Assembly (NCBI GenBank): GCA_946965045.2
Contig: OX337233.1
Location: forward strand, 992,001-1,056,000
Direction: 5' to 3'
Source of the DNA: Epithemia pelagica
Taxonomy: Eukaryota; Protista; Bacillariophyta
Length of the DNA stretch: 64,000 nt
Shown here: one piece after another, positions 1 through 64,000 of the stretch
How the letters are laid out: the number at the start of each line of letters is the position of its first letter
Numbering within the stretch: position 1 is the first letter of the stretch
Notes under the pieces: generated by a model
What the model saw: only the letters and a program-made list of their open reading frames with translations
Told to the model about the DNA's origin: nothing
Databases searched by the model: none
Program-made: the position numbers and the translations under genes

Positions 1-321
1 TTTCGCATAACAAGAAAGAAGGGACAAATTGCTCGTGCGACGGTCGGTGATCTGGATTCGCTCTTTCATCCGCTTTGGAAGCGGGTTCAGCATCGCTTCC
101 CGGGGTTGATTGGCGACTACAGTGTTCGGCGATCTTTCAGGCGCGGCGCCACTACGGAAGCTCAAAACAGAAGAATTCCAAGAGAAGTCATTGAGATGAA
201 CAACCGCTGGAGAAAACACATCAAGGGAAGAGGCGTCCTTCCATCCATGAGCATGTTGGAAAGATACTCGGACGCAAAAGCCTCAGTGGAGGCGTTGGTC
301 AGGTTTTCCGAGCTTCTGTAA
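1..321 (+). CDS. Tyrosine recombinase, C-terminal part (5' end outside window)
   Basis: Frame 1 is open from base 1 to TAA 319-321. It reads ...YSVRRSFRRGATTEA...IEMNNRWRK...MSMLERYSD...LVRFSELL, matching the box II (H/R)xxR-type motif, the conserved W and the catalytic Tyr of retroelement tyrosine recombinases. Confidence 0.8.
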   Translation, partial: FRITRKKGQIARATVGDLDSLFHPLWKRVQHRFPGLIGDYSVRRSFRRGATTEAQNRRIPREVIEMNNRWRKHIKGRGVLPSMSMLERYSDAKASVEALVRFSELL

Positions 322-403
322 CTTTGAGATCGACGATCAGGAAAAAGAATGAAAGAAGTATGAGTGGTAAAAGAGGAGGAACGAAGATGGAACGACCACA
401 CGG

Positions 404-818
404 GGAGAAGACTCGGCTATACCTCTTACGGGGACAGCCTAGGTCGCTTGTGTCTGTCAGCTTGTCTGTTTGATGGGATGGGGATTCCTCTCCTGGTTGG
501 TATGTCGAGGTGTGGCAACCTTGACATGCTGACTATCCATTTCTTGCGATGATGATTTCGAAGATTTGGGCTCACTATGTGAGTAAATGGAGGGGGGTCT
601 CTAACCTAGATACACACTCGCACGCAGTCAACACGGATAGCAGATTCTGGAGATCTGCGACCGTGGCGCGATTCCGGATCCCCCCCGAAAATGGGATATG
701 GGTGGGGGGCCTAAACCCCCCCAGTGTTGGTTAAGTAATATCTTAATACTATATTATGTGAACAAGGACGAATGGGATTGATTGGTGCACGTGTCGTGAC
801 GAATGAGGATGAAGTACC
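404..818 (+). repeat. Direct repeat B1 (415 bp)
   Basis: Runs ggagaagactcggctatacc...gatgaagtacc. Nearly identical to 1063-1483, which differs by a 5-bp insertion (ttatg), one extra C and at least one substitution. Confidence 0.95.
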
Positions 819-1062
819 GCATCGTACCGCCCCCGGTCAAGAAGGGACCGACGGACGAACGAGGAACGGACATTGCACCCAAAGAAGATCCCAAGAGGTT
901 TGCAAGGCTACGTCGACGTTTGTTGGGATAGTCAGAATGACTACTCCCAACAAACAAACTTGGACGATTCATAAATCGTCAGAAAGAAGGGTTGAACGGG
1001 TCACCAAGGATCTGATCACCCATTGGTTCTGTGATTCTCTTCTTTCGCCCACCCGCCCGCCC

Positions 1063-1483
1063 GGAGAAGACTCGGCTATACCTCTTACGGGGACAGCCTA
1101 GGTCGCTTGTGTCTGTCAGCTTGTCTGTTTGATGGGATGGGGATTCCTCTCCTTGTTGGTATGTCGAGGTGTGGCAACCTTGACATGCTGACTATCCATT
1201 TCTTGCGATGATGATTTCGAAGATTTGGGCTCACTATGTTATGTGAGTAAATGGAGGGGGGTCTCTAACCTAGATACACACTCGCACGCAGTCAACACGG
1301 ATAGCAGATTCTGGAGATCTGCGACCGTGGCGCGATTCCGGATCCCCCCCGAAAATGGGATATGGGTGGGGGGCCTAAACCCCCCCCAGTGTTGGTTAAG
1401 TAATATCTTAATACTATATTATGTGAACAAGGACGAATGGGATTGATTGGTGCACGTGTCGTGACGAATGAGGATGAAGTACC
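1063..1483 (+). repeat. Direct repeat B2 (421 bp)
   Basis: Second copy of 404-818. Confidence 0.95.
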
Positions 1484-1626
1484 CAAAGTCAACACCAGAC
1501 ATATGTATTGTTAAGTGAATTCGGGATGAATGCCTTGTCCTTTCTGTGTCACATTGCGATCTTTCTGGTTGTATATACTGCGAAAACAGGAACTTGCATC
1601 CGAGAAAGAGATGCCCGTCAGATCCA

Positions 1627-1736
1627 TGACGTCACATTGCTTTCGTCATCTGCCAGATTCCGAACATGTACACAACTTTCTATAGTAAACCAGACCACAT
1701 CTTTCAGTCGCTCCACATCGTCCATGGCTGACGTCA
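1627..1736. promoter_or_regulatory. Two perfect CRE/CCRE-type palindromes (TGACGTCA) upstream of SLC4
   Basis: TGACGTCA at 1627-1634 and 1729-1736, about 285 and 183 bp before the SLC4 ATG. TGACGT/ACGTCA are the CO2/cAMP-responsive elements described for the Phaeodactylum ptca1 promoter. Confidence 0.55.
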
Positions 1737-1918
1737 ACAACATCAAAAGTTGCCACCTTTTGCACCAAGATCCAATTACGAAACTCTGGCTCTCATTTTC
1801 TGATCTCACAATCGAAATTGACAACAAAGTTTGCAATCAGAAACCAAGTCGACACAAGGCCGACCCCTTCATTTTTTGATACTAAAGACACACAAGGTTC
1901 ATACTTCCGATTCGAATC

Positions 1919-3955
1919 ATGTCGCCTCAAAACGTAACAGAACCCGAGCTCAGCAAGGAAGAAATCCAAGACGAAGATAGCAGCTATGGCAAGCAAACCG
2001 AGAAGACGATGCGCATGGCCCCTCCTCCCACCAACGCTCAATTGGTCCCCGATGCTGGAAAAGTGCACATGGACGAGGCTCAAATGTGGGGAACGGGTAT
2101 CATTGCGGATATCAAGCGAACTGTTGGTACTCATTGGGTTGAAGAAGTTACCAACTTTAATCAAAAGACCGTCGCGGTCACCCTTCTGATTTTTATCTCT
2201 GTCATTGCACCGACATTGACATTTGGTGCCGTCTACGGCAAGGAAACCGACAACAAGATTGGAGCTGTGGAAACCATTCTCGCTACGTCTTGGGTTGGTG
2301 TTGTATACGCTTTGATTGGTGGTATGCCACTCGTAAGTATTGAAACTTCTTTCGGCGAAATATCAGTCAAGTTGACGACGTATCTAACAACCTATGCCTA
2401 CACATGTTTTGTTCCTACTACAGTGCATTATTGGATCGACTGGACCAGTGATTGCCTTCACCAAGGCCGTTGTCCGCATTGCCGAAAACATTGACGTGCC
2501 CTTTTTGACCTTCAACGCCTGGATTTCTTGCTGGTTGCTCTTTTACTGTGTCACCGCGGCCTTTTTCGACTTGACTCGCATTGTTCGATTGGCCACTCGC
2601 TTTACCGATGAGATTTTTGCCTTTTTGATTGTGACCATCTTTGTCTTTGACGCTGTGGGTGATCCCTTTTCCGACGTTGGTATCCTTCGCTACTTTGACC
2701 CGAACCACAAGTCGCATGAAGATTACCAAGATGACGAGGACTACAACTACATGGAAGTGGCGTTGTTGAGCACAATTCTTGGTTTTGGTACCACAGCACT
2801 CATCTTTTTGTTCCGTAGTTTCAAGGACTCGTCCTTCTTTTGCAATCAAGGTATGCGGTCGTCAATTCATGACTTTGCCGTGTCCATGTCGGTGTTGCTT
2901 ATGACAGCGATTAATGAGTTTCTGTTCCCGAATGTGGAAACCGAAGGTTTGAATGTCCCTGATCGGTTTGAACCGACATTCCAGTGCTGCGACAGTACTT
3001 GTGAGACGTTCTTCCCTGACGACTGTCCTGATCAGGAGGAAGCTTTTGGATCTCGTGACTGGTTTGTGGACTTTTCGGATTTGAACGGCAAGGGCTGGGT
3101 CCCAATTGTGGCGGCTGGGCCTGCAATTCTGGCCTTTCTCCTTTGCTTTCTTGACAATGGGTGAGTGGTTGGATGTCACTAACAAAGAAAGTTCTATTTT
3201 GTCAATGCTCACATATATCTTGTTCTATTTCTTTCTTATTCAGTATCACCTGGCACTTGATCAACCACAAGAGTCACAATGTGAAGCACGGAGAAGCGTA
3301 CAACTACGATTTGTGCTTGAACGGATTCTTCAACTTTGTCAACGGTTGCCTTGGTCTTCCCTGGTTGGTGGCCACGACTGTTCCCTGCATCATCCACCTC
3401 AACAGTTTGGCCGAAAAGGACAAGGACGGAAAAATCCTCTCCGTTCAAGAGACTCGTTTGACCATGTTGTTTTCGCACATGATGGTTGGTTTGTCCTTGT
3501 TGGTGTTGAATGTGCTGCAATTGTTGCCCATGCCCGTCTTGTATGGTGTGTTTTTGTTCATGGGATTGTCGGCTCTGCCTGCCATGCAATTTTGGAACCG
3601 CATGTTGTTGTGGTTCCAACAACCCAGCTTGTATCCCGATACGGTCTTTAACCGATACATGAACAAGGGCAAAGTGCACCTTTACACTGTGCTCCAAGTG
3701 TTCTTTTTTGGATTGGTGTTTTTGGTGCAGAACATGTCTGCCATTTCGATCATCTTTCCGCTCATGACGTTGTTGTGTATTCCGGCACGTCTCTTTTTCC
3801 TGCCTCGCTTCTTTGAAGGCTGGGAGTTGCTCTTGTTGGATGGAGATGACGAAGACATTAAGGAATGGACGAACCGGAAACGTCGCGCCATGCATTCTCT
3901 ACGCTTTGCCGATGTCGATGAAGAAGAGGATGATGAAATGCTCGAAGATGCATAA
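1919..3955 (+). CDS. SLC4: SLC4-family bicarbonate transporter; exons 1919-2332, 2424-3160, 3244-3955
   Basis: Motifs IAPTLTFGAVYG, IIGSTGP, TRFTDEIFAFLI, FLDNGIT, ETRLT, PMPVLYGVFLFMG and IIFPL. GT-AG introns 2333-2423 and 3161-3243 join the three ORFs in frame. There is no large N-terminal cytoplasmic domain. Confidence 0.93.
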
Positions 3956-4418
3956 TAATACACAAAAAGTTAGAAGAAGGATAATGACAAGACAGCAGGA
4001 TTTCCTGTGCACATACCAAACGATTGTGTCACCTTCCTCTAGGATCCAAAATTGCCTCTCTCGTGTCCTACTAAAAGGGACACGCTTTTTGTCCATTCGT
4101 CTGTTGTGGCAAAGTGCGCCACCACACGAACAAAAACCAGAATAAAAATACGACCATTGACAGGTTTTCAGAAGCGCAGAGGCCACGTTGGCAAACCAAA
4201 AGCACACACTAAACGACAGGACGTGACACAAACCAACAAAACCCATACCAAGAATAGATTCAAATGCATGTTGAATACTATTAGAGGACGAATACATACA
4301 AGAATGGAGTTTCTCAAGTATCTCGGTAAAAGGACTGGTAGTCAAGTATCTATATTGTCTTTCATAGACTAGAATACGACTCTTATGTGGTTTCATGTGA
4401 AGCGTCAGCTTCTATGTA

Positions 4419-6227
4419 TTATCGTGCCGCATGCGCGACACTGACCCCATTCATGAGTCGATTGTGTTTCTTATCCATGCGATTGATATTCGTTTTGGTT
4501 TTTTGATACAATCGATGTCCTTGATCGTGTTGACGACGTTGTTTGCGGACGGCCGCACGGTATCGATAAATAGAGAATTGAGTGTAATACGGTGTTGTGG
4601 ACGACGACACGAGGCTGTGACTGTTGTTGTTGTGTCGAGTTAGTGCAGTCACTGTCGAGGACGGTGCCGAGCCATCGGACGGAGTGGCGGTCGCAGGCAC
4701 CAGCAATCCATGTCCTTGTCGTCCTTGTGCGGCACGAAGCAATCGTGCTTGAGAGGACAAGCGAGTCGTCGCAGTTGCAGAATGGGTCTCTTCGGGAAGT
4801 TGTACAATGCGTCCCTGATACAATCGATCGCGGGCTGCCGCACGGGCGGCTTGAACCGATTCTCGTTGCTGCGGTGTCGTCGAACCTGTCGTTCGTTGTT
4901 TGTAATAGCGTTGAAAGGATCGATGTCCAATAATTCGTCCATCGGGAAAAATCAATTCTCCCAAGGCTGTGACATCCAATCCCCAAGCTGCCACTTGTTG
5001 TTCGTATCCGGCATGAACGTCATCATCGTCATCGTCGTCCTCCATGTCATTTTCATTTTCCGACATGTCTTCCCATTCGTCGTCATCGTCCTCCTCCTCC
5101 ATGGCATGTATATCCTCTTTTTCCTCCTCCTCCTCCATGGCCGTTTCAGAGTCCTTTCGGTTGTTCGGTTTGTTCGTTGTTGGCAAAAATTCTTGATTGG
5201 CCTTTTCAAAATTATAAAAGACGGCCCATTCGTGCAAATCGACACCCTGTTGATAGGCCAATTTGCAATGTTGCACTTGTTTCATGTGGGATTGACACGC
5301 CGTGGCACTCCCAAAGACGCGTTGACAATACAAACAGGTATGGCCGACCTGAATTTTTTCGTGTGCATAACCAATCAAAGAGGGCAAATCATACAAGCAT
5401 TCCACGTCGGGCACAAAAAAGCCAAACTGGCGTTGCATATAGGCGACATTGTCTTGAACCGTCGCGGACACGTGTCCATCAAATAAGGAATGACAAGGAT
5501 CCAGTTGCAAGGCCACTTGTTCTCGACGTTCCTGAACTTGACGAGTCACAGCATCCAGATCCATTTCCTCAGTATTGGTTTCGTCAGTTTCCTGAGAAAG
5601 TTTATGGTCTTCTTCCTTTGTGGTTGTCTGTATTTCGTGTTCGTTTTCGGGTTGCGGCGAGGCGTGCGCTGGTTCATCGTTTTGTTCTCGTTCTCGTCGT
5701 TGTTCCTTGATTCGTTGATAGGCCGGTGTTTGCGAAGACATGGTAGCCCCTCCCTCTTGTTGCTGCTGCTGATGTTTCTTGTGTTTGTGTTGTTGTTGTT
5801 GTTTTTGTTTGCGATGTTTCTTGCCCTTTTTGTGGTTCGAGTCGTCTTCTTGGAGGGCTTCTTGGGCCGCCGTCCATCGCGCTTGAAAATCAGGTTCCAA
5901 CAAAGGTGGCAATCCAGCTTGACGGCGTTTCACATTGTAGGTATGCCAGGGAGATTTGTAATGTTGGGCCAATTCGGCACGACTGCCAAAGACCTTGCCG
6001 GGAGCTGTCGTGGACGTTAATTGAGGAAGGACGGTATCGTCTTGTGGATCCGCTGTCTGGATGCCTGGATCGTTTGTCGATGCCATGTCCATGTTGATGG
6101 TGGTGGTAGTGTAGGAGGAAGACGACGAACTGGGAGGAGGAACGGCCGCAGACGTGGTAGCCATCATCATCATGGTCGCGAAAATACGGGTGGAGAAACG
6201 AGCCACTGTCGGACGACGGTCTGACAT
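4419..6227 (-). CDS. REI1: REI1/ZNF622-like pre-60S ribosome maturation factor (C2H2 zinc fingers)
   Basis: Motifs HYKSPWHTYNVKRRQAGLPPL, CHSLFD, MQRQFGFFVPD, CLYCQRVF...CQSHMKQVQHCKL and GELIFPDGRIIGHRSFQRYYKQR. The exact start is uncertain (ATG 6227 or the later MDMAST). Confidence 0.88.
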   Translation of the reverse strand: MSDRRPTVARFSTRIFATMMMMATTSAAVPPPSSSSSSYTTTTINMDMASTNDPGIQTADPQDDTVLPQLTSTTAPGKVFGSRAELAQHYKSPWHTYNVKRRQAGLPPLLEPDFQARWTAAQEALQEDDSNHKKGKKHRKQKQQQQHKHKKHQQQQQEGGATMSSQTPAYQRIKEQRREREQNDEPAHASPQPENEHEIQTTTKEEDHKLSQETDETNTEEMDLDAVTRQVQERREQVALQLDPCHSLFDGHVSATVQDNVAYMQRQFGFFVPDVECLYDLPSLIGYAHEKIQVGHTCLYCQRVFGSATACQSHMKQVQHCKLAYQQGVDLHEWAVFYNFEKANQEFLPTTNKPNNRKDSETAMEEEEEKEDIHAMEEEDDDDEWEDMSENENDMEDDDDDDDVHAGYEQQVAAWGLDVTALGELIFPDGRIIGHRSFQRYYKQRTTGSTTPQQRESVQAARAAARDRLYQGRIVQLPEETHSATATTRLSSQARLLRAAQGRQGHGLLVPATATPSDGSAPSSTVTALTRHNNNSHSLVSSSTTPYYTQFSIYRYRAAVRKQRRQHDQGHRLYQKTKTNINRMDKKHNRLMNGVSVAHAAR

Positions 6228-6603
6228 GCCCAACGCGACTAACGTGGAATAAGAGCGATTAGATGTGCGTATGGGTCGCCCTTATGAAACGCCACGTGGG
6301 ATGCCAAAAGCGTGACACAAACATGGATGCGCGTTTCGACCTTCCAAAGAACCAAGATCTATCTACCATGGAGGATGGATGGCACAACAAAGCAAACCAT
6401 AATACACCACGACTACAAGCTTCCATCATTGGAGATCCTTGTAGACTCTTGACCTGACGACGAAGACAACGACAAACCGAACCCATCACGCGGAAGTAAC
6501 ACCTCGTACCAGCGACCACGACGACCACCATTCCTCCAAGCGTCGACCAAGCATGTTGGTGTCACGACGACAACCAAATCTTGGAACTGGTTCGGTTCGA
6601 AAG

Positions 6604-8937
6604 ATGATGATTCTATTGTGGTCGCTTTCCTCGTTTCAAGTGACGGAATCATCAATCCAATCGGAACAACGACAACAACAAGGAGGGGGAGGACTGGACA
6701 TGGTTCCTTCCCAAGACGACGACGACATGATGATGATGATGAAGCAGAAGCCTGCAAAACTTTTACAAGAGGAATGTCACCAAGACGACAAGCAAGGGCA
6801 GTGCCAAGTCGATTTTAACGAATCTGATTCACCAGTGACACAGCAAGAGCGTCGTCATCCTCCTCATCGTCATCCCTGGTTGGTGCAAGACGTGCCTCAT
6901 CCACAACAAGACCGTTTGGTTCCTACTGCTGCCAGCACCGATCCAAGCAAACAGCAGAGTCCATTGGACGAGTGGTGGAACCATGCTTGTCGGTCACCCT
7001 CATGGCAAGTCTGCGACCCCGATGGTCTCTTGTTGTTGTTGGGGAACCTTGATGGTAGTAGTTCCACCATCATCACCCCTGCGGACAATGATGACGAGGA
7101 CAATAAGGCCGACACTACAGATGAACCCAATAACTGGACATCGCACGAGCTCTACCAACAACTGGTACAGGTGTTGGAGCAGCCAAGAAAGATCTCTTCA
7201 CAGGACTTGAATGTAGTGGTTGGCCCCGACACGAGGAGCAAGAAGTCTCCGAATTCACAAAACCAACAAGAAGAACATGAAGCAAAACCAGAAGATGAGA
7301 ATGATTCATGGGTGGAGATTCAAATGGCGATTGCAGTGGTGGATCAGGTATGTCTAGTGGTGGTTGTTGTGTCAAGGAGTTTTGCTGGTTCTCGTGTCCT
7401 CGGCATTTCCGCATGCCTGGCTGAAATCCTGCCGACAGTATCTTTTCGTTCGTTTCTCTCCTTCTCATTGTCTGATTGGATGCGACTGTTTGTATTTTCT
7501 GCTTGTCGTGGTGGTTTAAATGTATCACCTCAGATGGATTTGACACCCTTTGCTTCGGTGCAGTCGGAGGAAGACGATTTGCAAGTGTCGGTGGCGGCCG
7601 AGTCTTTTGCGCAAACCTTGCACACCCAATGGGGTGTCGGTCACCAAGTGGAAGCACTCGGTGGTGGTACTGGTATACTCATGTTTCTTTCCCTGTCCGA
7701 TCGTGCCATCTATATTTCCTGTGGAGGAGCCTTGGACTCGCTCTTGACACCGGAACGCTTGTCGCAAGTAATCGAAGACCATTTCAAACCACACTTGCGC
7801 AATCACCATAACCATGAAAACAACAACAACGACCATGTTCTTGCGGCACTCCTTGCGACCATTCATGCCTTGGACTACTGCTTGCAAGAGGGACCACCGT
7901 CCTGGCTGGAACAAGCGGGAACCACCCTGGAAGACTTGCTGGCAGTGCTGATATGGGTGACTATCATGACTGTATCCATTGCCTGGAGTCGACGCCGACA
8001 AGTGGCGGAACGACGATCCTATGCCCAAGTGACACAGCACTTGAATGACTTGGACCGAGCACGTGCGCAAGCCTTGCAAGGACAATATCAAACCACGTCC
8101 TGTCCCATTTGTTTGGAACCCTTTGCCAATACATCATCGTCACAACAACCTCAATACTGTATACCCATTCCTTCCAATCATTCCGACGACCAAGACGGCT
8201 CCGCGATCCAAGCCCCGGGGCAAAACAGTGAACAAGAGAGCAACAATGAGGACGAACCGACGGATTCGCTTGAAACGGCTCTCTTACAAGAAGACAATGA
8301 CACCAATCCGTTCCCGTCGGTACAGGTTCGACCAGTCATGATTGGATCCGATGGACGTCCCGTTCAATTGTTACGATGTGGGCATGTCTTTGATGCAACC
8401 TGTTGGGAAGAATGGGCGGCCAGTGGACAAGGTCAAGTCCACAAATGTCCCATTTGTCAACAACCTGTAGGCCGTCCTCCCGCACAAGAACAAGCCCGCA
8501 ATCAACCACCACAAAACCGTACGCGTGGTACGATTGTCAGACACCAACCATCTGGACAAGACCAGGACGACACTTCCGGCTCCACTGCGAGAGAATCGCC
8601 ACCACAAGAACAAGGGGAGCCAGCACCCGCACAAGCACGACACCAAGCTCTGCGACAGTACAATTTTGAACGACAGTTTCGATTGGCTCGACTGGCGAGG
8701 CGATATCCCCAATATATTGGATCGCGACAACTTCAGCAATGGACACAAAGTAACTATCACGGGTCCCTGGCACGAGATCCTTCCTTTGTGCAACGAGATC
8801 CATCCCTTCGAGATCAACAACAAGGACAACAGAGATCGAATTGGCACTCGACGAGTGGCAGTCGTCCTTCCTTTCGTGGCGGTGGAAGTGTCTTTGGAGG
8901 GGGAACCAGTGGAGGAGGACGGGGTGGTCGATGGTGA
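6604..8937 (+). CDS. Membrane protein with TPM (MOLO1/TLP18.3-like) domain, TM helix, RING finger and Gly-rich tail; probable intron 7348-7533
   Basis: Motifs VCDPDGLL, FAQTLHTQWGVG...GILMFLSLSDRAIYISCG, TM segment LLAVLIWVTIMTVSIAW, CPIC...CGHVFDATC...CPIC and C-terminal GGGTSGGGRGGRW. The intron has cag|gtatgt and cag|atg boundaries. Confidence 0.8.
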   Translation: MMILLWSLSSFQVTESSIQSEQRQQQGGGGLDMVPSQDDDDMMMMMKQKPAKLLQEECHQDDKQGQCQVDFNESDSPVTQQERRHPPHRHPWLVQDVPHPQQDRLVPTAASTDPSKQQSPLDEWWNHACRSPSWQVCDPDGLLLLLGNLDGSSSTIITPADNDDEDNKADTTDEPNNWTSHELYQQLVQVLEQPRKISSQDLNVVVGPDTRSKKSPNSQNQQEEHEAKPEDENDSWVEIQMAIAVVDQVCLVVVVVSRSFAGSRVLGISACLAEILPTVSFRSFLSFSLSDWMRLFVFSACRGGLNVSPQMDLTPFASVQSEEDDLQVSVAAESFAQTLHTQWGVGHQVEALGGGTGILMFLSLSDRAIYISCGGALDSLLTPERLSQVIEDHFKPHLRNHHNHENNNNDHVLAALLATIHALDYCLQEGPPSWLEQAGTTLEDLLAVLIWVTIMTVSIAWSRRRQVAERRSYAQVTQHLNDLDRARAQALQGQYQTTSCPICLEPFANTSSSQQPQYCIPIPSNHSDDQDGSAIQAPGQNSEQESNNEDEPTDSLETALLQEDNDTNPFPSVQVRPVMIGSDGRPVQLLRCGHVFDATCWEEWAASGQGQVHKCPICQQPVGRPPAQEQARNQPPQNRTRGTIVRHQPSGQDQDDTSGSTARESPPQEQGEPAPAQARHQALRQYNFERQFRLARLARRYPQYIGSRQLQQWTQSNYHGSLARDPSFVQRDPSLRDQQQGQQRSNWHSTSGSRPSFRGGGSVFGGGTSGGGRGGRW

Positions 8938-9007
8938 ACCAAATGCATGGAACCTCTCTATGGCGATGCATCATTTGTGATGTTCTCCTTGAAACTGATA
9001 TAGAACC

Positions 9008-9280
9008 GAAGAATGAAATGTGATAACTATCTAGATATCGATCCGACGCAACTATGCTTCATTATTTGTAGCTCATCCCCTCATCTTGTGCTAGCAGGAG
9101 CATACTCCCCACTCTGCGTTGTTCCTTGTTCTGAGTTATTCTTCTTGCAAGTGATCTATAGAACAGAAGAATGAAATGCGATAACTATGACCAGAGAGAC
9201 GATATCATCGTGTTCCGATCGATCCGACGCAACTATGCTTCATTTTTCATTTGCCCTCATATTGTGCTAGCAGGAGAATG
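9008..9280 (+). repeat. Diverged tandem duplication in the 3' flank of the TPM-RING gene
   Basis: gaagaatgaaatg(t/c)gataactat...cgatccgacgcaactatgcttcatt...ttgtgctagcaggag occurs twice (about 9008-9100 and 9166-9278). Related blocks recur near 57050 and 61915. Confidence 0.7.
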
Positions 9281-9489
9281 GTGTATGTCCGTCGTCCGTT
9301 ATTGTATCTCTTAGATAGGGAGTACCATCTCTGCGCCCATTTGGCCCAACAACCGAAAATAATTTTTGGCGGTGCGCCGTGCGCCGTCTAACGTCCAACG
9401 GTCTGTCGTTTTCTCTCATGACATGACGATGATGACATGTGTGGCTACCGTTGTCGTCCCCATATATTCTGCAATACCAATACTGACAC

Positions 9490-11165
9490 TGCAGAACCAA
9501 CCATGGTACAGCCGGGGCTTGTCCTTTGTAGCCAGAGTCGAATGAAACGTGCGGAGGGTGGATTGCGTTGGTTGCATGAATTGGTTGTGCTTGAGGATCG
9601 TCCCAACAACAAGGGACAAACAGACGTGGTGTTGGGAGGAATTCGAGATGGGCCACCAATTCCGTACATGGATTGAATTTGGTAGAACGATACAAGCAGT
9701 TGACCACCCATGAACAAGAGACAAGGGGAGCATGCTGATGTGGCTTGCAACGGAGGAATTTACGTGATTGGACGATTCGATCGTGGTACGATTTGTCGAA
9801 TCCTCTCATCACGTAGACGCCTCCGTTGTAGGGAACGGATTGAAGGGTACGGTTTGGTGCAAGCACCAAGCATCTCCAAGAAGCATTGGACGATTATTAC
9901 TCGTCGAGCGTTGAATCCACCCATTACGACAATGTAGCGATTGGAAACCGCAACAGAATGATGTGCTGTTGCGGTTCTCAATCTTTACATTGTGGTAATT
10001 AGTCAACACTTGACGAGTTGCAGTCCTTCTGCCGTTGGCAGCAGTGGTGGTGGTGAGTGTTGCATCCACCCATTGCGGCAATGTATCGATTGTGAACCGC
10101 ACCAGAATGTTATGCTGTTGCTGTGCACCAGAATGTTGTGCTGTTGCGGTTCACAATCGATACATTGTGGGAATTAGTGGCAGTAACACTCGCCGAATTC
10201 CAGTCTTCCTGCCATTGGCAGTTGTGGTGGCGGATTGTATGGAATGGATTGACGGACACGGTTTGGTGCAATCACCAAGCATCGAGTGGTGCATCCACCC
10301 ATGACGACAATGTATCGATTGCGTGCGCTGTCGCGGTTCGCAATCGATTCATTGTGGTATGGGTGGATGCAACATGAGGGAATTCTCGCATTTGTCGTCG
10401 GCCGAAGCAGTGGACGACTTCCACTTGTCGAGTGTTGTACCCACCCATTACCATAATGTATCGATTGTGAACCGCAACCGAATGTTGTGCAATTGCATTC
10501 TGTTACGTTTCGCAATCGATGCATTGTGGTAATCATTGACAGCAACACTCGACGAGTTGCAGTCATCCTGCCTTTCGTGGTGATGGAGTGTCTTTGAGGG
10601 GAAACCAGTGGTGGAGAACAGTGTGAGCATCGCCAAGAAGCATTGGATGACTGACACTTGTTGAATGTTGCATTCACCCATTACAACAATGTTTCGATCG
10701 CTTTTGCGGTTCGCAATGAAGATCGAAACATTGTTGTAATGGGTGTATGCAACATGAGGGAATTATCGCGTCTGACGTCGGTTGATATCATTGATACCAG
10801 CAATCGGACTTTCATTGCTGGGCCAAGCAATTGATGTGGACAGTTGGGTGAAATCACACAGCATCTCCAAGAAGCATTGGATGACTGACACTTGTCGAGT
10901 GTTGCATCCACCCATTACAACAATGTTTCGATCGCTGTTGCGGTTCGCAATGAAAATCGATACATGGGTGTATGCAACATGAGGGAATCATCGCGTCTGA
11001 GGTCGGTTGATATCATTGATACCAGCAATCGGACTTTCATTGCTGGGCCAAGCAATTGATGTGGACAGTTGGGTGAAATCACACAGCATCTCCAAGAAAG
11101 ATTGGATGACTGACACTTGTCGAGTGTTGCATCCACCCATTACAACAATGCTTCGATCGCTCTGT
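9490..11165 (+). pseudogene. Degenerate, internally reiterated Kelch-repeat gene mosaic containing a hairpin array
   Basis: Clear DNA similarity to the open Kelch gene at 62714 (segments encoding KGQTDVVLGGIRD, ACNGGIYVIG, VDIIDTSN). It carries many frameshifts, a roughly 234-bp tandem repeat (from about 10675 and 10909) and six fold-back stems. Confidence 0.85.
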
Positions 11166-11266
11166 TTCTGGTTTGACACCATCACCAAGTTATAGAATCT
11201 ATCACAGCGAATACTTCGTGTGGATGATCAACCAGTGAGCTATTGTATTGACTACTCTGCACAGAC

Positions 11267-13965
11267 ATGTTGCGAATCTTGCGATCCACCTACAACCAAG
11301 TAGCCACGCAAGAACAAGAGCAACAGCAACAAGGAGGAGATGGAACCATAATGTCTTCCAACCAGAACAACGAGACAGCCACGGCGGCAGCAGCAACGAC
11401 TTTGTCTTCTCCAGACCCTGTAACCACTGCCACCAAGGCGGAGGTCGTTGTGGAGGAGGATGAGACTTTTGTGATTCATAGTGCTACGCCCGTGGCAACC
11501 GTTGTGACGGACCAGGAAGAAGAAGAAGGAGAAATGGTGGAACCCACAGTGGCGGCCGCCAAGTCTGCCACAACAGATCGACCCATTGTGATTCATTGCA
11601 GTGCCACACGATGGACTCTCTTTGTGCTCGTCCTGTTGGTCCTCGTTGCGACAGCCCTGATTGTACCATTGGCACTTATCAAGGGCCATTCCGGCGAGGA
11701 TAACTTTGAACTACCCTACAATCCTCCCTTCAATGAGAACGACAAGGAACATCAAGTGCCCTTGCTTTCCGAACAAGTACTTGGCGGATATGCAACTCCA
11801 GAGGAATTTGAAGCCGACTTGACCAAAGTGGCAAAATCCTATATCAATGGTGTTGTAGGACAACAACTAGGTGTGGATGCCTATTCCTCCTTTGGATTGA
11901 CGGGTATTGCGGCGATCGATATGATGGCTGACGGTGCTCCTACCATGACCATGAGTGCAACTCCTCGGACTGCGGCGGCTCCTCCTCCGAATCATAAAGA
12001 GAGCGTAGGAAATGATGTCAATGACTTTGAAACCAACAATCAGGAAGATGGAGTACACGAAGGAGATCAAGTAGTAACGGATGGAAAGATTGGTAAGAGC
12101 ATTCTATGATAGTGTGCTGGTCTTGGATACTTCTCCCCCATATCTCACTCTGTTGTACTCGTTTTACATACAGCTGTGGCGTCCTATGGTAGTTCTCTGG
12201 TTTGCTAGAATGTGACGGATGGTAAATTGTTGCTCCAACTGTCCCTGACAGATCAAGAATCCAAAGAAGAAGCACAATATATTCGCATTCACACCCTCTT
12301 ACTCCAAGAAAATCAGTTGGTGGTCGTAGTGGGAGGCGTACGACTTCATTCCCGAATTGAAACGTCACGGATTCTCAATTCGTATCGAGAAACTCGACTG
12401 CTCGTCTATGAAATTCAAACTTTTGAGGATAAACCAGGCGTTGAGCTTCGACTCCTGGAAAGCAAGGATATTCATGGGAGCTATCAATCCATTCGATCCA
12501 TTGGTACGAGTGTTCATGTCGTGACGAGCACGACGCTCGACTTTTTCTTTTTTCTCTTTGAGCCCATGGTGCGCTACCGACCCACCTTTGAGGGTTTGGA
12601 TGACGCTGCCTACACCAATCGAGTCCGAGAAGTGGCGACTCAAGAAATGATTCCCACCTTTGTCAAGCTATTGTCACAAGAACTGAGCGAATGCAACGAA
12701 TTGCCACGCATGGTACGGCTCAACCGATGGGCGACCGAAGCCACACCCAAGGCAGCTTCGGGCTTGGAACACTATCTCTACAATATGGGCTTTGCGCAAT
12801 CACTCATGAGCATTTATTCCTTTGATTTGCAAGACGTTCAATCGGGGCAAGGCAAGGCCTTGCAGTGTCTTCGATCGACGGCCACGTTCTTCCCAGCCGC
12901 GCCATGGAGTACCAAGGTGTACGCCGCCAATGACACGTTGGTAGTAGCCACCGAGGGATATGATTATCAAGCCCCCCAGAAACGCTTTGTCCGTTCCACC
13001 TTTCTTGTAGCCTATGATTTGAATGGAGCAGTCTCAACCCCCAAGGCCCTGGGCAATGTACAAGGAAACGTCATGGGTCAGTACTCCTTTCGTGTCGAGG
13101 ATTCCGTCCTACAAGTGGCCACCACAATCCAAGAGCAATGGACCTGGTGGAGACGAGAACCTGCCTGGTTGTTACGGGGGCGTCGACAACTACAAGAACG
13201 ACAAGATGTTGTGTTCACTGTCCCTAAAACCGAGAATTGGGTCATTACCATGGATTTGCAGGGCAAAAAGGGGAGAATGCAAGAAATGGATCGTCTCAAA
13301 TTGGGAAAAGAAGGGGAAGTCTTTACGACGGTGCGATTCTATAAGGACAAGGCCTATGCCGTTACCTTTCTTCGTATGGATCCCTTTTATGTTCTGGACA
13401 CGAGCGATCCATACAACCTCGCGATTGCCGGAGAACTGGACAATATCACAGGATGGAGCAGTTACCTAGAACCCATGAATGACGACAAATCAGCATGTTG
13501 GCCATTGGTCAAGAGGCGGATGAACGAGGAAGAGTCCTGGGCATGTCCATCTCTGTGTTTGATGCCCGTGCGTTGGACAATGTCCGAATTTCCGCCCGGT
13601 TTCTCATTGAAACGAGTTCCAACATTTGGTCCGATTCCGAAGGGTTGCGAAATAAGAATGCGATTCGGTTCAATCCAGAAACGGGACGGCTCATTCTTCC
13701 TCTGCGCGTGTCGGATTACTCCTCGGATCGTTATTTCCGCGGATTTCGAGTATTCATTGTCAAGGTTGACTCGATTGTCGAAGATGTACCGTGTATGGTG
13801 GACCTTTCAGACTTGAACAACAAGCCGTTTTCTTCTGCATTGGAATCCTTGGAACCACGTGCCATGATCATCCAAGGAAGTTTCATGACTACCATGGGAA
13901 GTCATGTGGTGATGAAAGATCTGGACACATGCGTAACAGATTGGCAGCTGAAACTAGGAGAGTGA
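11267..13965 (+). pseudogene. Beta-propeller domain (PF09826-like) membrane-anchored protein, disrupted
   Basis: N-terminal TM helix (WTLFVLVLLVLVATALIVPLALI) and motifs FETNNQEDGVHEGD, QYSFRVEDSVLQVATT, VRFYKDKAYAVTFLRMDPFYVLD, ITGWSSYLEP and AIRF. Intron 12093-12173. In-frame TAG at 12206-12208 and a frameshift near 13490. Confidence 0.75.
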
Positions 13966-14513
13966 ACTACACCAAAAACAATGCGCGCTCTTTTGTCATG
14001 GATGATCGTACGTTCCACATACCTCCAGAAATGTGATGATTGGACTACCAATTCCCTGCAAGAAACTGGTCCTCGCAACTGACCCCATCCTCCACATTAG
14101 GTTATAATACATAGAAAGTGTAAATTTGCTGCACAAGCTGTTCGGTTTTAGAAAGCAAGGCATTCTGAGAAACGCGAAGGCTTTCGAAGTAGAACTATCA
14201 GCAACGAGACTAAAGAAAGAAACTCGAAAGAGAATTATCCAATCAACATTATGGTATTAAGACTTCTTTCGAATGGACTTGCTCTCTCAACTCGCAATGC
14301 TACCACAGACTCCTGCAGCGACGAATCAGTTCCTCCCGACGGATATGGTTGTCCTAGGCATTACGAACGGTACGAGTCCTTGCGTGTACAAGGGTCCTAG
14401 TAAAATAGAATTGGAGATCTCGTCATTCACCACGTCTGGGACAGACGCCCACCAAAACCAAACGGGTGCTTGTGGGCGGTGGTAACACTATAACTACGAG
14501 TACACCGTTATAA

Positions 14514-17500
14514 CTACGATTTCACTCGAATGGACTTCCTCGTGCCACTGGAGGATCCCCTCTGAATTCTGCGAGCCATGGCCAAACATTCATCCAGGAG
14601 GACTCTTGTTTTCTTTGGTACATCAGTTTCTTCCGCGATTGGCTCTCCGGTAAACGGACGAATCATGTCCTTCTTAACTATACGAAGGCCTCCCATCTCA
14701 CCCATAAAGGCCACCAAAACACGGCCCAATGACGCAATCGTCTTACCCAAGTCCACGTCTTTGGTTTTACATTTCTTGGCTGGCCACCATGGCCATTCCT
14801 CCGCCTTTCTCATACAGATTTCGTCTGTAAATGTTACATCGGCCCACACCTCAGAGGGTCCAGTTTCATCTTCCTGCGTTCGACTACGTTTCTTCCCAGC
14901 GCGATTCCTAGTAGCCTCTTTTTCCCAAGTCGACATTGCATCCATGAGAGCATCTTTTCTTCCGTGATCTTTGCGAGTTTCCCTTCGGCAACGTGAGCGA
15001 ATCCAGCAGTCAACGACGAAAGTCTCGAAAAGGTCTTGCAGGATTTCACGAGCTCTATCCAATCGGACCTCGTCGCCTCCTCGCTTCCCCCGAGACAACC
15101 AGTGAGAAGTGCAGCCTCGGCACAAAGAACAGAGACAGTTTCTTCCCCTTTGCCTTCCCCACTGTCATCTTCTTCGTCAGCTTCTTCCATTTCAGGACCC
15201 TCGAAACCCCCATGTGCTTCCAACACACTTATTCCCGCTTGTCGACTCTCGCTAGCGGCATTTGGATGTAGCAGAAGTAGGGCCGCACGAAGTTCTGCAA
15301 CAACGTCTGAGGCATGGGCTTTTCTGGCCAGCGATATCGCTTTCACCAAAAGTTCGCGGACTTTAAGATGTTGTCGGGAAGATGTACTTCTGAGGCGATG
15401 GAGTTCTCTCTTCCAAGCGACATCCAGCTCACGATTCTGTGCATCTCCAGATCCGTCTGTTGACATATTTTCGTCGGCGATTTCGGCATCGCGGCTCATC
15501 ACCGCAACATTTGAAATATCGGCCACCCTCTCTTCGAGCTCCAAAAGTGGTTGCTTCAACGAGTTCGTCACAGACGTTATAGATTGAAGTCCGGCAGCTT
15601 GAGAATTAGGTGTTTCTCCCCCTCGACGCTTCTTGCCACTCGACATCACAGAGTAGGGAGAATCAGAAATACCCGCCTTCGATCCATTGTCAACCTGGTC
15701 TACATTATTCAATGCACTATACCACGAATGAACAGATGTCTCAACCTTTGTGGTCCATGCGTTTCGCTTGTCCTCTGGCCAGGGGGCGACATCCTCGCAA
15801 GCTTCTTCCACGGAGAGTAATTGCGAAACGAGGATCCCAACAATTCCGGAGCCATCAATATTTCCAGACGGAACGAGATTGCTACACGGAAGATGCGAAA
15901 TTGGTCGGCTGGAAGCATGCTTCTCTCGTGATCTTCTTGTTTCCCTTCGATCAATGCCTGTGTCGAAAGAGCGCAGTACCGTCAAGCCAGTCATATCATC
16001 AGTCGATGAAACAGACACAGAAGGTGCGGGTTGCTTCTCAAACTTATCAAGTTCCGATTGTATTCGGGAAAGTTCGTCTTCTGCTTGGTGAGCCAGTCGA
16101 CCGCTGCGTCTATCTTTTTCGTCACATTTCACTTTTGCTACTTCAAGTCTTTTGTAAAGTGCCTCTTTTTCACGTCGGCGGCTTGATTTTTCAGCTTCGT
16201 CTTTCACATCGTCGTGCAAGTATCGTCGCAACGACTGCTGGCCACCTGCGGGGCCCAGCATGGTTTCGTAGAGATCCTGCTCCCGTTTGCCACGGATATC
16301 AAGACTGAGAGTAAACGAATCAAACAAGGATGATGTTTCAATGACATGCCAAGAGCGACGGTGAAATTGGAACTCTTCCGGAACTGCGAGCTCGGTGGTA
16401 TTTGAAGGGTTGCGTAGTTCCTCTACATACAAAACTTCGGGGTCACGGCGAAAGCAGTAAAGGGCGTTGTGGTTTCGATCGTATCCAACTGGTTCAGTTC
16501 GTGCTACAAGTTGACGAATTCCCTTTTCGTAGGCATCATTGGCTTTTTGTTGCATTCGTAACGCCGTCTCATATTCTTTCTTTGTTGCGGTTGGTTTTGG
16601 AGCTCCTGAGACCTCAGTCGCACCGTTTGTACCGTTGCTTTTGCTTGCCTCGTTGGTATCTTTGTCTCCAGAACCCGAAGTTTCTTGCGGCTTTTTTGGT
16701 TTCGCCGGACCTTCATATGCAAGTTTCACTTTTCGAAACTTTGCATCCGCAGCCTTTTTGGCTTTCAACAACTCGTACATTTTGTCCTCACGAAACGCAA
16801 TTTTCTCCGCCATCCCTGGGTAAAATGCTAGTAAATCATCCGTGAGGGCTCGGAGAAGAGCAAACAACTCCTCTGCTGTGAGTGACCATGCCTCCATTCT
16901 ACCGAGTTTTTCATGAGCACGATACAAAACGCTTCGAAAATCCCCTAGATAAGCACCGTATGCATCGGGGAGAGGAAACGGATCCCTGCCACGCGCTTCT
17001 ACGTTGTCATTTGTTTTTGTGGGTGCTGGTGTCATTGGAATGATAGGTTCATCAATTCGGCCAAACAGGTAGGAAAGATCCGTGTTGAGGGGAGGTAAGA
17101 CTGCCGGATCTCTGCTTGATTCTGTACTATAAAACCGTTCGACCGCATCCATGTAAAGATGACACACGTCAGGCCAACTTCCTGGCGTAAGAGCAGGCAA
17201 AAGGTACTTGTTCAGTTCGAATTGCAACAGCTTTTGAGGGTCTTTTCCGAGAGAGGAAGAGCCAGTCTTTCCATCCTCAGGCGCTCGGCACAAGAGTTGC
17301 AAACACGTGACAAATAAATGCGAAATCAGAGGAGGCACCAGTCGGCTTTTCCTGGCATTCCCATTCAAGAGTTCTTCCGTGGAGTAAATCAGATTAGACA
17401 GGGTAAATTCGGGCACAATCAATGACGAACCGGGTTCCTCAACAGACTTGCCGCCTTGTCCCCGTTTTCGTTTAGTCGTGGGGAGAATTTGCTCTGTGGA

Positions 17501-18055
17501 GTCCGTATCTCCAGTGAAATGCACGTCCCCTCGAAAAAAGTAGTACACCTGGAGCAAATCAGAGACCAGTCCATGGCTGCCATGTGCCAGGGCGTCTGAT
17601 TTGCTGTATCGTAGGACATGATCGGATGTTCTGCCCTGACGGCCCGGATCGTTGAGAGGCAGAACCATTTGCCAGAAATAAGGTACTGTCGGACGGGGCA
17701 TGACGTCTGCAGGTGGTTTCACTCCCAATTCCTTATCCTCCTAATGTAACTTGGTGTCTTCCATTGGAAAACGCCGTTTCCGAATACGATCCAGGCGCTC
17801 CTTTTCTTTTCTCTCAGCTTCTTCTTTCTTGAATAGCTGCTGTTCTTTCTTTTGCATTTGAGAACGTACTTTCTGATACTCCTCCGAACTTACGGTCTTC
17901 TCCAGATCGCGAAGCTTTTCTTTGTTGTACTTCACCAATTCCTTGTACGTTTTGGGTACACGCTTCACTTCTTCGTTGGGGCCTTTGTCTCCTCCATCAC
18001 TCTTCTTTGCTCCATTAGATGAGCACCAGATGATCCAAGATCCAAAAAAGGGATA
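14514..18055 (-). pseudogene. DDT/WHIM/WSD + PWWP chromatin protein, 5'-truncated, with in-frame stop and a copy-specific frameshift
   Basis: DDT-like DLLQVYYFF...EFTLSNL, WHIM1 LTAEELFALLRALTDDLL, WSD RTEPVGYDRNHNALYCF and PWWP EWPWWPAKKC. In-frame TAG at 17741-17743. One A is missing near 14955 relative to the other copy. No ATG upstream of the open frame. Confidence 0.75.
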
Positions 18056-18205
18056 CTAAATGAGGTCTGGCTGTCAACCGACCGGCATTGTCTGTCACAA
18101 TTCACCATTCACAATATCACAACAGATCACAACGATCCTCATCGCGTGTGGCCATGTCACTTCTCTCCAAATTGAAAGGCCATCGCCGACGCAAGCAAGG
18201 ATAGC

Positions 18206-19087
18206 ATGCCTAGAGTCGAAGGAAAGCCGAAAGAACAGCGGCAGCACGGTAGTTTGGGGGACAAAGTGTCTTCACATGATAAGTTGCCCCAAAGGAATCG
18301 AGGCCGACATGGAGCTCGAAACAACAACAAAACGAAAGATTTTGTAAAATGGCTTCAACATACATTTCCTCAAGTATTTTCAAACAACTCAAACGATAGC
18401 GACTGTCCTCCAATCCTTGACGTGGCTGGAGGTGGTAAAGGAGAATTAGCCACACGTCTGGCTTGGTGCCTCCAACGTCGTGTCATTATTGTTGATCCTC
18501 GACCCACCGACGTGGTTGTATGTCTTCAGAAACATGTAATCCCCCAACTTCCGAAAAAGTGGCAAGCTCGGGCGACTTTGCACATGGAAGAAGCGGAGAG
18601 TACTGGTACTAAGCCTTTTCAAAGGATGGAACAATTGGTGCAACAGCACCAGTTGTACTTTACAAGTGAAAGCACTCTACCAGGGATGAAAGCAAAACCA
18701 AATCTTATTTCTGCAATTGAAGAAAGCTGTTTGATCGTTGGAATGCATGCTGACAGTGCTACGGAAGCTATTGTTGACGCCGCTTTGCACTACAAAAAGC
18801 CCTTTGTTGTCGTACCCTGCTGCGTTTTCCCTAATATATTCAACTTTCGCACGGTTCTTGTGGAAGAGTCTGAAGAGGGTGAAAAGTTCTTCCCAATTTT
18901 GAGGTCGAAGGGATACACTGACGACTCAAATGAAGCAGTATCCGGATCACCAACGGCAATGCGACGGGTCAAAGTTAGATCATATGAGGAGTTCTGTGAA
19001 TACATTCTGTCGAAAGATGAGCGGTTTAATTGTTCTACACTTCCCTTTCAAGGCCGAAACTTGGCCATATGGTGGGATGGTTGTTGA
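18206..19087 (+). CDS. Class I SAM-dependent methyltransferase-like protein
   Basis: Motif I-like ILDVAGGGKGEL, VDPRP, and VGMHADSATEAIVDAAL...KPFVVVPCCVFP. The 293-aa ORF is intact and has an identical protein in the second arm. Confidence 0.65.
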   Translation: MPRVEGKPKEQRQHGSLGDKVSSHDKLPQRNRGRHGARNNNKTKDFVKWLQHTFPQVFSNNSNDSDCPPILDVAGGGKGELATRLAWCLQRRVIIVDPRPTDVVVCLQKHVIPQLPKKWQARATLHMEEAESTGTKPFQRMEQLVQQHQLYFTSESTLPGMKAKPNLISAIEESCLIVGMHADSATEAIVDAALHYKKPFVVVPCCVFPNIFNFRTVLVEESEEGEKFFPILRSKGYTDDSNEAVSGSPTAMRRVKVRSYEEFCEYILSKDERFNCSTLPFQGRNLAIWWDGC

Positions 19088-19370
19088 CACAGCGAATGGT
19101 CTTCCGGTAAACATGGACGATCACCTCCTGTCCGACCAACCGTCGCTATCGCTGCAAACTGCAAAAGTCACCAGAGTATCCAAAGTAGCTTCTGCGAATC
19201 ATGTCTAACATGTCTTGTTCTTCGCTGCCTGCGGGGACCTCATGGGACTTCAGTTGCCTTGATAGGGATCTAGGAATGCCTTAGAAAGCGAATCTTCATT
19301 GCAGTAAAGAGTAGTGCCTTGTAGGGACGTTTGGTTATTTGAACACTCAAGGGAATTGAGCATCGCTGTC

Positions 19371-21695
19371 CTACATACACGGCGAAGCGATGAGCGTGCT
19401 TCCTCGATAAACTTCCTTGGTCGGCATAACGAGGGTAAACACTCGTTCGTCAAAAACTTGGCCTCGAAAATGCTGATTTTCGGGTTGCAAAGGTTCCGTG
19501 CCTGCGACCTGATAATTGATGATGGCAAAACTGGAGTCTCCAATATTGTAGTAGACGTCACCGTCAGTATTTGGATAGAATCGTGAAATGTGCTCATCAA
19601 GACTCCTCCTATCCGTTGCATTATTGGCTGAAGTGAGAACACACTCAATATAACTATCGATTGTTGAGTTGAAGTAGAGGTCTGGCTTTCTTGCTGCAGT
19701 CCCCGCATTGATGAGCTTGGGGTTGAACAGTCGAGTGTCGAGTTGTTTAACTTTGGAGAGGCCAAGCAAGAGCTCAAACGTCATAGCGTCTTCGATTGGA
19801 CCTCCATGAGGTCCATACTGGTCCCAGTTAAGCTTTGGAAGGGTGTGAGAAAGCAGTTGCTGCACACCAGCAATGCCATGGTTCAGCTTGGTAGCCAACA
19901 AAGTTCCTTTTCCTCCTTGATGCGACACGAAATTCTCAAAGAGAAATTGTGAAACGATCATGCCATTGCTATCGCAAAATCCTTTCTTTCGAAGATCAGC
20001 GACAGCACGATCATCGGGGTCTCTGTAGAGTAATGGGCGAACGTCGGTAGCAGTAACATCCGGCAGGATGCGTTGAACCATTTCTTGGAATGCCTGTTGA
20101 CCTCGAAAGTCGTTCGACTCAAAATATCTGATCACCTCCTCCACCGAGAAGCCTTCGTTTTTCATCTTCGGAACAAGATGCTCTGCAAGCCACATTAATG
20201 GGTAGATGTGTCCACCAACATGCGAGCGGATGAATTGAAGAAGCTTTTCAATCTCAGCTCCTGTTGCAGCCGTGGTGTTGGACGCAAAATAGTCTGTTAT
20301 CCCCTCCTCAACAAGCATATCTTCGGCAACAAAAAGCCGATCAGTTGCAATTGATTTCTTGAACGACCCACTTATTGTTTGATAGTGGGGAACCCCAGCA
20401 CCGATTGTCGTGAGACGGTGATTTTTTGTATTCTTCAAAAGCACGGTAAATATGTCCGAGTCAACATTGGCTTGTGTCTCGTCGACCAGAATGTACGCTT
20501 CTTGTTTCACCGCTGCCATTCTCCTAATCCATTCATTCACATCTAGTTGCTGAAACGATGTTGCGTTTTCAAAGAAAAAAACTGTTTTGCCATTGCTGAC
20601 CAGCAGCTCTCCAATCTGGTTCAGCACCGTGCTTTTCCCTGCACCCTTGCACCCGCTAATGTGCACAGACTTCTTCGGGGAGGCGTATTGGATTATTTCC
20701 TCAAGAAGATCACGCCGCTGTACAACAAGAGGTCCATATCCAACATCTTCGAACGTTTCGTTGGTCTGCTGCGGCGTGAAAGCGTAGATAGATTCCTTGG
20801 CTTTTGCCATTTGTAACGATTTTCGTCTCTTGTTTCGTTCCTTTTCCTTCCAAGAGGCGGTTACCTTGTAGCTGCATCGGACCTTTTCAAAACGTCCCTG
20901 TGCTGTACCGGTCTTAATCGCCTGGTTGATACAATGTTTGAAATGCTTGGAATCCTCCAAATGATCGTACTCTGCCAAAAGCCACTTCTTAATGGCAGGA
21001 ATGCTGCTACCGGTCCGATCCTTCAGGGCCACAATGGCCTCTTGCACTAGTTGTGCATAGGTTTTGCCATTGCTTCCAATGCTCTGCCGCTTTCCCCCGC
21101 TAGAAACAGAAGGTTGTGGAGTCGGTGGACTTTTGGGTGCCTCCTTATCACCCGAACCACTCTTTTCTGCCACGGCCACAGCAGCGGTAGCAGCATTCTT
21201 GGACGAATTATCTTCTGCGGATTGATTGGCGTCAGCACTAGCATGTGGTGGCGCCTTGGAAGCAGATTTCCTTTTCTTTTTATCGGGACGAGAAAAAGTC
21301 GGAAGCCACTCGAAGGACGACTTAACTTTGGGGCTGCGTCCAGACTTGCGAGAAGCCGGTGTCTGCGGAGAATAAAGACAGAGCATCAGACCATTGGAGA
21401 CAAACAATATACCAAACATGTCTACAACCAATGCAAAAGCTGATCATGCGTTCCCTCTGTCACAAGGAGAGCTTCCCGACATGGTAGTTGGGAGAAAGAA
21501 CGTATAGGCATTGCCTCAATCAACAAGGAGCAACCGATTCGTCACTTCAAAAGTGTGTGGCCTCCCCCGCGGCGGCGAACCGAAACTACCACACACACTA
21601 CGGAGGCCACGAAGTGACGATCGTTGGACAGAGTTTCGTCCCACCAGGACAGATATTCGACTTACCTGAGATGCTTCTTTCGATTTCGATGACAT
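19371..21695 (-). CDS. Chimeric gene: linker-histone H15 domain fused in frame to a Crinkler-like P-loop NTPase + restriction-endonuclease-fold domain; exons 21695-21666 and 21362-19371
   Basis: Exon 1 encodes MSSKSKEASQ then gtaagt; the acceptor is ...ttctccgcag at 21363. H15 globular domain: TYAQLVQEAIVALKDRTGSSIPAIKKW...RFEKVRCSYKV. The fusion point at 20794/20795 is the duplication breakpoint. Downstream motifs are ISGCKGAGKS, ILVDE and PDLYFNS...IEC...EHISRF. The spliced product is about 673 aa with no stops. Confidence 0.8.
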
Positions 21696-22413
21696 TTCTA
21701 GTAGTTCACAATGGACCGATATCCTTGATGTCTTCTGGACTTTCTTCTTCGAATGACACAACTATCTATGATCCAAACGCAATGGACGTCACGCTCGTCT
21801 TCATTCTCGCTCTGTGATGCTTTGGAAAAAGATTGTGGCAATGTTTTTGCGCAAGTCGAAAAGCGCGGGGTTTTGGTTGCCTACTCTCTTTTATGCAGTC
21901 ATTTATCAGTATAACGATTAGTGTATCCAAGTATTTAATCGTTACTCGTGCGGCGCGAGCGCGGATCGTCTACAAATGCGACTGCCTTTGGGGGGGTTGT
22001 GGGATTGGCATTCGTGCAAACTTTCTGTGAGCAATGACAACCAAGCGTGACATCAAAAGAACTTTGATATTATAATAATGGAATGTTTTATTTTGGCCCT
22101 CTTGGAAGTATCGACTATTGCCACAGCATAGCTATGTGTGGTCACAGTTCACAGGGCGGCTTTTGCGACAAGCTTCTCACAATGGTTTTGTTTGAGCGTT
22201 GTCGACCTGTGATAAGACCAAAAGGCACGAGAGCAGGAATGCAAGGCACAAGCATGACGTAAAGATATTGCGATTAGATCAACACAATTGTGGAACAGAG
22301 AAAAAGTGATTTGGATTTTGAGAATTGAGATCAAATTTAGTTGGGTGTTAGTCAGATGTTGACGCACCGAAAGAGCATGAAGATCCTGCCCAGTTTCCTT
22401 ACTTTTCCACAAA

Positions 22414-25400
22414 ATGAATACGACGATATCTCGGTGGAGAGAGACAAGAAGATACTTATTGCATGCGTGTCAAGAAACGACACTGAATACTCTGTGTCTC
22501 GCAGTTAAACGGCCAAACTACCTAAGAGTACAGCGGCGGAATAGAGGCTTCTGGGCAATAGCAACACCACCAGCAAAGTCCTTCCATACCGTAATAAAGA
22601 GAAAGCGATACAGTTCTTGGACCCCTTTCAGCAACCACGGACTTGACAGTAAAAAGAATGTGGTTTCAAATGCCAGTCGAAGGTTTGCAGAGCAGGCTAA
22701 TCAATCGGTTGCAGATACCAAAAAGAACGATAGGGAAGAAGGGAAGCAAGCGTCTGCCTTTGTGGCGAGCTGGCTCCAAGTACGAGATGCTTTGCTCCAG
22801 CAACCGATTGGTTTATTCAAATCGCAGCACTGGATGGAAGCAGAGTTGTTGATCACCAACCTCCGCAATCATACAGCCTTTGTCAAGGAGGGCCATATTT
22901 CTCCCCAAGAACGTATCGAGTCCATGTTTCTGGTATTGGACCGCCTTGGTCGCGAAATAAGTCAATCACCCACCATTACATCCAGGGATCCTCGCAATAT
23001 GAGCATAGTGACAAATGCGGTGCTACCTTTAGATTCAGGCATATTGGTGGCGGTTCTTGTGAGTTGGAGAGATTTTCTCTTTTCTACGGTTAACCTTATC
23101 AGCCGTAGTAGTAACGCTGGTCCCAGCAAAAAAGAGCATGGCTCCGACAGTCGCTTGAATCCAGTATCGATTTTGAAACGTGTGAAACAGTACATGCATG
23201 TGGGCTTGTTTCGTTCCAGCGACTCTCCTTACAATGTCATCTTGCATGTTCTTTCCAAAGTCAATGACAACCCTCTCCAGGCGGCATTGCTAGGAGACGA
23301 AATTTTGCAATCCATGTTACATCGAGGAAATCACTCGGTTTGCCATCCTACAGCAACCACAATCTATGGTGTGGTGGAACTTTGGGCGCAAAGTAGTAGG
23401 GGGACAAACCACAAGACGAACAACAATGCAGCTCTGCAATGCGAACAGTACTTGCAAATGGTCAAGGATTGGTATCCCGGCGATCCTCGCCAATCCATTG
23501 AGATGAAACCCATTCCCAACATTTATTGCGCTGTCATGGAAGCACACAGCCATTCTAGTCCTCCGGGAACAGCATTGAAACGGATTCAAGAACTCTTTGC
23601 CGAACTCAAAAAAATGAGTATGGATATTGGTGGTACCGATTCCAATGGTGGCAACGACAGTGGAACCCAATCTCGTATTGGAACTGGGGAAATCCCTCAA
23701 AGACATTTGTTTGAGTTGGACACCAAAGTATATGCTCGTGTGTGTCATGCCTTGGCACTGTGTCGCCACCCACAAGCTCCAGATGCAGCACATGCGGTAC
23801 TGGATGAAGTCGTCTCGCAGTCACTAAAAACAGAGCACGATGTGCAAGAGAAACATTACTTGCAACCTACGGTTCATTGCTTTTCCGATGTCATTAGTGC
23901 ATATGGACGAGCTGGACGGGTTCAGGAAGCTCAAGATGTCTTTGATTCCATGAAACAATTGGCCGTCACGAACGTATCGTTGAAGCCAGACCTAGTAGTT
24001 CATTCTGCATTGATTTGGGCCTACGCACAAGCCAAGGACACTGCCGGTGCAGAAGCAGTTGTGATGCAATTAATGGAGGACATTGAACAGGGTTCAGGAG
24101 GAAACAGTCTTGTGGGAAATTTGAACTCACAAACTTGGAATGGAGTCTTGGTCTCTTGGGCACAATCCGGTGATCCACAAGCCGCAGGTCGCATTTCCAT
24201 GCTACTTGATCGACTGAAAGAAATAGGCGTGAAGCGATCCGACAAGAACGGGGAAGGTTTGGTGACCACTTCATCCTACAACGCGTTGTTGGCTTGCTAT
24301 ACTCAGGAACCTTCTCCAAGGGAAGGCCGAGAAATTGTTTCAATGGATGGAAACTCAACAGTGATTTCAACCCGATGGCGAGACCTTTATCGGTCTACTC
24401 CTAGCTTGGAAAAATGCTGGTGATCCGGAACGTTGTCACCAAGTTTTGGAACACTTTTTGAGCAAAGTCAAACGTGGTGACATGGACATGGCCTCGATCG
24501 ATCAGAAGCATTTTAGCATTGTGATCGAGGCATGGGCGAAATCAAGGCATCCTCAGGCAGGGAGAAAAGCCGCATCCGTATTGGACGACTGCATGAGGCC
24601 TCTGGGTTGGATGAAGCCCAACACCGTTTGTTATACATCCCTGTTGTGGGCTTGGGCCCGTTCACCTAATGCAATGGAATTAGGGACACACTTGGAACGC
24701 ATTTACCAACAAATGCTCTATCAATGGAGAATAGAAGGGGATACTCACGCACAACCTAACTCCATGACGTTGAATGCCCTTTGTTACGGCCTGTCGAGAT
24801 CATCGGATCCAATGGCATTGGAGAGTGCTCACCAGCACCTTGCGAATATGAAAGAAATGGGAGATGTCGTAAAACTTCCCAGTGTACCCATTTACAATAC
24901 ACTCATGGCAGCGTGGTCGAAACGCATGTGTCCTGAGCGATGCGAAAGTCTGTTTCAAGAACTTGTGACAGCCTGGAAGCAAACTGGCGACGTTGACTTT
25001 AGGCCCCATGCCAAGGCTTTCAACACCAGGCTTAACGCTTGGTCGAAAGCTGGAAACGCTCAACGAACGACCCAAGTACTCCAAGAATGGATTTTTCAAA
25101 CAGAGCAAGGAGAATTGGATTCCTTTCCCAGTACCGTTGAGTTCAATGTTGTACTTCAATCCTGGGTGCGATCCAAGGATCCCAACAAAGCGAGCATGGC
25201 GGAACGTGGATTGCGTCAAATGCTCAACTATGCCCAGTCGGATCGATTTGCATGCCATCCCGATGTTATATCGTACACAACTGTCATAACGGCATATGCT
25301 GATGTGGCCGCTCGCTCGCCGCCAATGGCCCGATCGGCTGGATTCGATGCCTTGCGCTTGTTGAAAGAACTGAAACAATTGGCCGCTCAAGACCGCCGTA

Positions 25401-25744
25401 TACCTGGCACTCTTCGTTTGGATGCGAATTTCATCACCTACGCACGGGTTATTGTGGCGCTCATGGATGCTTCGACCTCTCCATTGCCGAACGGCCATCA
25501 AGTGCATGCAGTTTCTGTGGACCCGGAGATAATCCGATCCATTCGCGAGTTGTTTCAAGAACTGCATAGCAAAGACATTTCTTTCTGGACAGAGAAAGGT
25601 CCACGATGGAACCATTTGTTGACCAATATTGGGACAACCATTCAAAGATGCGCACTGCCATCCCCTCTCTCAGACGAATTCCTTGCGGAATGCAACCACT
25701 TGGAACACAAGGTTCGCTTTCACCACCGCACTCATGTCAAATGA
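22414..25744 (+). pseudogene. Pentatricopeptide-repeat (PPR) protein, probably organelle-targeted, disrupted
   Basis: Many PPR-like motifs (PTVHCFSDVISAYGRAG, PNTVCYTSLLWAWARS, PDVISYTTVITAYAD). A frameshift near 24320 and an in-frame TGA at 24362-24364 split it into 669-aa and 432-aa ORFs. Confidence 0.85.
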
Positions 25745-26238
25745 AAACGCGGTATGGGAATGTGCAGCAACGACAAGTGACAACTCACACCCCTCGGTGG
25801 ATCATCTCTCTCTACCTTTCTTGACAATGTTAGCGCGCTATTATTGCACCGTTCCAACCTGCCAACAGGGGACCATCTGTCGTACCTTGTGTTCTTATTA
25901 ACGTTTTGTTTTCATTGCGCTACCAGTGAAGGATAAAAAACAATGGTCGCAATGGAGTCTGCAGGACACGTGGAAGCGAATTTCCTCGGCCGTACGGTAC
26001 TTGTCTAGTATATAGATGGTAGTCTTCTTTTGAGAAAGTCGAGTCTAGCATGTTTCCTATTTTGGCCGGCATAGTCAGTCTTTGTTGGAAGAATATATTT
26101 TTTTGAACATACACTGAAAAAGGGGCTGGGACATGCGAGACTCTCTCGTCATGTAGAAACAAACACAATGACATGTACATAAGCCAAAAGTCTTTCATAA
26201 AATCCATTAATTTGTCAGGACGAGTTTCAGGGGTCTCT

Positions 26239-26640
26239 TCAAATGATTTGATACAGGCGATCCATCGAGATGGCACCGCTTTCATTTCCTTCCTTGTCAA
26301 AGATAATTTGCAAATCGTGCAAGCTCAATCGATCTCTCATGCCAATGTTGCAGAGAACTTGATGGAGGCCTTCGATGTAGACTTGCTTTTCTTGTTTTTG
26401 TGCAGCCTGTGACGAAGCGGCCACGATTTCCTTCTTGAAGCGCATGGGAAGTTCTTGGGTATAATGTTCTTGACGATACTCTTCCAAAACGTTGTGAAGT
26501 CGAGAAGTGGCGGCCTCAAAGCCAGTCGAGTAGGAACACGATGTCGTGATGCGATGTGTGATGGAGGAACCCATATCGGCCATGGTATAGAGAGAGGAAG
26601 ACGTTCTCAGTCGGCGAAGAGAAGTTTGAAGCGCAATCAT
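26239..26640 (-). CDS. Small (133 aa) protein with a mitochondrial-type presequence, function unknown
   Basis: ATG at 26640. The N-terminus is Arg/Ser-rich (MIALQTSLRRLRTSSS). The body LEEYRQEHYTQELPMRFKKEIV...EGLHQVLCNIG...LQIIFDKEG has a natural composition with a weakly EF-hand-like end. Confidence 0.6.
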   Translation of the reverse strand: MIALQTSLRRLRTSSSLYTMADMGSSITHRITTSCSYSTGFEAATSRLHNVLEEYRQEHYTQELPMRFKKEIVAASSQAAQKQEKQVYIEGLHQVLCNIGMRDRLSLHDLQIIFDKEGNESGAISMDRLYQII

Positions 26641-26701
26641 GATGTTTTTTGTAGACTTGATGTTGTTATCAGCAAAGATACTTGTTGGAGTTTTTGTGTC
26701 A

Positions 26702-26740
26702 AATCGGATTGGATTGGATCGGATTGGATCGGATCGGATA
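26702..26740 (+). repeat. Pentanucleotide microsatellite (GGATT/GGATC)n
   Basis: atcggattggattggatcggattggatcggatcggat. Confidence 0.9.
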
Positions 26741-27874
26741 TCTGATGATGGGTTTTGTGATCGCTTGTGCAAACGGGTGTGCAGTTTGTCTCGAGGTTGG
26801 TTTTATGCGAACAAATAATGAAGTTTCTCAAAACTGCAAACGGAACTGTTGTCGGTTGCAGTTTGGATGACTTGTGGTGACATCCATGCGGTGGCTCAAG
26901 GCGAACAGAAAACAGAACACTTCCGGACACCATTATTTCTCAGAATTCTCGCGGTGTGCTCCATGTTTCATGAAAACTTGAGTTCGGCCGTTCCGGTTTC
27001 CTGACTCACACATGTCGCAGCGCGACTCGAGAGCTCCGATATGGAGTCATCAGACAGTCTTATTGATGTCTCGTATTGAAAATAATTAAATATTTGAGTA
27101 CTTTTCCCGATTGACGATGTCCTCTTTATACCAGTTGTCCTTAGTTGCAGATGACTGCAGCTGATTGCGAGATTCGAAATTCCGAGACAACATGACAACA
27201 GACATGAACTCATTGCGTGTTGTACTTTTTTGTTCGCTGTTTCTGGAATAATGTCCGAGTCCGCGGTGACTTTCTTCTGGCGCCTCGATTGGTCCAATCA
27301 AAATCTACGAATCTCATGATGCCGATTGGGTTGAATGTCCATCTAAAATGACGCACTGGGTGAAGTTCGGCCTTGACTGGATGCATTCTTTCGGAAACTT
27401 CGCACGGACATGGAAAATGGAAAGTGCGACAGGGCGGGCCGCTAATGAGACACGTGGGCGGGTAGCAGGTTGAAGCATGATGGATTAGAGATTAGAGAGC
27501 GACTTGGACGGTCGGATTGGTCCCATGATGATTAACCAAGGAGGCTGATTAGATCGGATAGATTGTATTGTTACGGTTTACTACAAGTAGTTTGTCCAGG
27601 AACAACGCTTGTAAGGCTATTACGTGTAGAGCAGAGGTGAGAAATCAGGACATAGACTAGTCAGCATCCATTGTTGAAACGACTTAGCTTTTTGAATCAC
27701 GAATACTCCATCTATCCGTACGATTAGACAGCTGGAGTATTCGTAGTTCCGGTCCACGATAGGAGTAGCTAGCATGAGTCAGTCAGTGGTCAGTGGGTCG
27801 CGCTGACTACCCAGCCCAACGTGCGTAAGAAGCGACACGAGACAAAAAGGAACAACCGCTCGCAAACCCGCTCA

Positions 27875-28590
27875 GGGCTGGTCTTATCGTGCGTGAAATT
27901 TCACACATTTCACCCAAAACCAGCTTCCAAATGTCACAGTTTTTAGGGTGTGAAAAACTTGGGTCCAATCGATGGCTACGAGTGTGAAATCGATTTCACA
28001 CAGCCGTAGTCTTCCCCCAAGGGTCATTCATGTGCTTCCAACAACCAAACAAATAAGCATGATCTATTCCAAGTACCTAGAGGCAGAGGCAATGGAAGAA
28101 GAAGGTGACGAAGAAGACTTCCTCCACTTACTCAAGCTGATAGAATTTTATTCCCTTGCCAAGAAGCACCGAAGAAGCAGAAGCCCAATCCCTCGGTCCC
28201 AAACTCCTAAGGTTGAACGACTCAAGTGGTCGACCAGGTTCAGAGAGTCTAGTCCCTGTAAATACTCAGGTAATGGCTTCTCTACTCGCTTGGGCTTCTT
28301 CTTAGCAGGGCCATCCTCCTGAGGTGCGGTGGACAACGGCGTCATGGTGGCAATAATTGTTTAATTGTTGCGGAGGGGCTAAGAACGTCTTCATGTACTG
28401 GGGGGAAATTACACCTAGTAACCACCTAGTAACCATAGACGAAGTGTGAAATTTTTGTGAAACTGCAATGGGGGGCCTCAAATTGCCTCGTGTGAATTTC
28501 ACAAAAATTTCACACTCGGCCTGTGCAACGTCAGGACACGTAGGCCAAAAGTGTGAAATGTGTGAAATTTCACGCCGATAAGACCAACCC
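27875..28590. mobile_element. PIF/Harbinger-type non-autonomous element (716 bp)
   Basis: Terminal inverted repeats of about 40 bp (ggg(c/t)tggtcttatcg(t)gcgtgaaatttcacacatttcac) flanked by a 3-bp TSD TCA (27872-27874 and 28591-28593). It has subterminal GTGTGAAAT palindromes and internal ORF remnants. Confidence 0.8.
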
Positions 28591-28916
28591 TCAGCCACTC
28601 GTTCGCTTTCTCCACCATCCCTTTACCCCCCCCTAGCGGGGGTGGTTTTGAGGTTGTAGTTTCTGTGAACCACCCCCATACCTTTTTCCTGGCTCCAGTC
28701 GGCTGGCATATCTCATTCCTTCCACCGCGATAACAACACGACAATCAAACTTTGTCGTTGCTGGTGACCTCCTACGGCCACCCCATCATGATCCGACCAT
28801 CACATGCTTCATATCGGTACCATGGCAGTGCATTGTGAGGGGCACAGTGCATGCGGGCCATTCTAGGAAATGTCCAATACAGTGACGCTGTAATACGGCA
28901 CAATAGGAGACAATGA

Positions 28917-29192
28917 TGTTGGATCACTAGATTGGCCCAAATGGGGTCTCCTGTGCACAGAAGTAATACAGTTGTAAGCGTAGATGAAAGGTTTGCAAAA
29001 TGTTCAATCTTAAAAGAGTGAGAGTTACGACTAGAGTAATGTCCAAGATGGGAGTTGTTGTTGTGCCAGTTGTGATCGTAATCGTCCAAGATCTAGGTGA
29101 GCTATAACCGCCTCCCATGCGGTTTCTATCCCAAAGATCATATGTGCGACCGACTCATGACATGAAGAGCGATTCAATTCTTGATTCCAACA
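28917..29192 (-). repeat. 3' LTR of Copia element 1
   Basis: tgttggatcactag...gattccaaca; preceded on the element strand by a short purine tract aggcaggg. Confidence 0.95.
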
Positions 29193-29506
29193 CCCTGCCT
29201 AATTGTGTCGCTCGAATGTCATTGATGTCATAAATTTGATATTCTCATGTTTGTCGTGTGTGGTGAAGATTTCATATTCTGTGAGTTGTGCCAATGTGAG
29301 AAGAAGATACCCTGCCTGATTTGGATGATGTTTGAATGCGATGTAAGTGATTGTTTGATGTTGTTGTTGTTGTTGATTTGTTTTGTTTCTTTGATTCTTG
29401 ATATTCTGATGATTTGTTGTTCGTTGTTGATATGGGCATTATGGGTTCTGTCGTGTGTTTGATGATGGCGGTTTCACTATGGTGTGGTGCGGATGATTGG
29501 GCTTGG

Positions 29507-32500
29507 TCAATTGGATGGTGCTTGTCGAAGAAAGCATTGAATCCAATAGGGAATTGGACCTTGGTGAGCGATCAGGGCGGTTTCGGATCCGACAATGGGT
29601 TCAACGTGAGCGCCGTGCTCGTTCATGGCCATCGAAGAAGGATCATCGTCAGCGGTGGAACTGGGATCAATGTCAGAACAATAGACAAGGGAATGGCGCT
29701 TGAAGTCAGGACCAGAAAGATTCTTGGTGAAGAGGTCTGCGCTATTGTCAGGTGAGTGAACCCAAATGGTGTGAATCAATCCATCTTCTTTCATCTCACG
29801 GAGAAAATGCCACTTGACGTCGATATGGCGTGTGCGTCCTCCAACACTCCATGAATGTGTCAAAGCCAGTGCTCCTTTGCAGTCCATTTGGAGGATCATC
29901 GGTTTCTTCACGGTAAGGCCCATTTGTTCGATAACACGCATTCCAAGAAGCATTCGCTGACCCGTTTCCACTGCTGCTACGATTTCTGCTTCGCTGACTG
30001 ACAACGTGACGCAATCCTGCATTCGACTCGATTCGGAGATTGGAGCATCTTGGAGAAAGACGGAAATGCCAGACACGCTGTGCCGCTTCTCAGGATCCTT
30101 GGCAAAGTCTGAGTCGCTGACACCACGAATCTCGAATTCGAAACCATCGCGAGATCCATCCCAACAACCAACCGGACGCAGAGTCTTGCTGCGAGTCGAC
30201 GTGTCCATGCAGAAACGCATGACACGGTACATGGCCTTCAAATGATTCGTGGTAGCCTGCTTCATAAACTTGGACAATTCACGGACGGAATTCAGAATGT
30301 CAGGCCTTGTCCACTTCATCAAATGCAACAATTTTCCAACTCCACTGCGATAGAGAGACTGCTTGGTACTGTCCAGATTGGGAGTGCCATCGTCCTTGCG
30401 AAGAACCTCACCAGGTGCTGCCGGTGTGGAATAGGGCTGCGGTGCATGAGGGACAGAAAACTCGTCGGTGAAACTCCGGAGTAAAACCGGCTGAGTGAAC
30501 TTGCACGAGCGGGCTTCACGGTCGATATCGACCTTGCATCCAATGTATTCGGTGAGAACACCACAATCATCACAGTCAAAGTGTTCCTTCATGGCGGCCT
30601 TTGAATGTAACACGCCTGCCTCCGATCCACAGATCAAGAAATCGTCGACCCAAGACAACCAGATGACGAGGCCATAAACGGTCCACGCAAAGTACAGACA
30701 GGGATCAGCACGGTTCCGAAGGAATCCAATCAACTGCATGACTTCCTGCACTTTGTTCCAAAAGGCACGAGCTGCCTGTTTAGTACCGTAGAGTGTCTTG
30801 CCCAAGAGAATCAACCAACCTGGTGGATACTTGGATTCCATTCCTTTGGGAATGGTCATCCACATCTTTCTGTCTTTTTCAAAACCACCCAACAAGAAAG
30901 CACCCTTGACATCCATCACATGAACGACCCAATTCGCGAGAATAATCAGCACAAAGATGATCATGATGGTCATTTCAGATGCTACGGGAGCGAAAGTGGC
31001 GTGGCTGTCGTAATGCTCACCGTCAACTTGTTCGTAACCACGGGCATTCAATCGAGCACGAAAGGTCCCATTGGCCTTCTTTTTCATTGCCCAGACGTTG
31101 CTGAGGATCTTGGCGTCAGCAGGAACATCAACTGGAGAGCAAGGGATGAAGACACCGTTGTCAATCATCCGCTGATAGTCCTTCTCAATAGACTCTAACC
31201 ATTGGTCACGCTCAGGGCCATTAATAGCTTCCTCATACTTCAGAACATGTAGTTCCTTGGTATTCTGGATGCCACCTCCCAAACCGGCTCCAACCATAGC
31301 ACATTCTTTGGCCAAGTCTGTGGAATTTGCGCTATAGCCTGATGGGACACTGTCGACAGGAAACTTGGGAGCCACATAATCTGGATCAATGTCGGCTTGA
31401 ATGAAGGCACCACTGATATCAGAAAGGGGATAATCGACGGAAACTTCTTGAAATCCGGAGCGAATGTCAGTGACTTGGGGTTCAGGGACGTTGTCTTGAT
31501 CGTCATGGTGATGACTAGAGTCGCTAAAGTCAGAATCTTCGTGACCAAGAGAAGACATAGTATGGTAGTAATTTTGTTCGGCGCGACTGAGAGATAATTG
31601 CTGGAAATTGATGCCAGCACATGCATATTCCTCGATCAATCGTCTTGGTGGTCGAATGTGTCGTCCTGTGCGAGTGACTTGCTCGCGACGAGGAGTTGCA
31701 GATGTGAGGACACTAACATTATCGTCGGCATCAGTCGCTTGATCGATTGTCTCCACGGTTGGACGTTCAATTTCCATGGGTTCATGTGCAATTGCTTCGG
31801 GTTCGTCCTTGGAGTCTGGTTGGGGATTTTCCGGATTCTCGTCGGGGATCATTTCGATAAATGGAGCAGCGTCATCAATTAAGGGCAAGTCATCGCAATC
31901 TGCATAAGTACTTGGATCTACGACTGGGCTGACCATTAGATGAGGTACCGAAGGAGGAGGAACAAAATACATGCGTCGAAGCCAAACGACATCACGAGTC
32001 AAATAGATCATTTTGGTTGTAGGATTGAACATGCGATAAACATCGCCAGCATGATCTTTACAATAGCCCACGAATAGACAGTGAGCACCTCTGTCGTTGA
32101 GCTTCTTCGAAGTGTCCGTTGAAATCTTGACGGTTCCAGCTTCGCCCCATGTACGAAGGTGATGGGCAAACTTCGGCAATTGTCCACACCAATGCTCACG
32201 TGTCTGAGAGACACCATCAATCTTGATTACAATCAGACCGTCCAACAATGTTGCAGTGTCGAAGGCAGTCGTCCACAGAAGGTTTCGATACTCCAAAGGT
32301 AGGTTAGCTCGATGCATCATAGCTCGTCCTCGCATAGCAATGGTAGAGATGCTAACTTCCGCTAGGGAGTTTTGCTGGGGAGTATTACGCGCGGTGAATT
32401 CGAACTCGATTCCCAACTTCCATGCGACTGACTGTGCTCGTGATTGAAGTAAGATGTTCTCGCCGGCGTTGTCAAGGCGGACATGTGTTACACCCAATCC

Positions 32501-33868
32501 ATTAGTAGCCCAACGTTGAAACAATTTGCAGACGGGTTCGACCATTGCATTCTTCGAGGAATGGAAAGAGGAGAATTTCAATTGGGTCTTTCCGTGCACA
32601 ATCATGCACCACTGGTACTTCTTGGGATACGGCATCGATGGTGTGCGTCGAACCGAACTCATGTCAAGATACACACGATTCACGGTGGACTCCTCGCTTG
32701 GATCATATTCGTCGTCAAGTTTGGATTTGGATTTGGATCGAGGAAAGTTCTTGCGACGTGCTTTCCCAGCTGCACAAGCAGCGCATTGATCCATGGTGGT
32801 GGTTTCAAGAGTCATGCCAAGGTGTTCAACTATCGATTTGAGTTGATGTTGGCCGATATGTCCGAGACGATCATGAGCTTGCTGTAGGGACAAAATGGGG
32901 CGTTTCTTCGGTGGCATGTTGGTGACAGCGCCGACAATTTCGTGTGGAGAGCTTGAAGGTTGACGTCGTAAGTAAAGGCAAAAGATCATTCCTTCTGGTG
33001 TGGGAATTACAATATCGAACGTTACACTGACATTGTCTTTGCTGATGACGATGGCTTCAGATGAACCGGACAGATTCCAGCCTTGCTTGAGCATTTTAGA
33101 GATACTGAAAAGGTTGAAAGCTGCTGACGGTAATAAATTCACTCCAGTGAGTCTCGCTGGTCCGACTTCTTGTCCGTGCTTGTCATAGCAGAGTCCGGGT
33201 AATTCACCAATCAACGAGGGAGTCTCCGTTGTGTCATTTGCCATGACAAGGCCAACTGGATCGACGGGCTTGACGAGATTGATCATGCCTTCAGCATGGC
33301 TGGTCACGTGCTGAGTAGCACCAGTATCAGCAATCCAAATGTTGGGATCACGCAACAAATGAAGGTCTGGTGGAAATTCGATTCCGCTGAGCAATGCTTC
33401 AACTCGCGGACCAGAGTTGGATTGATTGGTCGTATTGGACGCAACAACAGTCGCAATATCAGGTGTGGGAGCAATTTGGACTGGAGGTGCAGACTGTGTT
33501 GGAGGGTGTTGGAGCTTGTGGTGCTTGTGGTGCTGGTTGTCGACGGCTAGTCCAATTCGGAGGGCGCAAATGTGCGTTCTGAGGATTCTCCCAACAGCGA
33601 TTGGTTGAATGACCGTAAACCTTACAGTCTTCGCAGTATGGACGTGGTCGATTGGGATCGTACGGACGTTGATACTGTCCACCACCATGTGTTGGCGGAC
33701 AATATGATTGCTGTGGTGTAGCAAGAGCAGTGCCTTGATTCTGTTGGTTCTGTTGTTGTTGGCACAAAAGGCATTGGTAGTACCCATGGCCTGGTTCCTG
33801 ACAGAAGTTGCATACGACTTGAGGATTCGGAGGTTCACCAGAGCCAACAGCTTGGCAAACAGGGACAT
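29507..33868 (-). CDS. pol: Copia pol: protease, GAG-pre-integrase, integrase, reverse transcriptase, RNase H
   Basis: Protease WIADTGATQH; HDRLGH...CAAC; integrase YLD...RLDNAGE...NSLAE; RT RARLNARG, MDVKGAFL, LYGTKQAA, DPCLY, SWVDD; RNase H SDSDFA...EAE...MDC...HID...ADLFTK. The functional pol portion starts near 33500. Confidence 0.95.
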   Translation of the reverse strand: MSLFAKLLALVNLRILKSYATSVRNQAMGTTNAFCANNNRTNRIKALLLLHHSNHIVRQHMVVDSINVRTIPIDHVHTAKTVRFTVIQPIAVGRILRTHICALRIGLAVDNQHHKHHKLQHPPTQSAPPVQIAPTPDIATVVASNTTNQSNSGPRVEALLSGIEFPPDLHLLRDPNIWIADTGATQHVTSHAEGMINLVKPVDPVGLVMANDTTETPSLIGELPGLCYDKHGQEVGPARLTGVNLLPSAAFNLFSISKMLKQGWNLSGSSEAIVISKDNVSVTFDIVIPTPEGMIFCLYLRRQPSSSPHEIVGAVTNMPPKKRPILSLQQAHDRLGHIGQHQLKSIVEHLGMTLETTTMDQCAACAAGKARRKNFPRSKSKSKLDDEYDPSEESTVNRVYLDMSSVRRTPSMPYPKKYQWCMIVHGKTQLKFSSFHSSKNAMVEPVCKLFQRWATNGLGVTHVRLDNAGENILLQSRAQSVAWKLGIEFEFTARNTPQQNSLAEVSISTIAMRGRAMMHRANLPLEYRNLLWTTAFDTATLLDGLIVIKIDGVSQTREHWCGQLPKFAHHLRTWGEAGTVKISTDTSKKLNDRGAHCLFVGYCKDHAGDVYRMFNPTTKMIYLTRDVVWLRRMYFVPPPSVPHLMVSPVVDPSTYADCDDLPLIDDAAPFIEMIPDENPENPQPDSKDEPEAIAHEPMEIERPTVETIDQATDADDNVSVLTSATPRREQVTRTGRHIRPPRRLIEEYACAGINFQQLSLSRAEQNYYHTMSSLGHEDSDFSDSSHHHDDQDNVPEPQVTDIRSGFQEVSVDYPLSDISGAFIQADIDPDYVAPKFPVDSVPSGYSANSTDLAKECAMVGAGLGGGIQNTKELHVLKYEEAINGPERDQWLESIEKDYQRMIDNGVFIPCSPVDVPADAKILSNVWAMKKKANGTFRARLNARGYEQVDGEHYDSHATFAPVASEMTIMIIFVLIILANWVVHVMDVKGAFLLGGFEKDRKMWMTIPKGMESKYPPGWLILLGKTLYGTKQAARAFWNKVQEVMQLIGFLRNRADPCLYFAWTVYGLVIWLSWVDDFLICGSEAGVLHSKAAMKEHFDCDDCGVLTEYIGCKVDIDREARSCKFTQPVLLRSFTDEFSVPHAPQPYSTPAAPGEVLRKDDGTPNLDSTKQSLYRSGVGKLLHLMKWTRPDILNSVRELSKFMKQATTNHLKAMYRVMRFCMDTSTRSKTLRPVGCWDGSRDGFEFEIRGVSDSDFAKDPEKRHSVSGISVFLQDAPISESSRMQDCVTLSVSEAEIVAAVETGQRMLLGMRVIEQMGLTVKKPMILQMDCKGALALTHSWSVGGRTRHIDVKWHFLREMKEDGLIHTIWVHSPDNSADLFTKNLSGPDFKRHSLVYCSDIDPSSTADDDPSSMAMNEHGAHVEPIVGSETALIAHQGPIPYWIQCFLRQAPSN

Positions 33869-34598
33869 TCTTGACAGCAGGAGTCACCTGAAGCGACAAT
33901 CCACCACTGTCGATGCTCGATTCGGTCACATCTTCACCGTCGTCATCTTCATCATGATGCAAGTTCCATTGAGTCATCATTGCATCGATCAAGTCATCGG
34001 CAGTGACTTGACTTCCTTTCGCACGTTGTTCAGCAGCAACAATCGTGCTATAGATCGGAGCAGCCTTCTCGATGACAATGGCGACAAGATCGTCGTCTCC
34101 CAATTCATGACTGTGTCTGTTTTCAATCTGTGAAATCTTCTTACAAAGAATCTTGGGGTTCATGGTGTCCGTCATATTGATCTTGTTGATGTCTTGCCGA
34201 ATTCGCGTTTTGGCCGCGATATTCTCACTTGTATAATTGCGAAGCAACCCCTTGATAATGATGTGCGCTTGTCCTCCAGGCCAATCGCTTGTAATGGACT
34301 TCATGACGAGCTTGAGGTCGTCATCGGCTTGGAGAGCCATACTCAAACACGATACCGCCATTGCATTTCGATGTAATGCCTTCTTCTGTTTCTTTCCTGA
34401 ATCGGTGGTATCATCAATGACTGCGTCTTCTGTTCCCGGCAGATCAGGATCAGGAGTATCAGACATAGCTTGGATAAAGTTATATACGCGTGCATGCAAA
34501 CGAAAGCGCATCCACCAAATGGGATAGTCGGCCTTTTTGCCTGAGAAGGATGGAACCTTGACTGCCGTTGCTGTCTTGTCTCCGTTTGTGGTTTCCAT
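33459..34598 (-). CDS. gag: Copia gag with two CCHC zinc knuckles
   Basis: VPSFSGKKADYPIWWMRF, CNFCQEPGHGYYQC and CEDCKVYGHSTNRC. It is in a different frame from pol. Confidence 0.92.
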   Translation of the reverse strand: METTNGDKTATAVKVPSFSGKKADYPIWWMRFRLHARVYNFIQAMSDTPDPDLPGTEDAVIDDTTDSGKKQKKALHRNAMAVSCLSMALQADDDLKLVMKSITSDWPGGQAHIIIKGLLRNYTSENIAAKTRIRQDINKINMTDTMNPKILCKKISQIENRHSHELGDDDLVAIVIEKAAPIYSTIVAAEQRAKGSQVTADDLIDAMMTQWNLHHDEDDDGEDVTESSIDSGGLSLQVTPAVKNVPVCQAVGSGEPPNPQVVCNFCQEPGHGYYQCLLCQQQQNQQNQGTALATPQQSYCPPTHGGGQYQRPYDPNRPRPYCEDCKVYGHSTNRCWENPQNAHLRPPNWTSRRQPAPQAPQAPTPSNTVCTSSPNCSHT

Positions 34599-34824
34599 GA
34601 TGATGAGATTGATAGATGATTTGGAGTTAGACAAGATGGATAACAACACAACAATACACGATCAACGATCCCAAACCTTTGCGGTAATGGTCGTTCTGTC
34701 CCGATTTTGATTCAACAATCCAAGGTTTCGACTCAGTTCCTTGATTCTTCTTGTTCCCGTGAGCTTCGTTTCTCTCTCTCTTGTAACAAAGGACCAATAG
34801 AGCAACCGCCGATACTAGCTAGTG

Positions 34825-35100
34825 TGTTGGATCACTAGATTGGCCCAAATGGGGTCTCCTGTGCACAGAAGTAATACAGTTGTAAGCGTAGATGAAAGGT
34901 TTGCAAAATGTTCAATCTTAAAAGAGTGAGAGTTACGACTAGAGTAATGTCCAAGATGGGAGTTGTTGTTGTGCCAGTTGTGATCGTAATCGTCCAAGAT
35001 CTAGGTGAGCTATTACCGCCTCCCATGCGGTTTCTATCCCAAAGATCATATGTGCGACCGACTCATGACATGAAGAGCGATTCAATTCTTGATTCCAACA
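34825..35100 (-). repeat. 5' LTR of Copia element 1
   Basis: Identical to 28917-29192 except gctatTacc versus gctatAacc. Confidence 0.95.
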
Positions 35101-35777
35101 CATGATGGCGTGAACATACATTAGAGTTGCTGTTTTGCTATCAATACACTGTGTAGCTACTACTGTGATGTGTATTGTGTACCAATAGGTGTCCAAACAA
35201 TGTAAGATAAGAGCCATATAGTCCCTTTGAGTTGCTTCGTTCGAAATGGCAAGACGTCGCTTCCGTACCTGTGCCACGAGGCATGGCGCCTATGAGTCTG
35301 ATGCATAATAGCCTTAACCTTTAAATTTTGGTGATGCCGATGCATCCTACACTATTGGTTTGAGGTCTATGACTGGGAAGACAGGTTTGAAGAGTCCAAA
35401 TAGGTGCACAACAACCTGTGCAACACCATGGTCCGTGTTGTCATCGTGGTGGAGGAAATGAGATATGCCGGCCGACTGGAAACAGGTTATTTTTGGCAAA
35501 TAGGTATGGGGGTGGCTCAGAGAAATTACACCCTATAAGCCACCCCCGCTAGGGGGTAACCATCTCTTCCCTTTCGCTCACAAAACAGACACCATTCAGA
35601 ATTGTGGATATTGATTGCTGCAAAGAGTCAAAACTCTGTGACACGAAACCATCATCCCTTGTCCTATTTTGTTGCTTCAGACCATACCCAGTCATCATTC
35701 ATCCTTCTCGTGAGACGATCGACATCAACCACATTGCTTCATAAAATTGAAACTTGGTCATCAGCCATACATACAAG

Positions 35778-37328
35778 ATGAATGCACTTTCCATTGCCTC
35801 TCGTCGACGTGCGCTTGCTCGTCGAGCCACATGTACATCCGTTCAGCACACGACCGTTCGTGGTCTGTCCAGCCAACAAGGACACGATGCGGCAGGTCGA
35901 CTGAAATCTATCTACGCTTTCACGCCGCAGCAGACCAACGAAACGTTCGAAGATGTTGGATATGGACCTCTTGTTGTACAGCGGCGTGATCTTCTTGAGG
36001 AAATAATCCAATACGCCTCCCCGAAGAAGTCTGTGCACATTAGCGGGTGCAAGGGTGCAGGGAAAAGCACGGTGCTGAACCAGATTGGAGAGCTGCTGGT
36101 CAGCAATGGCAAAACAGTTTTTTTCTTTGAAAACGCAACATCGTTTCAGCAACTAGATGTGAATGAATGGATTAGGAGAATGGCAGCGGTGAAACAAGAA
36201 GCGTACATTCTGGTCGACGAGACACAAGCCAATGTTGACTCGGACATATTTACCGTGCTTTTGAAGAATACAAAAAATCACCGTCTCACGACAATCGGTG
36301 CTGGGGTTCCCCACTATCAAACAATAAGTGGGTCGTTCAAGAAATCAATTGCAACTGATCGGCTTTTTGTTGCCGAAGATATGCTTGTTGAGGAGGGGAT
36401 AACAGACTATTTTGCGTCCAACACCACGGCTGCAACAGGAGCTGAGATTGAAAAGCTTCTTCAATTCATCCGCTCGCATGTTGGTGGACACATCTACCCA
36501 TTAATGTGGCTTGCAGAGCATCTTGTTCCGAAGATGAAAAACGAAGGCTTCTCGGTGGAGGAGGTGATCAGATACTTTGAGTCGAACGACTTTCGAGGTC
36601 AACAGGCATTCCAAGAAATGGTTCAACGCATCCTGCCGGATGTTACTGCTACCGACGTTCGCCCATTACTCTACAGAGACCCCGATGATCGTGCTGTCGC
36701 TGATCTTCGAAAGAAAGGATTTTGCGATAGCAATGGCATGATCGTTTCACAATTTCTCTTTGAGAATTTCGTGTCGCATCAAGGAGGAAAAGGAACTTTG
36801 TTGGCTACCAAGCTGAACCATGGCATTGCTGGTGTGCAGCAACTGCTTTCTCACACCCTTCCAAAGCTTAACCGGGACCAGTATGGACCTCATGGAGGTC
36901 CAATCGAAGACGCTATGACGTTTGAGCTCTTGCTTGGCCTCTCCAAAGTTAAACAACTCGACACTCGACTGTTCAACCCCAAGCTCATCAATACGGGGAC
37001 TGCAGCAAGAAAGCCAGACCTCTACTTCAACTCAACAATCGATAGTTATATTGAGTGTGTTCTCACTTCAGCCAATAATGCAACGGAGAGGAGGAGTCTT
37101 GATGAGCACATTTCACGATTCTATCCAAATACTGACGGTGACGTCTACTACAATATTGGAGACTCCAGTTTTGCCATCATCAATTATCAGGTCGCAGGCA
37201 CGGAACCTTTGCAACCCGAAAATCAGCATTTTCGAGGCCAAGTTTTTGACGAACGAGTGTTTACCCTCGTTATGCCGACCAAGGAAGTTTATCGAGGAAG
37301 CACGCTCATCGCTTCGCCGTGTATGTAG
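35778..37328 (+). CDS. Crinkler-like P-loop NTPase + PD-(D/E)xK-fold protein with its native N-terminus (parent of the chimera)
   Basis: 516-aa ORF. Arg-rich N-terminus MNALSIASRRRALARRATCTSVQHTTVRGLSS, Walker A GCKGAGKS, Walker B ILVDE, and C-terminal PDLYFNSTIDSYIEC...LDEHISRF...G.VYY resembling the CRN DFYI...IEL...EH..RF...G.Y signature. The family call is from motif memory, not a search. Confidence 0.7.
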   Translation: MNALSIASRRRALARRATCTSVQHTTVRGLSSQQGHDAAGRLKSIYAFTPQQTNETFEDVGYGPLVVQRRDLLEEIIQYASPKKSVHISGCKGAGKSTVLNQIGELLVSNGKTVFFFENATSFQQLDVNEWIRRMAAVKQEAYILVDETQANVDSDIFTVLLKNTKNHRLTTIGAGVPHYQTISGSFKKSIATDRLFVAEDMLVEEGITDYFASNTTAATGAEIEKLLQFIRSHVGGHIYPLMWLAEHLVPKMKNEGFSVEEVIRYFESNDFRGQQAFQEMVQRILPDVTATDVRPLLYRDPDDRAVADLRKKGFCDSNGMIVSQFLFENFVSHQGGKGTLLATKLNHGIAGVQQLLSHTLPKLNRDQYGPHGGPIEDAMTFELLLGLSKVKQLDTRLFNPKLINTGTAARKPDLYFNSTIDSYIECVLTSANNATERRSLDEHISRFYPNTDGDVYYNIGDSSFAIINYQVAGTEPLQPENQHFRGQVFDERVFTLVMPTKEVYRGSTLIASPCM

Positions 37329-37611
37329 GACAGCGATGCTCAATTCCCTTGAGTGTTCAAATAACCAAACGTCCCTACAAGGCACTACTCTTTACTGCAA
37401 TGAAGATTCGCTTTCTAAGGCATTCCTAGATCCCTATCAAGGCAACTGAAGTCCCATGAGGTCCCCGCAGGCAGCGAAGAACAAGACATGTTAGACATGA
37501 TTCGCAGAAGCTACTTTGGATACTCTGGTGACTTTTGCAGTTTGCAGCGATAGCGACGGTTGGTCGGACAGGAGGTGATCGTCCATGTTTACCGGAAGAC
37601 CATTCGCTGTG

Positions 37612-38493
37612 TCAACAACCATCCCACCATATGGCCAAGTTTCGGCCTTGAAAGGGAAGTGTAGAACAATTAAACCGCTCATCTTTCGACAGAATGTATT
37701 CACAGAACTCCTCATATGATCTAACTTTGACCCGTCGCATTGCCGTTGGTGATCCGGATACTGCTTCATTTGAGTCGTCAGTGTATCCCTTCGACCTCAA
37801 AATTGGGAAGAACTTTTCACCCTCTTCAGACTCTTCCACAAGAACCGTGCGAAAGTTGAATATATTAGGGAAAACGCAGCAGGGTACGACAACAAAGGGC
37901 TTTTTGTAGTGCAAAGCGGCGTCAACAATAGCTTCCGTAGCACTGTCAGCATGCATTCCAACGATCAAACAGCTTTCTTCAATTGCAGAAATAAGATTTG
38001 GTTTTGCTTTCATCCCTGGTAGAGTGCTTTCACTTGTAAAGTACAACTGGTGCTGTTGCACCAATTGTTCCATCCTTTGAAAAGGCTTAGTACCAGTACT
38101 CTCCGCTTCTTCCATGTGCAAAGTCGCCCGAGCTTGCCACTTTTTCGGAAGTTGGGGGATTACATGTTTCTGAAGACATACAACCACGTCGGTGGGTCGA
38201 GGATCAACAATAATGACACGACGTTGGAGGCACCAAGCCAGACGTGTGGCTAATTCTCCTTTACCACCTCCAGCCACGTCAAGGATTGGAGGACAGTCGC
38301 TATCGTTTGAGTTGTTTGAAAATACTTGAGGAAATGTATGTTGAAGCCATTTTACAAAATCTTTCGTTTTGTTGTTGTTTCGAGCTCCATGTCGGCCTCG
38401 ATTCCTTTGGGGCAACTTATCATGTGAAGACACTTTGTCCCCCAAACTACCGTGCTGCCGCTGTTCTTTCGGCTTTCCTTCGACTCTAGGCAT
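37612..38493 (-). CDS. Methyltransferase-like protein, duplicate of 18206-19087
   Basis: Identical 293-aa translation. Confidence 0.65.
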   Translation of the reverse strand: MPRVEGKPKEQRQHGSLGDKVSSHDKLPQRNRGRHGARNNNKTKDFVKWLQHTFPQVFSNNSNDSDCPPILDVAGGGKGELATRLAWCLQRRVIIVDPRPTDVVVCLQKHVIPQLPKKWQARATLHMEEAESTGTKPFQRMEQLVQQHQLYFTSESTLPGMKAKPNLISAIEESCLIVGMHADSATEAIVDAALHYKKPFVVVPCCVFPNIFNFRTVLVEESEEGEKFFPILRSKGYTDDSNEAVSGSPTAMRRVKVRSYEEFCEYILSKDERFNCSTLPFQGRNLAIWWDGC

Positions 38494-38643
38494 GCTATCC
38501 TTGCTTGCGTCGGCGATGGCCTTTCAATTTGGAGAGAAGTGACATGGCCACACGAGATGAGGATCGTTGTGATCTGTTGTGATATTGTGAATGGTGAATT
38601 GTGACAGACAATGCCGGTCGGTTGACAGCCAGACCTCATTTAG

Positions 38644-41600
38644 TATCCCTTTTTTGGATCTTGGATCATCTGGTGCTCATCTAATGGAGCAAAGAAGAGT
38701 GATGGAGGAGACAAAGGCCCCAACGAAGAAGTGAAGCGTGTACCCAAAACGTACAAGGAATTGGTGAAGTACAACAAAGAAAAGCTTCGCGATCTGGAGA
38801 AGACCGTAAGTTCGGAGGAGTATCAGAAAGTACGTTCTCAAATGCAAAAGAAAGAACAGCAGCTATTCAAGAAAGAAGAAGCTGAGAGAAAAGAAAAGGA
38901 GCGCCTGGATCGTATTCGGAAACGGCGTTTTCCAATGGAAGACACCAAGTTACATTAGGAGGATAAGGAATTGGGAGTGAAACCACCTGCAGACGTCATG
39001 CCCCGTCCGACAGTACCTTATTTCTGGCAAATGGTTCTGCCTCTCAACGATCCGGGCCGTCAGGGCAGAACATCCGATCATGTCCTACGATACAGCAAAT
39101 CAGACGCCCTGGCACATGGCAGCCATGGACTGGTCTCTGATTTGCTCCAGGTGTACTACTTTTTTCGAGGGGACGTGCATTTCACTGGAGATACGGACTC
39201 CACAGAGCAAATTCTCCCCACGACTAAACGAAAACGGGGACAAGGCGGCAAGTCTGTTGAGGAACCCGGTTCGTCATTGATTGTGCCCGAATTTACCCTG
39301 TCTAATCTGATTTACTCCACGGAAGAACTCTTGAATGGGAATGCCAGGAAAAGCCGACTGGTGCCTCCTCTGATTTCGCATTTATTTGTCACGTGTTTGC
39401 AACTCTTGTGCCGAGCGCCTGAGGATGGAAAGACTGGCTCTTCCTCTCTCGGAAAAGACCCTCAAAAGCTGTTGCAATTCGAACTGAACAAGTACCTTTT
39501 GCCTGCTCTTACGCCAGGAAGTTGGCCTGACGTGTGTCATCTTTACATGGATGCGGTCGAACGGTTTTATAGTACAGAATCAAGCAGAGATCCGGCAGTC
39601 TTACCTCCCCTCAACACGGATCTTTCCTACCTGTTTGGCCGAATTGATGAACCTATCATTCCAATGACACCAGCACCCACAAAAACAAATGACAACGTAG
39701 AAGCGCGTGGCAGGGATCCGTTTCCTCTCCCCGATGCATACGGTGCTTATCTAGGGGATTTTCGAAGCGTTTTGTATCGTGCTCATGAAAAACTCGGTAG
39801 AATGGAGGCATGGTCACTCACAGCAGAGGAGTTGTTTGCTCTTCTCCGAGCCCTCACGGATGATTTACTAGCATTTTACCCAGGGATGGCGGAGAAAATT
39901 GCGTTTCGTGAGGACAAAATGTACGAGTTGTTGAAAGCCAAAAAGGCTGCGGATGCAAAGTTTCGAAAAGTGAAACTTGCATATGAAGGTCCGGCGAAAC
40001 CAAAAAAGCCGCAAGAAACTTCGGGTTCTGGAGACAAAGATACCAACGAGGCAAGCAAAAGCAACGGTACAAACGGTGCGACTGAGGTCTCAGGAGCTCC
40101 AAAACCAACCGCAACAAAGAAAGAATATGAGACGGCGTTACGAATGCAACAAAAAGCCAATGATGCCTACGAAAAGGGAATTCGTCAACTTGTAGCACGA
40201 ACTGAACCAGTTGGACACGATCGAAACCACAACGCCCTTTACTGCTTTCGCCGTGACCCCGAAGTTTTGTATGTAGAGGAACTACGCAACCCTTCAAATA
40301 CCACCGAGCTCGCAGTTCCGGAAGAGTTCCAATTTCACCGTCGCTCTTGGCATGTCATTGAAACATCATCCTTGTTTGATTCGTTTACTTCCAGTCTTGA
40401 TATCCGTGGCAAACGGGAGCAGGATCTCTACGAAACCATGCTGGGCCCCGCAGGTGGCCAGCAGTCGTTGCGACGATACTTGCACGACGATGTGAAAGAC
40501 GAAGCTGAAAAATCAAGCCGCCGACGTGAAAAAGAGGCACTTTACAAAAGACTTGAAGTAGCAAAAGTGAAATGTGACGAAAAAGATAGACGCAGCGGTC
40601 GACTGGCTCACCAAGCAGAAGACGAACTTTCCCGAATACAATCGGAACTTGATAAGTTTGAGAAGCAACCCGCACCTTCTGTGTCTGTTTCATCGACTGA
40701 TGATATGACTGGCTTGACGGTACTGCGCTCTTTCGACACAGGCATTGATCGAAGGGAAACAAGAAGATCACGAGAGAAGCATGCTTCCAGCCGACCAATT
40801 TCGCATCTTCCGTGTAGCAATCTCGTTCCGTCTGGAAATATTGATGGCTCCGGAATTGTTGGGATCCTCGTTTCGCAATTACTCTCCGTGGAAGAAGCTT
40901 GCGAGGATGTCGCCCCCTGGCCAGAGGACAAGCGAAACGCATGGACCACAAAGGTTGAGACATCTGTTCATTCGTGGTATAGTGCATTGAATAATGTAGA
41001 CCAGGTTGACAATGGATCGAAGGCGGGTATTTCTGATTCTCCCTACTCTGTGATGTCGAGTGGCAAGAAGCGTCGAGGGGGAGAAACACCTAATTCTCAA
41101 GCTGCCGGACTTCAATCTATAACGTCTGTGACGAACTCGTTGAAGCAACCACTTTTGGAGCTCGAAGAGAGGGTGGCCGATATTTCAAATGTTGCGGTGA
41201 TGAGCCGCGATGCCGAAATCGCCGACGAAAATATGTCAACAGACGGATCTGGAGATGCACAGAATCGTGAGCTGGATGTCGCTTGGAAGAGAGAACTCCA
41301 TCGCCTCAGAAGTACATCTTCCCGACAACATCTTAAAGTCCGCGAACTTTTGGTGAAAGCGATATCGCTGGCCAGAAAAGCCCATGCCTCAGACGTTGTT
41401 GCAGAACTTCGTGCGGCCCTACTTCTGCTACATCCAAATGCCGCTAGCGAGAGTCGACAAGCGGGAATAAGTGTGTTGGAAGCACATGGGGGTTTCGAGG
41501 GTCCTGAAATGGAAGAAGCTGACGAAGAAGATGACAGTGGGGAAGGCAAAGGGGAAGAAACTGTCTCTGTTCTTTGTGCCGAGGCTGCACTTCTCACTGG

Positions 41601-42186
41601 TTGTCTCGGGGGAAGCGAGGAGGCGACGAGGTCCGATTGGATAGAGCTCGTGAAATCCTGCAAGACCCTTTCGAGACTTTCGTCGTTGACTGCTGGATTC
41701 GCTCACGTTGCCGAAGGGAAACTCGCAAAGATCACGGAAGAAAAAGATGCTCTCATGGATGCAATGTCGACTTGGGAAAAAGAGGCTACTAGGAATCGCG
41801 CTGGGAAGAAACGTAGTCGAACGCAGGAAGATGAAACTGGACCCTCTGAGGTGTGGGCCGATGTAACATTTACAGACGAAATCTGTATGGTCAAGGCGGA
41901 GGAATGGCCATGGTGGCCAGCCAAGAAATGTAAAACCAAAGACGTGGACTTGGGTAAGACGATTGCGTCATTGGGCCGTGTTTTGGTGGCCTTTATGGGT
42001 GAGATGGGAGGCCTTCGTATAGTTAAGAAGGACATGATTCGTCCGTTTACCGGAGAGCCAATCGCGGAAGAAACTGATGTACCAAAGAAAACAAGAGTCC
42101 TCCTGGATGAATGTTTGGCCATGGCTCGCAGAATTCAGAGGGGATCCTCCAGTGGCACGAGGAAGTCCATTCGAGTGAAATCGTAG
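38644..42186 (+). pseudogene. DDT/WHIM/WSD/PWWP protein, second copy (1071-aa open frame after an in-frame TAG; no start codon)
   Basis: The frame is open from 38644 without an ATG, with TAG at 38956-38958, then continuous to 42186 including the PWWP domain. Confidence 0.75.
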
Positions 42187-42734
42187 TTATAACGGTGTAC
42201 TCGTAGTTATAGTGTTACCACCGCCCACAAGCACCCGTTTGGTTTTGGTGGGCGTCTGTCCCAGACGTGGTGAATGACGAGATCTCCAATTCTATTTTAC
42301 TAGGACCCTTGTACACGCAAGGACTCGTACCGTTCGTAATGCCTAGGACAACCATATCCGTCGGGAGGAACTGATTCGTCGCTGCAGGAGTCTGTGGTAG
42401 CATTGCGAGTTGAGAGAGCAAGTCCATTCGAAAGAAGTCTTAATACCATAATGTTGATTGGATAATTCTCTTTCGAGTTTCTTTCTTTAGTCTCGTTGCT
42501 GATAGTTCTACTTCGAAAGCCTTCGCGTTTCTCAGAATGCCTTGCTTTCTAAAACCGAACAGCTTGTGCAGCAAATTTACACTTTCTATGTATTATAACC
42601 TAATGTGGAGGATGGGGTCAGTTGCGAGGACCAGTTTCTTGCAGGGAATTGGTAGTCCAATCATCACATTTCTGGAGGTATGTGGAACGTACGATCATCC
42701 ATGACAAAAGAGCGCGCATTGTTTTTGGTGTAGT

Positions 42735-45432
42735 TCACTCTCCTAGTTTCAGCTGCCAATCTGTTACGCATGTGTCCAGATCTTTCATCACCACATGACT
42801 TCCCATGGTAGTCATGAAACTTCCTTGGATGATCATGGCACGTGGTTCCAAGGATTCCAATGCAGAAGAAAACGGCTTGTTGTTCAAGTCTGAAAGGTCC
42901 ACCATACACGGTACATCTTCGACAATCGAGTCAACCTTGACAATGAATACTCGAAATCCGCGGAAATAACGATCGGAGGAGTAATCCGACACGCGCAGAG
43001 GAAGAATGAGCCGTCCCGTTTCTGGATTGAACCGAATCGCATTCTTATTTCGCAACCCTTCGGAATCGGACCAAATGTTGGAACTCGTTTCAATGAGAAA
43101 CCGGGCGGAAATTCGGACATTGTCCAACGCACGGGCATCAAACACAGAGATGGACATGCCCAGGACTCTTCCTCGTTCATCCGCCTCTTGACCAATGGCC
43201 AACATGCTGATTTGTCGTCATTCATGGGTTCTAGGTAACTGCTCCATCCTGTGATATTGTCCAGTTCTCCGGCAATCGCGAGGTTGTATGGATCGCTCGT
43301 GTCCAGAACATAAAAGGGATCCATACGAAGAAAGGTAACGGCATAGGCCTTGTCCTTATAGAATCGCACCGTCGTAAAGACTTCCCCTTCTTTTCCCAAT
43401 TTGAGACGATCCATTTCTTGCATTCTCCCCTTTTTGCCCTGCAAATCCATGGTAATGACCCAATTCTCGGTTTTAGGGACAGTGAACACAACATCTTGTC
43501 GTTCTTGTAGTTGTCGACGCCCCCGTAACAACCAGGCAGGTTCTCGTCTCCACCAGGTCCATTGCTCTTGGATTGTGGTGGCCACTTGTAGGACGGAATC
43601 CTCGACACGAAAGGAGTACTGACCCATGACGTTTCCTTGTACATTGCCCAGGGCCTTGGGGGTTGAGACTGCTTCATTCAAATCATAGGCTACAAGAAAG
43701 GTGGAACGGACAAAGCGTTTCTGGGGGGCTTGATAATCATATCCCTCGGTGGCTACTACCAACGTGTCATTGGCGGCGTACACCTTGGTACTCCATGGCG
43801 CGGCTGGGAAGAACGTGGCCGTCGATCGAAGACACTGCAAGGCCTTGCCTTGCCCCGATTGAACGTCTTGCAAATCAAAGGAATAAATGCTCATGAGTGA
43901 TTGCGCAAAGCCCATATTGTAGAGATAGTGTTCCAAGCCCGAAGCTGCCTTGGGTGTGGCTTCGGTCGCCCATCGGTTGAGCCGTACCATGCGTGGCAAT
44001 TCGTTGCATTCGCTCAGTTCTTGTGACAATAGCTTGACAAAGGTGGGAATCATTTCTTGAGTCGCCACTTCTCGGACTCGATTGGTGTAGGCAGCGTCAT
44101 CCAAACCCTCAAAGGTGGGTCGGTAGCGCACCATGGGCTCAAAGAGAAAAAAGAAAAAGTCGAGCGTCGTGCTCGTCACGACATGAACACTCGTACCAAT
44201 GGATCGAATGGATTGATAGCTCCCATGAATATCCTTGCTTTCCAGGAGTCGAAGCTCAACGCCTGGTTTATCCTCAAAAGTTTGAATTTCATAGACGAGC
44301 AGTCGAGTTTCTCGATACGAATTGAGAATCCGTGACGTTTCAATTCGGGAATGAAGTCGTACGCCTCCCACTACGACCACCAACTGATTTTCTTGGAGTA
44401 AGAGGGTGTGAATGCGAATATATTGTGCTTCTTCTTTGGATTCTTGATCTGTCAGGGACAGTGGAGCAACAATTTACCATCCGTCACATTCTAGCAAACC
44501 AGAGAACTACCATAGGACGCCACAGCTGTATGTAAAACGAGTACAACAGAGTGAGATATGGGGGAGAAGTATCCAAGACCAGCACACTATCATAGAATGC
44601 TCTTACCAATCTTTCCATCCGTTACTACTTGATCTCCTTCGTGTACTCCATCTTCCTGATTGTTGGTTTCAAAGTCATTGACATCATTTCCTACGCTCTC
44701 TTTATGATTCGGAGGAGGAGCCGCCGCAGTCCGAGGAGTTGCACTCATGGTCATGGTAGGAGCACCGTCAGCCATCATATCGATCGCCGCAATACCCGTC
44801 AATCCAAAGGAGGAATAGGCATCCACACCTAGTTGTTGTCCTACAACACCATTGATATAGGATTTTGCCACTTTGGTCAAGTCGGCTTCAAATTCCTCTG
44901 GAGTTGCATATCCGCCAAGTACTTGTTCGGAAAGCAAGGGCACTTGATGTTCCTTGTCGTTCTCATTGAAGGGAGGATTGTAGGGTAGTTCAAAGTTATC
45001 CTCGCCGGAATGGCCCTTGATAAGTGCCAATGGTACAATCAGGGCTGTCGCAACGAGGACCAACAGGACGAGCACAAAGAGAGTCCATCGTGTGGCACTG
45101 CAATGAATCACAATGGGTCGATATGTTGTGGCAGACTTGGCGGCCGCCACTGTGGGTTCCACCATTTCTCCTTCTTCTTCTTCCAGGTCCGTCACTACGG
45201 TTGCCACGGGCGTAGCACTATGAATCACAAAAGTCTCATCCTCCTCCACAACGACCTCAGCCTTGGTGGCAGTGGTTACAGGGTCTGGAGAAGACAAAGT
45301 CGTTGCTGCTGCCGCCGTGGCTGTCTCGTTGTTCTGGTTGGAAGACATTATGGTTCCATCTCCTCCTTGTTGCTGTTGCTCTTGTTCTTGCGTGGCTACT
45401 TGGTTGTAGGTGGATCGCAAGATTCGCAACAT
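42735..45432 (-). pseudogene. Beta-propeller membrane protein, second disrupted copy
   Basis: Same TAG and frameshift as 11267-13965, plus an extra 1-bp deletion near 44461. Confidence 0.75.
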
Positions 45433-45533
45433 GTCTGTGCAGAGTAGTCAATACAATAGCTCACTGGTTGATCATCCACACGAAGTATTCGCTGTGATAG
45501 ATTCTATAACTTGGTGATGGTGTCAAACCAGAA

Positions 45534-46744
45534 ACAGAGCGATCGAAGCATTGTTGTAATGGGTGGATGCAACACTCGACAAGTGTCAGTCATCCAATCT
45601 TTCTTGGAGATGCTGTGTGATTTCACCCAACTGTCCACATCAATTGCTTGGCCCAGCAATGAAAGTCCGATTGCTGGTATCAATGATATCAACCGACGTC
45701 AGACGCGATGATTCCCTCATGTTGCATACACCCATGTATCGATTTTCATTGCGAACCGCAACAGCGATCGAAACATTGTTGTAATGGGTGGATGCAACAC
45801 TCGACAAGTGTCAGTCATCCAATGCTTCTTGGAGATGCTGTGTGATTTCACCCAACTGTCCACATCAATTGCTTGGCCCAGCAATGAAAGTCCGATTGCT
45901 GGTATCAATGATATCAACCGACGTCAGACGCGATAATTCCCTCATGTTGCATACACCCATTACAACAATGTTTCGATCTTCATTGCGAACCGCAAAAGCG
46001 ATCGAAACATTGTTGTAATGGGTGAATGCAACACTCAACAAGTGTCAGTCATCCAATGCTTCTTGGCGATGCTCACACTGTTCTCCACCACTGGTTTCCC
46101 CTCAAAGACACTCCATCACCACGAAAGGCAGGATGACTGCAACTCGTCGAGTGTTGCTGTCAATGATTACCACAATGCATCGATTGCGAAACGTAACAGA
46201 ATGCAATTGCACAACATTCGGTTGCGGTTCACAATCGATACATTATGGTAATGGGTGGGTACAACACTCGACCAGTGGAAGTCGTCCACTGCTTCGGCCG
46301 ACGACAAATGCGAGAATTCCCTCATGTTGCATCCACCCATACCACAATGAATCGATTGCGAACCGCGACAGCGCACGCAATCGATACATTGTCGTCATGG
46401 GTGGATGCACCACTCGATGCTTGGTGATTGCACCAAACCGTGTCCGTCAATCCATTCCATACAATCCGCCACCACAACTGCCAATGGCAGGAAGACTGGA
46501 ATTCGGCGAGTGTTACTGCCACTAATTCCCACAATGTATCGATTGTGAACCGCAACAGCACAACATTCTGGTGCACAGCAACAGCATAACATTCTGGTGC
46601 GGTTCACAATCGATACATTGCCGCAATGGGTGGATGCAACACTCACCACCACCACTGCTGCCAACGGCAGAAGGACTGCAACTCGTCAAGTGTTGACTAA
46701 TTACCACAAAATGTAAAGATTGAGAACCGCAACAGCACATCATT
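45534..46744 (-). pseudogene. Inverted copy of the Kelch/hairpin mosaic
   Basis: Mirror of 9957-11165. Confidence 0.85.
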
Positions 46745-48280
46745 GGATAGCTTTTTGAGAGATGTTCGGAGTTTTAGGATAGCTTTTTGAGAGACTTTCG
46801 GGAAAACTTTTGATCCCCGTACACTACTATATAACGAACCCAACCAGCAACGAATTGTGGGCACAATACCAAGAACCACGACTGATGTTTAGCGAAATTT
46901 GGGCGAGTAGCTAGCCCATGAGGGCAGCATAGCTAAGGACTCACTAATACGATTTTTACCCTGATACCATGCTCGTAATTTGGTTTATCAGACCCAATTG
47001 ACCTAATCAATGAGATGCTACACCCACCATGGCCTGGGAAGGTCGCAAAATATCTAGATCATTCGCTTTGAGAATGACTGTCCAAGGTTGGATACCTGTA
47101 CTCCCTTTTCTCTGCTAATATCTCGCCTGCAACGGGGCTCGAGATTGAGAAATGTGATGTGTGGTCGGCTTGTGCGCACACATCGGGCAATGGCAGACAC
47201 GCCGTTCATCCTGCCGCTGAAGGATGCCAGCTATACGGACACGTTCATTTACTTAATGACGTGCGCCGTCCTAGCAAACATGCAAGCTCTCAACTCCGAT
47301 TCTACTTTACTGCTCGCTCGCAGGTAGAACCGAAACAATGAGGTGAAGATACTCTGTATCGTCACTTTACTCGAAAGTCCGAAAGAGTTCCAACTAACAA
47401 GTAACAACAATGGCCGCTGTCTCTCCTCTCCAACTCCTCAACGTCTACATGGATGTGATCCTACAGATCATTGATCCTGCAGTGCGAAATGCCTTGAATG
47501 CCGAAATTTGCTCGAACACCCGAAAGCCGGGAGGACTGATTGCAAATCCAGACCCTGCTGGAGTCCCAGCAATGATTGCCAATCCAGGAGTCCTAATCCG
47601 ACACCTAGTAGAGAAGAAGCTCAAGATGCTGCGAAACTACATCGTCCACATTGGCAAAATCAATCGTACCTTTGCCGCCGTACCACCAACGTTAAACGAT
47701 CTCACCATTTTCTACCGATTCAAGGAAGGTGAGGATGGACATGATAACGACATCGAACTACCAGGCAACCTGACATCCGTGAAAAATATCCGAGTGGTTT
47801 TGGAAGATCTTGATAACTATCTCGAATGCAAACGTGGCGTGACCGGCATTCCCTTGGCCGCCTATACCAGGGAAAACCCCAATGTTCCTAATGAAGCTGA
47901 TGATCCCTACGGTTTTGGAAACCCAACGATCTTGGCAGAAATGATACGTCGAGCTCCTCATGAAGAACCAACTGCTGCTACCGATATGATAGCTGTTTGG
48001 GATGTGATTCGCCACATCACTCATGACGGACCTGGCTGGGGTTGGGTTATGCCTTTCAGCCGGACCAGGAATGGCCGTGCAGCCTATTTGGCCCTAAAAG
48101 GGCACTACCTCGGAGACGCCTTTCAAGCTCGCTTGAGAGCAAAGGCGGATCAATTGCTCGAGAGTACGTACTACGATGGCTCGAAAAGAAACTTTTCTTA
48201 TGAGCAATTCATCGAAACCCTTCAACGCGCCTTCACTGACTTGGAATCGACGGGAGAAATAGTAAGCCAAGAACAAAAGG

Positions 48281-49046
48281 TAGTAGAACTCTCATTGAGA
48301 ATTCAGAAGGGTAATAGGTAGTTGGGTAGGATAGGTAAAAGGCTCGCTGAGCCGACAATCGAATCACCAACCGATACAACAATCCTCCACGGGTCAGAGA
48401 AGAGTTGCAAGTTGAAGTCCGCCGTGGGTGGGGGCAGTCGGTCCACTGATAAGAGGTTAGTCTTAAGATGAGTGTTAAAATGGTGATATTAATGATTGTG
48501 AGATGATTACTAACTAAGGTGTTTGATGAAGGTCGAGGTCCTGGCTCTTGTATACGGCCATGGATCTGGTGTGATAGGTCCTCAAATGGTTGGAGTAGAC
48601 CTGCATTGTTGTATTGAAAGTATATGCAGTTGTATATCATATACCAATGCCAACAGCTCTTGCTTTGTTGTGATATAGGTAGTTTTCTTGGCGCGTTGTT
48701 GATTGCATTCTTGGAATTGTGGGAATGGAAATATGGTCTCGCGTGATCGTGATTCGTGCTTTGATTACTTAGGTCGTTGAGGTAAGTCGTGGAGGTGCTC
48801 ACTCGGATCGTGATTGCGCGCGCTTGAGAATATTGGGCGCGCACGTGATGGGCCATAGTCAATATCCGAGCGGTCGCCGATAGCGCGTGCATTGCGAGCA
48901 TGCCTTGGCCAAAATTATAGGTCCGCGAGCATGCCGTCATTCTTTTCTCACTTTTACACAAATGTCATCGGATGCCATAAAATACTAGCATCAGTCGATG
49001 TGTTGTAGATTCCACCACCACCTAGTTAAAGGTGAGAATCCTAACA
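48281..49046 (-). repeat. 3' LTR of Copia element 2, lacking the terminal 8 bp
   Basis: Starts tagtagaactc, whereas the other LTR starts tgttaatctagtagaactc. Confidence 0.9.
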
Positions 49047-52000
49047 CTCCCCACAATTCGTCGAGTGAGGATTGTTATTTTCCTTGTCATGCTTCTGAAC
49101 GTTTCCTCCCCAGAAGAATATGATCTTGAACGTGGTCCATACTTTCGAGCATTTCCAATGCTTACTGACAATGTATCCCAGACGCTCTCATAGGGATATC
49201 TCAGGCAATGAGTAATCAGTTCATCATTCTTCAGTTGGTAGGTCTTGTCGGTGCCCTTTGAGCTATGCTCCCCAGGTGCCTTCTTCATCCAAACATTGGG
49301 ATCTGCTTTAGTTGGTGACAAATCCATATCAAGTGGGATGTCAAAGAAACAGTCACGCCAACATGCTCCTGAAGATCTTAATCCTTTTGAGGCCTTGTGC
49401 GTAATCAAGATGTGACCTGATTCCTTGAGTTCTTGTCTTGCAACTATCAAGATCTTCTCTCCAGATGAAGCTTCCGGGTCGTGTGCAATTCCAACTTTTG
49501 CTCCCCATATATCCGTATCATTGAGAATCCCAAGACAGGTGGTTGTATGGAAGTTGTGAATGGAAGTAGTACACAAAAAGATTGCCTCAACCGGTTCTTT
49601 GGTAAAAGCCTCGTCTGTGATGAGAAGTGCTGGGCGACTATCATCATGTTTTACAAGATGGATTCGAATCTTGTTCTTGTGATACTCTTCTGGTGATGCA
49701 TTTATCATTTCCCTTCTCTTGAACTGAGCTTGAACGCAATCCTTGACTTTTGTGAGGGATTGGATCTGTGAAGCCTGAAAGAGCTCAACTTCAGTAGTGT
49801 CGTGCCACTTTCTTTTACCATGTTGCTTGTCTAACAAAACAACTAATTCTTCATTTGTCATTGAAACTTGATAACCAAACTTGTACTTGATGGAACGACA
49901 GACTTGCTTGATTCTTGACTGCTGTTTGGCAGCTTGAACAAGGCATTTACTGGTCTTGACAAAACGCTTGAGATGTTTCCATCCAAGTTCATTTAATAGG
50001 TCATGTTTCTTGGCATAGGCATCATTTACCATGAGTGACGGAGGCTCATAGATCATCTCCCCAGTCTCCCAATCAACAAGTATATTACAGTGACTTCTTT
50101 TGTAGTCAGGATTGTTGCTAATACTTGACGGTTCTTGATCTGCAACAACGTCTCTGAACTGAAAAACGTCATCTTCAGTTTCCTGTGCTTGGTTGTCCTG
50201 TTTGATGTATTCCATATGTTGACGGTATGAAATTATCTTGTCAATGTCGGAAATGGATTTGCAGAAAGTGTACTTGATACAGTCTTCTTGCTTGAGAGCA
50301 TCTTGTTCTAAATCAATGACGCATCTTATAAGACACGGTTGTGGTTGCTCCCCATTATACGGTTGTCGTTGCTCCCCATTTTCCTCTGGATCATAAACAA
50401 GGAAAGGTTGTCCAATAGTGTCATCATGTTTGATCGTTGGAATTTGCGTGGATGGATCTTCACCTTTGCTAGAAATGAGAACAATGTCAGCTTGCTTGCC
50501 GTTGGGTTCACTTGGAAGCGATTCCTCCCCTGAAGAGGTATCCACACAAAGGTTGCTGGGTGGCGTGGGTGCATCATGAAGAATGGCAGAGTAACAAAGG
50601 GTTTGAGTGTCCAGAGACAAAGTATCACCAATAGGAGGGGCAAAAACAAGCCAGTAGCCAAGTGTCGTGACAAAAGAGGGAGGGCAGGGACGGTAGGGAC
50701 GGTGGGAGATGGCAAATGATTCGGTAAAGTAGGGGGCCTTGTCCCAGATAAGGAAGAAAAGTGGGTGGGTAATGCCGGGTGGGCGACCATTGAGGATCTC
50801 AAGAGGGATATGGCCCGAAACGGTCACGACGTATGTTGTCCTCTTAACGGTCTGATAACGGTTCTCAGCCATGTTCTGATCTTGGAGGTATGGTTTGGAA
50901 CAGTATTCTCCAAGCAGGGGTGTGAAGAAGGAAGGCGTATCAGGTCCATGATCGTAAGGTAAATCCAAGAGAAGGTTGAGGTTACAGACAACACGATTGG
51001 TATACTTCCCAAAAGCATCATGCGGATTGTTGCCATCATTTTCAACAGTCCTTGAAGAAGGTGCCGTATCTTGCATGGGATCAAGATACCAATGATTATA
51101 GCCCGTCAATTGATTGTCACCGGAGAAAGTAGACATGCGAGAGAGCAGATTTCGAGATATCTCAACTTTCTGTTTACAGTTGTTGTTTTCGAGACAATCA
51201 TTAGGGATGGATGTTGCCTTGATATTGGACACAAAATTAGCAAGATCAGATGTTGGATGATTGACATCAATATTGGTCACAACTTGTGGAACCAACCGGG
51301 TAATCAGATCAAAGAAATTATCTTGATGGTCTTGGGAATCATCTTGAATCATGTCGTCAATCCATGCACGACCAGGGTCGGGATCAGGTTCCGGATCAAT
51401 GTCAAGAGTATGCGTCTGTTCCATGCATGCAGTTGTTGATGACGGATTCTGGGTAGACTTGTTGTACACAATGATTACTTGACGACTATTGTCGTTGAGT
51501 TTACTCCACAGATCTCTTGGAAGACTGATCTTTGGACGAAGCGAAGATGATTTCTTGGTCTTCACGTTAGTTCTCTTAATCATGCGGTGTTTTTCTTTGG
51601 GTGATAGATCTTTGATATCAAAATCTTGATCATATTGAAAGTCGCATTGCTTGGTATGCTTAAGTCGGTTAGACTTTGGTGCTCGAGTTGCTTGGTCATG
51701 ATCATATGCGGCATCAAGGAGAAGACGGAAATATGATTGATAACAAAGTGTCTTTGCACCAGACAAGATGTTGACTTGTCGTAAATCAGGTACCTTTTCA
51801 ACGGCTTTCATCAGGAAGGTCATCCTAGTGGAGTGGCCAGGAATGTGATCAAACATTGATCCCAGATTGTCGAGAAGATGGAATTGGTGTTGAAAGTGGA
51901 GAAGAAACTGATAGGTTGTGCCGTGCCATGAATCATCGAGACGAAGATTGGAGATGTAGTTGTTAAGACGTAGCACCTCTCTTTTTGCTAAACGAAATGA

Positions 52001-52441
52001 CGAAATGCAACCTTGGTTCAGACGGAGCTTGGTGAAGTCTGCATTGATTCTCCAATGATCATAATTGGCCTTGGTGAGGTTCAACCAGGTAGAGCGAGGT
52101 AAATCAGACTGCTGCAGGGTTGAGGTTTGTTCTCGTGACCAATGTGCTAGGATCTTCAGTTGATGCCTTGTAAATGTCTTCAGATCCATCGTCTTGTTCC
52201 CATACTTGTATTGTCCAAGGTCCTTGATATTCTTTTCTGGATTGACTGCAAGATAGTCGATGACATTCAGAATGTGTTCGAAACCACTATGTTTTATCCA
52301 TTGATGAAGGGCTTGAGCTCGTTCTTCATCACATTCAAATAGATGCTGGGTGATATGATTGAACACTTGTGTATCTGATATGTCAGGCGGTACTGAGTCG
52401 TCAGAAGGAAGAGAAGGTGTCTTGGGGTATGTTGGATCCAT
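49022..52441 (-). CDS. Degenerate but open gag-pol ORF (1139 aa) with internal deletions
   Basis: Recognisable pieces include GTTYQFLLHFQHQF, ISLPRDLWSKL, ILVDWETGE, KYKFGYQV, KIRIHL, KASKGLRSSGACW and PTKADPNVWMK. No integrase DDE core, RT (Y/W)VDD or RNase H motif is visible. Confidence 0.75.
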   Translation of the reverse strand: MDPTYPKTPSLPSDDSVPPDISDTQVFNHITQHLFECDEERAQALHQWIKHSGFEHILNVIDYLAVNPEKNIKDLGQYKYGNKTMDLKTFTRHQLKILAHWSREQTSTLQQSDLPRSTWLNLTKANYDHWRINADFTKLRLNQGCISSFRLAKREVLRLNNYISNLRLDDSWHGTTYQFLLHFQHQFHLLDNLGSMFDHIPGHSTRMTFLMKAVEKVPDLRQVNILSGAKTLCYQSYFRLLLDAAYDHDQATRAPKSNRLKHTKQCDFQYDQDFDIKDLSPKEKHRMIKRTNVKTKKSSSLRPKISLPRDLWSKLNDNSRQVIIVYNKSTQNPSSTTACMEQTHTLDIDPEPDPDPGRAWIDDMIQDDSQDHQDNFFDLITRLVPQVVTNIDVNHPTSDLANFVSNIKATSIPNDCLENNNCKQKVEISRNLLSRMSTFSGDNQLTGYNHWYLDPMQDTAPSSRTVENDGNNPHDAFGKYTNRVVCNLNLLLDLPYDHGPDTPSFFTPLLGEYCSKPYLQDQNMAENRYQTVKRTTYVVTVSGHIPLEILNGRPPGITHPLFFLIWDKAPYFTESFAISHRPYRPCPPSFVTTLGYWLVFAPPIGDTLSLDTQTLCYSAILHDAPTPPSNLCVDTSSGEESLPSEPNGKQADIVLISSKGEDPSTQIPTIKHDDTIGQPFLVYDPEENGEQRQPYNGEQPQPCLIRCVIDLEQDALKQEDCIKYTFCKSISDIDKIISYRQHMEYIKQDNQAQETEDDVFQFRDVVADQEPSSISNNPDYKRSHCNILVDWETGEMIYEPPSLMVNDAYAKKHDLLNELGWKHLKRFVKTSKCLVQAAKQQSRIKQVCRSIKYKFGYQVSMTNEELVVLLDKQHGKRKWHDTTEVELFQASQIQSLTKVKDCVQAQFKRREMINASPEEYHKNKIRIHLVKHDDSRPALLITDEAFTKEPVEAIFLCTTSIHNFHTTTCLGILNDTDIWGAKVGIAHDPEASSGEKILIVARQELKESGHILITHKASKGLRSSGACWRDCFFDIPLDMDLSPTKADPNVWMKKAPGEHSSKGTDKTYQLKNDELITHCLRYPYESVWDTLSVSIGNARKYGPRSRSYSSGEETFRSMTRKITILTRRIVGSVRILTFN

Positions 52442-52937
52442 GGTAGTATATGGTTGGTTCGTTGTTTAATAGATGTGTGGTGTGATCTGAACCCGGATGT
52501 ACCACGTGTGTGCCACGTATGTCAGTACCCGGATGTGTGTTGTGCTTGGAACCCGGATGTGCGGAACTCGGTTTTGTCTCTGGTTTGTTGTGGAAACTAC
52601 TTAAAGTTACTTATCCTTGGTCACTTCTGGACTCGTTGCGGTGATCGAGTTGAACCGGGGAGTCAGGAATAGTGGTAGCTTCCTCGTCTTGCTCGTAGTC
52701 CTCAACAAAGTACTGGTCAGGTGAGTATTGGGAAGGTAGTTGCACGGAGTCCTGGTCCAGCTTGAGGTCCTGGAATAGGAGAGGGTTGGTGACCCTAGCC
52801 TCAGCCAGGCTGGCCCTGTTGTTGGGTTGGGTAGTTTTGTCCTCTAACTCTTGTTTGTTGGGGTAGCTCAATCTGTAATGGGTGTAGATGGGTAAGTAAG
52901 GTATCCAATGCAACTGCAGGGCAATGAGCGATGAGAC

Positions 52938-53711
52938 TGTTAATCTAGTAGAACTCTCATTGAGAATTCAGAAGGGTAATAGGTAGTTGGGTAGGATAGG
53001 TAAAAGGCTCGCTGAGCCGACAATCGAATCACCAACCGATACAACAATCCTCCACGGGTCAGAGAAGAGTTGCAAGTCGAAGTCCGCCGTGGGTGGGGGC
53101 AGTCGGTCCACTGATAAGAGGTTAGTCTTAAGATGAGTGTTAAAATGGTGATATTAATGATTGTGAGATGATTACTAACTAAGGTGTTTGATGAAGGTCG
53201 AGGTCCTGGCTCTTGTATACGGCCATGGATCTGGTGTGATAGGTCCTCAAATGGTTGGAGTAGACCTGCATTGTTGTATTGAAAGTATATGCAGTTGTAT
53301 ATCATATACCAATGCCAACAGCTCTTGCTTTGTTGTGATATAGGTAGTTTTCTTGGCGCGTTGTTGATTGCATTCTTGGAATTGTGGGAATGGAAATATG
53401 GTCTCGCGTGATCGTGATTCGTGCTTTGATTACTTAGGTCGTTGAGGTAAGTCGTGGAGGTGCTCACTCGGATCGTGATTGCGCGCGCTTGAGAATATTG
53501 GGCGCGCACGTGATGGGCCATAGTCAATATCCGAGCGGTCGCCGATAGCGCGTGCATTGCGAGCATGCCTTGGCCAAAATTATATGTCCGCGAGCATGCC
53601 GTCATTCTTTTCTCACTTTTACACAAATGTCATCGGATGCCATAAAATACTAGCATCAGTCGATGTGTTGTAGATTCCACCACCACCTAGTTAAAGGTGA
53701 GAATCCTAACA
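52938..53711 (-). repeat. 5' LTR of Copia element 2 (774 bp, TG...CA)
   Basis: tgttaatc...aatcctaaca. Confidence 0.93.
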
Positions 53712-54520
53712 AAAGGTTCGCCTTCTCATGACAGGAGTGAATGACGCAAGACTGGAAAGCGCTAAGAACTAAATCTTAGCCACCCCGACACTCCGTGCTA
53801 CCTTTGAAAATGCCTCGAACTTCTTGGCCGAAGTGCTTGACAGTAAAGTTTCCTACAGTGCTGGAAGCCGAAAGCAGGCCCGCATCTCATCAATCAATAC
53901 AACTCCAAGTAAAGGAAAAGGAAAGAATAATAAAAATAACAAAAACAACGAGGATAAGAAAGAAGTGACGGATCGATACTATAAGCCCAATGAGTGGGCT
54001 AAGTTAACTGGAGAAGAACGACAACGTGTCAGGGATGCTCGCGAGAAACGAGACAAGAGACAAGGAGTTGGAGCCGTTTTAGGAAAGAAAAACCAATTGT
54101 TTGTGCAGCAGTAACTAGTTATATGAATTTTCTATAGTACCAATTATTTCTATGTGATATTTATCAAATAAGTTTTGAATTATGAAAAGTAGGAACACTC
54201 AAAGTCGGATGCGCAGTACGGGGACATAAGATTGGTACACCAGAGTTCCCCGCTCGACATGTGGAAGCAATGTGCATATATCTTTAGGATGAATTGTTTG
54301 GAATTGTCATTGTGATGAAAACTGGGGCTCGTCTAGATTGACAAACCGTGGTGAAGGTGCTCGTATGCCTAGCTGGGGTAGAGTCTTGGGACTTTCCTTT
54401 GGCGCTCTAACTGGACAAGAAGAGGGGCTATACGTCTGTCCATTGCTGGTATCCAGTCCTTATAGTAATGTACATGACAAATAGAAACGATGCCCAAAGA
54501 GAATTCTCGTAGCGTAAAAA

Positions 54521-55894
54521 CCCTCGGTATCAGTGTCCACTGCTTAGCTGTTTTTTGTCTGTGCCACCTTCACAGGTTCCCAAGTGGACACAGACATCAT
54601 TTTTCGCTTTTGATGCAAATAGAAATTATCAAATTGCAAATTGGCACGCATGCCCAGCTGAATTTTTCGACGTTTGAAACGGACGCAAGCCCAACAAGCG
54701 TCCCCTGCGTGGATGACGGTTGGTTGTTGCATAATTCGGGGCAAGCTCACAATTCCCTTTTCTTTTGCCAAAGCACATCGTACTTACTACTTACGAATGT
54801 TACTGGCTTTCCAGGTGAGCTTGATCCATTGCCAAGTGCCATGTTGTCAATTACATCAGTCATGCTCACTGCCACTTGCCACTTTTGTTTGCTCTGCTTG
54901 TGAAAGACGCTACTCATCTGTTTAGTTGCTGGGCAGCTCATTACGTGCCATTGTTCATTCTTGTCAAACAGAAATGACTGGTTTTTGCTCAGCCCCATAA
55001 CTTTGATTGCATTAAAATACATACTCTATACTCTAGACCTTCTTTTGTTTATTTACTAGTAGTAGAACGCCAGTGCTTGTCATCCATGAGACTTTTGAGC
55101 CTTCTGAATTCGTGAATTTGTTGCAGCTCTGTTCTTTGTTTTGAGCACGACGATGACCCTCAGTTTCGGTATGAAAACACAACAGAACAGCTCTCACAAG
55201 CTTGTACCGCTCACTTTGAGCACTTTGTGTCGACTACCTAGGTAGGATATGATAATTGGTCAGTAGGGTGTGGCAAGATGGCTTCCCATCTATTTGATGA
55301 AAAAACAACATTGTTGAGAAACGATTGAGAATGACGCTATGATGAGAGACGAGAGTGAATAATCTATCCTATAGAGCATATGACAGTAGCCAAAAAACAA
55401 TCAAACAACAAACGATTACGACAAGGAAAAGATATTCCAGTTGACATTTGGCGGCTTGTCATCTACTCGTACGAAATGAGACAAAAGTAAAGGATCATGC
55501 AAGAACAATAGGAAAGACAGCTGCAGCAGTGATGCATGAGAAAAAGGGAAAAGAGACAACAAGATAAGTAATAAGCAGCAATAGAGAGAAACGGTTCAGT
55601 CCAGCATGATCCATCCATTGTTCTCACCTCACCCCCGTCATGGTCAAGCATTTGGCTCGGTTTTGGGTTTTTGTGACAGGTGTGATGGATGCCCAAATTT
55701 GAATCGTGGTGATCCGGCGAGGACAACCACCAACCGTCAACTGTCACTTGCACGCTGGCCTTGCTTCAACCCTGAGGAATTTTAATGGTTAGACAGACAG
55801 ACGAAAAACGAAAAATGCTGTCTGTGTCCACTTGGGAACCTGTGAAGGTGGCACAGACAAAAAGCAGCTAAGCAGTGGACACTGATACCGAGGG
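54521..55894. mobile_element. Non-autonomous TIR element (1374 bp) with CCCT...AGGG ends (piggyBac-like termini)
   Basis: TIRs of about 86 bp, ccctcggtatcagtgtccactgcttagctg...catttttcg (54521-54606 and 55809-55894), with about 2 mismatches. No TTAA or other TSD is visible and there is no transposase ORF. Confidence 0.7.
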
Positions 55895-55940
55895 TATCCG
55901 AAAGTCCTTCTAAATGTTTCTCTAAAAGTCCCTCATTTCC

Positions 55941-56126
55941 CTATTCCCTTACATCACTCCCACGTTCGACAAGAGATGCTTGAGTCGCTTTTGCGATATC
56001 TGCATCAGGATCACCCAGTGGAATATTTTCATTTCGTACAGGCGTACTAAAAAGTTTTTCAAGAGATGCTTGAATCCCTTTTGCGATAGCCTCATCGTCG
56101 AAGAAGTCGTCATCAGCCATGGCCAT
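55941..56126 (-). pseudogene. Fragment with two UIM-like motifs
   Basis: DDEAIAKGIQASLE and DADIAKATQASL resemble ubiquitin-interacting motifs. The frame has stops just upstream. Confidence 0.4.
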
Positions 56127-56269
56127 GCATACCTTGAGGATTTAGACCTGATTCGCCGCTCGATCGATTCCAAATTCGTCGTGGATGCCTTATGCTTCAA
56201 GATCTTGAGACTCGTCTCACGATGATCCCTTAGTTTCCATGTTCTCTCTCTTGCGTGTCAGTCGAACAC

Positions 56270-56900
56270 AAGTACAGTTGCGGTTTGCAATGAAGATCGA
56301 AACATTGTTGTAATGGGTGTATGCAACATGAGGGAATTCTCGCGTCTGACGTCGGTTGATATCATTGATACCAGCAATCGGACTTACATTGCTCACGACC
56401 GATTCATAGTGCTGCTGATGGGTGGATGCAACACTCGCCGAGTTGCAGAAGTCCTGCCTTTGGTGGTGAAGTGTCTTTGGATTTGAACCAGTGGAGGAGG
56501 ACAGGGGAGGATCTCCAACAAGCATTGGACGATTTGCACTAGTCGAGTGTTGCATCCACCCATCACGACAATGTTTCGATCGCGACAGAATGTTCCGCTG
56601 TTGCGGTTTTCGCAATTGATATATTGTTGTGATGGGTGGATACAACATGGGGAATTCTCGCGTTTGACATCGGTTGATATCATGGATACCAGCAATCAGA
56701 CTGCCATTGCGGGGCCAAGCAATTGGCGTGGACAGTTTGGTGAAATCAGAAAGCATCTCCAAGAAACATTAGACGACTTCCACTCGTGGAGTATTGCATC
56801 CGGCCATTTCCACAATGAATCGATTGTGAACCGCAACCGAATGTTGTACTGTTCCATTCTGTTGCGGCTCGCAATCGTACATTGTGGTAATTGGTGACAG
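56270..56900 (+). pseudogene. Degenerate Kelch mosaic with two hairpins and an inserted TPM-RING tail
   Basis: Shares blocks with 10665-10860 and 63100-63290. Stems at 56548-56647 and 56806-56891. Confidence 0.8.
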
Positions 56901-57289
56901 GAACACTCGACGTCTTGCCTTTGGTGGTGGAGTGTCTTTGGAGGGGCCTGGAGGAGGAGAGGGTGATTGATGGTGAAGCAAACGCATGGACCCTCTATTG
57001 GGGTGTGTGGCGTTGCACCATATGTTGTGTTGTTCTTCTTAAGAGTGGTCTATAAAACAGAAGAATAGACTTAAGTGATAACTCTATCTAGGATCGTGGA
57101 CCGATCGATCAAACGCATGTACCTAATCTCCACTTTGCACTTTATAAAAAGTGCGAGTTCAAGGGAATGGTCCTGGCATGGAAGGACTTTCCCATGAACG
57201 GCAGCAACATCGAGCGGATGACACCGTAGATTCCTTTAAGCATGCCATCTCCCTGTCAAAAACATCCAAAGTGAGGATAGGCGACACCC

Positions 57290-58821
57290 TCACCTGGCGA
57301 TACAAATTTGGAGAGTATCCGCCATCGAAGGGTCGATTGAGTACGCTTTTCTGTAGACTGCTTGAAAAAATGGATGCTTTGCTCCTTTGAAAGACACATC
57401 AAACAGTAATCCTGGTAGTTCACCTATAAATCCATTGGAGCACCGGTTCGCCTCCGCCATGTAGCCGAATTCGGGGCATTCCGCGCGACACCAAAGGGGA
57501 TCCTCCATCGTCTCACATGTATACTTGTGCGTCAAGGGATGAATGACAGTTTCCGTAAGGAGCGCTTCCCCATTGCAACCAACAAATATATCGTCTTTGT
57601 ATTTTGCAAACTCCCGCAAAAAGAACGGTCAAAGATTGTGAACAAAGCAGATTAGTTTGGAGTGCGGAGCAAGCTCAGAGATTCTGGCGTGAAATGGAAT
57701 GCCAGAGGTAACACTATGAGCCATGGCACGGGTCTCCATGTCGGTCGAGTGCCCGTGTGAATAGAGACCCAACAGACGGAAAAGTCTAGTACATCGAGCC
57801 CACCCAGATCCACCCATATAATTGTAGCCGACCGTCACGACGCTTGCCCATCCACGGCCAGTACTGGATCTTCGGTGGTCCGGTTCCAGATTGACAGCCC
57901 AGTTCGCCATGGCGTGGATCTTAGGGTGAGCAACAGCGCTGACTAGCCAGTGACAAATGGTCAAGTGTCCTTGAGGATCCTCAATCACCTCATCGTCAAG
58001 CTGGATGTGTACCACTCGCTTGGATTGCAAATCAATGTTCACAGATAGCTCTTTGGTAACCCTATATTGGCCGTTTCTAATGTGGGCAAAGTCGTTCACT
58101 TCAAAAACGGCGACTTGGCTATCTGACTCCAATCGTCCATGATAGAAAATCGCAGGTCCACATTCCAGAACAAGTTGAGCCGCCAAATATGCATAGTCCG
58201 GAATCGGGTGACGCACAAATCCCCAAGTGATCAGCTTTTGCCGAATCGCAAGAGGGATCAAAATGCGCAGTGCTAAGTAGCATGCGTTGGGATACACAAG
58301 GAGATGAAACTTGCAAAAGTCCCAAAAAGAAAGGTGAATATGGTCAAGGTCGAGACGACTTGAGCACCGCAACAACATTCTGGTGTCCTTTCTTGAGAGC
58401 TTCCCGCCAAACTCCTTTTCAATATAAGCAAACTCCTGGCTCAAGGATTGATCTTCCTCTCCTTTAATTTTGCTGTTTGAAAGCTCCGAAAAAGAACTGC
58501 TAGAACGAGCCAATCTTCGAAGAGTTGCAGCACTTTCCGAAAGTCGTTGCCTTTGAGAACCAGAAGAAAGTCTCTTTATTGTTGTGGAGCTTCGTCCCGA
58601 GGATGACAATCTAAAATAACGTGAGGCACGTCTCCAAAGGACGGCGATTTCTCCGAGCTCCGCGTAGTGCGGTGCTTCATGTCCACCTTCCAGTAGTTGT
58701 ACAGGTATATCCCAAACCAAAGCAAGCAGATCAATGTCATAAAAAGTGATGAAGCAGCGAGTAGCACAACGTTGCTCCATTCACTCGGAGCCACAGAATC
58801 AACCAACCGATGAATCTGCAT
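57290..58821 (-). pseudogene. Uncharacterised protein with N-terminal TM segment, disrupted by a frameshift (about 58630) and an in-frame TGA (57629-57631)
   Basis: Three consecutive ORF pieces (81, 383 and 109 aa) join into one natural-looking protein: TM LFMTLICLLWFGIYLY, AVAHPKIHAMANW, TVIHPLTH, C-terminal ADTLQICIAR. Confidence 0.6.
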
Positions 58822-59271
58822 CGTCGAGGGGAATGATCAAATGGCATATCGCCGTTGTTTCGTTGCTTCGGACATGTTGCTTCGAATAGAGGCAAAGGAA
58901 GACGACATCATAGATCGAAGGAAATAGGACATGCATCTACAAGAGGTAGGTAGATGATAGATGATAGATGATGATGATGCTTTATCGCTAGACAGACATT
59001 CTAGATTCCAAAGCAAATTTTAAGTGGGAAGAATGGCGACACTTCGAAAGACATTCTCCGATTCAGCAATTGAAGTAACCCGATACCGTACTCGTAGTTG
59101 TATTGTAGGGCTCATATCCCGCTCATAACCTAATGAAAAATGAAAACCGTTGTGTTCCGACAAAAAAACAAAAAACCCAACCGAAAATTTCTCAACGCCC
59201 AACTGCCCAACGCCGGAAAAGCTCCACCTCCACCGTCCACAGTGTCGTACCATCGACATTGGGTTGGGGGC

Positions 59272-60020
59272 ATGACCAATGATGAACAAGCATGGCAGTC
59301 GGGCTTGTCCTTTGAACCAACATGGAAGGAAAAAGACTGGCCTCTGGAGGGTTGGCTACATGCTTCGGTCGACCTGGATCATCCAGATAAAGACAACAAC
59401 AAGGGACAAACAGTCATAGTGCTGGCAGGAATTCGAGATGACGGCTGGCCCACCAATTCCGTACATGGATTGAATTTGACAGAACCACGCAAGGAGTGGC
59501 GAAATGGACCACCCATGAACATGACACTTGCGGACCATACCGCTATGGTCTGCATCGGATGAATTTTCGTGATTGGAGGATTCGATCACGGTACGAGTTG
59601 AGATTGTATTGATTGGCGTGGACAGTCGCCAAGCATTTCCAATAAGCATTGAATGACTGGCACTTGTCGAGTGCTGCATCCACACACTACTTCAATGTAT
59701 CGATTGCGTGCGCTGTTGCGGTTCGCAATCGATTCATTGTGGTAAGGGTGGATGCAACATGAGGGAATTCTCGCGTTTGTCGTTGGCTGATATCATTGAT
59801 GCCAGCAATCACACTGTCATTGCTGGGCCAAGCATGACCGTTCTTGACCCAGCATGACCGTTCTTGGCCCAGCAGTGACAGTGTGATTGCTGGTATCGAT
59901 CAGTAAGCCAACGCATGTCTCTTTGTCTTGTCTTACAGTGTATCACTTACATAGAGGTTGCCTACATCAGACATCAGAGATGTGAAATGCACGCCCAGCT
60001 CATTTTTCTGGACATCGCAT
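59272..60020 (+). pseudogene. Degenerate Kelch copy with two fold-back structures
   Basis: MTNDEQAWQSGL...KGQTVIVLAGIRDDGW...WRNGPPMN matches 62714 onward. TGA at 59560-59562. Stems at 59675-59756 and 59795-59900, then a jump to the intron region of the parent gene. Confidence 0.85.
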
Positions 60021-60170
60021 AGGAGTGATGTCTGTCTAATAGAGAGGACTACACGTAAGGTACACCCCAGAGCCCCAGAACTATCGAGCGCGATTTTTGT
60101 GTGAACTGTCACTGTCACCTCGATTGTTTTCGTTTGACAGCCTCCTCCGTGACAGCTTATTGATGGTAGA

Positions 60171-61166
60171 TTGTTATTCGCTGCAACGATGGCCCCATCA
60201 ATAGCTACCGCCGGCATTGTGATCAACACCTCGATCAACGTCACAAATGCTGTGAACAAACTCTGGAGCAGTGGGACGAGAGAGAGCACAAAGGCAGTAG
60301 AGATTCGCAACTTGTCTCTCAAACAGCACATCCTGCCGGAGCGAGCAGAGAAGGAGCTCCACTATATAAAGACTCGGCTCATGGAGTTTATCCGATCGGC
60401 CTACACCTCGGAAACACGTGGGAATTCGCATGTTGTTTATGCACCATCATCCGTTGGTAAAACCACAGCGTGTAGAGCCATTATGGAATTTGAGGCAAAA
60501 GGTAAAAACATCCAGGCACTGACGATCACGGGGGCGCAAAAGAATCTACCATACAATGCGCACTTGGCCATGGTACTCAAAGCGGAGAAGGAAGAAGACA
60601 TACTGGTCGACCTCATGAATGGTATGAGATCTCTTCCGCCAAAACCAGCATCTATTCTGATTCTTGACGAGCTGAACGATGCTGGTGTCGAAAACTGCAA
60701 CATTCTTCTGGTCGATGCCTTGATGAGATTCATTTATGAGCAGCGTCAGAGAATTCATCTCATTGCAGTGACACAGAATCCAATTGTGGCGGACGAACTC
60801 TGCAGGTTGAACCAGTGGCAGAAAATCGCTCCTTTGGATGGTTTGACGAAGCCAACAAGACTACAGGTCCAGAGAAAGGAGGCTGAACCACCGGGAAAAC
60901 GACGAAGAGATTTCTTGGGATGACAAAGCCTTGGAATGGTCGCTTGAAAACTTGACAAAATTCGTCGAGACTCAGTTCAAGGGCCATGGTTTGAAAAAGG
61001 CGGTGCATACTCTGAAAAGGACGACATTATCACTTGGCTTGAACCCGGAATGACACCTACTGCAGCGGAGCAGGTGGCGGAAAAAGTGCTGGAAGCAGAG
61101 AGGCACAAGAAGAGTAAGGAAGCAGGAAAGGTAGACGATCCTTTCGCGACTTTTTTGTCAGAATAA
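60171..61166 (+). pseudogene. P-loop NTPase (AAA-like) with two compensating frameshifts near the 3' end
   Basis: Walker A YAPSSVGKTT and Walker B ILILDELN. An extra G near 60893 and a missing T near 60990 bracket a +1-frame segment (ENDEEISWDDKALEWSLENLTKF). The original frame resumes to TAA 61164-61166. Confidence 0.65.
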
Positions 61167-61174
61167 TAAGATGG

Positions 61175-61710
61175 CCAACGCCATCATCGTCAACAAAAGT
61201 GGCTTTGATCGTGTTGGGAGGAATTCAAGATGACGGCTGGGCCACCAATTCCGTACGTCGACTGGATTTTACGAACCACGTAAGCAGTGGCGAAATGGAC
61301 CACCCATGAACATGAGGCTTACGGACCGTGCAGCTGTGGTCTGCAACGGAGGAGTTTACGTGATTGGAGGATTCGATCGCGGTACAAGTTTAGATTGTAT
61401 TGAATGGCTTGGCGTGGACAGTTTGGTGCAATCACCAAGCATCTCCAACAAGCATTGGACGACTGCCACTCCTCAAGTGCTGCATCCTCCAATTACGGCA
61501 ATGTATCGATTGCGACAGAATGTTGCGCTGTTGCGGTTCGCAATCGATTCCTTGTGGTAATGGGTGGATGCAACATGAGGGAATTCTCGCGTTTGTCGTC
61601 GGTTGATATCCTTGATACCAGCTCAAACAGAGGCTACCTACATCAGAGATATGAATTGCACGCCCAGCTCGTTGTTCTCGACATGGCATTGCTACCTTTG
61701 GAGATTATGT
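61175..61710 (+). pseudogene. Degenerate Kelch copy with hairpin, followed by TPM-RING tail and 3' flank (61755-62150)
   Basis: WRNGPPMNMRLTDRAAVVCNGGVYVIGGFDRGTSLDCIEW matches the open gene. Stem at 61478-61575. Confidence 0.85.
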
Positions 61711-62713
61711 AAATCCGGGTAGTTTCTCTCAACTCAAGGCATCGGATTGGTACCCGGCGACTAGCAGTCATCCTGTCTTTGGTGGTGGTGGTGGTGGTGG
61801 AAGTTCCCTTGGAGGGGGGAACCAGTGGAGGAGGACAGGTTTGCCGATGGTGAATCAAACGCAGGGAATCTGTATGGGGGTGCGTGGCCTTGTGCCATGT
61901 TGTGTTAGAGTGGTCTATAACAGAAGAATGGAGTAAGCGATAACTACATCTAAAGACGATATCAGTGCGGGCCGATCGATGCAATGAAACTATTCTTCCT
62001 TTTCAGCTCGTCTACACTTTGCACTTTATAGAAATCTCGAGTTCAACGGAATGGTCCCGACATGGAAGGACCTCCCATGCACGGTGGCAGGATCATTCGG
62101 ATGACTGTGTAGATTCCATTGAGCATGCCACTTTCTGTCAACGGAGCCACAGGGAATAATCAACCAACGTTTTGGATTATCGGGAGGGCTTTGGAAGCAG
62201 AATAAGGCATCCTTGTTGTATAAGGTGGAAAGTTGGCTGACTGCGGTGGTGGTGGTGGTGTCGTCTATAGGGTAAAATTTGTGTGAGCCACCCCCCATTA
62301 CTCTACCTAGTCGGCCGGTAGATCTCATGTCTCATTCCATCACCGTCCACCACCGCAACAACAAGGACTTTGACACTAGTGGTTGTCTCTATAAACACAT
62401 GTAACAGTATTTTAGGCAGAGAGAGTCCGTAGGGTCGTTAACAGAAACTACAAACTATGCACCCCCATAACCCAGAACTACCTACTACTCATATGAAATC
62501 GATGCTATCGGAAGCAAATTTCCAAAATCCATCAACTACGGAAGGTACATCCATTTCAACTCTTTTGGGGAATATATGCTTTGGCAACGTGCACCGCTCA
62601 TGGTGGTGCGCCGTCAGCCAACGGACGGGTTTCCTCTTCAACACAACATAGTTTGGGGCTACCTTGCCGTCCCCATCAATCCTGCAGGTGACATACAAGG
62701 TGAATGAGCAATA

Positions 62714-64000
62714 ATGTCACTCCAGAACTATGCATGGCAGTCGGGGCTTGTCCTTTTGGAGCCAAAATGGAATGAAAACGACTGGCCGCATCTGGAGGGT
62801 GGAGGGCGTTGGATGTACGCTTCGGTTGTGCTGGATCATCTCGATCAAGACAACAACAAAGGACAAACAGTCGTGGTGTTGGGAGGAATTCGAGATGACG
62901 GCTGGGCCACCAATTCCGTACATGTATTGAATTTGTCAGAACCACGCAAGCAGTGGCGAAATGGGCTACCCATGAACAAGAGACTTGTGGACCATGCAGC
63001 TGTGGTCTGCAACGGAGGAGTTTACGTGATTGGAGGATTCGATCATGGTACGAGTTTAGATTGTATTGAATGGCTTGACGTGGACAGTTTGGTGCAATCA
63101 CCAAGCATCTCCAACAAGCATTGGACACCATTGAATTGTCGATTGTCAACAGGACATCATGAATGTTGCGCTGTTGCGGTTCGCAATCGATACATTGTGG
63201 TAATGGGTGGATACAACATGAGGGAATTCTCGCGTTTGTCGTCGGTTGATATCATTGATACCAGCAATCAGACTGTCGTTGCTGGGCCAACCATGACCGT
63301 TCCTCGATCATCCTGTGCCAGTGCAGTTGTTGGCCACCGTATCTTTGTCGTTGGCGACTCGGAGAAGTTCCCGGTGGAGTATTTGTTCTTTTCAGCGCCT
63401 TGTGACAATGAGGAGACAAAAAAGGAGACTGTTTCTACAGCCATTTCCTTCCCGTTCGCTTGGACACGTCTCCCCGATTTAGGGCTTTCTGTCCAACCGG
63501 ATCATCCTGCAGTGGTTGCGGTCGGATCCTGTCTGGTTGTGGCGCAAAAAGGCACATCCGTGAAAATCTTCGATACTCGTAGATACCGCCACCATGTGTG
63601 GAGTCTTCCTCCACTCGAAAAAGCCCTTACTAGGGGATTTACTCTGTTGACTGTGGACAGTCAAATCGCAGGGATTGGTGGACGTGGCAATCCGTCGTGT
63701 GCAACATTAGGACTAATGGACAAGAAGACGTGGTGTTTTTGTCAACTCCGTGAGCATGCCCCGAACGAATGGTTTGGTATGGCGAAATCAACTCGATCAA
63801 AGGTAAAACGCAGCCATCGAACAGAGTTCCGACAAACAATTATAATGGTACGTCGCATTTTTGCATGCATCGATTTGTTGGTCTCAGTGACAAGCCGACT
63901 CATGTATCTTTGTCTTGTCTTACGGTGTATCACTGACACACAGGCTGCCTACCTGAGAGATGCCAATTGCACGCCTAGCTCGTTGTTCTCGGCATTGCAT
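62714..64000 (+). CDS. Kelch-repeat beta-propeller protein, open to the window end (missing from the ORF track because it has no stop); probable intron 63848-63943
   Basis: ATG at 62714 then MSLQNYAWQSGLVLLEPKW...TVVVLGGIRDD...WRNGLPMN...AAVVCNGGVYVIGGF...AVAVRNRYIVVMGGYN...AGPTMTVPRSSCASAVVGHRIFVVG, with no stop to 64000. The intron has atg|gtacgt and acacag|gct boundaries. Confidence 0.88.
   Translation, partial: MSLQNYAWQSGLVLLEPKWNENDWPHLEGGGRWMYASVVLDHLDQDNNKGQTVVVLGGIRDDGWATNSVHVLNLSEPRKQWRNGLPMNKRLVDHAAVVCNGGVYVIGGFDHGTSLDCIEWLDVDSLVQSPSISNKHWTPLNCRLSTGHHECCAVAVRNRYIVVMGGYNMREFSRLSSVDIIDTSNQTVVAGPTMTVPRSSCASAVVGHRIFVVGDSEKFPVEYLFFSAPCDNEETKKETVSTAISFPFAWTRLPDLGLSVQPDHPAVVAVGSCLVVAQKGTSVKIFDTRRYRHHVWSLPPLEKALTRGFTLLTVDSQIAGIGGRGNPSCATLGLMDKKTWCFCQLREHAPNEWFGMAKSTRSKVKRSHRTEFRQTIIMVRRIFACIDLLVSVTSRLMYLCLVLRCITDTQAAYLRDANCTPSSLFSALH

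Follow-up and report, generated by a model that had tools for sequence, protein, structure and literature searches.

Plant miRNA genes have been founded by inverted duplications of the genes that they target, and the hpRNAs of Drosophila are comparable. RNAi genes are present in diatoms, although, to our knowledge, no miRNA has been accepted in them. Hairpins can also be made at the DNA level. A template switch can build a whole stem in one step, as described for quasi-palindrome hairpins (Monttinen and Loytynoja, 2022; PMC8794818) and for de novo miRNA stems (Monttinen, Frilander and Loytynoja, 2023; PMC10710096), and the same process homogenises and expands the arms of inverted repeats (PMC13100816; PMC8604942). 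Palindromes with a short spacer are fragile, recombinogenic sites (reviewed in PMC7999016). Here, we describe a locus of the diatom Epithemia pelagica in which short hairpins made of Kelch coding sequence are packed into dead Kelch gene copies. The window analyzed is a stretch of 64,000 nt, C6:992001-1056000, in a genome of 60.5 Mb in 23 contigs; positions without a contig name are those of the window, and the stems and gene copies given below lie on the plus strand unless stated otherwise.

The locus most resembles the template-switch hairpins. As in those, a reverse-complement replacement in one step would account for a stem of about 40-50 nt with near-perfect pairing, relatives still show the parent state, and later re-templating can change both arms together. 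It differs in that the Kelch event would have struck a coding sequence, in a family of hundreds of copies, and in that the product has been amplified into a tandem array. Template-switch hairpins as such are already known, and what is new is a well-resolved Kelch case. Like the founders of plant miRNA genes and the Drosophila hpRNAs, the Kelch stem is derived from a possible target and has an antisense arm complementary to the family, and like multi-hairpin hpRNA loci, it forms an array of repeated hairpins. Unlike the stems of hpRNAs, which extend over hundreds of bp, its arms measure 34-97 nt; unlike both plant miRNA and hpRNA loci, it has stems in which we detected no selection on pairing. 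The likeness to fragile palindromes (PMC7999016) lies in hairpin loops that coincide with rearrangement breakpoints, in an adjoining large inverted duplication and in central deletions that widen the loops. Snap-back palindromic amplification would leave the hairpin in the centre of the inverted duplication, whereas here it is found at the outer end.

A repeat search of the window revealed direct and inverted repeats packed densely at 9900-11160. All of the six stems that the first-pass annotation had placed between 9923 and 10975 were recovered, with coordinates exact or within a few bases, and the four outlying stems that it had placed at 56-61 kb are present and fold and behave like those of the array. 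Its arm lengths hold only in part, being too short for H1, H2, H4 and the copy at 56785-56912, and a half stem, H7, is to be added to the six. The anatomy, which is directly visible in the DNA, falls into two classes. The gene-embedded class has arms of 37-45 nt and comprises H3 (arms 10287-10323 / 10339-10374, total 10287-10374), H5 (10665-10708 / 10712-10755; 44 nt, 89% complementary), the damaged H6 (10900-10935, with the sense arm near 10955-10979 deleted), and copies at 56548 (arms 56548-56585 / 56610-56647, total 56548-56647), at 59672 (59672-59708 / 59724-59759) and at 61471 (61471-61515 / 61538-61580). The extended-palindrome class has arms of 53-97 nt, which extend into the upstream flank on their outer side and toward the loop on their inner side. 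To this class belong H1 (arms 9899-9956 / 9966-10018, 58/53 nt, total 9899-10018), of which the inner part, 9923-9956 / 9966-9999, is 34 nt long and 85% complementary; H2 (arms 10029-10121 / 10125-10221, 93/97 nt, total 10029-10221), with a perfect core at 10079-10105 / 10141-10167 inside 10052-10121 / 10125-10194 and a 26-nt tandem repeat at its tip; H4 (arms 10412-10484 / 10496-10568, 73/73 nt, total 10412-10568); and the copy with arms 56785-56843 / 56855-56912 (59/58 nt, total 56785-56912). Since arm boundaries vary among copies, the arms have apparently been re-copied more than once. H5, H6 and H7 are held in a tandem array of a 225-nt unit at 10626-11161 (2.3 copies, 93% match), in which the seventh unit, H7 (11125-11160), has the antisense arm alone. 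A truncated unit of the H5 type at 56278-56393, 97% identical, retains only the sense arm and the downstream coding piece.

As RNA, the stems fold with minimum free energies of -35.6 to -85 kcal/mol and z scores of -3.45 to -11.68 relative to dinucleotide shuffles (200 per stem, 0/200 of which matched any real stem). Folds with DNA parameters are likewise strong, with z scores of -5.6 to -13.4.

Matches to the open gene of the window agree with the earlier claim that each right arm is a Kelch coding segment and each left arm its antisense. This gene, which bears no hairpin, starts at 62714 and runs to the window edge at 64000, with its stop at 64030 just beyond; its product of 438 aa is a Kelch propeller (Pfam Kelch_1, E 5.6e-18). 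Sense arms are 75-95% identical to the segment ECCAVAVRNRYIVVMGGYNMR (63161-63225), which encodes the Kelch scaffold RNRYIVVMGG, and antisense arms are 84-93% identical over 36-48 nt to its reverse complement, the match on the open gene spanning 63171-63218. A Kelch pseudogene head at 9484-9999, covering aa 1 to about 164 by blastn and tblastn, leads into the array, its portion 9484-9794 corresponding to aa 1-115. In the array, each unit follows the order aa 116-145, antisense arm, loop and sense arm, and then continues into one of two pieces, the downstream coding piece (aa 169-194) or an inverted copy of the upstream one. The hairpins at 59672 and 61471 are carried by a Kelch pseudogene at 59272-60020 and by a pseudogene fragment at 61205-61689, respectively. 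The sequence upstream of the open gene has almost nothing in common with that upstream of the pseudogene. An ORF at 60171-60923 (plus strand) with weak AAA-ATPase matches lies between Kelch pseudogene fragments.

The family behind these copies is large. A six-frame search of the genome gave 916 first-look candidates, and all of the 98 that were scored had E values below 1e-108; most of them are open, and most are located close to the ends of contigs. Examples of clusters are C9 3.07-3.57 Mb, C8 3.53-3.77 Mb, C13 3.08-3.26 Mb, C17 2.77-3.16 Mb and C6 0.02-0.38 Mb. The open gene of the window is an outlier, with at most 61% identity to other members and a position far from the contig-end clusters.

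Is the hairpin an old feature of the family or a derived one? The first-pass annotation had advised counting the stem genome-wide, and a gapped two-arm pattern run over the 60.5-Mb genome found the Kelch hairpin at this locus and nowhere else; here, the hairpins sit only in dead Kelch copies. The parent state is observed directly. Neither the open gene nor any of the 14 intact paralogs that we examined on other contigs has the antisense arm. In the 12 of these that were aligned, coding sequence continues uninterrupted at the hairpin site, with the consensus HWTTLTCRLST..CCAVAV..RYIVVMGG, and the open gene has normal coding sequence there too, in a region that is unstructured as RNA (z +0.5 to +1.0). 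The remaining two paralogs, on C3 and C9, are also without the hairpin; candidates that minus-strand matches had suggested on these contigs proved to be normal intact genes with no inverted repeats. The pattern search also caught non-Kelch, self-palindromic sites of the ATCGAT type on C5, C9 and C10, where the self-palindromic word TGTATCGATACA occurs in closely spaced clusters (C5:2352392-2352428, C9:2536750-2537310 and C10:1088648-1089433).

How did a reverse complement of Kelch coding sequence come to stand within that coding sequence? These comparisons give good support to the view that the stems originated in the inverted duplication of a Kelch segment, the simplest form of which would be a template switch. 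Such a switch was modelled for four hairpin copies by coordinate descent, with the open gene as a stand-in for the parent. A solution with a single switch is found for each: the parent is retained to about 63126-63143 and resumed at about 63148-63162, and in between stands an insert of 42-47 nt, the reverse complement of 63176/7-63218/23, in place of 12-29 nt. With one switch, the parent-to-child alignment score rises from 78 to 119, 61 to 101, 22 to 62 and 38 to 91 in the four copies, a gain of 40-53, and gaps fall from 23-32 to 3-8. The source of the antisense arm on the open gene would accordingly be 63176-63223. Normal Kelch members have a weak quasi-palindrome at the hairpin site, where the CRLS codons partly pair with the NRYIV codons, and a pre-existing quasi-palindrome is the kind of seed where template switches occur.

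Rearrangement breakpoints coincide with some of the hairpins. As assembled, the window contains an inverted duplication of 10.8 kb (left arm 9957-20794, partner 35905-46744, spacer 15.1 kb), the two arms of which are near-identical and differ by small indels. The first-pass annotation had described a mirrored array at 45.7-46.7 kb; the copy is present, on the minus strand at 45538-46744, with H2 to H7 and only the loop and sense arm of H1, but it is the end of this duplication and not a separate array. Three rearrangement breakpoints lie in loops. The first, at 9956/9957 in the loop of H1, is the outer end of the 10.8-kb inverted duplication; the second, at about 11161, is where the tandem array stops, in the H7 loop just past the antisense arm; and the third, at 56278 within an H5-type loop, is where the truncated unit begins. 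As loops make up roughly a tenth of a unit, it is unlikely, by estimate rather than by a computed test, that all three fell there by chance.

Inverted duplication has occurred more than once in these dead genes. An independent hairpin of a second type at 9748-9828 (arms 9748-9780 / 9796-9828; RNA MFE -51, z -7.65) contains in 9796-9828 a 27-nt insertion, the reverse complement of the neighbouring coding segment for CNGGIYVIG; neither the open gene nor the copies at 59 kb and 61 kb have this insertion. A third type, borne by the pseudogene at 59272-60020 (59795-59832 / 59863-59900), is a pair of 38 nt, 92% complementary, from a third Kelch coding segment. Of eight listed short-range inverted repeats in the 64-kb window that are 26 nt or longer, seven fall in Kelch fragments, and in 14 other Kelch loci (about 42 kb), two such repeats were found, neither of them inside coding sequence. 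A 49-nt inverted repeat at about 2768787-2768894 of C17, 90% complementary with a 10-nt spacer, is situated upstream of an intact Kelch gene. The sole listed non-Kelch repeat of the window (28434-28462 / 28497-28525; 29 nt, 86% complementary) is directly upstream of an LTR-flanked element. This element, at 28917-35101, has identical 277-nt direct repeats (28917-29193 / 34825-35101) and a long ORF at 29507-33868; another, at 48281-53245, has identical 300-nt direct repeats (48281-48580 / 52946-53245) and a long ORF at 49022-52441. Both ORFs are on the minus strand, and the two elements resemble young LTR retrotransposons.

Breakpoints in loops, together with inverted duplications that arose repeatedly and independently, point to a process at the DNA level. 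We infer the replication mechanism as follows. A short-range template switch during DNA synthesis in one Kelch copy would have swapped about 12-29 nt for the reverse complement of the next 42-47 nt (the RNRYIVVMGG strand), thereby destroying the reading frame and forming the hairpin. The dead copy would then have multiplied locally via tandem duplication, in the 225-nt unit, and segmental duplication. Its palindromes may have acted as unstable, recombinogenic sites, where arms were re-templated and lengthened outward and inward, loops were widened through central deletions and copies were cut short in loops. The 10.8-kb inverted duplication would have arisen with its end in a loop, and two more inverted duplications in the same dead genes.

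If the stems served as RNA, their pairing might be expected to be preserved. The ten stems have 90 non-Watson-Crick positions, namely 24 G-U on the plus strand, 17 G-U on the minus strand and 49 transversion mismatches, and the G-U mismatches have no strand bias (binomial p 0.35). In the 36-nt core, an arm is usually nearer to the same-side arms of other copies, or to the open gene, than to its own partner, from which it differs in most copies at 6-9 of about 35 positions. Exceptions are the H5 lineage, which has 2/36 differences and a T-to-A change common to both arms, the 56548 copy, with an A-to-G change common to both arms, and H2, a third case with a covarying position in both arms; these covarying sites are expected equally from re-templating of arms. 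Identity between copies is 0.78-0.92 in the antisense arm and about the same, 0.73-0.94, in the upstream, non-coding-like flank. Taken together, the G-U positions, the grouping of arms and the flank identities do not suggest that either the pairing or the antisense sequence has been preserved, in what is a small sample of loci that, if young, need not show such signs. On balance, the stems appear to be DNA-level products, neutral by-products rather than designed RNA genes, and we infer that they have no selected RNA function.

Several other readings are to be weighed against this one. The first-pass annotation took the array for a candidate hairpin-RNA or proto-miRNA locus aimed at its own gene family, and much of what this presupposes is present, namely an inverted duplication derived from the target, RNAi genes and targets. 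Domain searches of this genome are in line with its statement on Dicer and Argonaute: they found a Dicer-like protein (C4, about 1.022 Mb) that has two RNase III domains and matches Dicer dimerisation weakly, an Argonaute-like (Piwi-domain) gene (C6, about 1.493 Mb) and at least five RdRP loci. The hairpins could be transcribed, from pseudogene promoters or within a neighbouring transcript, and diced, so that antisense products pair with Kelch mRNAs; the effect could be that of a selected regulator or of an incidental silencing trigger. The array lies about 100 nt upstream of the ORF at 11267-12109 and therefore may well be transcribed. The stem geometry suits Dicer: H2, H3, H5 and the 56548 copy have runs of at least 20 pairs with few mismatches, as in a miRNA-type duplex of about 21 nt. 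The 21-nt arm word GAAACATTGTTGTAATGGGTG has 167 genomic sites at no more than two mismatches (its reversed control has 0), so products of the antisense arm would pair with well over a hundred Kelch members. Template-switch hairpins have been turned into miRNAs in primates (PMC10710096), and in another diatom, Phaeodactylum tricornutum, as cited in PMC4247016, inverted-repeat transgenes silence genes (PMC2724275). The existence of RNAi genes and the abundance of near-perfect target sites also count against the by-product reading, as do the three covarying sites, which fit selection for pairing as well, and the occurrence of three independent Kelch-coding hairpins, two of them from conserved scaffold motifs, which could mean selected, family-directed RNAs. 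Yet no G-U or strand bias is seen, and neither the stems nor the antisense arm show excess conservation. Weak matches to Rfam models of miRNA precursors exist, but no stem reaches a gathering score (best 47.5 bits against a gathering score of 98), and the models matched are those of unrelated plant and animal precursors, on both strands, which reflects shape and not kinship. Moreover, canonical miRNAs were not detectable in P. tricornutum (PMC4247016). We therefore regard dicing of the hairpins as doubtful. That the array is expressed and yields siRNAs against the scaffold segment common to hundreds of Kelch genes, as a family-wide RNAi control, is improbable.

The remaining alternatives do without a small RNA. 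The inverted repeats might be DNA-level protein-binding or promoter elements for the gene downstream (ORF 11267-12109), given that the array ends about 100 nt before it, that array and gene have been duplicated as one arrangement, and that inverted repeats in yeast promoters have been expanded by template switching (PMC13100816). The same hairpins, however, occur in the pseudogene fragments at 56-61 kb without such a neighbour, and the arms are plain coding sequence in decay, so a promoter role is very unlikely. The next ORF after this gene, at 12212-13816 (plus strand), matches Pfam Beta_propel (PF09826; E 1.1e-42) and has been duplicated together with the array in the 10.8-kb copy. Artefacts of assembly or sequencing come to mind because the two arms of the 10.8-kb inverted duplication are almost 100% identical, as a mis-assembly might be, and because the one other public contig returned by a look-up for a neighbouring gene, identical at 100% over 8385 nt, in all likelihood belongs to the same assembly. 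An artefact would not yield diverged copies, and the hairpin exists in about a dozen of them, which are spread over several sites and each carry substitutions and deletions of their own; between the arms of the large duplication lies a unique 15-kb spacer. For the short hairpins, the artefact reading is rejected on these grounds as scarcely credible. A foldback or MITE-like mobile element would explain the shape, which recalls terminal inverted repeats, and the presence of several copies, but it would not be expected to have arms of Kelch coding sequence that keep register with the flanking gene, or copies limited to one locus under the two-arm pattern in the 60.5-Mb genome. Neither target-site duplications nor dispersed insertions were seen, and the mobile-element reading, the least plausible of those considered, is rejected as well.

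In the by-product reading that we favour, the present role of the stems is most likely none; they would be by-products and at the same time drivers of local DNA instability. The locus would then be a clear case in nature of a hairpin made by a single template switch in a dead paralog, and of what such a hairpin goes on to cause: amplification in tandem, extension of the arms, breakage centred on loops and a large inverted duplication. This may be of use in understanding genome instability within gene-family clusters. If, on the other hand, the stems are expressed and diced, the array would count as a hairpin RNA locus derived from its own targets, in a lineage in which no canonical miRNAs are known, and its near-perfect complementarity to well over a hundred Kelch members would gain regulatory interest.

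Follow-up and report, generated by a model that had tools for sequence, protein, structure and literature searches.

A young H15-NTPase fusion gene in the diatom Epithemia pelagica, probably assembled by DNA capture and inverted duplication

The stretch of DNA analyzed here (the window; 64,000 nt of Epithemia pelagica contig OX337233.1, positions 992,001 to 1,056,000) carries a fusion gene on its minus strand, read from the sequence as an open reading frame (ORF) of 686 codons at positions 19371 to 21431. Exon 1 (21666 to 21695, minus strand; 10 codons, MSSKSKEASQ) was likewise read from the sequence and is followed by a 303-nt GT..AG intron (21363 to 21665, minus strand) with intact splice sites; splicing of this exon 1-intron arrangement is seen in a contig from run X4 that carries the alleles of a paralogue. 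The first part of exon 2 (20795 to 21362, minus strand) comes from a copy of an H15-WSD-PWWP gene and encodes a basic tract (RPDKKKRKS), an H15 winged helix (20877 to 21065), and the start of a basic linker. Residues 123 to 185 of the ORF match the Pfam family Linker_histone (PF00538; 61 bits, E value of 1.3e-16, cut-off of 22.4). The rest of the gene (19371 to 20794, minus strand) encodes a body assigned from Pfam, AlphaFold models, and structural matches as an NTPase (core at ~20460 to 20711) followed by a domain with a restriction endonuclease (REase) fold (~19374 to 19802). The H15 part departs from the intact protein directly after ...LQMAKAK, and the NTPase-REase part lacks the first 8 to 9 ancestral codons. 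An in-frame junction between 20794 and 20795 had been claimed in the original prediction, and the homology breakpoint falls exactly there (...KAK-E/SIYAF).

From position 20795 up to position 22016, the window is homologous to an intact paralogue locus (L006; 96.1% identity). This homology includes an upstream region (21696 to 22016, minus strand) that was coduplicated with the H15 gene copy and is the putative promoter and 5' untranslated region, and the fusion has inherited the upstream region, first exon, and intron of the H15 gene as had been proposed. The intact H15 parent that was still to be located exists in two copies of 1,376 amino acids (aa), L006 and L007, both on contig ctg1357l. 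Comparison of the window with L006 gave homology at 22016 to 20795 and again at 18018 to 11161 (97.8% identity), with nothing in between; positions 10625/10626 of L006 correspond to window positions 20795/18018 and represent the empty site, at which the insert is missing from the intact gene. Removal of the insert by splicing was rejected as an explanation: the ends of such an intron would be AA..AT, and the contigs with the empty site, found in runs X1, X2, and X4, carry the alleles of the paralogue. The 3' remainder of the H15 gene, which was originally described as not recognizable in the window, starts at 18018 on the minus strand, directly behind the 2,776-nt insert; in the other arm of the inverted duplication described below, it starts at 38681 on the plus strand. 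This severed remainder (14514 to 18018, minus strand; 97.8% identical to L006 from 10626 onward) is decaying: in the reading frame that the intact gene uses, it has a stop codon at 17741 to 17743 and a frameshifting 1-nt deletion at 14959. The WSD and PWWP domains are present in the intact donor protein.

The "H15 gene" of the fusion is a spare copy, 96 to 98% identical, of a conserved diatom H15-WSD-PWWP gene of ~1,376 aa. Orthologues of 1,200 to 1,500 aa with PF00538 and PF15613 (and in some cases PF00855) were found in Phaeodactylum, Fistulifera, Seminavis, and Epithemia. Judged by its domains, the donor is an H15-WSD-PWWP protein conserved in diatoms and no linker histone: the fusion shares the H15 globular domain with histones H1/H5, but the donor gene as a whole does not encode a short protein that ends in a lysine-rich tail. 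A search for the parent among proteins of 104 to 331 aa, a length range that excludes the actual 1,376-aa donor, returned only a 52% relative. An ancestral H15-NTPase architecture was considered and rejected, since the conserved form is the intact H15-WSD-PWWP gene and PF00538 and PF25199 (the NTPase family discussed below) occur together only in the two haplotigs of this genome, among 60 relatives.

The insert itself (18019 to 20794, minus strand) is a copy of a segment of contig ctg1354l (L003, positions 10024 to 12791); L003 shares exactly 2.78 kb with the window, at 98.96% identity. It was inserted cleanly; the H15 gene neither lost nor gained a base, and the joints show 2 nt of microhomology (GG) on the 5' side and a single filler T on the 3' side. 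It contains the NTPase gene without its first 8 to 9 codons and, convergent with it, a gene for a methyltransferase-like protein of 293 aa (18206 to 19087, plus strand; weak match to Methyltransf_32, E value of 9e-4; a diatom family in the Atlas). The N terminus of the L003 NTPase (M-E-TAAPSLE) is common to relatives from other samples (P0002 and P0062), and the DNA homology of L003 to one of these spans the start codon. The ancestral gene on ctg1354l and most of the 38 aligned homologues start ~10 residues before the conserved core and have no presequence, which argues against the proposal that the fusion redirected a nuclease from an organelle. Nor were headers swapped between two genes, as had been suggested; instead, a 5'-truncated gene copy was captured inside a spare copy of the 1,376-aa H15-WSD-PWWP gene. 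We also considered whether the nuclease and the 293-aa protein might form a restriction-modification-like pair that moves together. The 293-aa gene adjoins the NTPase gene in L003, but no such neighbor was found at L008 (same genome), L009 (Nitzschia inconspicua), or L005 (a TARA scaffold with ~660 nt of flank), and the methyltransferase match is weak; this idea was rejected.

The insert and ~8 kb of DNA beside it form arm A (9957 to 20794) of an inverted duplication, the second arm of which (arm B) lies at 35905 to 46744. The arms had been taken to be 100% identical; the measured identity of 9957 to 20794 with 46744 to 35905 was 99.77% (21 mismatches and 3 gaps). Arm A ends on its outer side in a complete hairpin with a 9-nt stem, whereas the homology of arm B ends at the end of the hairpin loop. 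We conclude from three features that arm B was copied from arm A: it has the same filler T, it includes the 3' remainder of the H15 gene, and it breaks off within a hairpin that arm A alone preserves whole. On its inner side, arm B ends at the point that matches the 5' end of the insert to within 1 to 3 nt. A search for leftover homology of the DNA flanking arm B to the region upstream of L003 gave only a 13-mer at a similar distance (E value of 3.4, not significant). Eleven variant sites group by haplotype and none by locus, a pattern which indicates that gene conversion keeps the two arms alike.

At the inner end of arm B lies a sister chimera (35778 to 37328, plus strand; ATG at 35778) in which 42 novel N-terminal codons from flanking DNA precede the same NTPase-REase body. 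Its N terminus is rich in arginine, with no acidic residue for 36 positions, and differs between haplotigs by a 33-nt (11-codon) indel; the body carries a W332R substitution at a family-invariant position. The copy that the original prediction regarded as the parent does start at ATG 35778 on the plus strand, but it is not the parent: it is a later, inverted copy of the fusion locus that brought along the filler base and the 3' part left over from the H15 gene.

Two separately assembled haplotigs carry the fusion: ctg1334l, to which the window belongs, and ctg1292l. Their identity is 99.1%, and each has its own single-nucleotide polymorphisms (SNPs) and insertions. Later insertions in the spacer between the arms (28629 to 35558) comprise a terminal-inverted-repeat element that contains a copia-type long terminal repeat (LTR) retrotransposon (28917 to 35101; LTRs of 277 nt, 100% identical to each other); they are missing from the second haplotig. 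In the contigs of separate runs, the fusion junction, the arm B junction, the L003 junction, and the empty site appear as four distinct branches. The chimera is real and young and its junction is in frame, as proposed; "caught in the act" nevertheless overstated the case, since the fusion and its inverted copy are both found on both haplotigs.

Predicted structures support a nuclease-like fold for the C-terminal domain, as originally proposed. AlphaFold models of the NTPase-REase part had pLDDT values of 89 and 93 (92.7 for the C-terminal domain). Structural matches of the NTPase were to STAND/AAA+ proteins (NLRC4, NRC4, NOD2, and ClpC) and to MalT/AfsR/nSTAND clusters. The best structural matches of the C-terminal model were almost all PD-(D/E)xK nucleases, including CinB (Z score, 7.2), CdiA-CT (6.4), BglII (6.0), and BstYI (5.8), although VIA-align Z scores of 5 to 7.2 are middling and under that tool's caution line of 8; about three-quarters of the best 50 VIA-align matches were REase-fold nucleases. 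Foldseek alone gave nothing below an E value of 0.1 for this model, and searches with the domain sequence gave nothing below an E value of 0.5 among solved structures and no Pfam family. The family-invariant residues of the domain are E, E, PD, E, H, and Q. In the region of the catalytic motif, an invariant P-D is followed 12 residues on by E-C-(V/A) (E-C-V in the fusion), with no lysine at the third position; lysine-lacking PD-(D/E)xK variants occur among the structural matches as well (BglII/BstYI type). The C-terminal domain is thus predicted to adopt a REase fold (alpha-beta-beta-beta-alpha-beta core) behind a STAND-type NTPase. For the NTPase, scores for nSTAND_NTPase5 (PF25199), a P-loop NTPase family, fell just under the gathering cut-off of 34 bits in the fusion (32.6), the sister copy (33.1), and the ancestral copy (31.8); PF25199 was nevertheless the best Pfam family in 37 of 39 relatives (E values of 1e-3 or less, the best being 1.6e-9).

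This body resembles two groups of known proteins. Crinkler C termini have an NTPase + HTH + REase layout (Zhang et al. 2016, as summarized in PMC5289972), and at the level of fold only, the family studied here has the same parts in the same order: a P-loop NTPase, a helical/winged-helix part, and a REase-fold domain. It also shares with Crinklers the placing of variable N-terminal parts on a constant enzymatic body. However, the N terminus here consists of an H15 domain, 42 novel residues, or ~10 residues, and most of the family is headerless; the Crinkler header (PF20147; ubiquitin-like, LxLFLAK) was not detected by Pfam in the fusion, the sister copy, or 39 aligned relatives. Moreover, the organism is a diatom, no sign of secretion was noted, and the likeness is one of fold. 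In a language-model feature search, one of the nearest named clusters was "Crinkler family protein" (score of 0.96), which serves as a lead only. The second group comprises the STAND NTPases of conflict systems (Kaur et al., PMC7159879 and PMC8195603), in which REase is a recurrent effector domain (PMC8195603). The structural likeness to NLRC4, NOD2, NRC4, and MalT/AfsR is shared with these systems, but the present family is eukaryotic, has no sensor repeat region, and consists of single genes with several paralogues in each genome. PADLOC gave matches at the P-loop level only (PDC-S01, AbiO, and Nhi).

Evidence for expression of the fusion comes from run X4, which is probably RNA because one of its contigs is spliced, an intergenic gap is left uncovered, and its total size is small. 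One X4 contig of 2,715 nt covers positions 19000 to 20835 and crosses the junction with the fusion-type T at 20805, so that the fusion-specific evidence amounts to 41 nt within a single contig, and a contig does not demonstrate a complete transcript. All other X4 contigs that cover the H15 part have paralogue alleles, and this includes the contig in which 21363 to 21665 is skipped, whose alleles are those of L006/L007. Of the predicted junction and intron, the junction is represented by one contig of this probable RNA run, while the splice is that of the intact paralogue and not of the fusion. From this single junction-bridging contig, we infer that the fusion is transcribed from the H15 promoter. 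The variable sites of five young NTPase copies (14 nonsynonymous and 6 synonymous; ~0.7 of the neutral ratio) gave no sign of purifying selection on the fusion, and these copies appear to be under relaxed constraint. The H15 part of exon 2 differs from L006 at 12 sites, 9 synonymous and 3 nonsynonymous; its dN/dS ratio of ~0.1 relative to the paralogue mostly predates the fusion.

This young fusion gene probably arose through accidents at the DNA level that can be ordered in four steps. In the first, an 8.1-kb segment comprising the chromatin gene and its downstream neighbors would have been duplicated from ctg1357l to the fusion locus; the copies now differ by 2 to 4%. In the second, the spare copy would have broken in the basic linker just behind its H15 domain and been sealed by capture of the 2,776-nt ctg1354l fragment, with a joint that was in frame by chance and that would have placed 189 exon 2 codons, preceded by the upstream region, exon 1, and intron of the H15 gene, in front of 474 NTPase-nuclease codons. 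In the third, the insert and 8 kb of outer flank would have been copied in inverted orientation to a site that was then ~7.4 kb away; copying would have ended in the hairpin loop and created the second chimera at 35778, with an N terminus from flanking DNA. In the fourth, arm-to-arm gene conversion would keep the arms of each haplotype alike as the severed WSD-PWWP part degenerates.

If the insert came first and the inverted copy second, the match of arm B's inner boundary to the insert's 5' end requires either a coincidence or a single compound event. Such an event, a replication-repair process with microhomology-mediated template switching, could have built arm B from L003 and the then-intact H15 copy, with the insert moving later from arm B to arm A. 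It would explain where arm B ends on its inner side and would agree with the filler base, the short GG/AGG microhomologies, and the end of copying in a hairpin loop. However, transfer of the insert from arm B to arm A needs homology on both sides, and arm B has none to the 5' part of the H15 gene; the clean insertion in arm A also speaks against it. We regard this scenario as unlikely. Another, quite improbable reading is that the NTPase-REase gene is a self-spreading cassette and not a passive passenger. It is suggested because three copies in the genome share the same 5' end to within 1 to 3 nt, because DNA homology between organisms extends only from 15 nt upstream of the start codon to 119 nt downstream of the stop codon, and because family members sit in unrelated neighborhoods. 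If this were true, and the nuclease helped to make the breaks at which capture occurs, the H15 fusion would be a chromatin-tethered eukaryotic selfish nuclease and could be functional.

It is very unlikely that the gene at 35778, with an organelle presequence, was the parent and that a single inverted duplication put its body behind the H15 exon and so exchanged its "header." The near identity of the copies over 10.8 kb, the breakpoint common to both, and the Arg-rich N terminus free of acidic residues would fit this idea, but the H15 3' remainder and 1-nt filler in arm B could have arisen only in arm A, where the insert lies inside the H15 gene. In addition, arm B ends in a hairpin that arm A has whole, the ancestral N terminus is short and has no presequence, and the presequence-like stretch varies by the 11-codon indel between haplotigs. 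An assembly artefact, with the inverted repeat and junction arising from a misjoin of haplotypes or paralogous copies, might be suspected from the near identity of the arms and from another large inverted pair in the assembly (L006/L007 on ctg1357l), but it is extremely improbable given the same junction on two haplotigs with differing SNPs, transposon insertions, and spacer lengths, the 21 mismatches and 3 indels between the arms, and the four junction types seen as distinct branches in separate runs.

Classical young chimeric genes, such as the jingwei-type cases, arise by DNA-level duplication plus insertion. The four-step history that we favor has much in common with these: both donors are still identifiable, one of them gives the promoter and 5' exons, the in-frame junction arose by chance, and the unused remainder decays. 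It differs in that capture occurred into a spare copy of the recipient and was followed by inverted-repeat amplification with gene conversion between the arms, and in that there are two sister chimeras with different N termini. The mechanism of fusion is of a known kind. The product of the fusion may be a nuclear, chromatin-tethered, NTP-regulated nuclease, and it may equally be a neutral by-product.

Few young chimeric genes keep every step legible. In this one, both donors survive intact elsewhere, and the empty site, the base-level junctions with their repair signatures, the sister chimera with its different N terminus, the degenerating leftover, and two haplotypes are still readable. Diatoms have a headerless, multicopy family with the NTPase + REase body that Crinkler effectors also contain, and simple capture of DNA can supply this body with new N-terminal domains. 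Should the fusion be expressed and active, a putative nuclease would sit on a nucleosome-binding domain.

The fusion is carried on the minus strand as an ORF of 686 codons (19371-21431) that joins a linker-histone H15 domain (residues 123-185; 61 bits against a Pfam cutoff of 22.4) to a P-loop NTPase, for which the top Pfam family, nSTAND_NTPase5, scored 32.6 bits against a cutoff of 34. Upstream on the same strand are a GT..AG intron (21665-21363) and a 10-codon exon 1 (21695-21666) that joins the next exon in frame; this splice structure was confirmed by a contig from the paralogue. A second ORF, the sister copy, starts with an ATG at 35778 on the plus strand and is the same gene from 35905 on. 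Its homology to the fusion starts exactly at 20794/20795, with the frame preserved in both copies. On the basis of the ORF, the Pfam domains, the exon-intron join, and the exact breakpoint, the original prediction of an in-frame junction behind a short first exon and intron holds.

The window corresponds to contig ctg1334l of ENA assembly ERZ21939226, which also contains ctg1292l, a contig 99.1 to 99.4% identical to the window over the region. This second haplotig differs by its own SNPs, by a 4.3-kb insertion in arm A, and by another insertion in the spacer, and it encodes the fusion as P0065 (682 amino acids [aa]) and the sister copy as P0063 (505 aa). Logan contigs from four runs of one study, mapped to 19000-22400, split at 20794-20796 into four branches. 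Three of these represent junctions, namely, those of the fusion, of arm B, and of a third locus; in the fourth, the “empty” form, the H15 part continues directly into other sequence. Run X4 has a 2,715-nt contig that spans 19000-20835, with the fusion-type base at position 20805. Given the second haplotig, the four branch forms, and the X4 contig over the junction, it is very unlikely that the junction is an assembly artifact. X4 is probably RNA, judging by a contig with a splice, an intergenic gap of zero depth, and the small size of the run, and its contig across 20794/20795 may reflect a transcript of the fusion. For the 21665-21363 intron, the splice was seen in a contig, but all variant bases over the H15 part in the run contigs match L006 and L007, the loci of the intact H15 gene on ctg1357l. 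The spliced and empty-site contigs thus derive from the intact paralogue and confirm how exons and intron are arranged, but not that the fusion is expressed. Runs read as contigs drop rare variants and hide transcript ends and levels.

The empty branch led to the H15 donor, since the sequence following the H15 part there is the window sequence just behind 18019. Further along that strand is a 964-aa ORF with 80 relatives, including proteins of Phaeodactylum tricornutum, Fistulifera solaris, Seminavis robusta, and Epithemia; most of the 80 are 1,200 to 1,500 aa long and carry PF00538 and WSD (PF15613), often with PWWP too. The intact H15 parent sought by the original prediction was found on ctg1357l of the same assembly as two 1,376-aa copies (P0151 and P0152), each with H15, WSD, and PWWP. 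The window aligns with L006 over 22016-20795 at 96.1% and then directly over 18018-11161 at 97.8% (arm-B counterpart, 38681-45538). The H15 gene copy in the window extends 321 nt upstream and is interrupted by the 2,776-nt insert (18019-20794), around which zero bases of the gene were lost or gained. The intact copies and the two-block alignment indicate that the window gene is a spare copy of a chromatin gene that is both long and conserved. Its 3′ remainder, previously considered unrecognizable in the window, is present at 14514-18018, with a second copy in arm B. In the reading frame of the intact gene, it is broken by a stop codon at 17741-17743, shared by both arms of the window haplotype, and by a 1-nt deletion in arm A at 14959; on the second haplotig, the remainder has a 1-nt insertion at another place. 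These lesions show that it is decaying. The intact genes at L006 (ctg1357l 1414031-1438161) and L007 (1360581-1384711) form another large inverted pair in head-to-head orientation, with arms of at least 24 kb at 98.96% identity and the same neighbors (Ank, globin, Na/H exchanger, beta-propeller, and KNTC1-like); this pair may be a real palindrome or two joined haplotypes.

The fifth member of the near-identical protein cluster, P0064 (482 aa), is encoded on ctg1354l. Its locus, L003, has only 2.78 kb in common with the window, at 98.96% identity and exactly coextensive with the insert, comprising the NTPase gene, which begins there at its ninth or tenth codon, together with a 293-aa gene in convergent orientation. 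P0064 starts with M-E-TAAPSLE-SIYAF. Because this type of start is shared by P0002 and P0062 (relatives from other samples), DNA homology to one of these takes in the start codon, and the consensus start of 39 aligned family members is ~10 residues ahead of the conserved core, the ctg1354l form, which has no presequence, is ancestral. The 5′ joint has a GG common to donor and H15 gene and the 3′ joint a single additional T, which, going by established repair signatures, points to a fragment having been captured at a break, through either end joining or repair at short microhomology. On a TARA metagenome scaffold, L005 10274-11865 matches L003 9986-11568 at 91.5% DNA identity over the NTPase gene; identity ends 15 nt ahead of the start codon and 119 nt past the stop codon, the neighbors are unrelated, and the gene seems to relocate as a compact unit. 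On the second haplotig, a 4.3-kb insertion (L001 13419-17680) with a 1,086-aa ORF of no Pfam family lies just ~12 nt beyond the 3′ boundary of the captured insert (window 18005/18007).

The inverted arms (9957-20794 and 46744-35905) each measure 10.8 kb and share 99.77% identity, differing by 21 mismatches and 3 gaps. The repeat is bigger and less exact than it seems at first sight. Behind its insert, arm B holds the filler T and the H15 3′ remainder; these can have come together only inside the H15 gene copy, which is in arm A. The outer end of arm A is a complete hairpin with a 9-nt stem, which arm B tracks through the first stem and the loop before running into unrelated sequence. Both features show that arm A was the template for arm B, with copying that ran outward from the insert and halted in the hairpin. 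Contrary to the original prediction, the 35778 gene is a sister chimera and not the parent. Nor is its Arg-rich presequence ancestral, given the ctg1354l form: the 42 N-terminal codons derive from 346 nt of unique flank, and the N termini of the two haplotigs differ by an indel of 33 nt. At its inner end, arm B agrees in position with the 5′ end of the insert to within 1 to 3 nt, for which one compound template-switching event, capture of the same fragment twice followed by break-induced copying from one insert into the other, and chance are candidate explanations. The outer end of the duplication (window 9950-9975 and 46735-46745) is the loop end of the hairpin within an array of ~225-nt repeats, to which the repeats at 45502-46073 and 56278-63283 are related. 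A 4.2-kb insertion specific to the second haplotig (L002 5622-9837) lies in the flank, directly upstream of the 35778-type gene, and has ORFs of 747 and 368 aa, neither in a Pfam family.

Within the insert (18019-20794 versus 35905-38680, with L001 and L002), 11 variant sites divide the haplotigs, both arms of each haplotig agree, and no site divides arm A from arm B across haplotigs. This sorting by haplotype and not by locus, together with the WSD-remainder stop codon common to both arms of one haplotype only, requires arm-to-arm gene conversion. The spacer was originally ~7.4 kb and was lengthened in the window by a TIR element holding a copia-type LTR retrotransposon (28629-35558); the whole 6.9-kb nest is absent from the second haplotig. 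The TIR element is ~745 nt, with another at L006 3515-4259 that is absent from L007, and the copia-type element (28917-35101) has 100% identical 277-nt LTRs and an RVT_2 ORF of 1,453 aa. Elsewhere, identical 300-nt direct repeats (48281-48580 and 52946-53245) surround a 1,139-aa ORF (49022-52441, minus strand), and this is probably another young LTR retrotransposon.

In an AlphaFold model of P0064 built from 39 input sequences (pLDDT 89), the first two thirds matched STAND and AAA+ NTPases (NLRC4, NRC4, NOD2, and ClpC) and also MalT, AfsR, NACHT, and nSTAND clusters. The last 173 residues, modeled separately (pLDDT 92.7), gave no clear Foldseek match. In an exhaustive structural alignment, the best 50 rows were mainly PD-(D/E)xK nucleases, namely, CinB (Z 7.2), CdiA-CT (6.4), BglII (6.0), and BstYI (5.8), followed by MunI, EcoRII, EcoRV, FokI, Card1, Can2, and others. 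These Z values are middling, so the assignment rests on the consistency of the match list, which points to the REase-type fold that was predicted. Invariant in the family are P-D and, 12 residues on, an E (in E-C-V, where the usual lysine is lacking), along with two E of the preceding helix, an H, and a Q. An NTPase with a helical part and an REase, as in the window family, is the commonest layout of Crinkler C termini (PMC5289972), and a feature search placed a Crinkler cluster among the nearest clusters. All 39 aligned relatives lack a Crinkler header; the protein is best described as Crinkler-like in modeled architecture but not as a Crinkler.

The fusion retains the whole enzyme fold, having lost 8 or 9 residues that are disordered in the P0064 model, and its ORF is open on both haplotigs. 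The fusion copies show zero changes at family-invariant positions; the sister copy of the window haplotype has W332R at an invariant tryptophan. Variable sites among the five young copies comprise 14 nonsynonymous and 6 synonymous sites, a pattern close to neutral. The H15 part differs from its paralogue by 9 synonymous and 3 nonsynonymous changes, but most of that time predates the fusion. We consider it possible, although rather improbable, that the fusion protein has a selected role.
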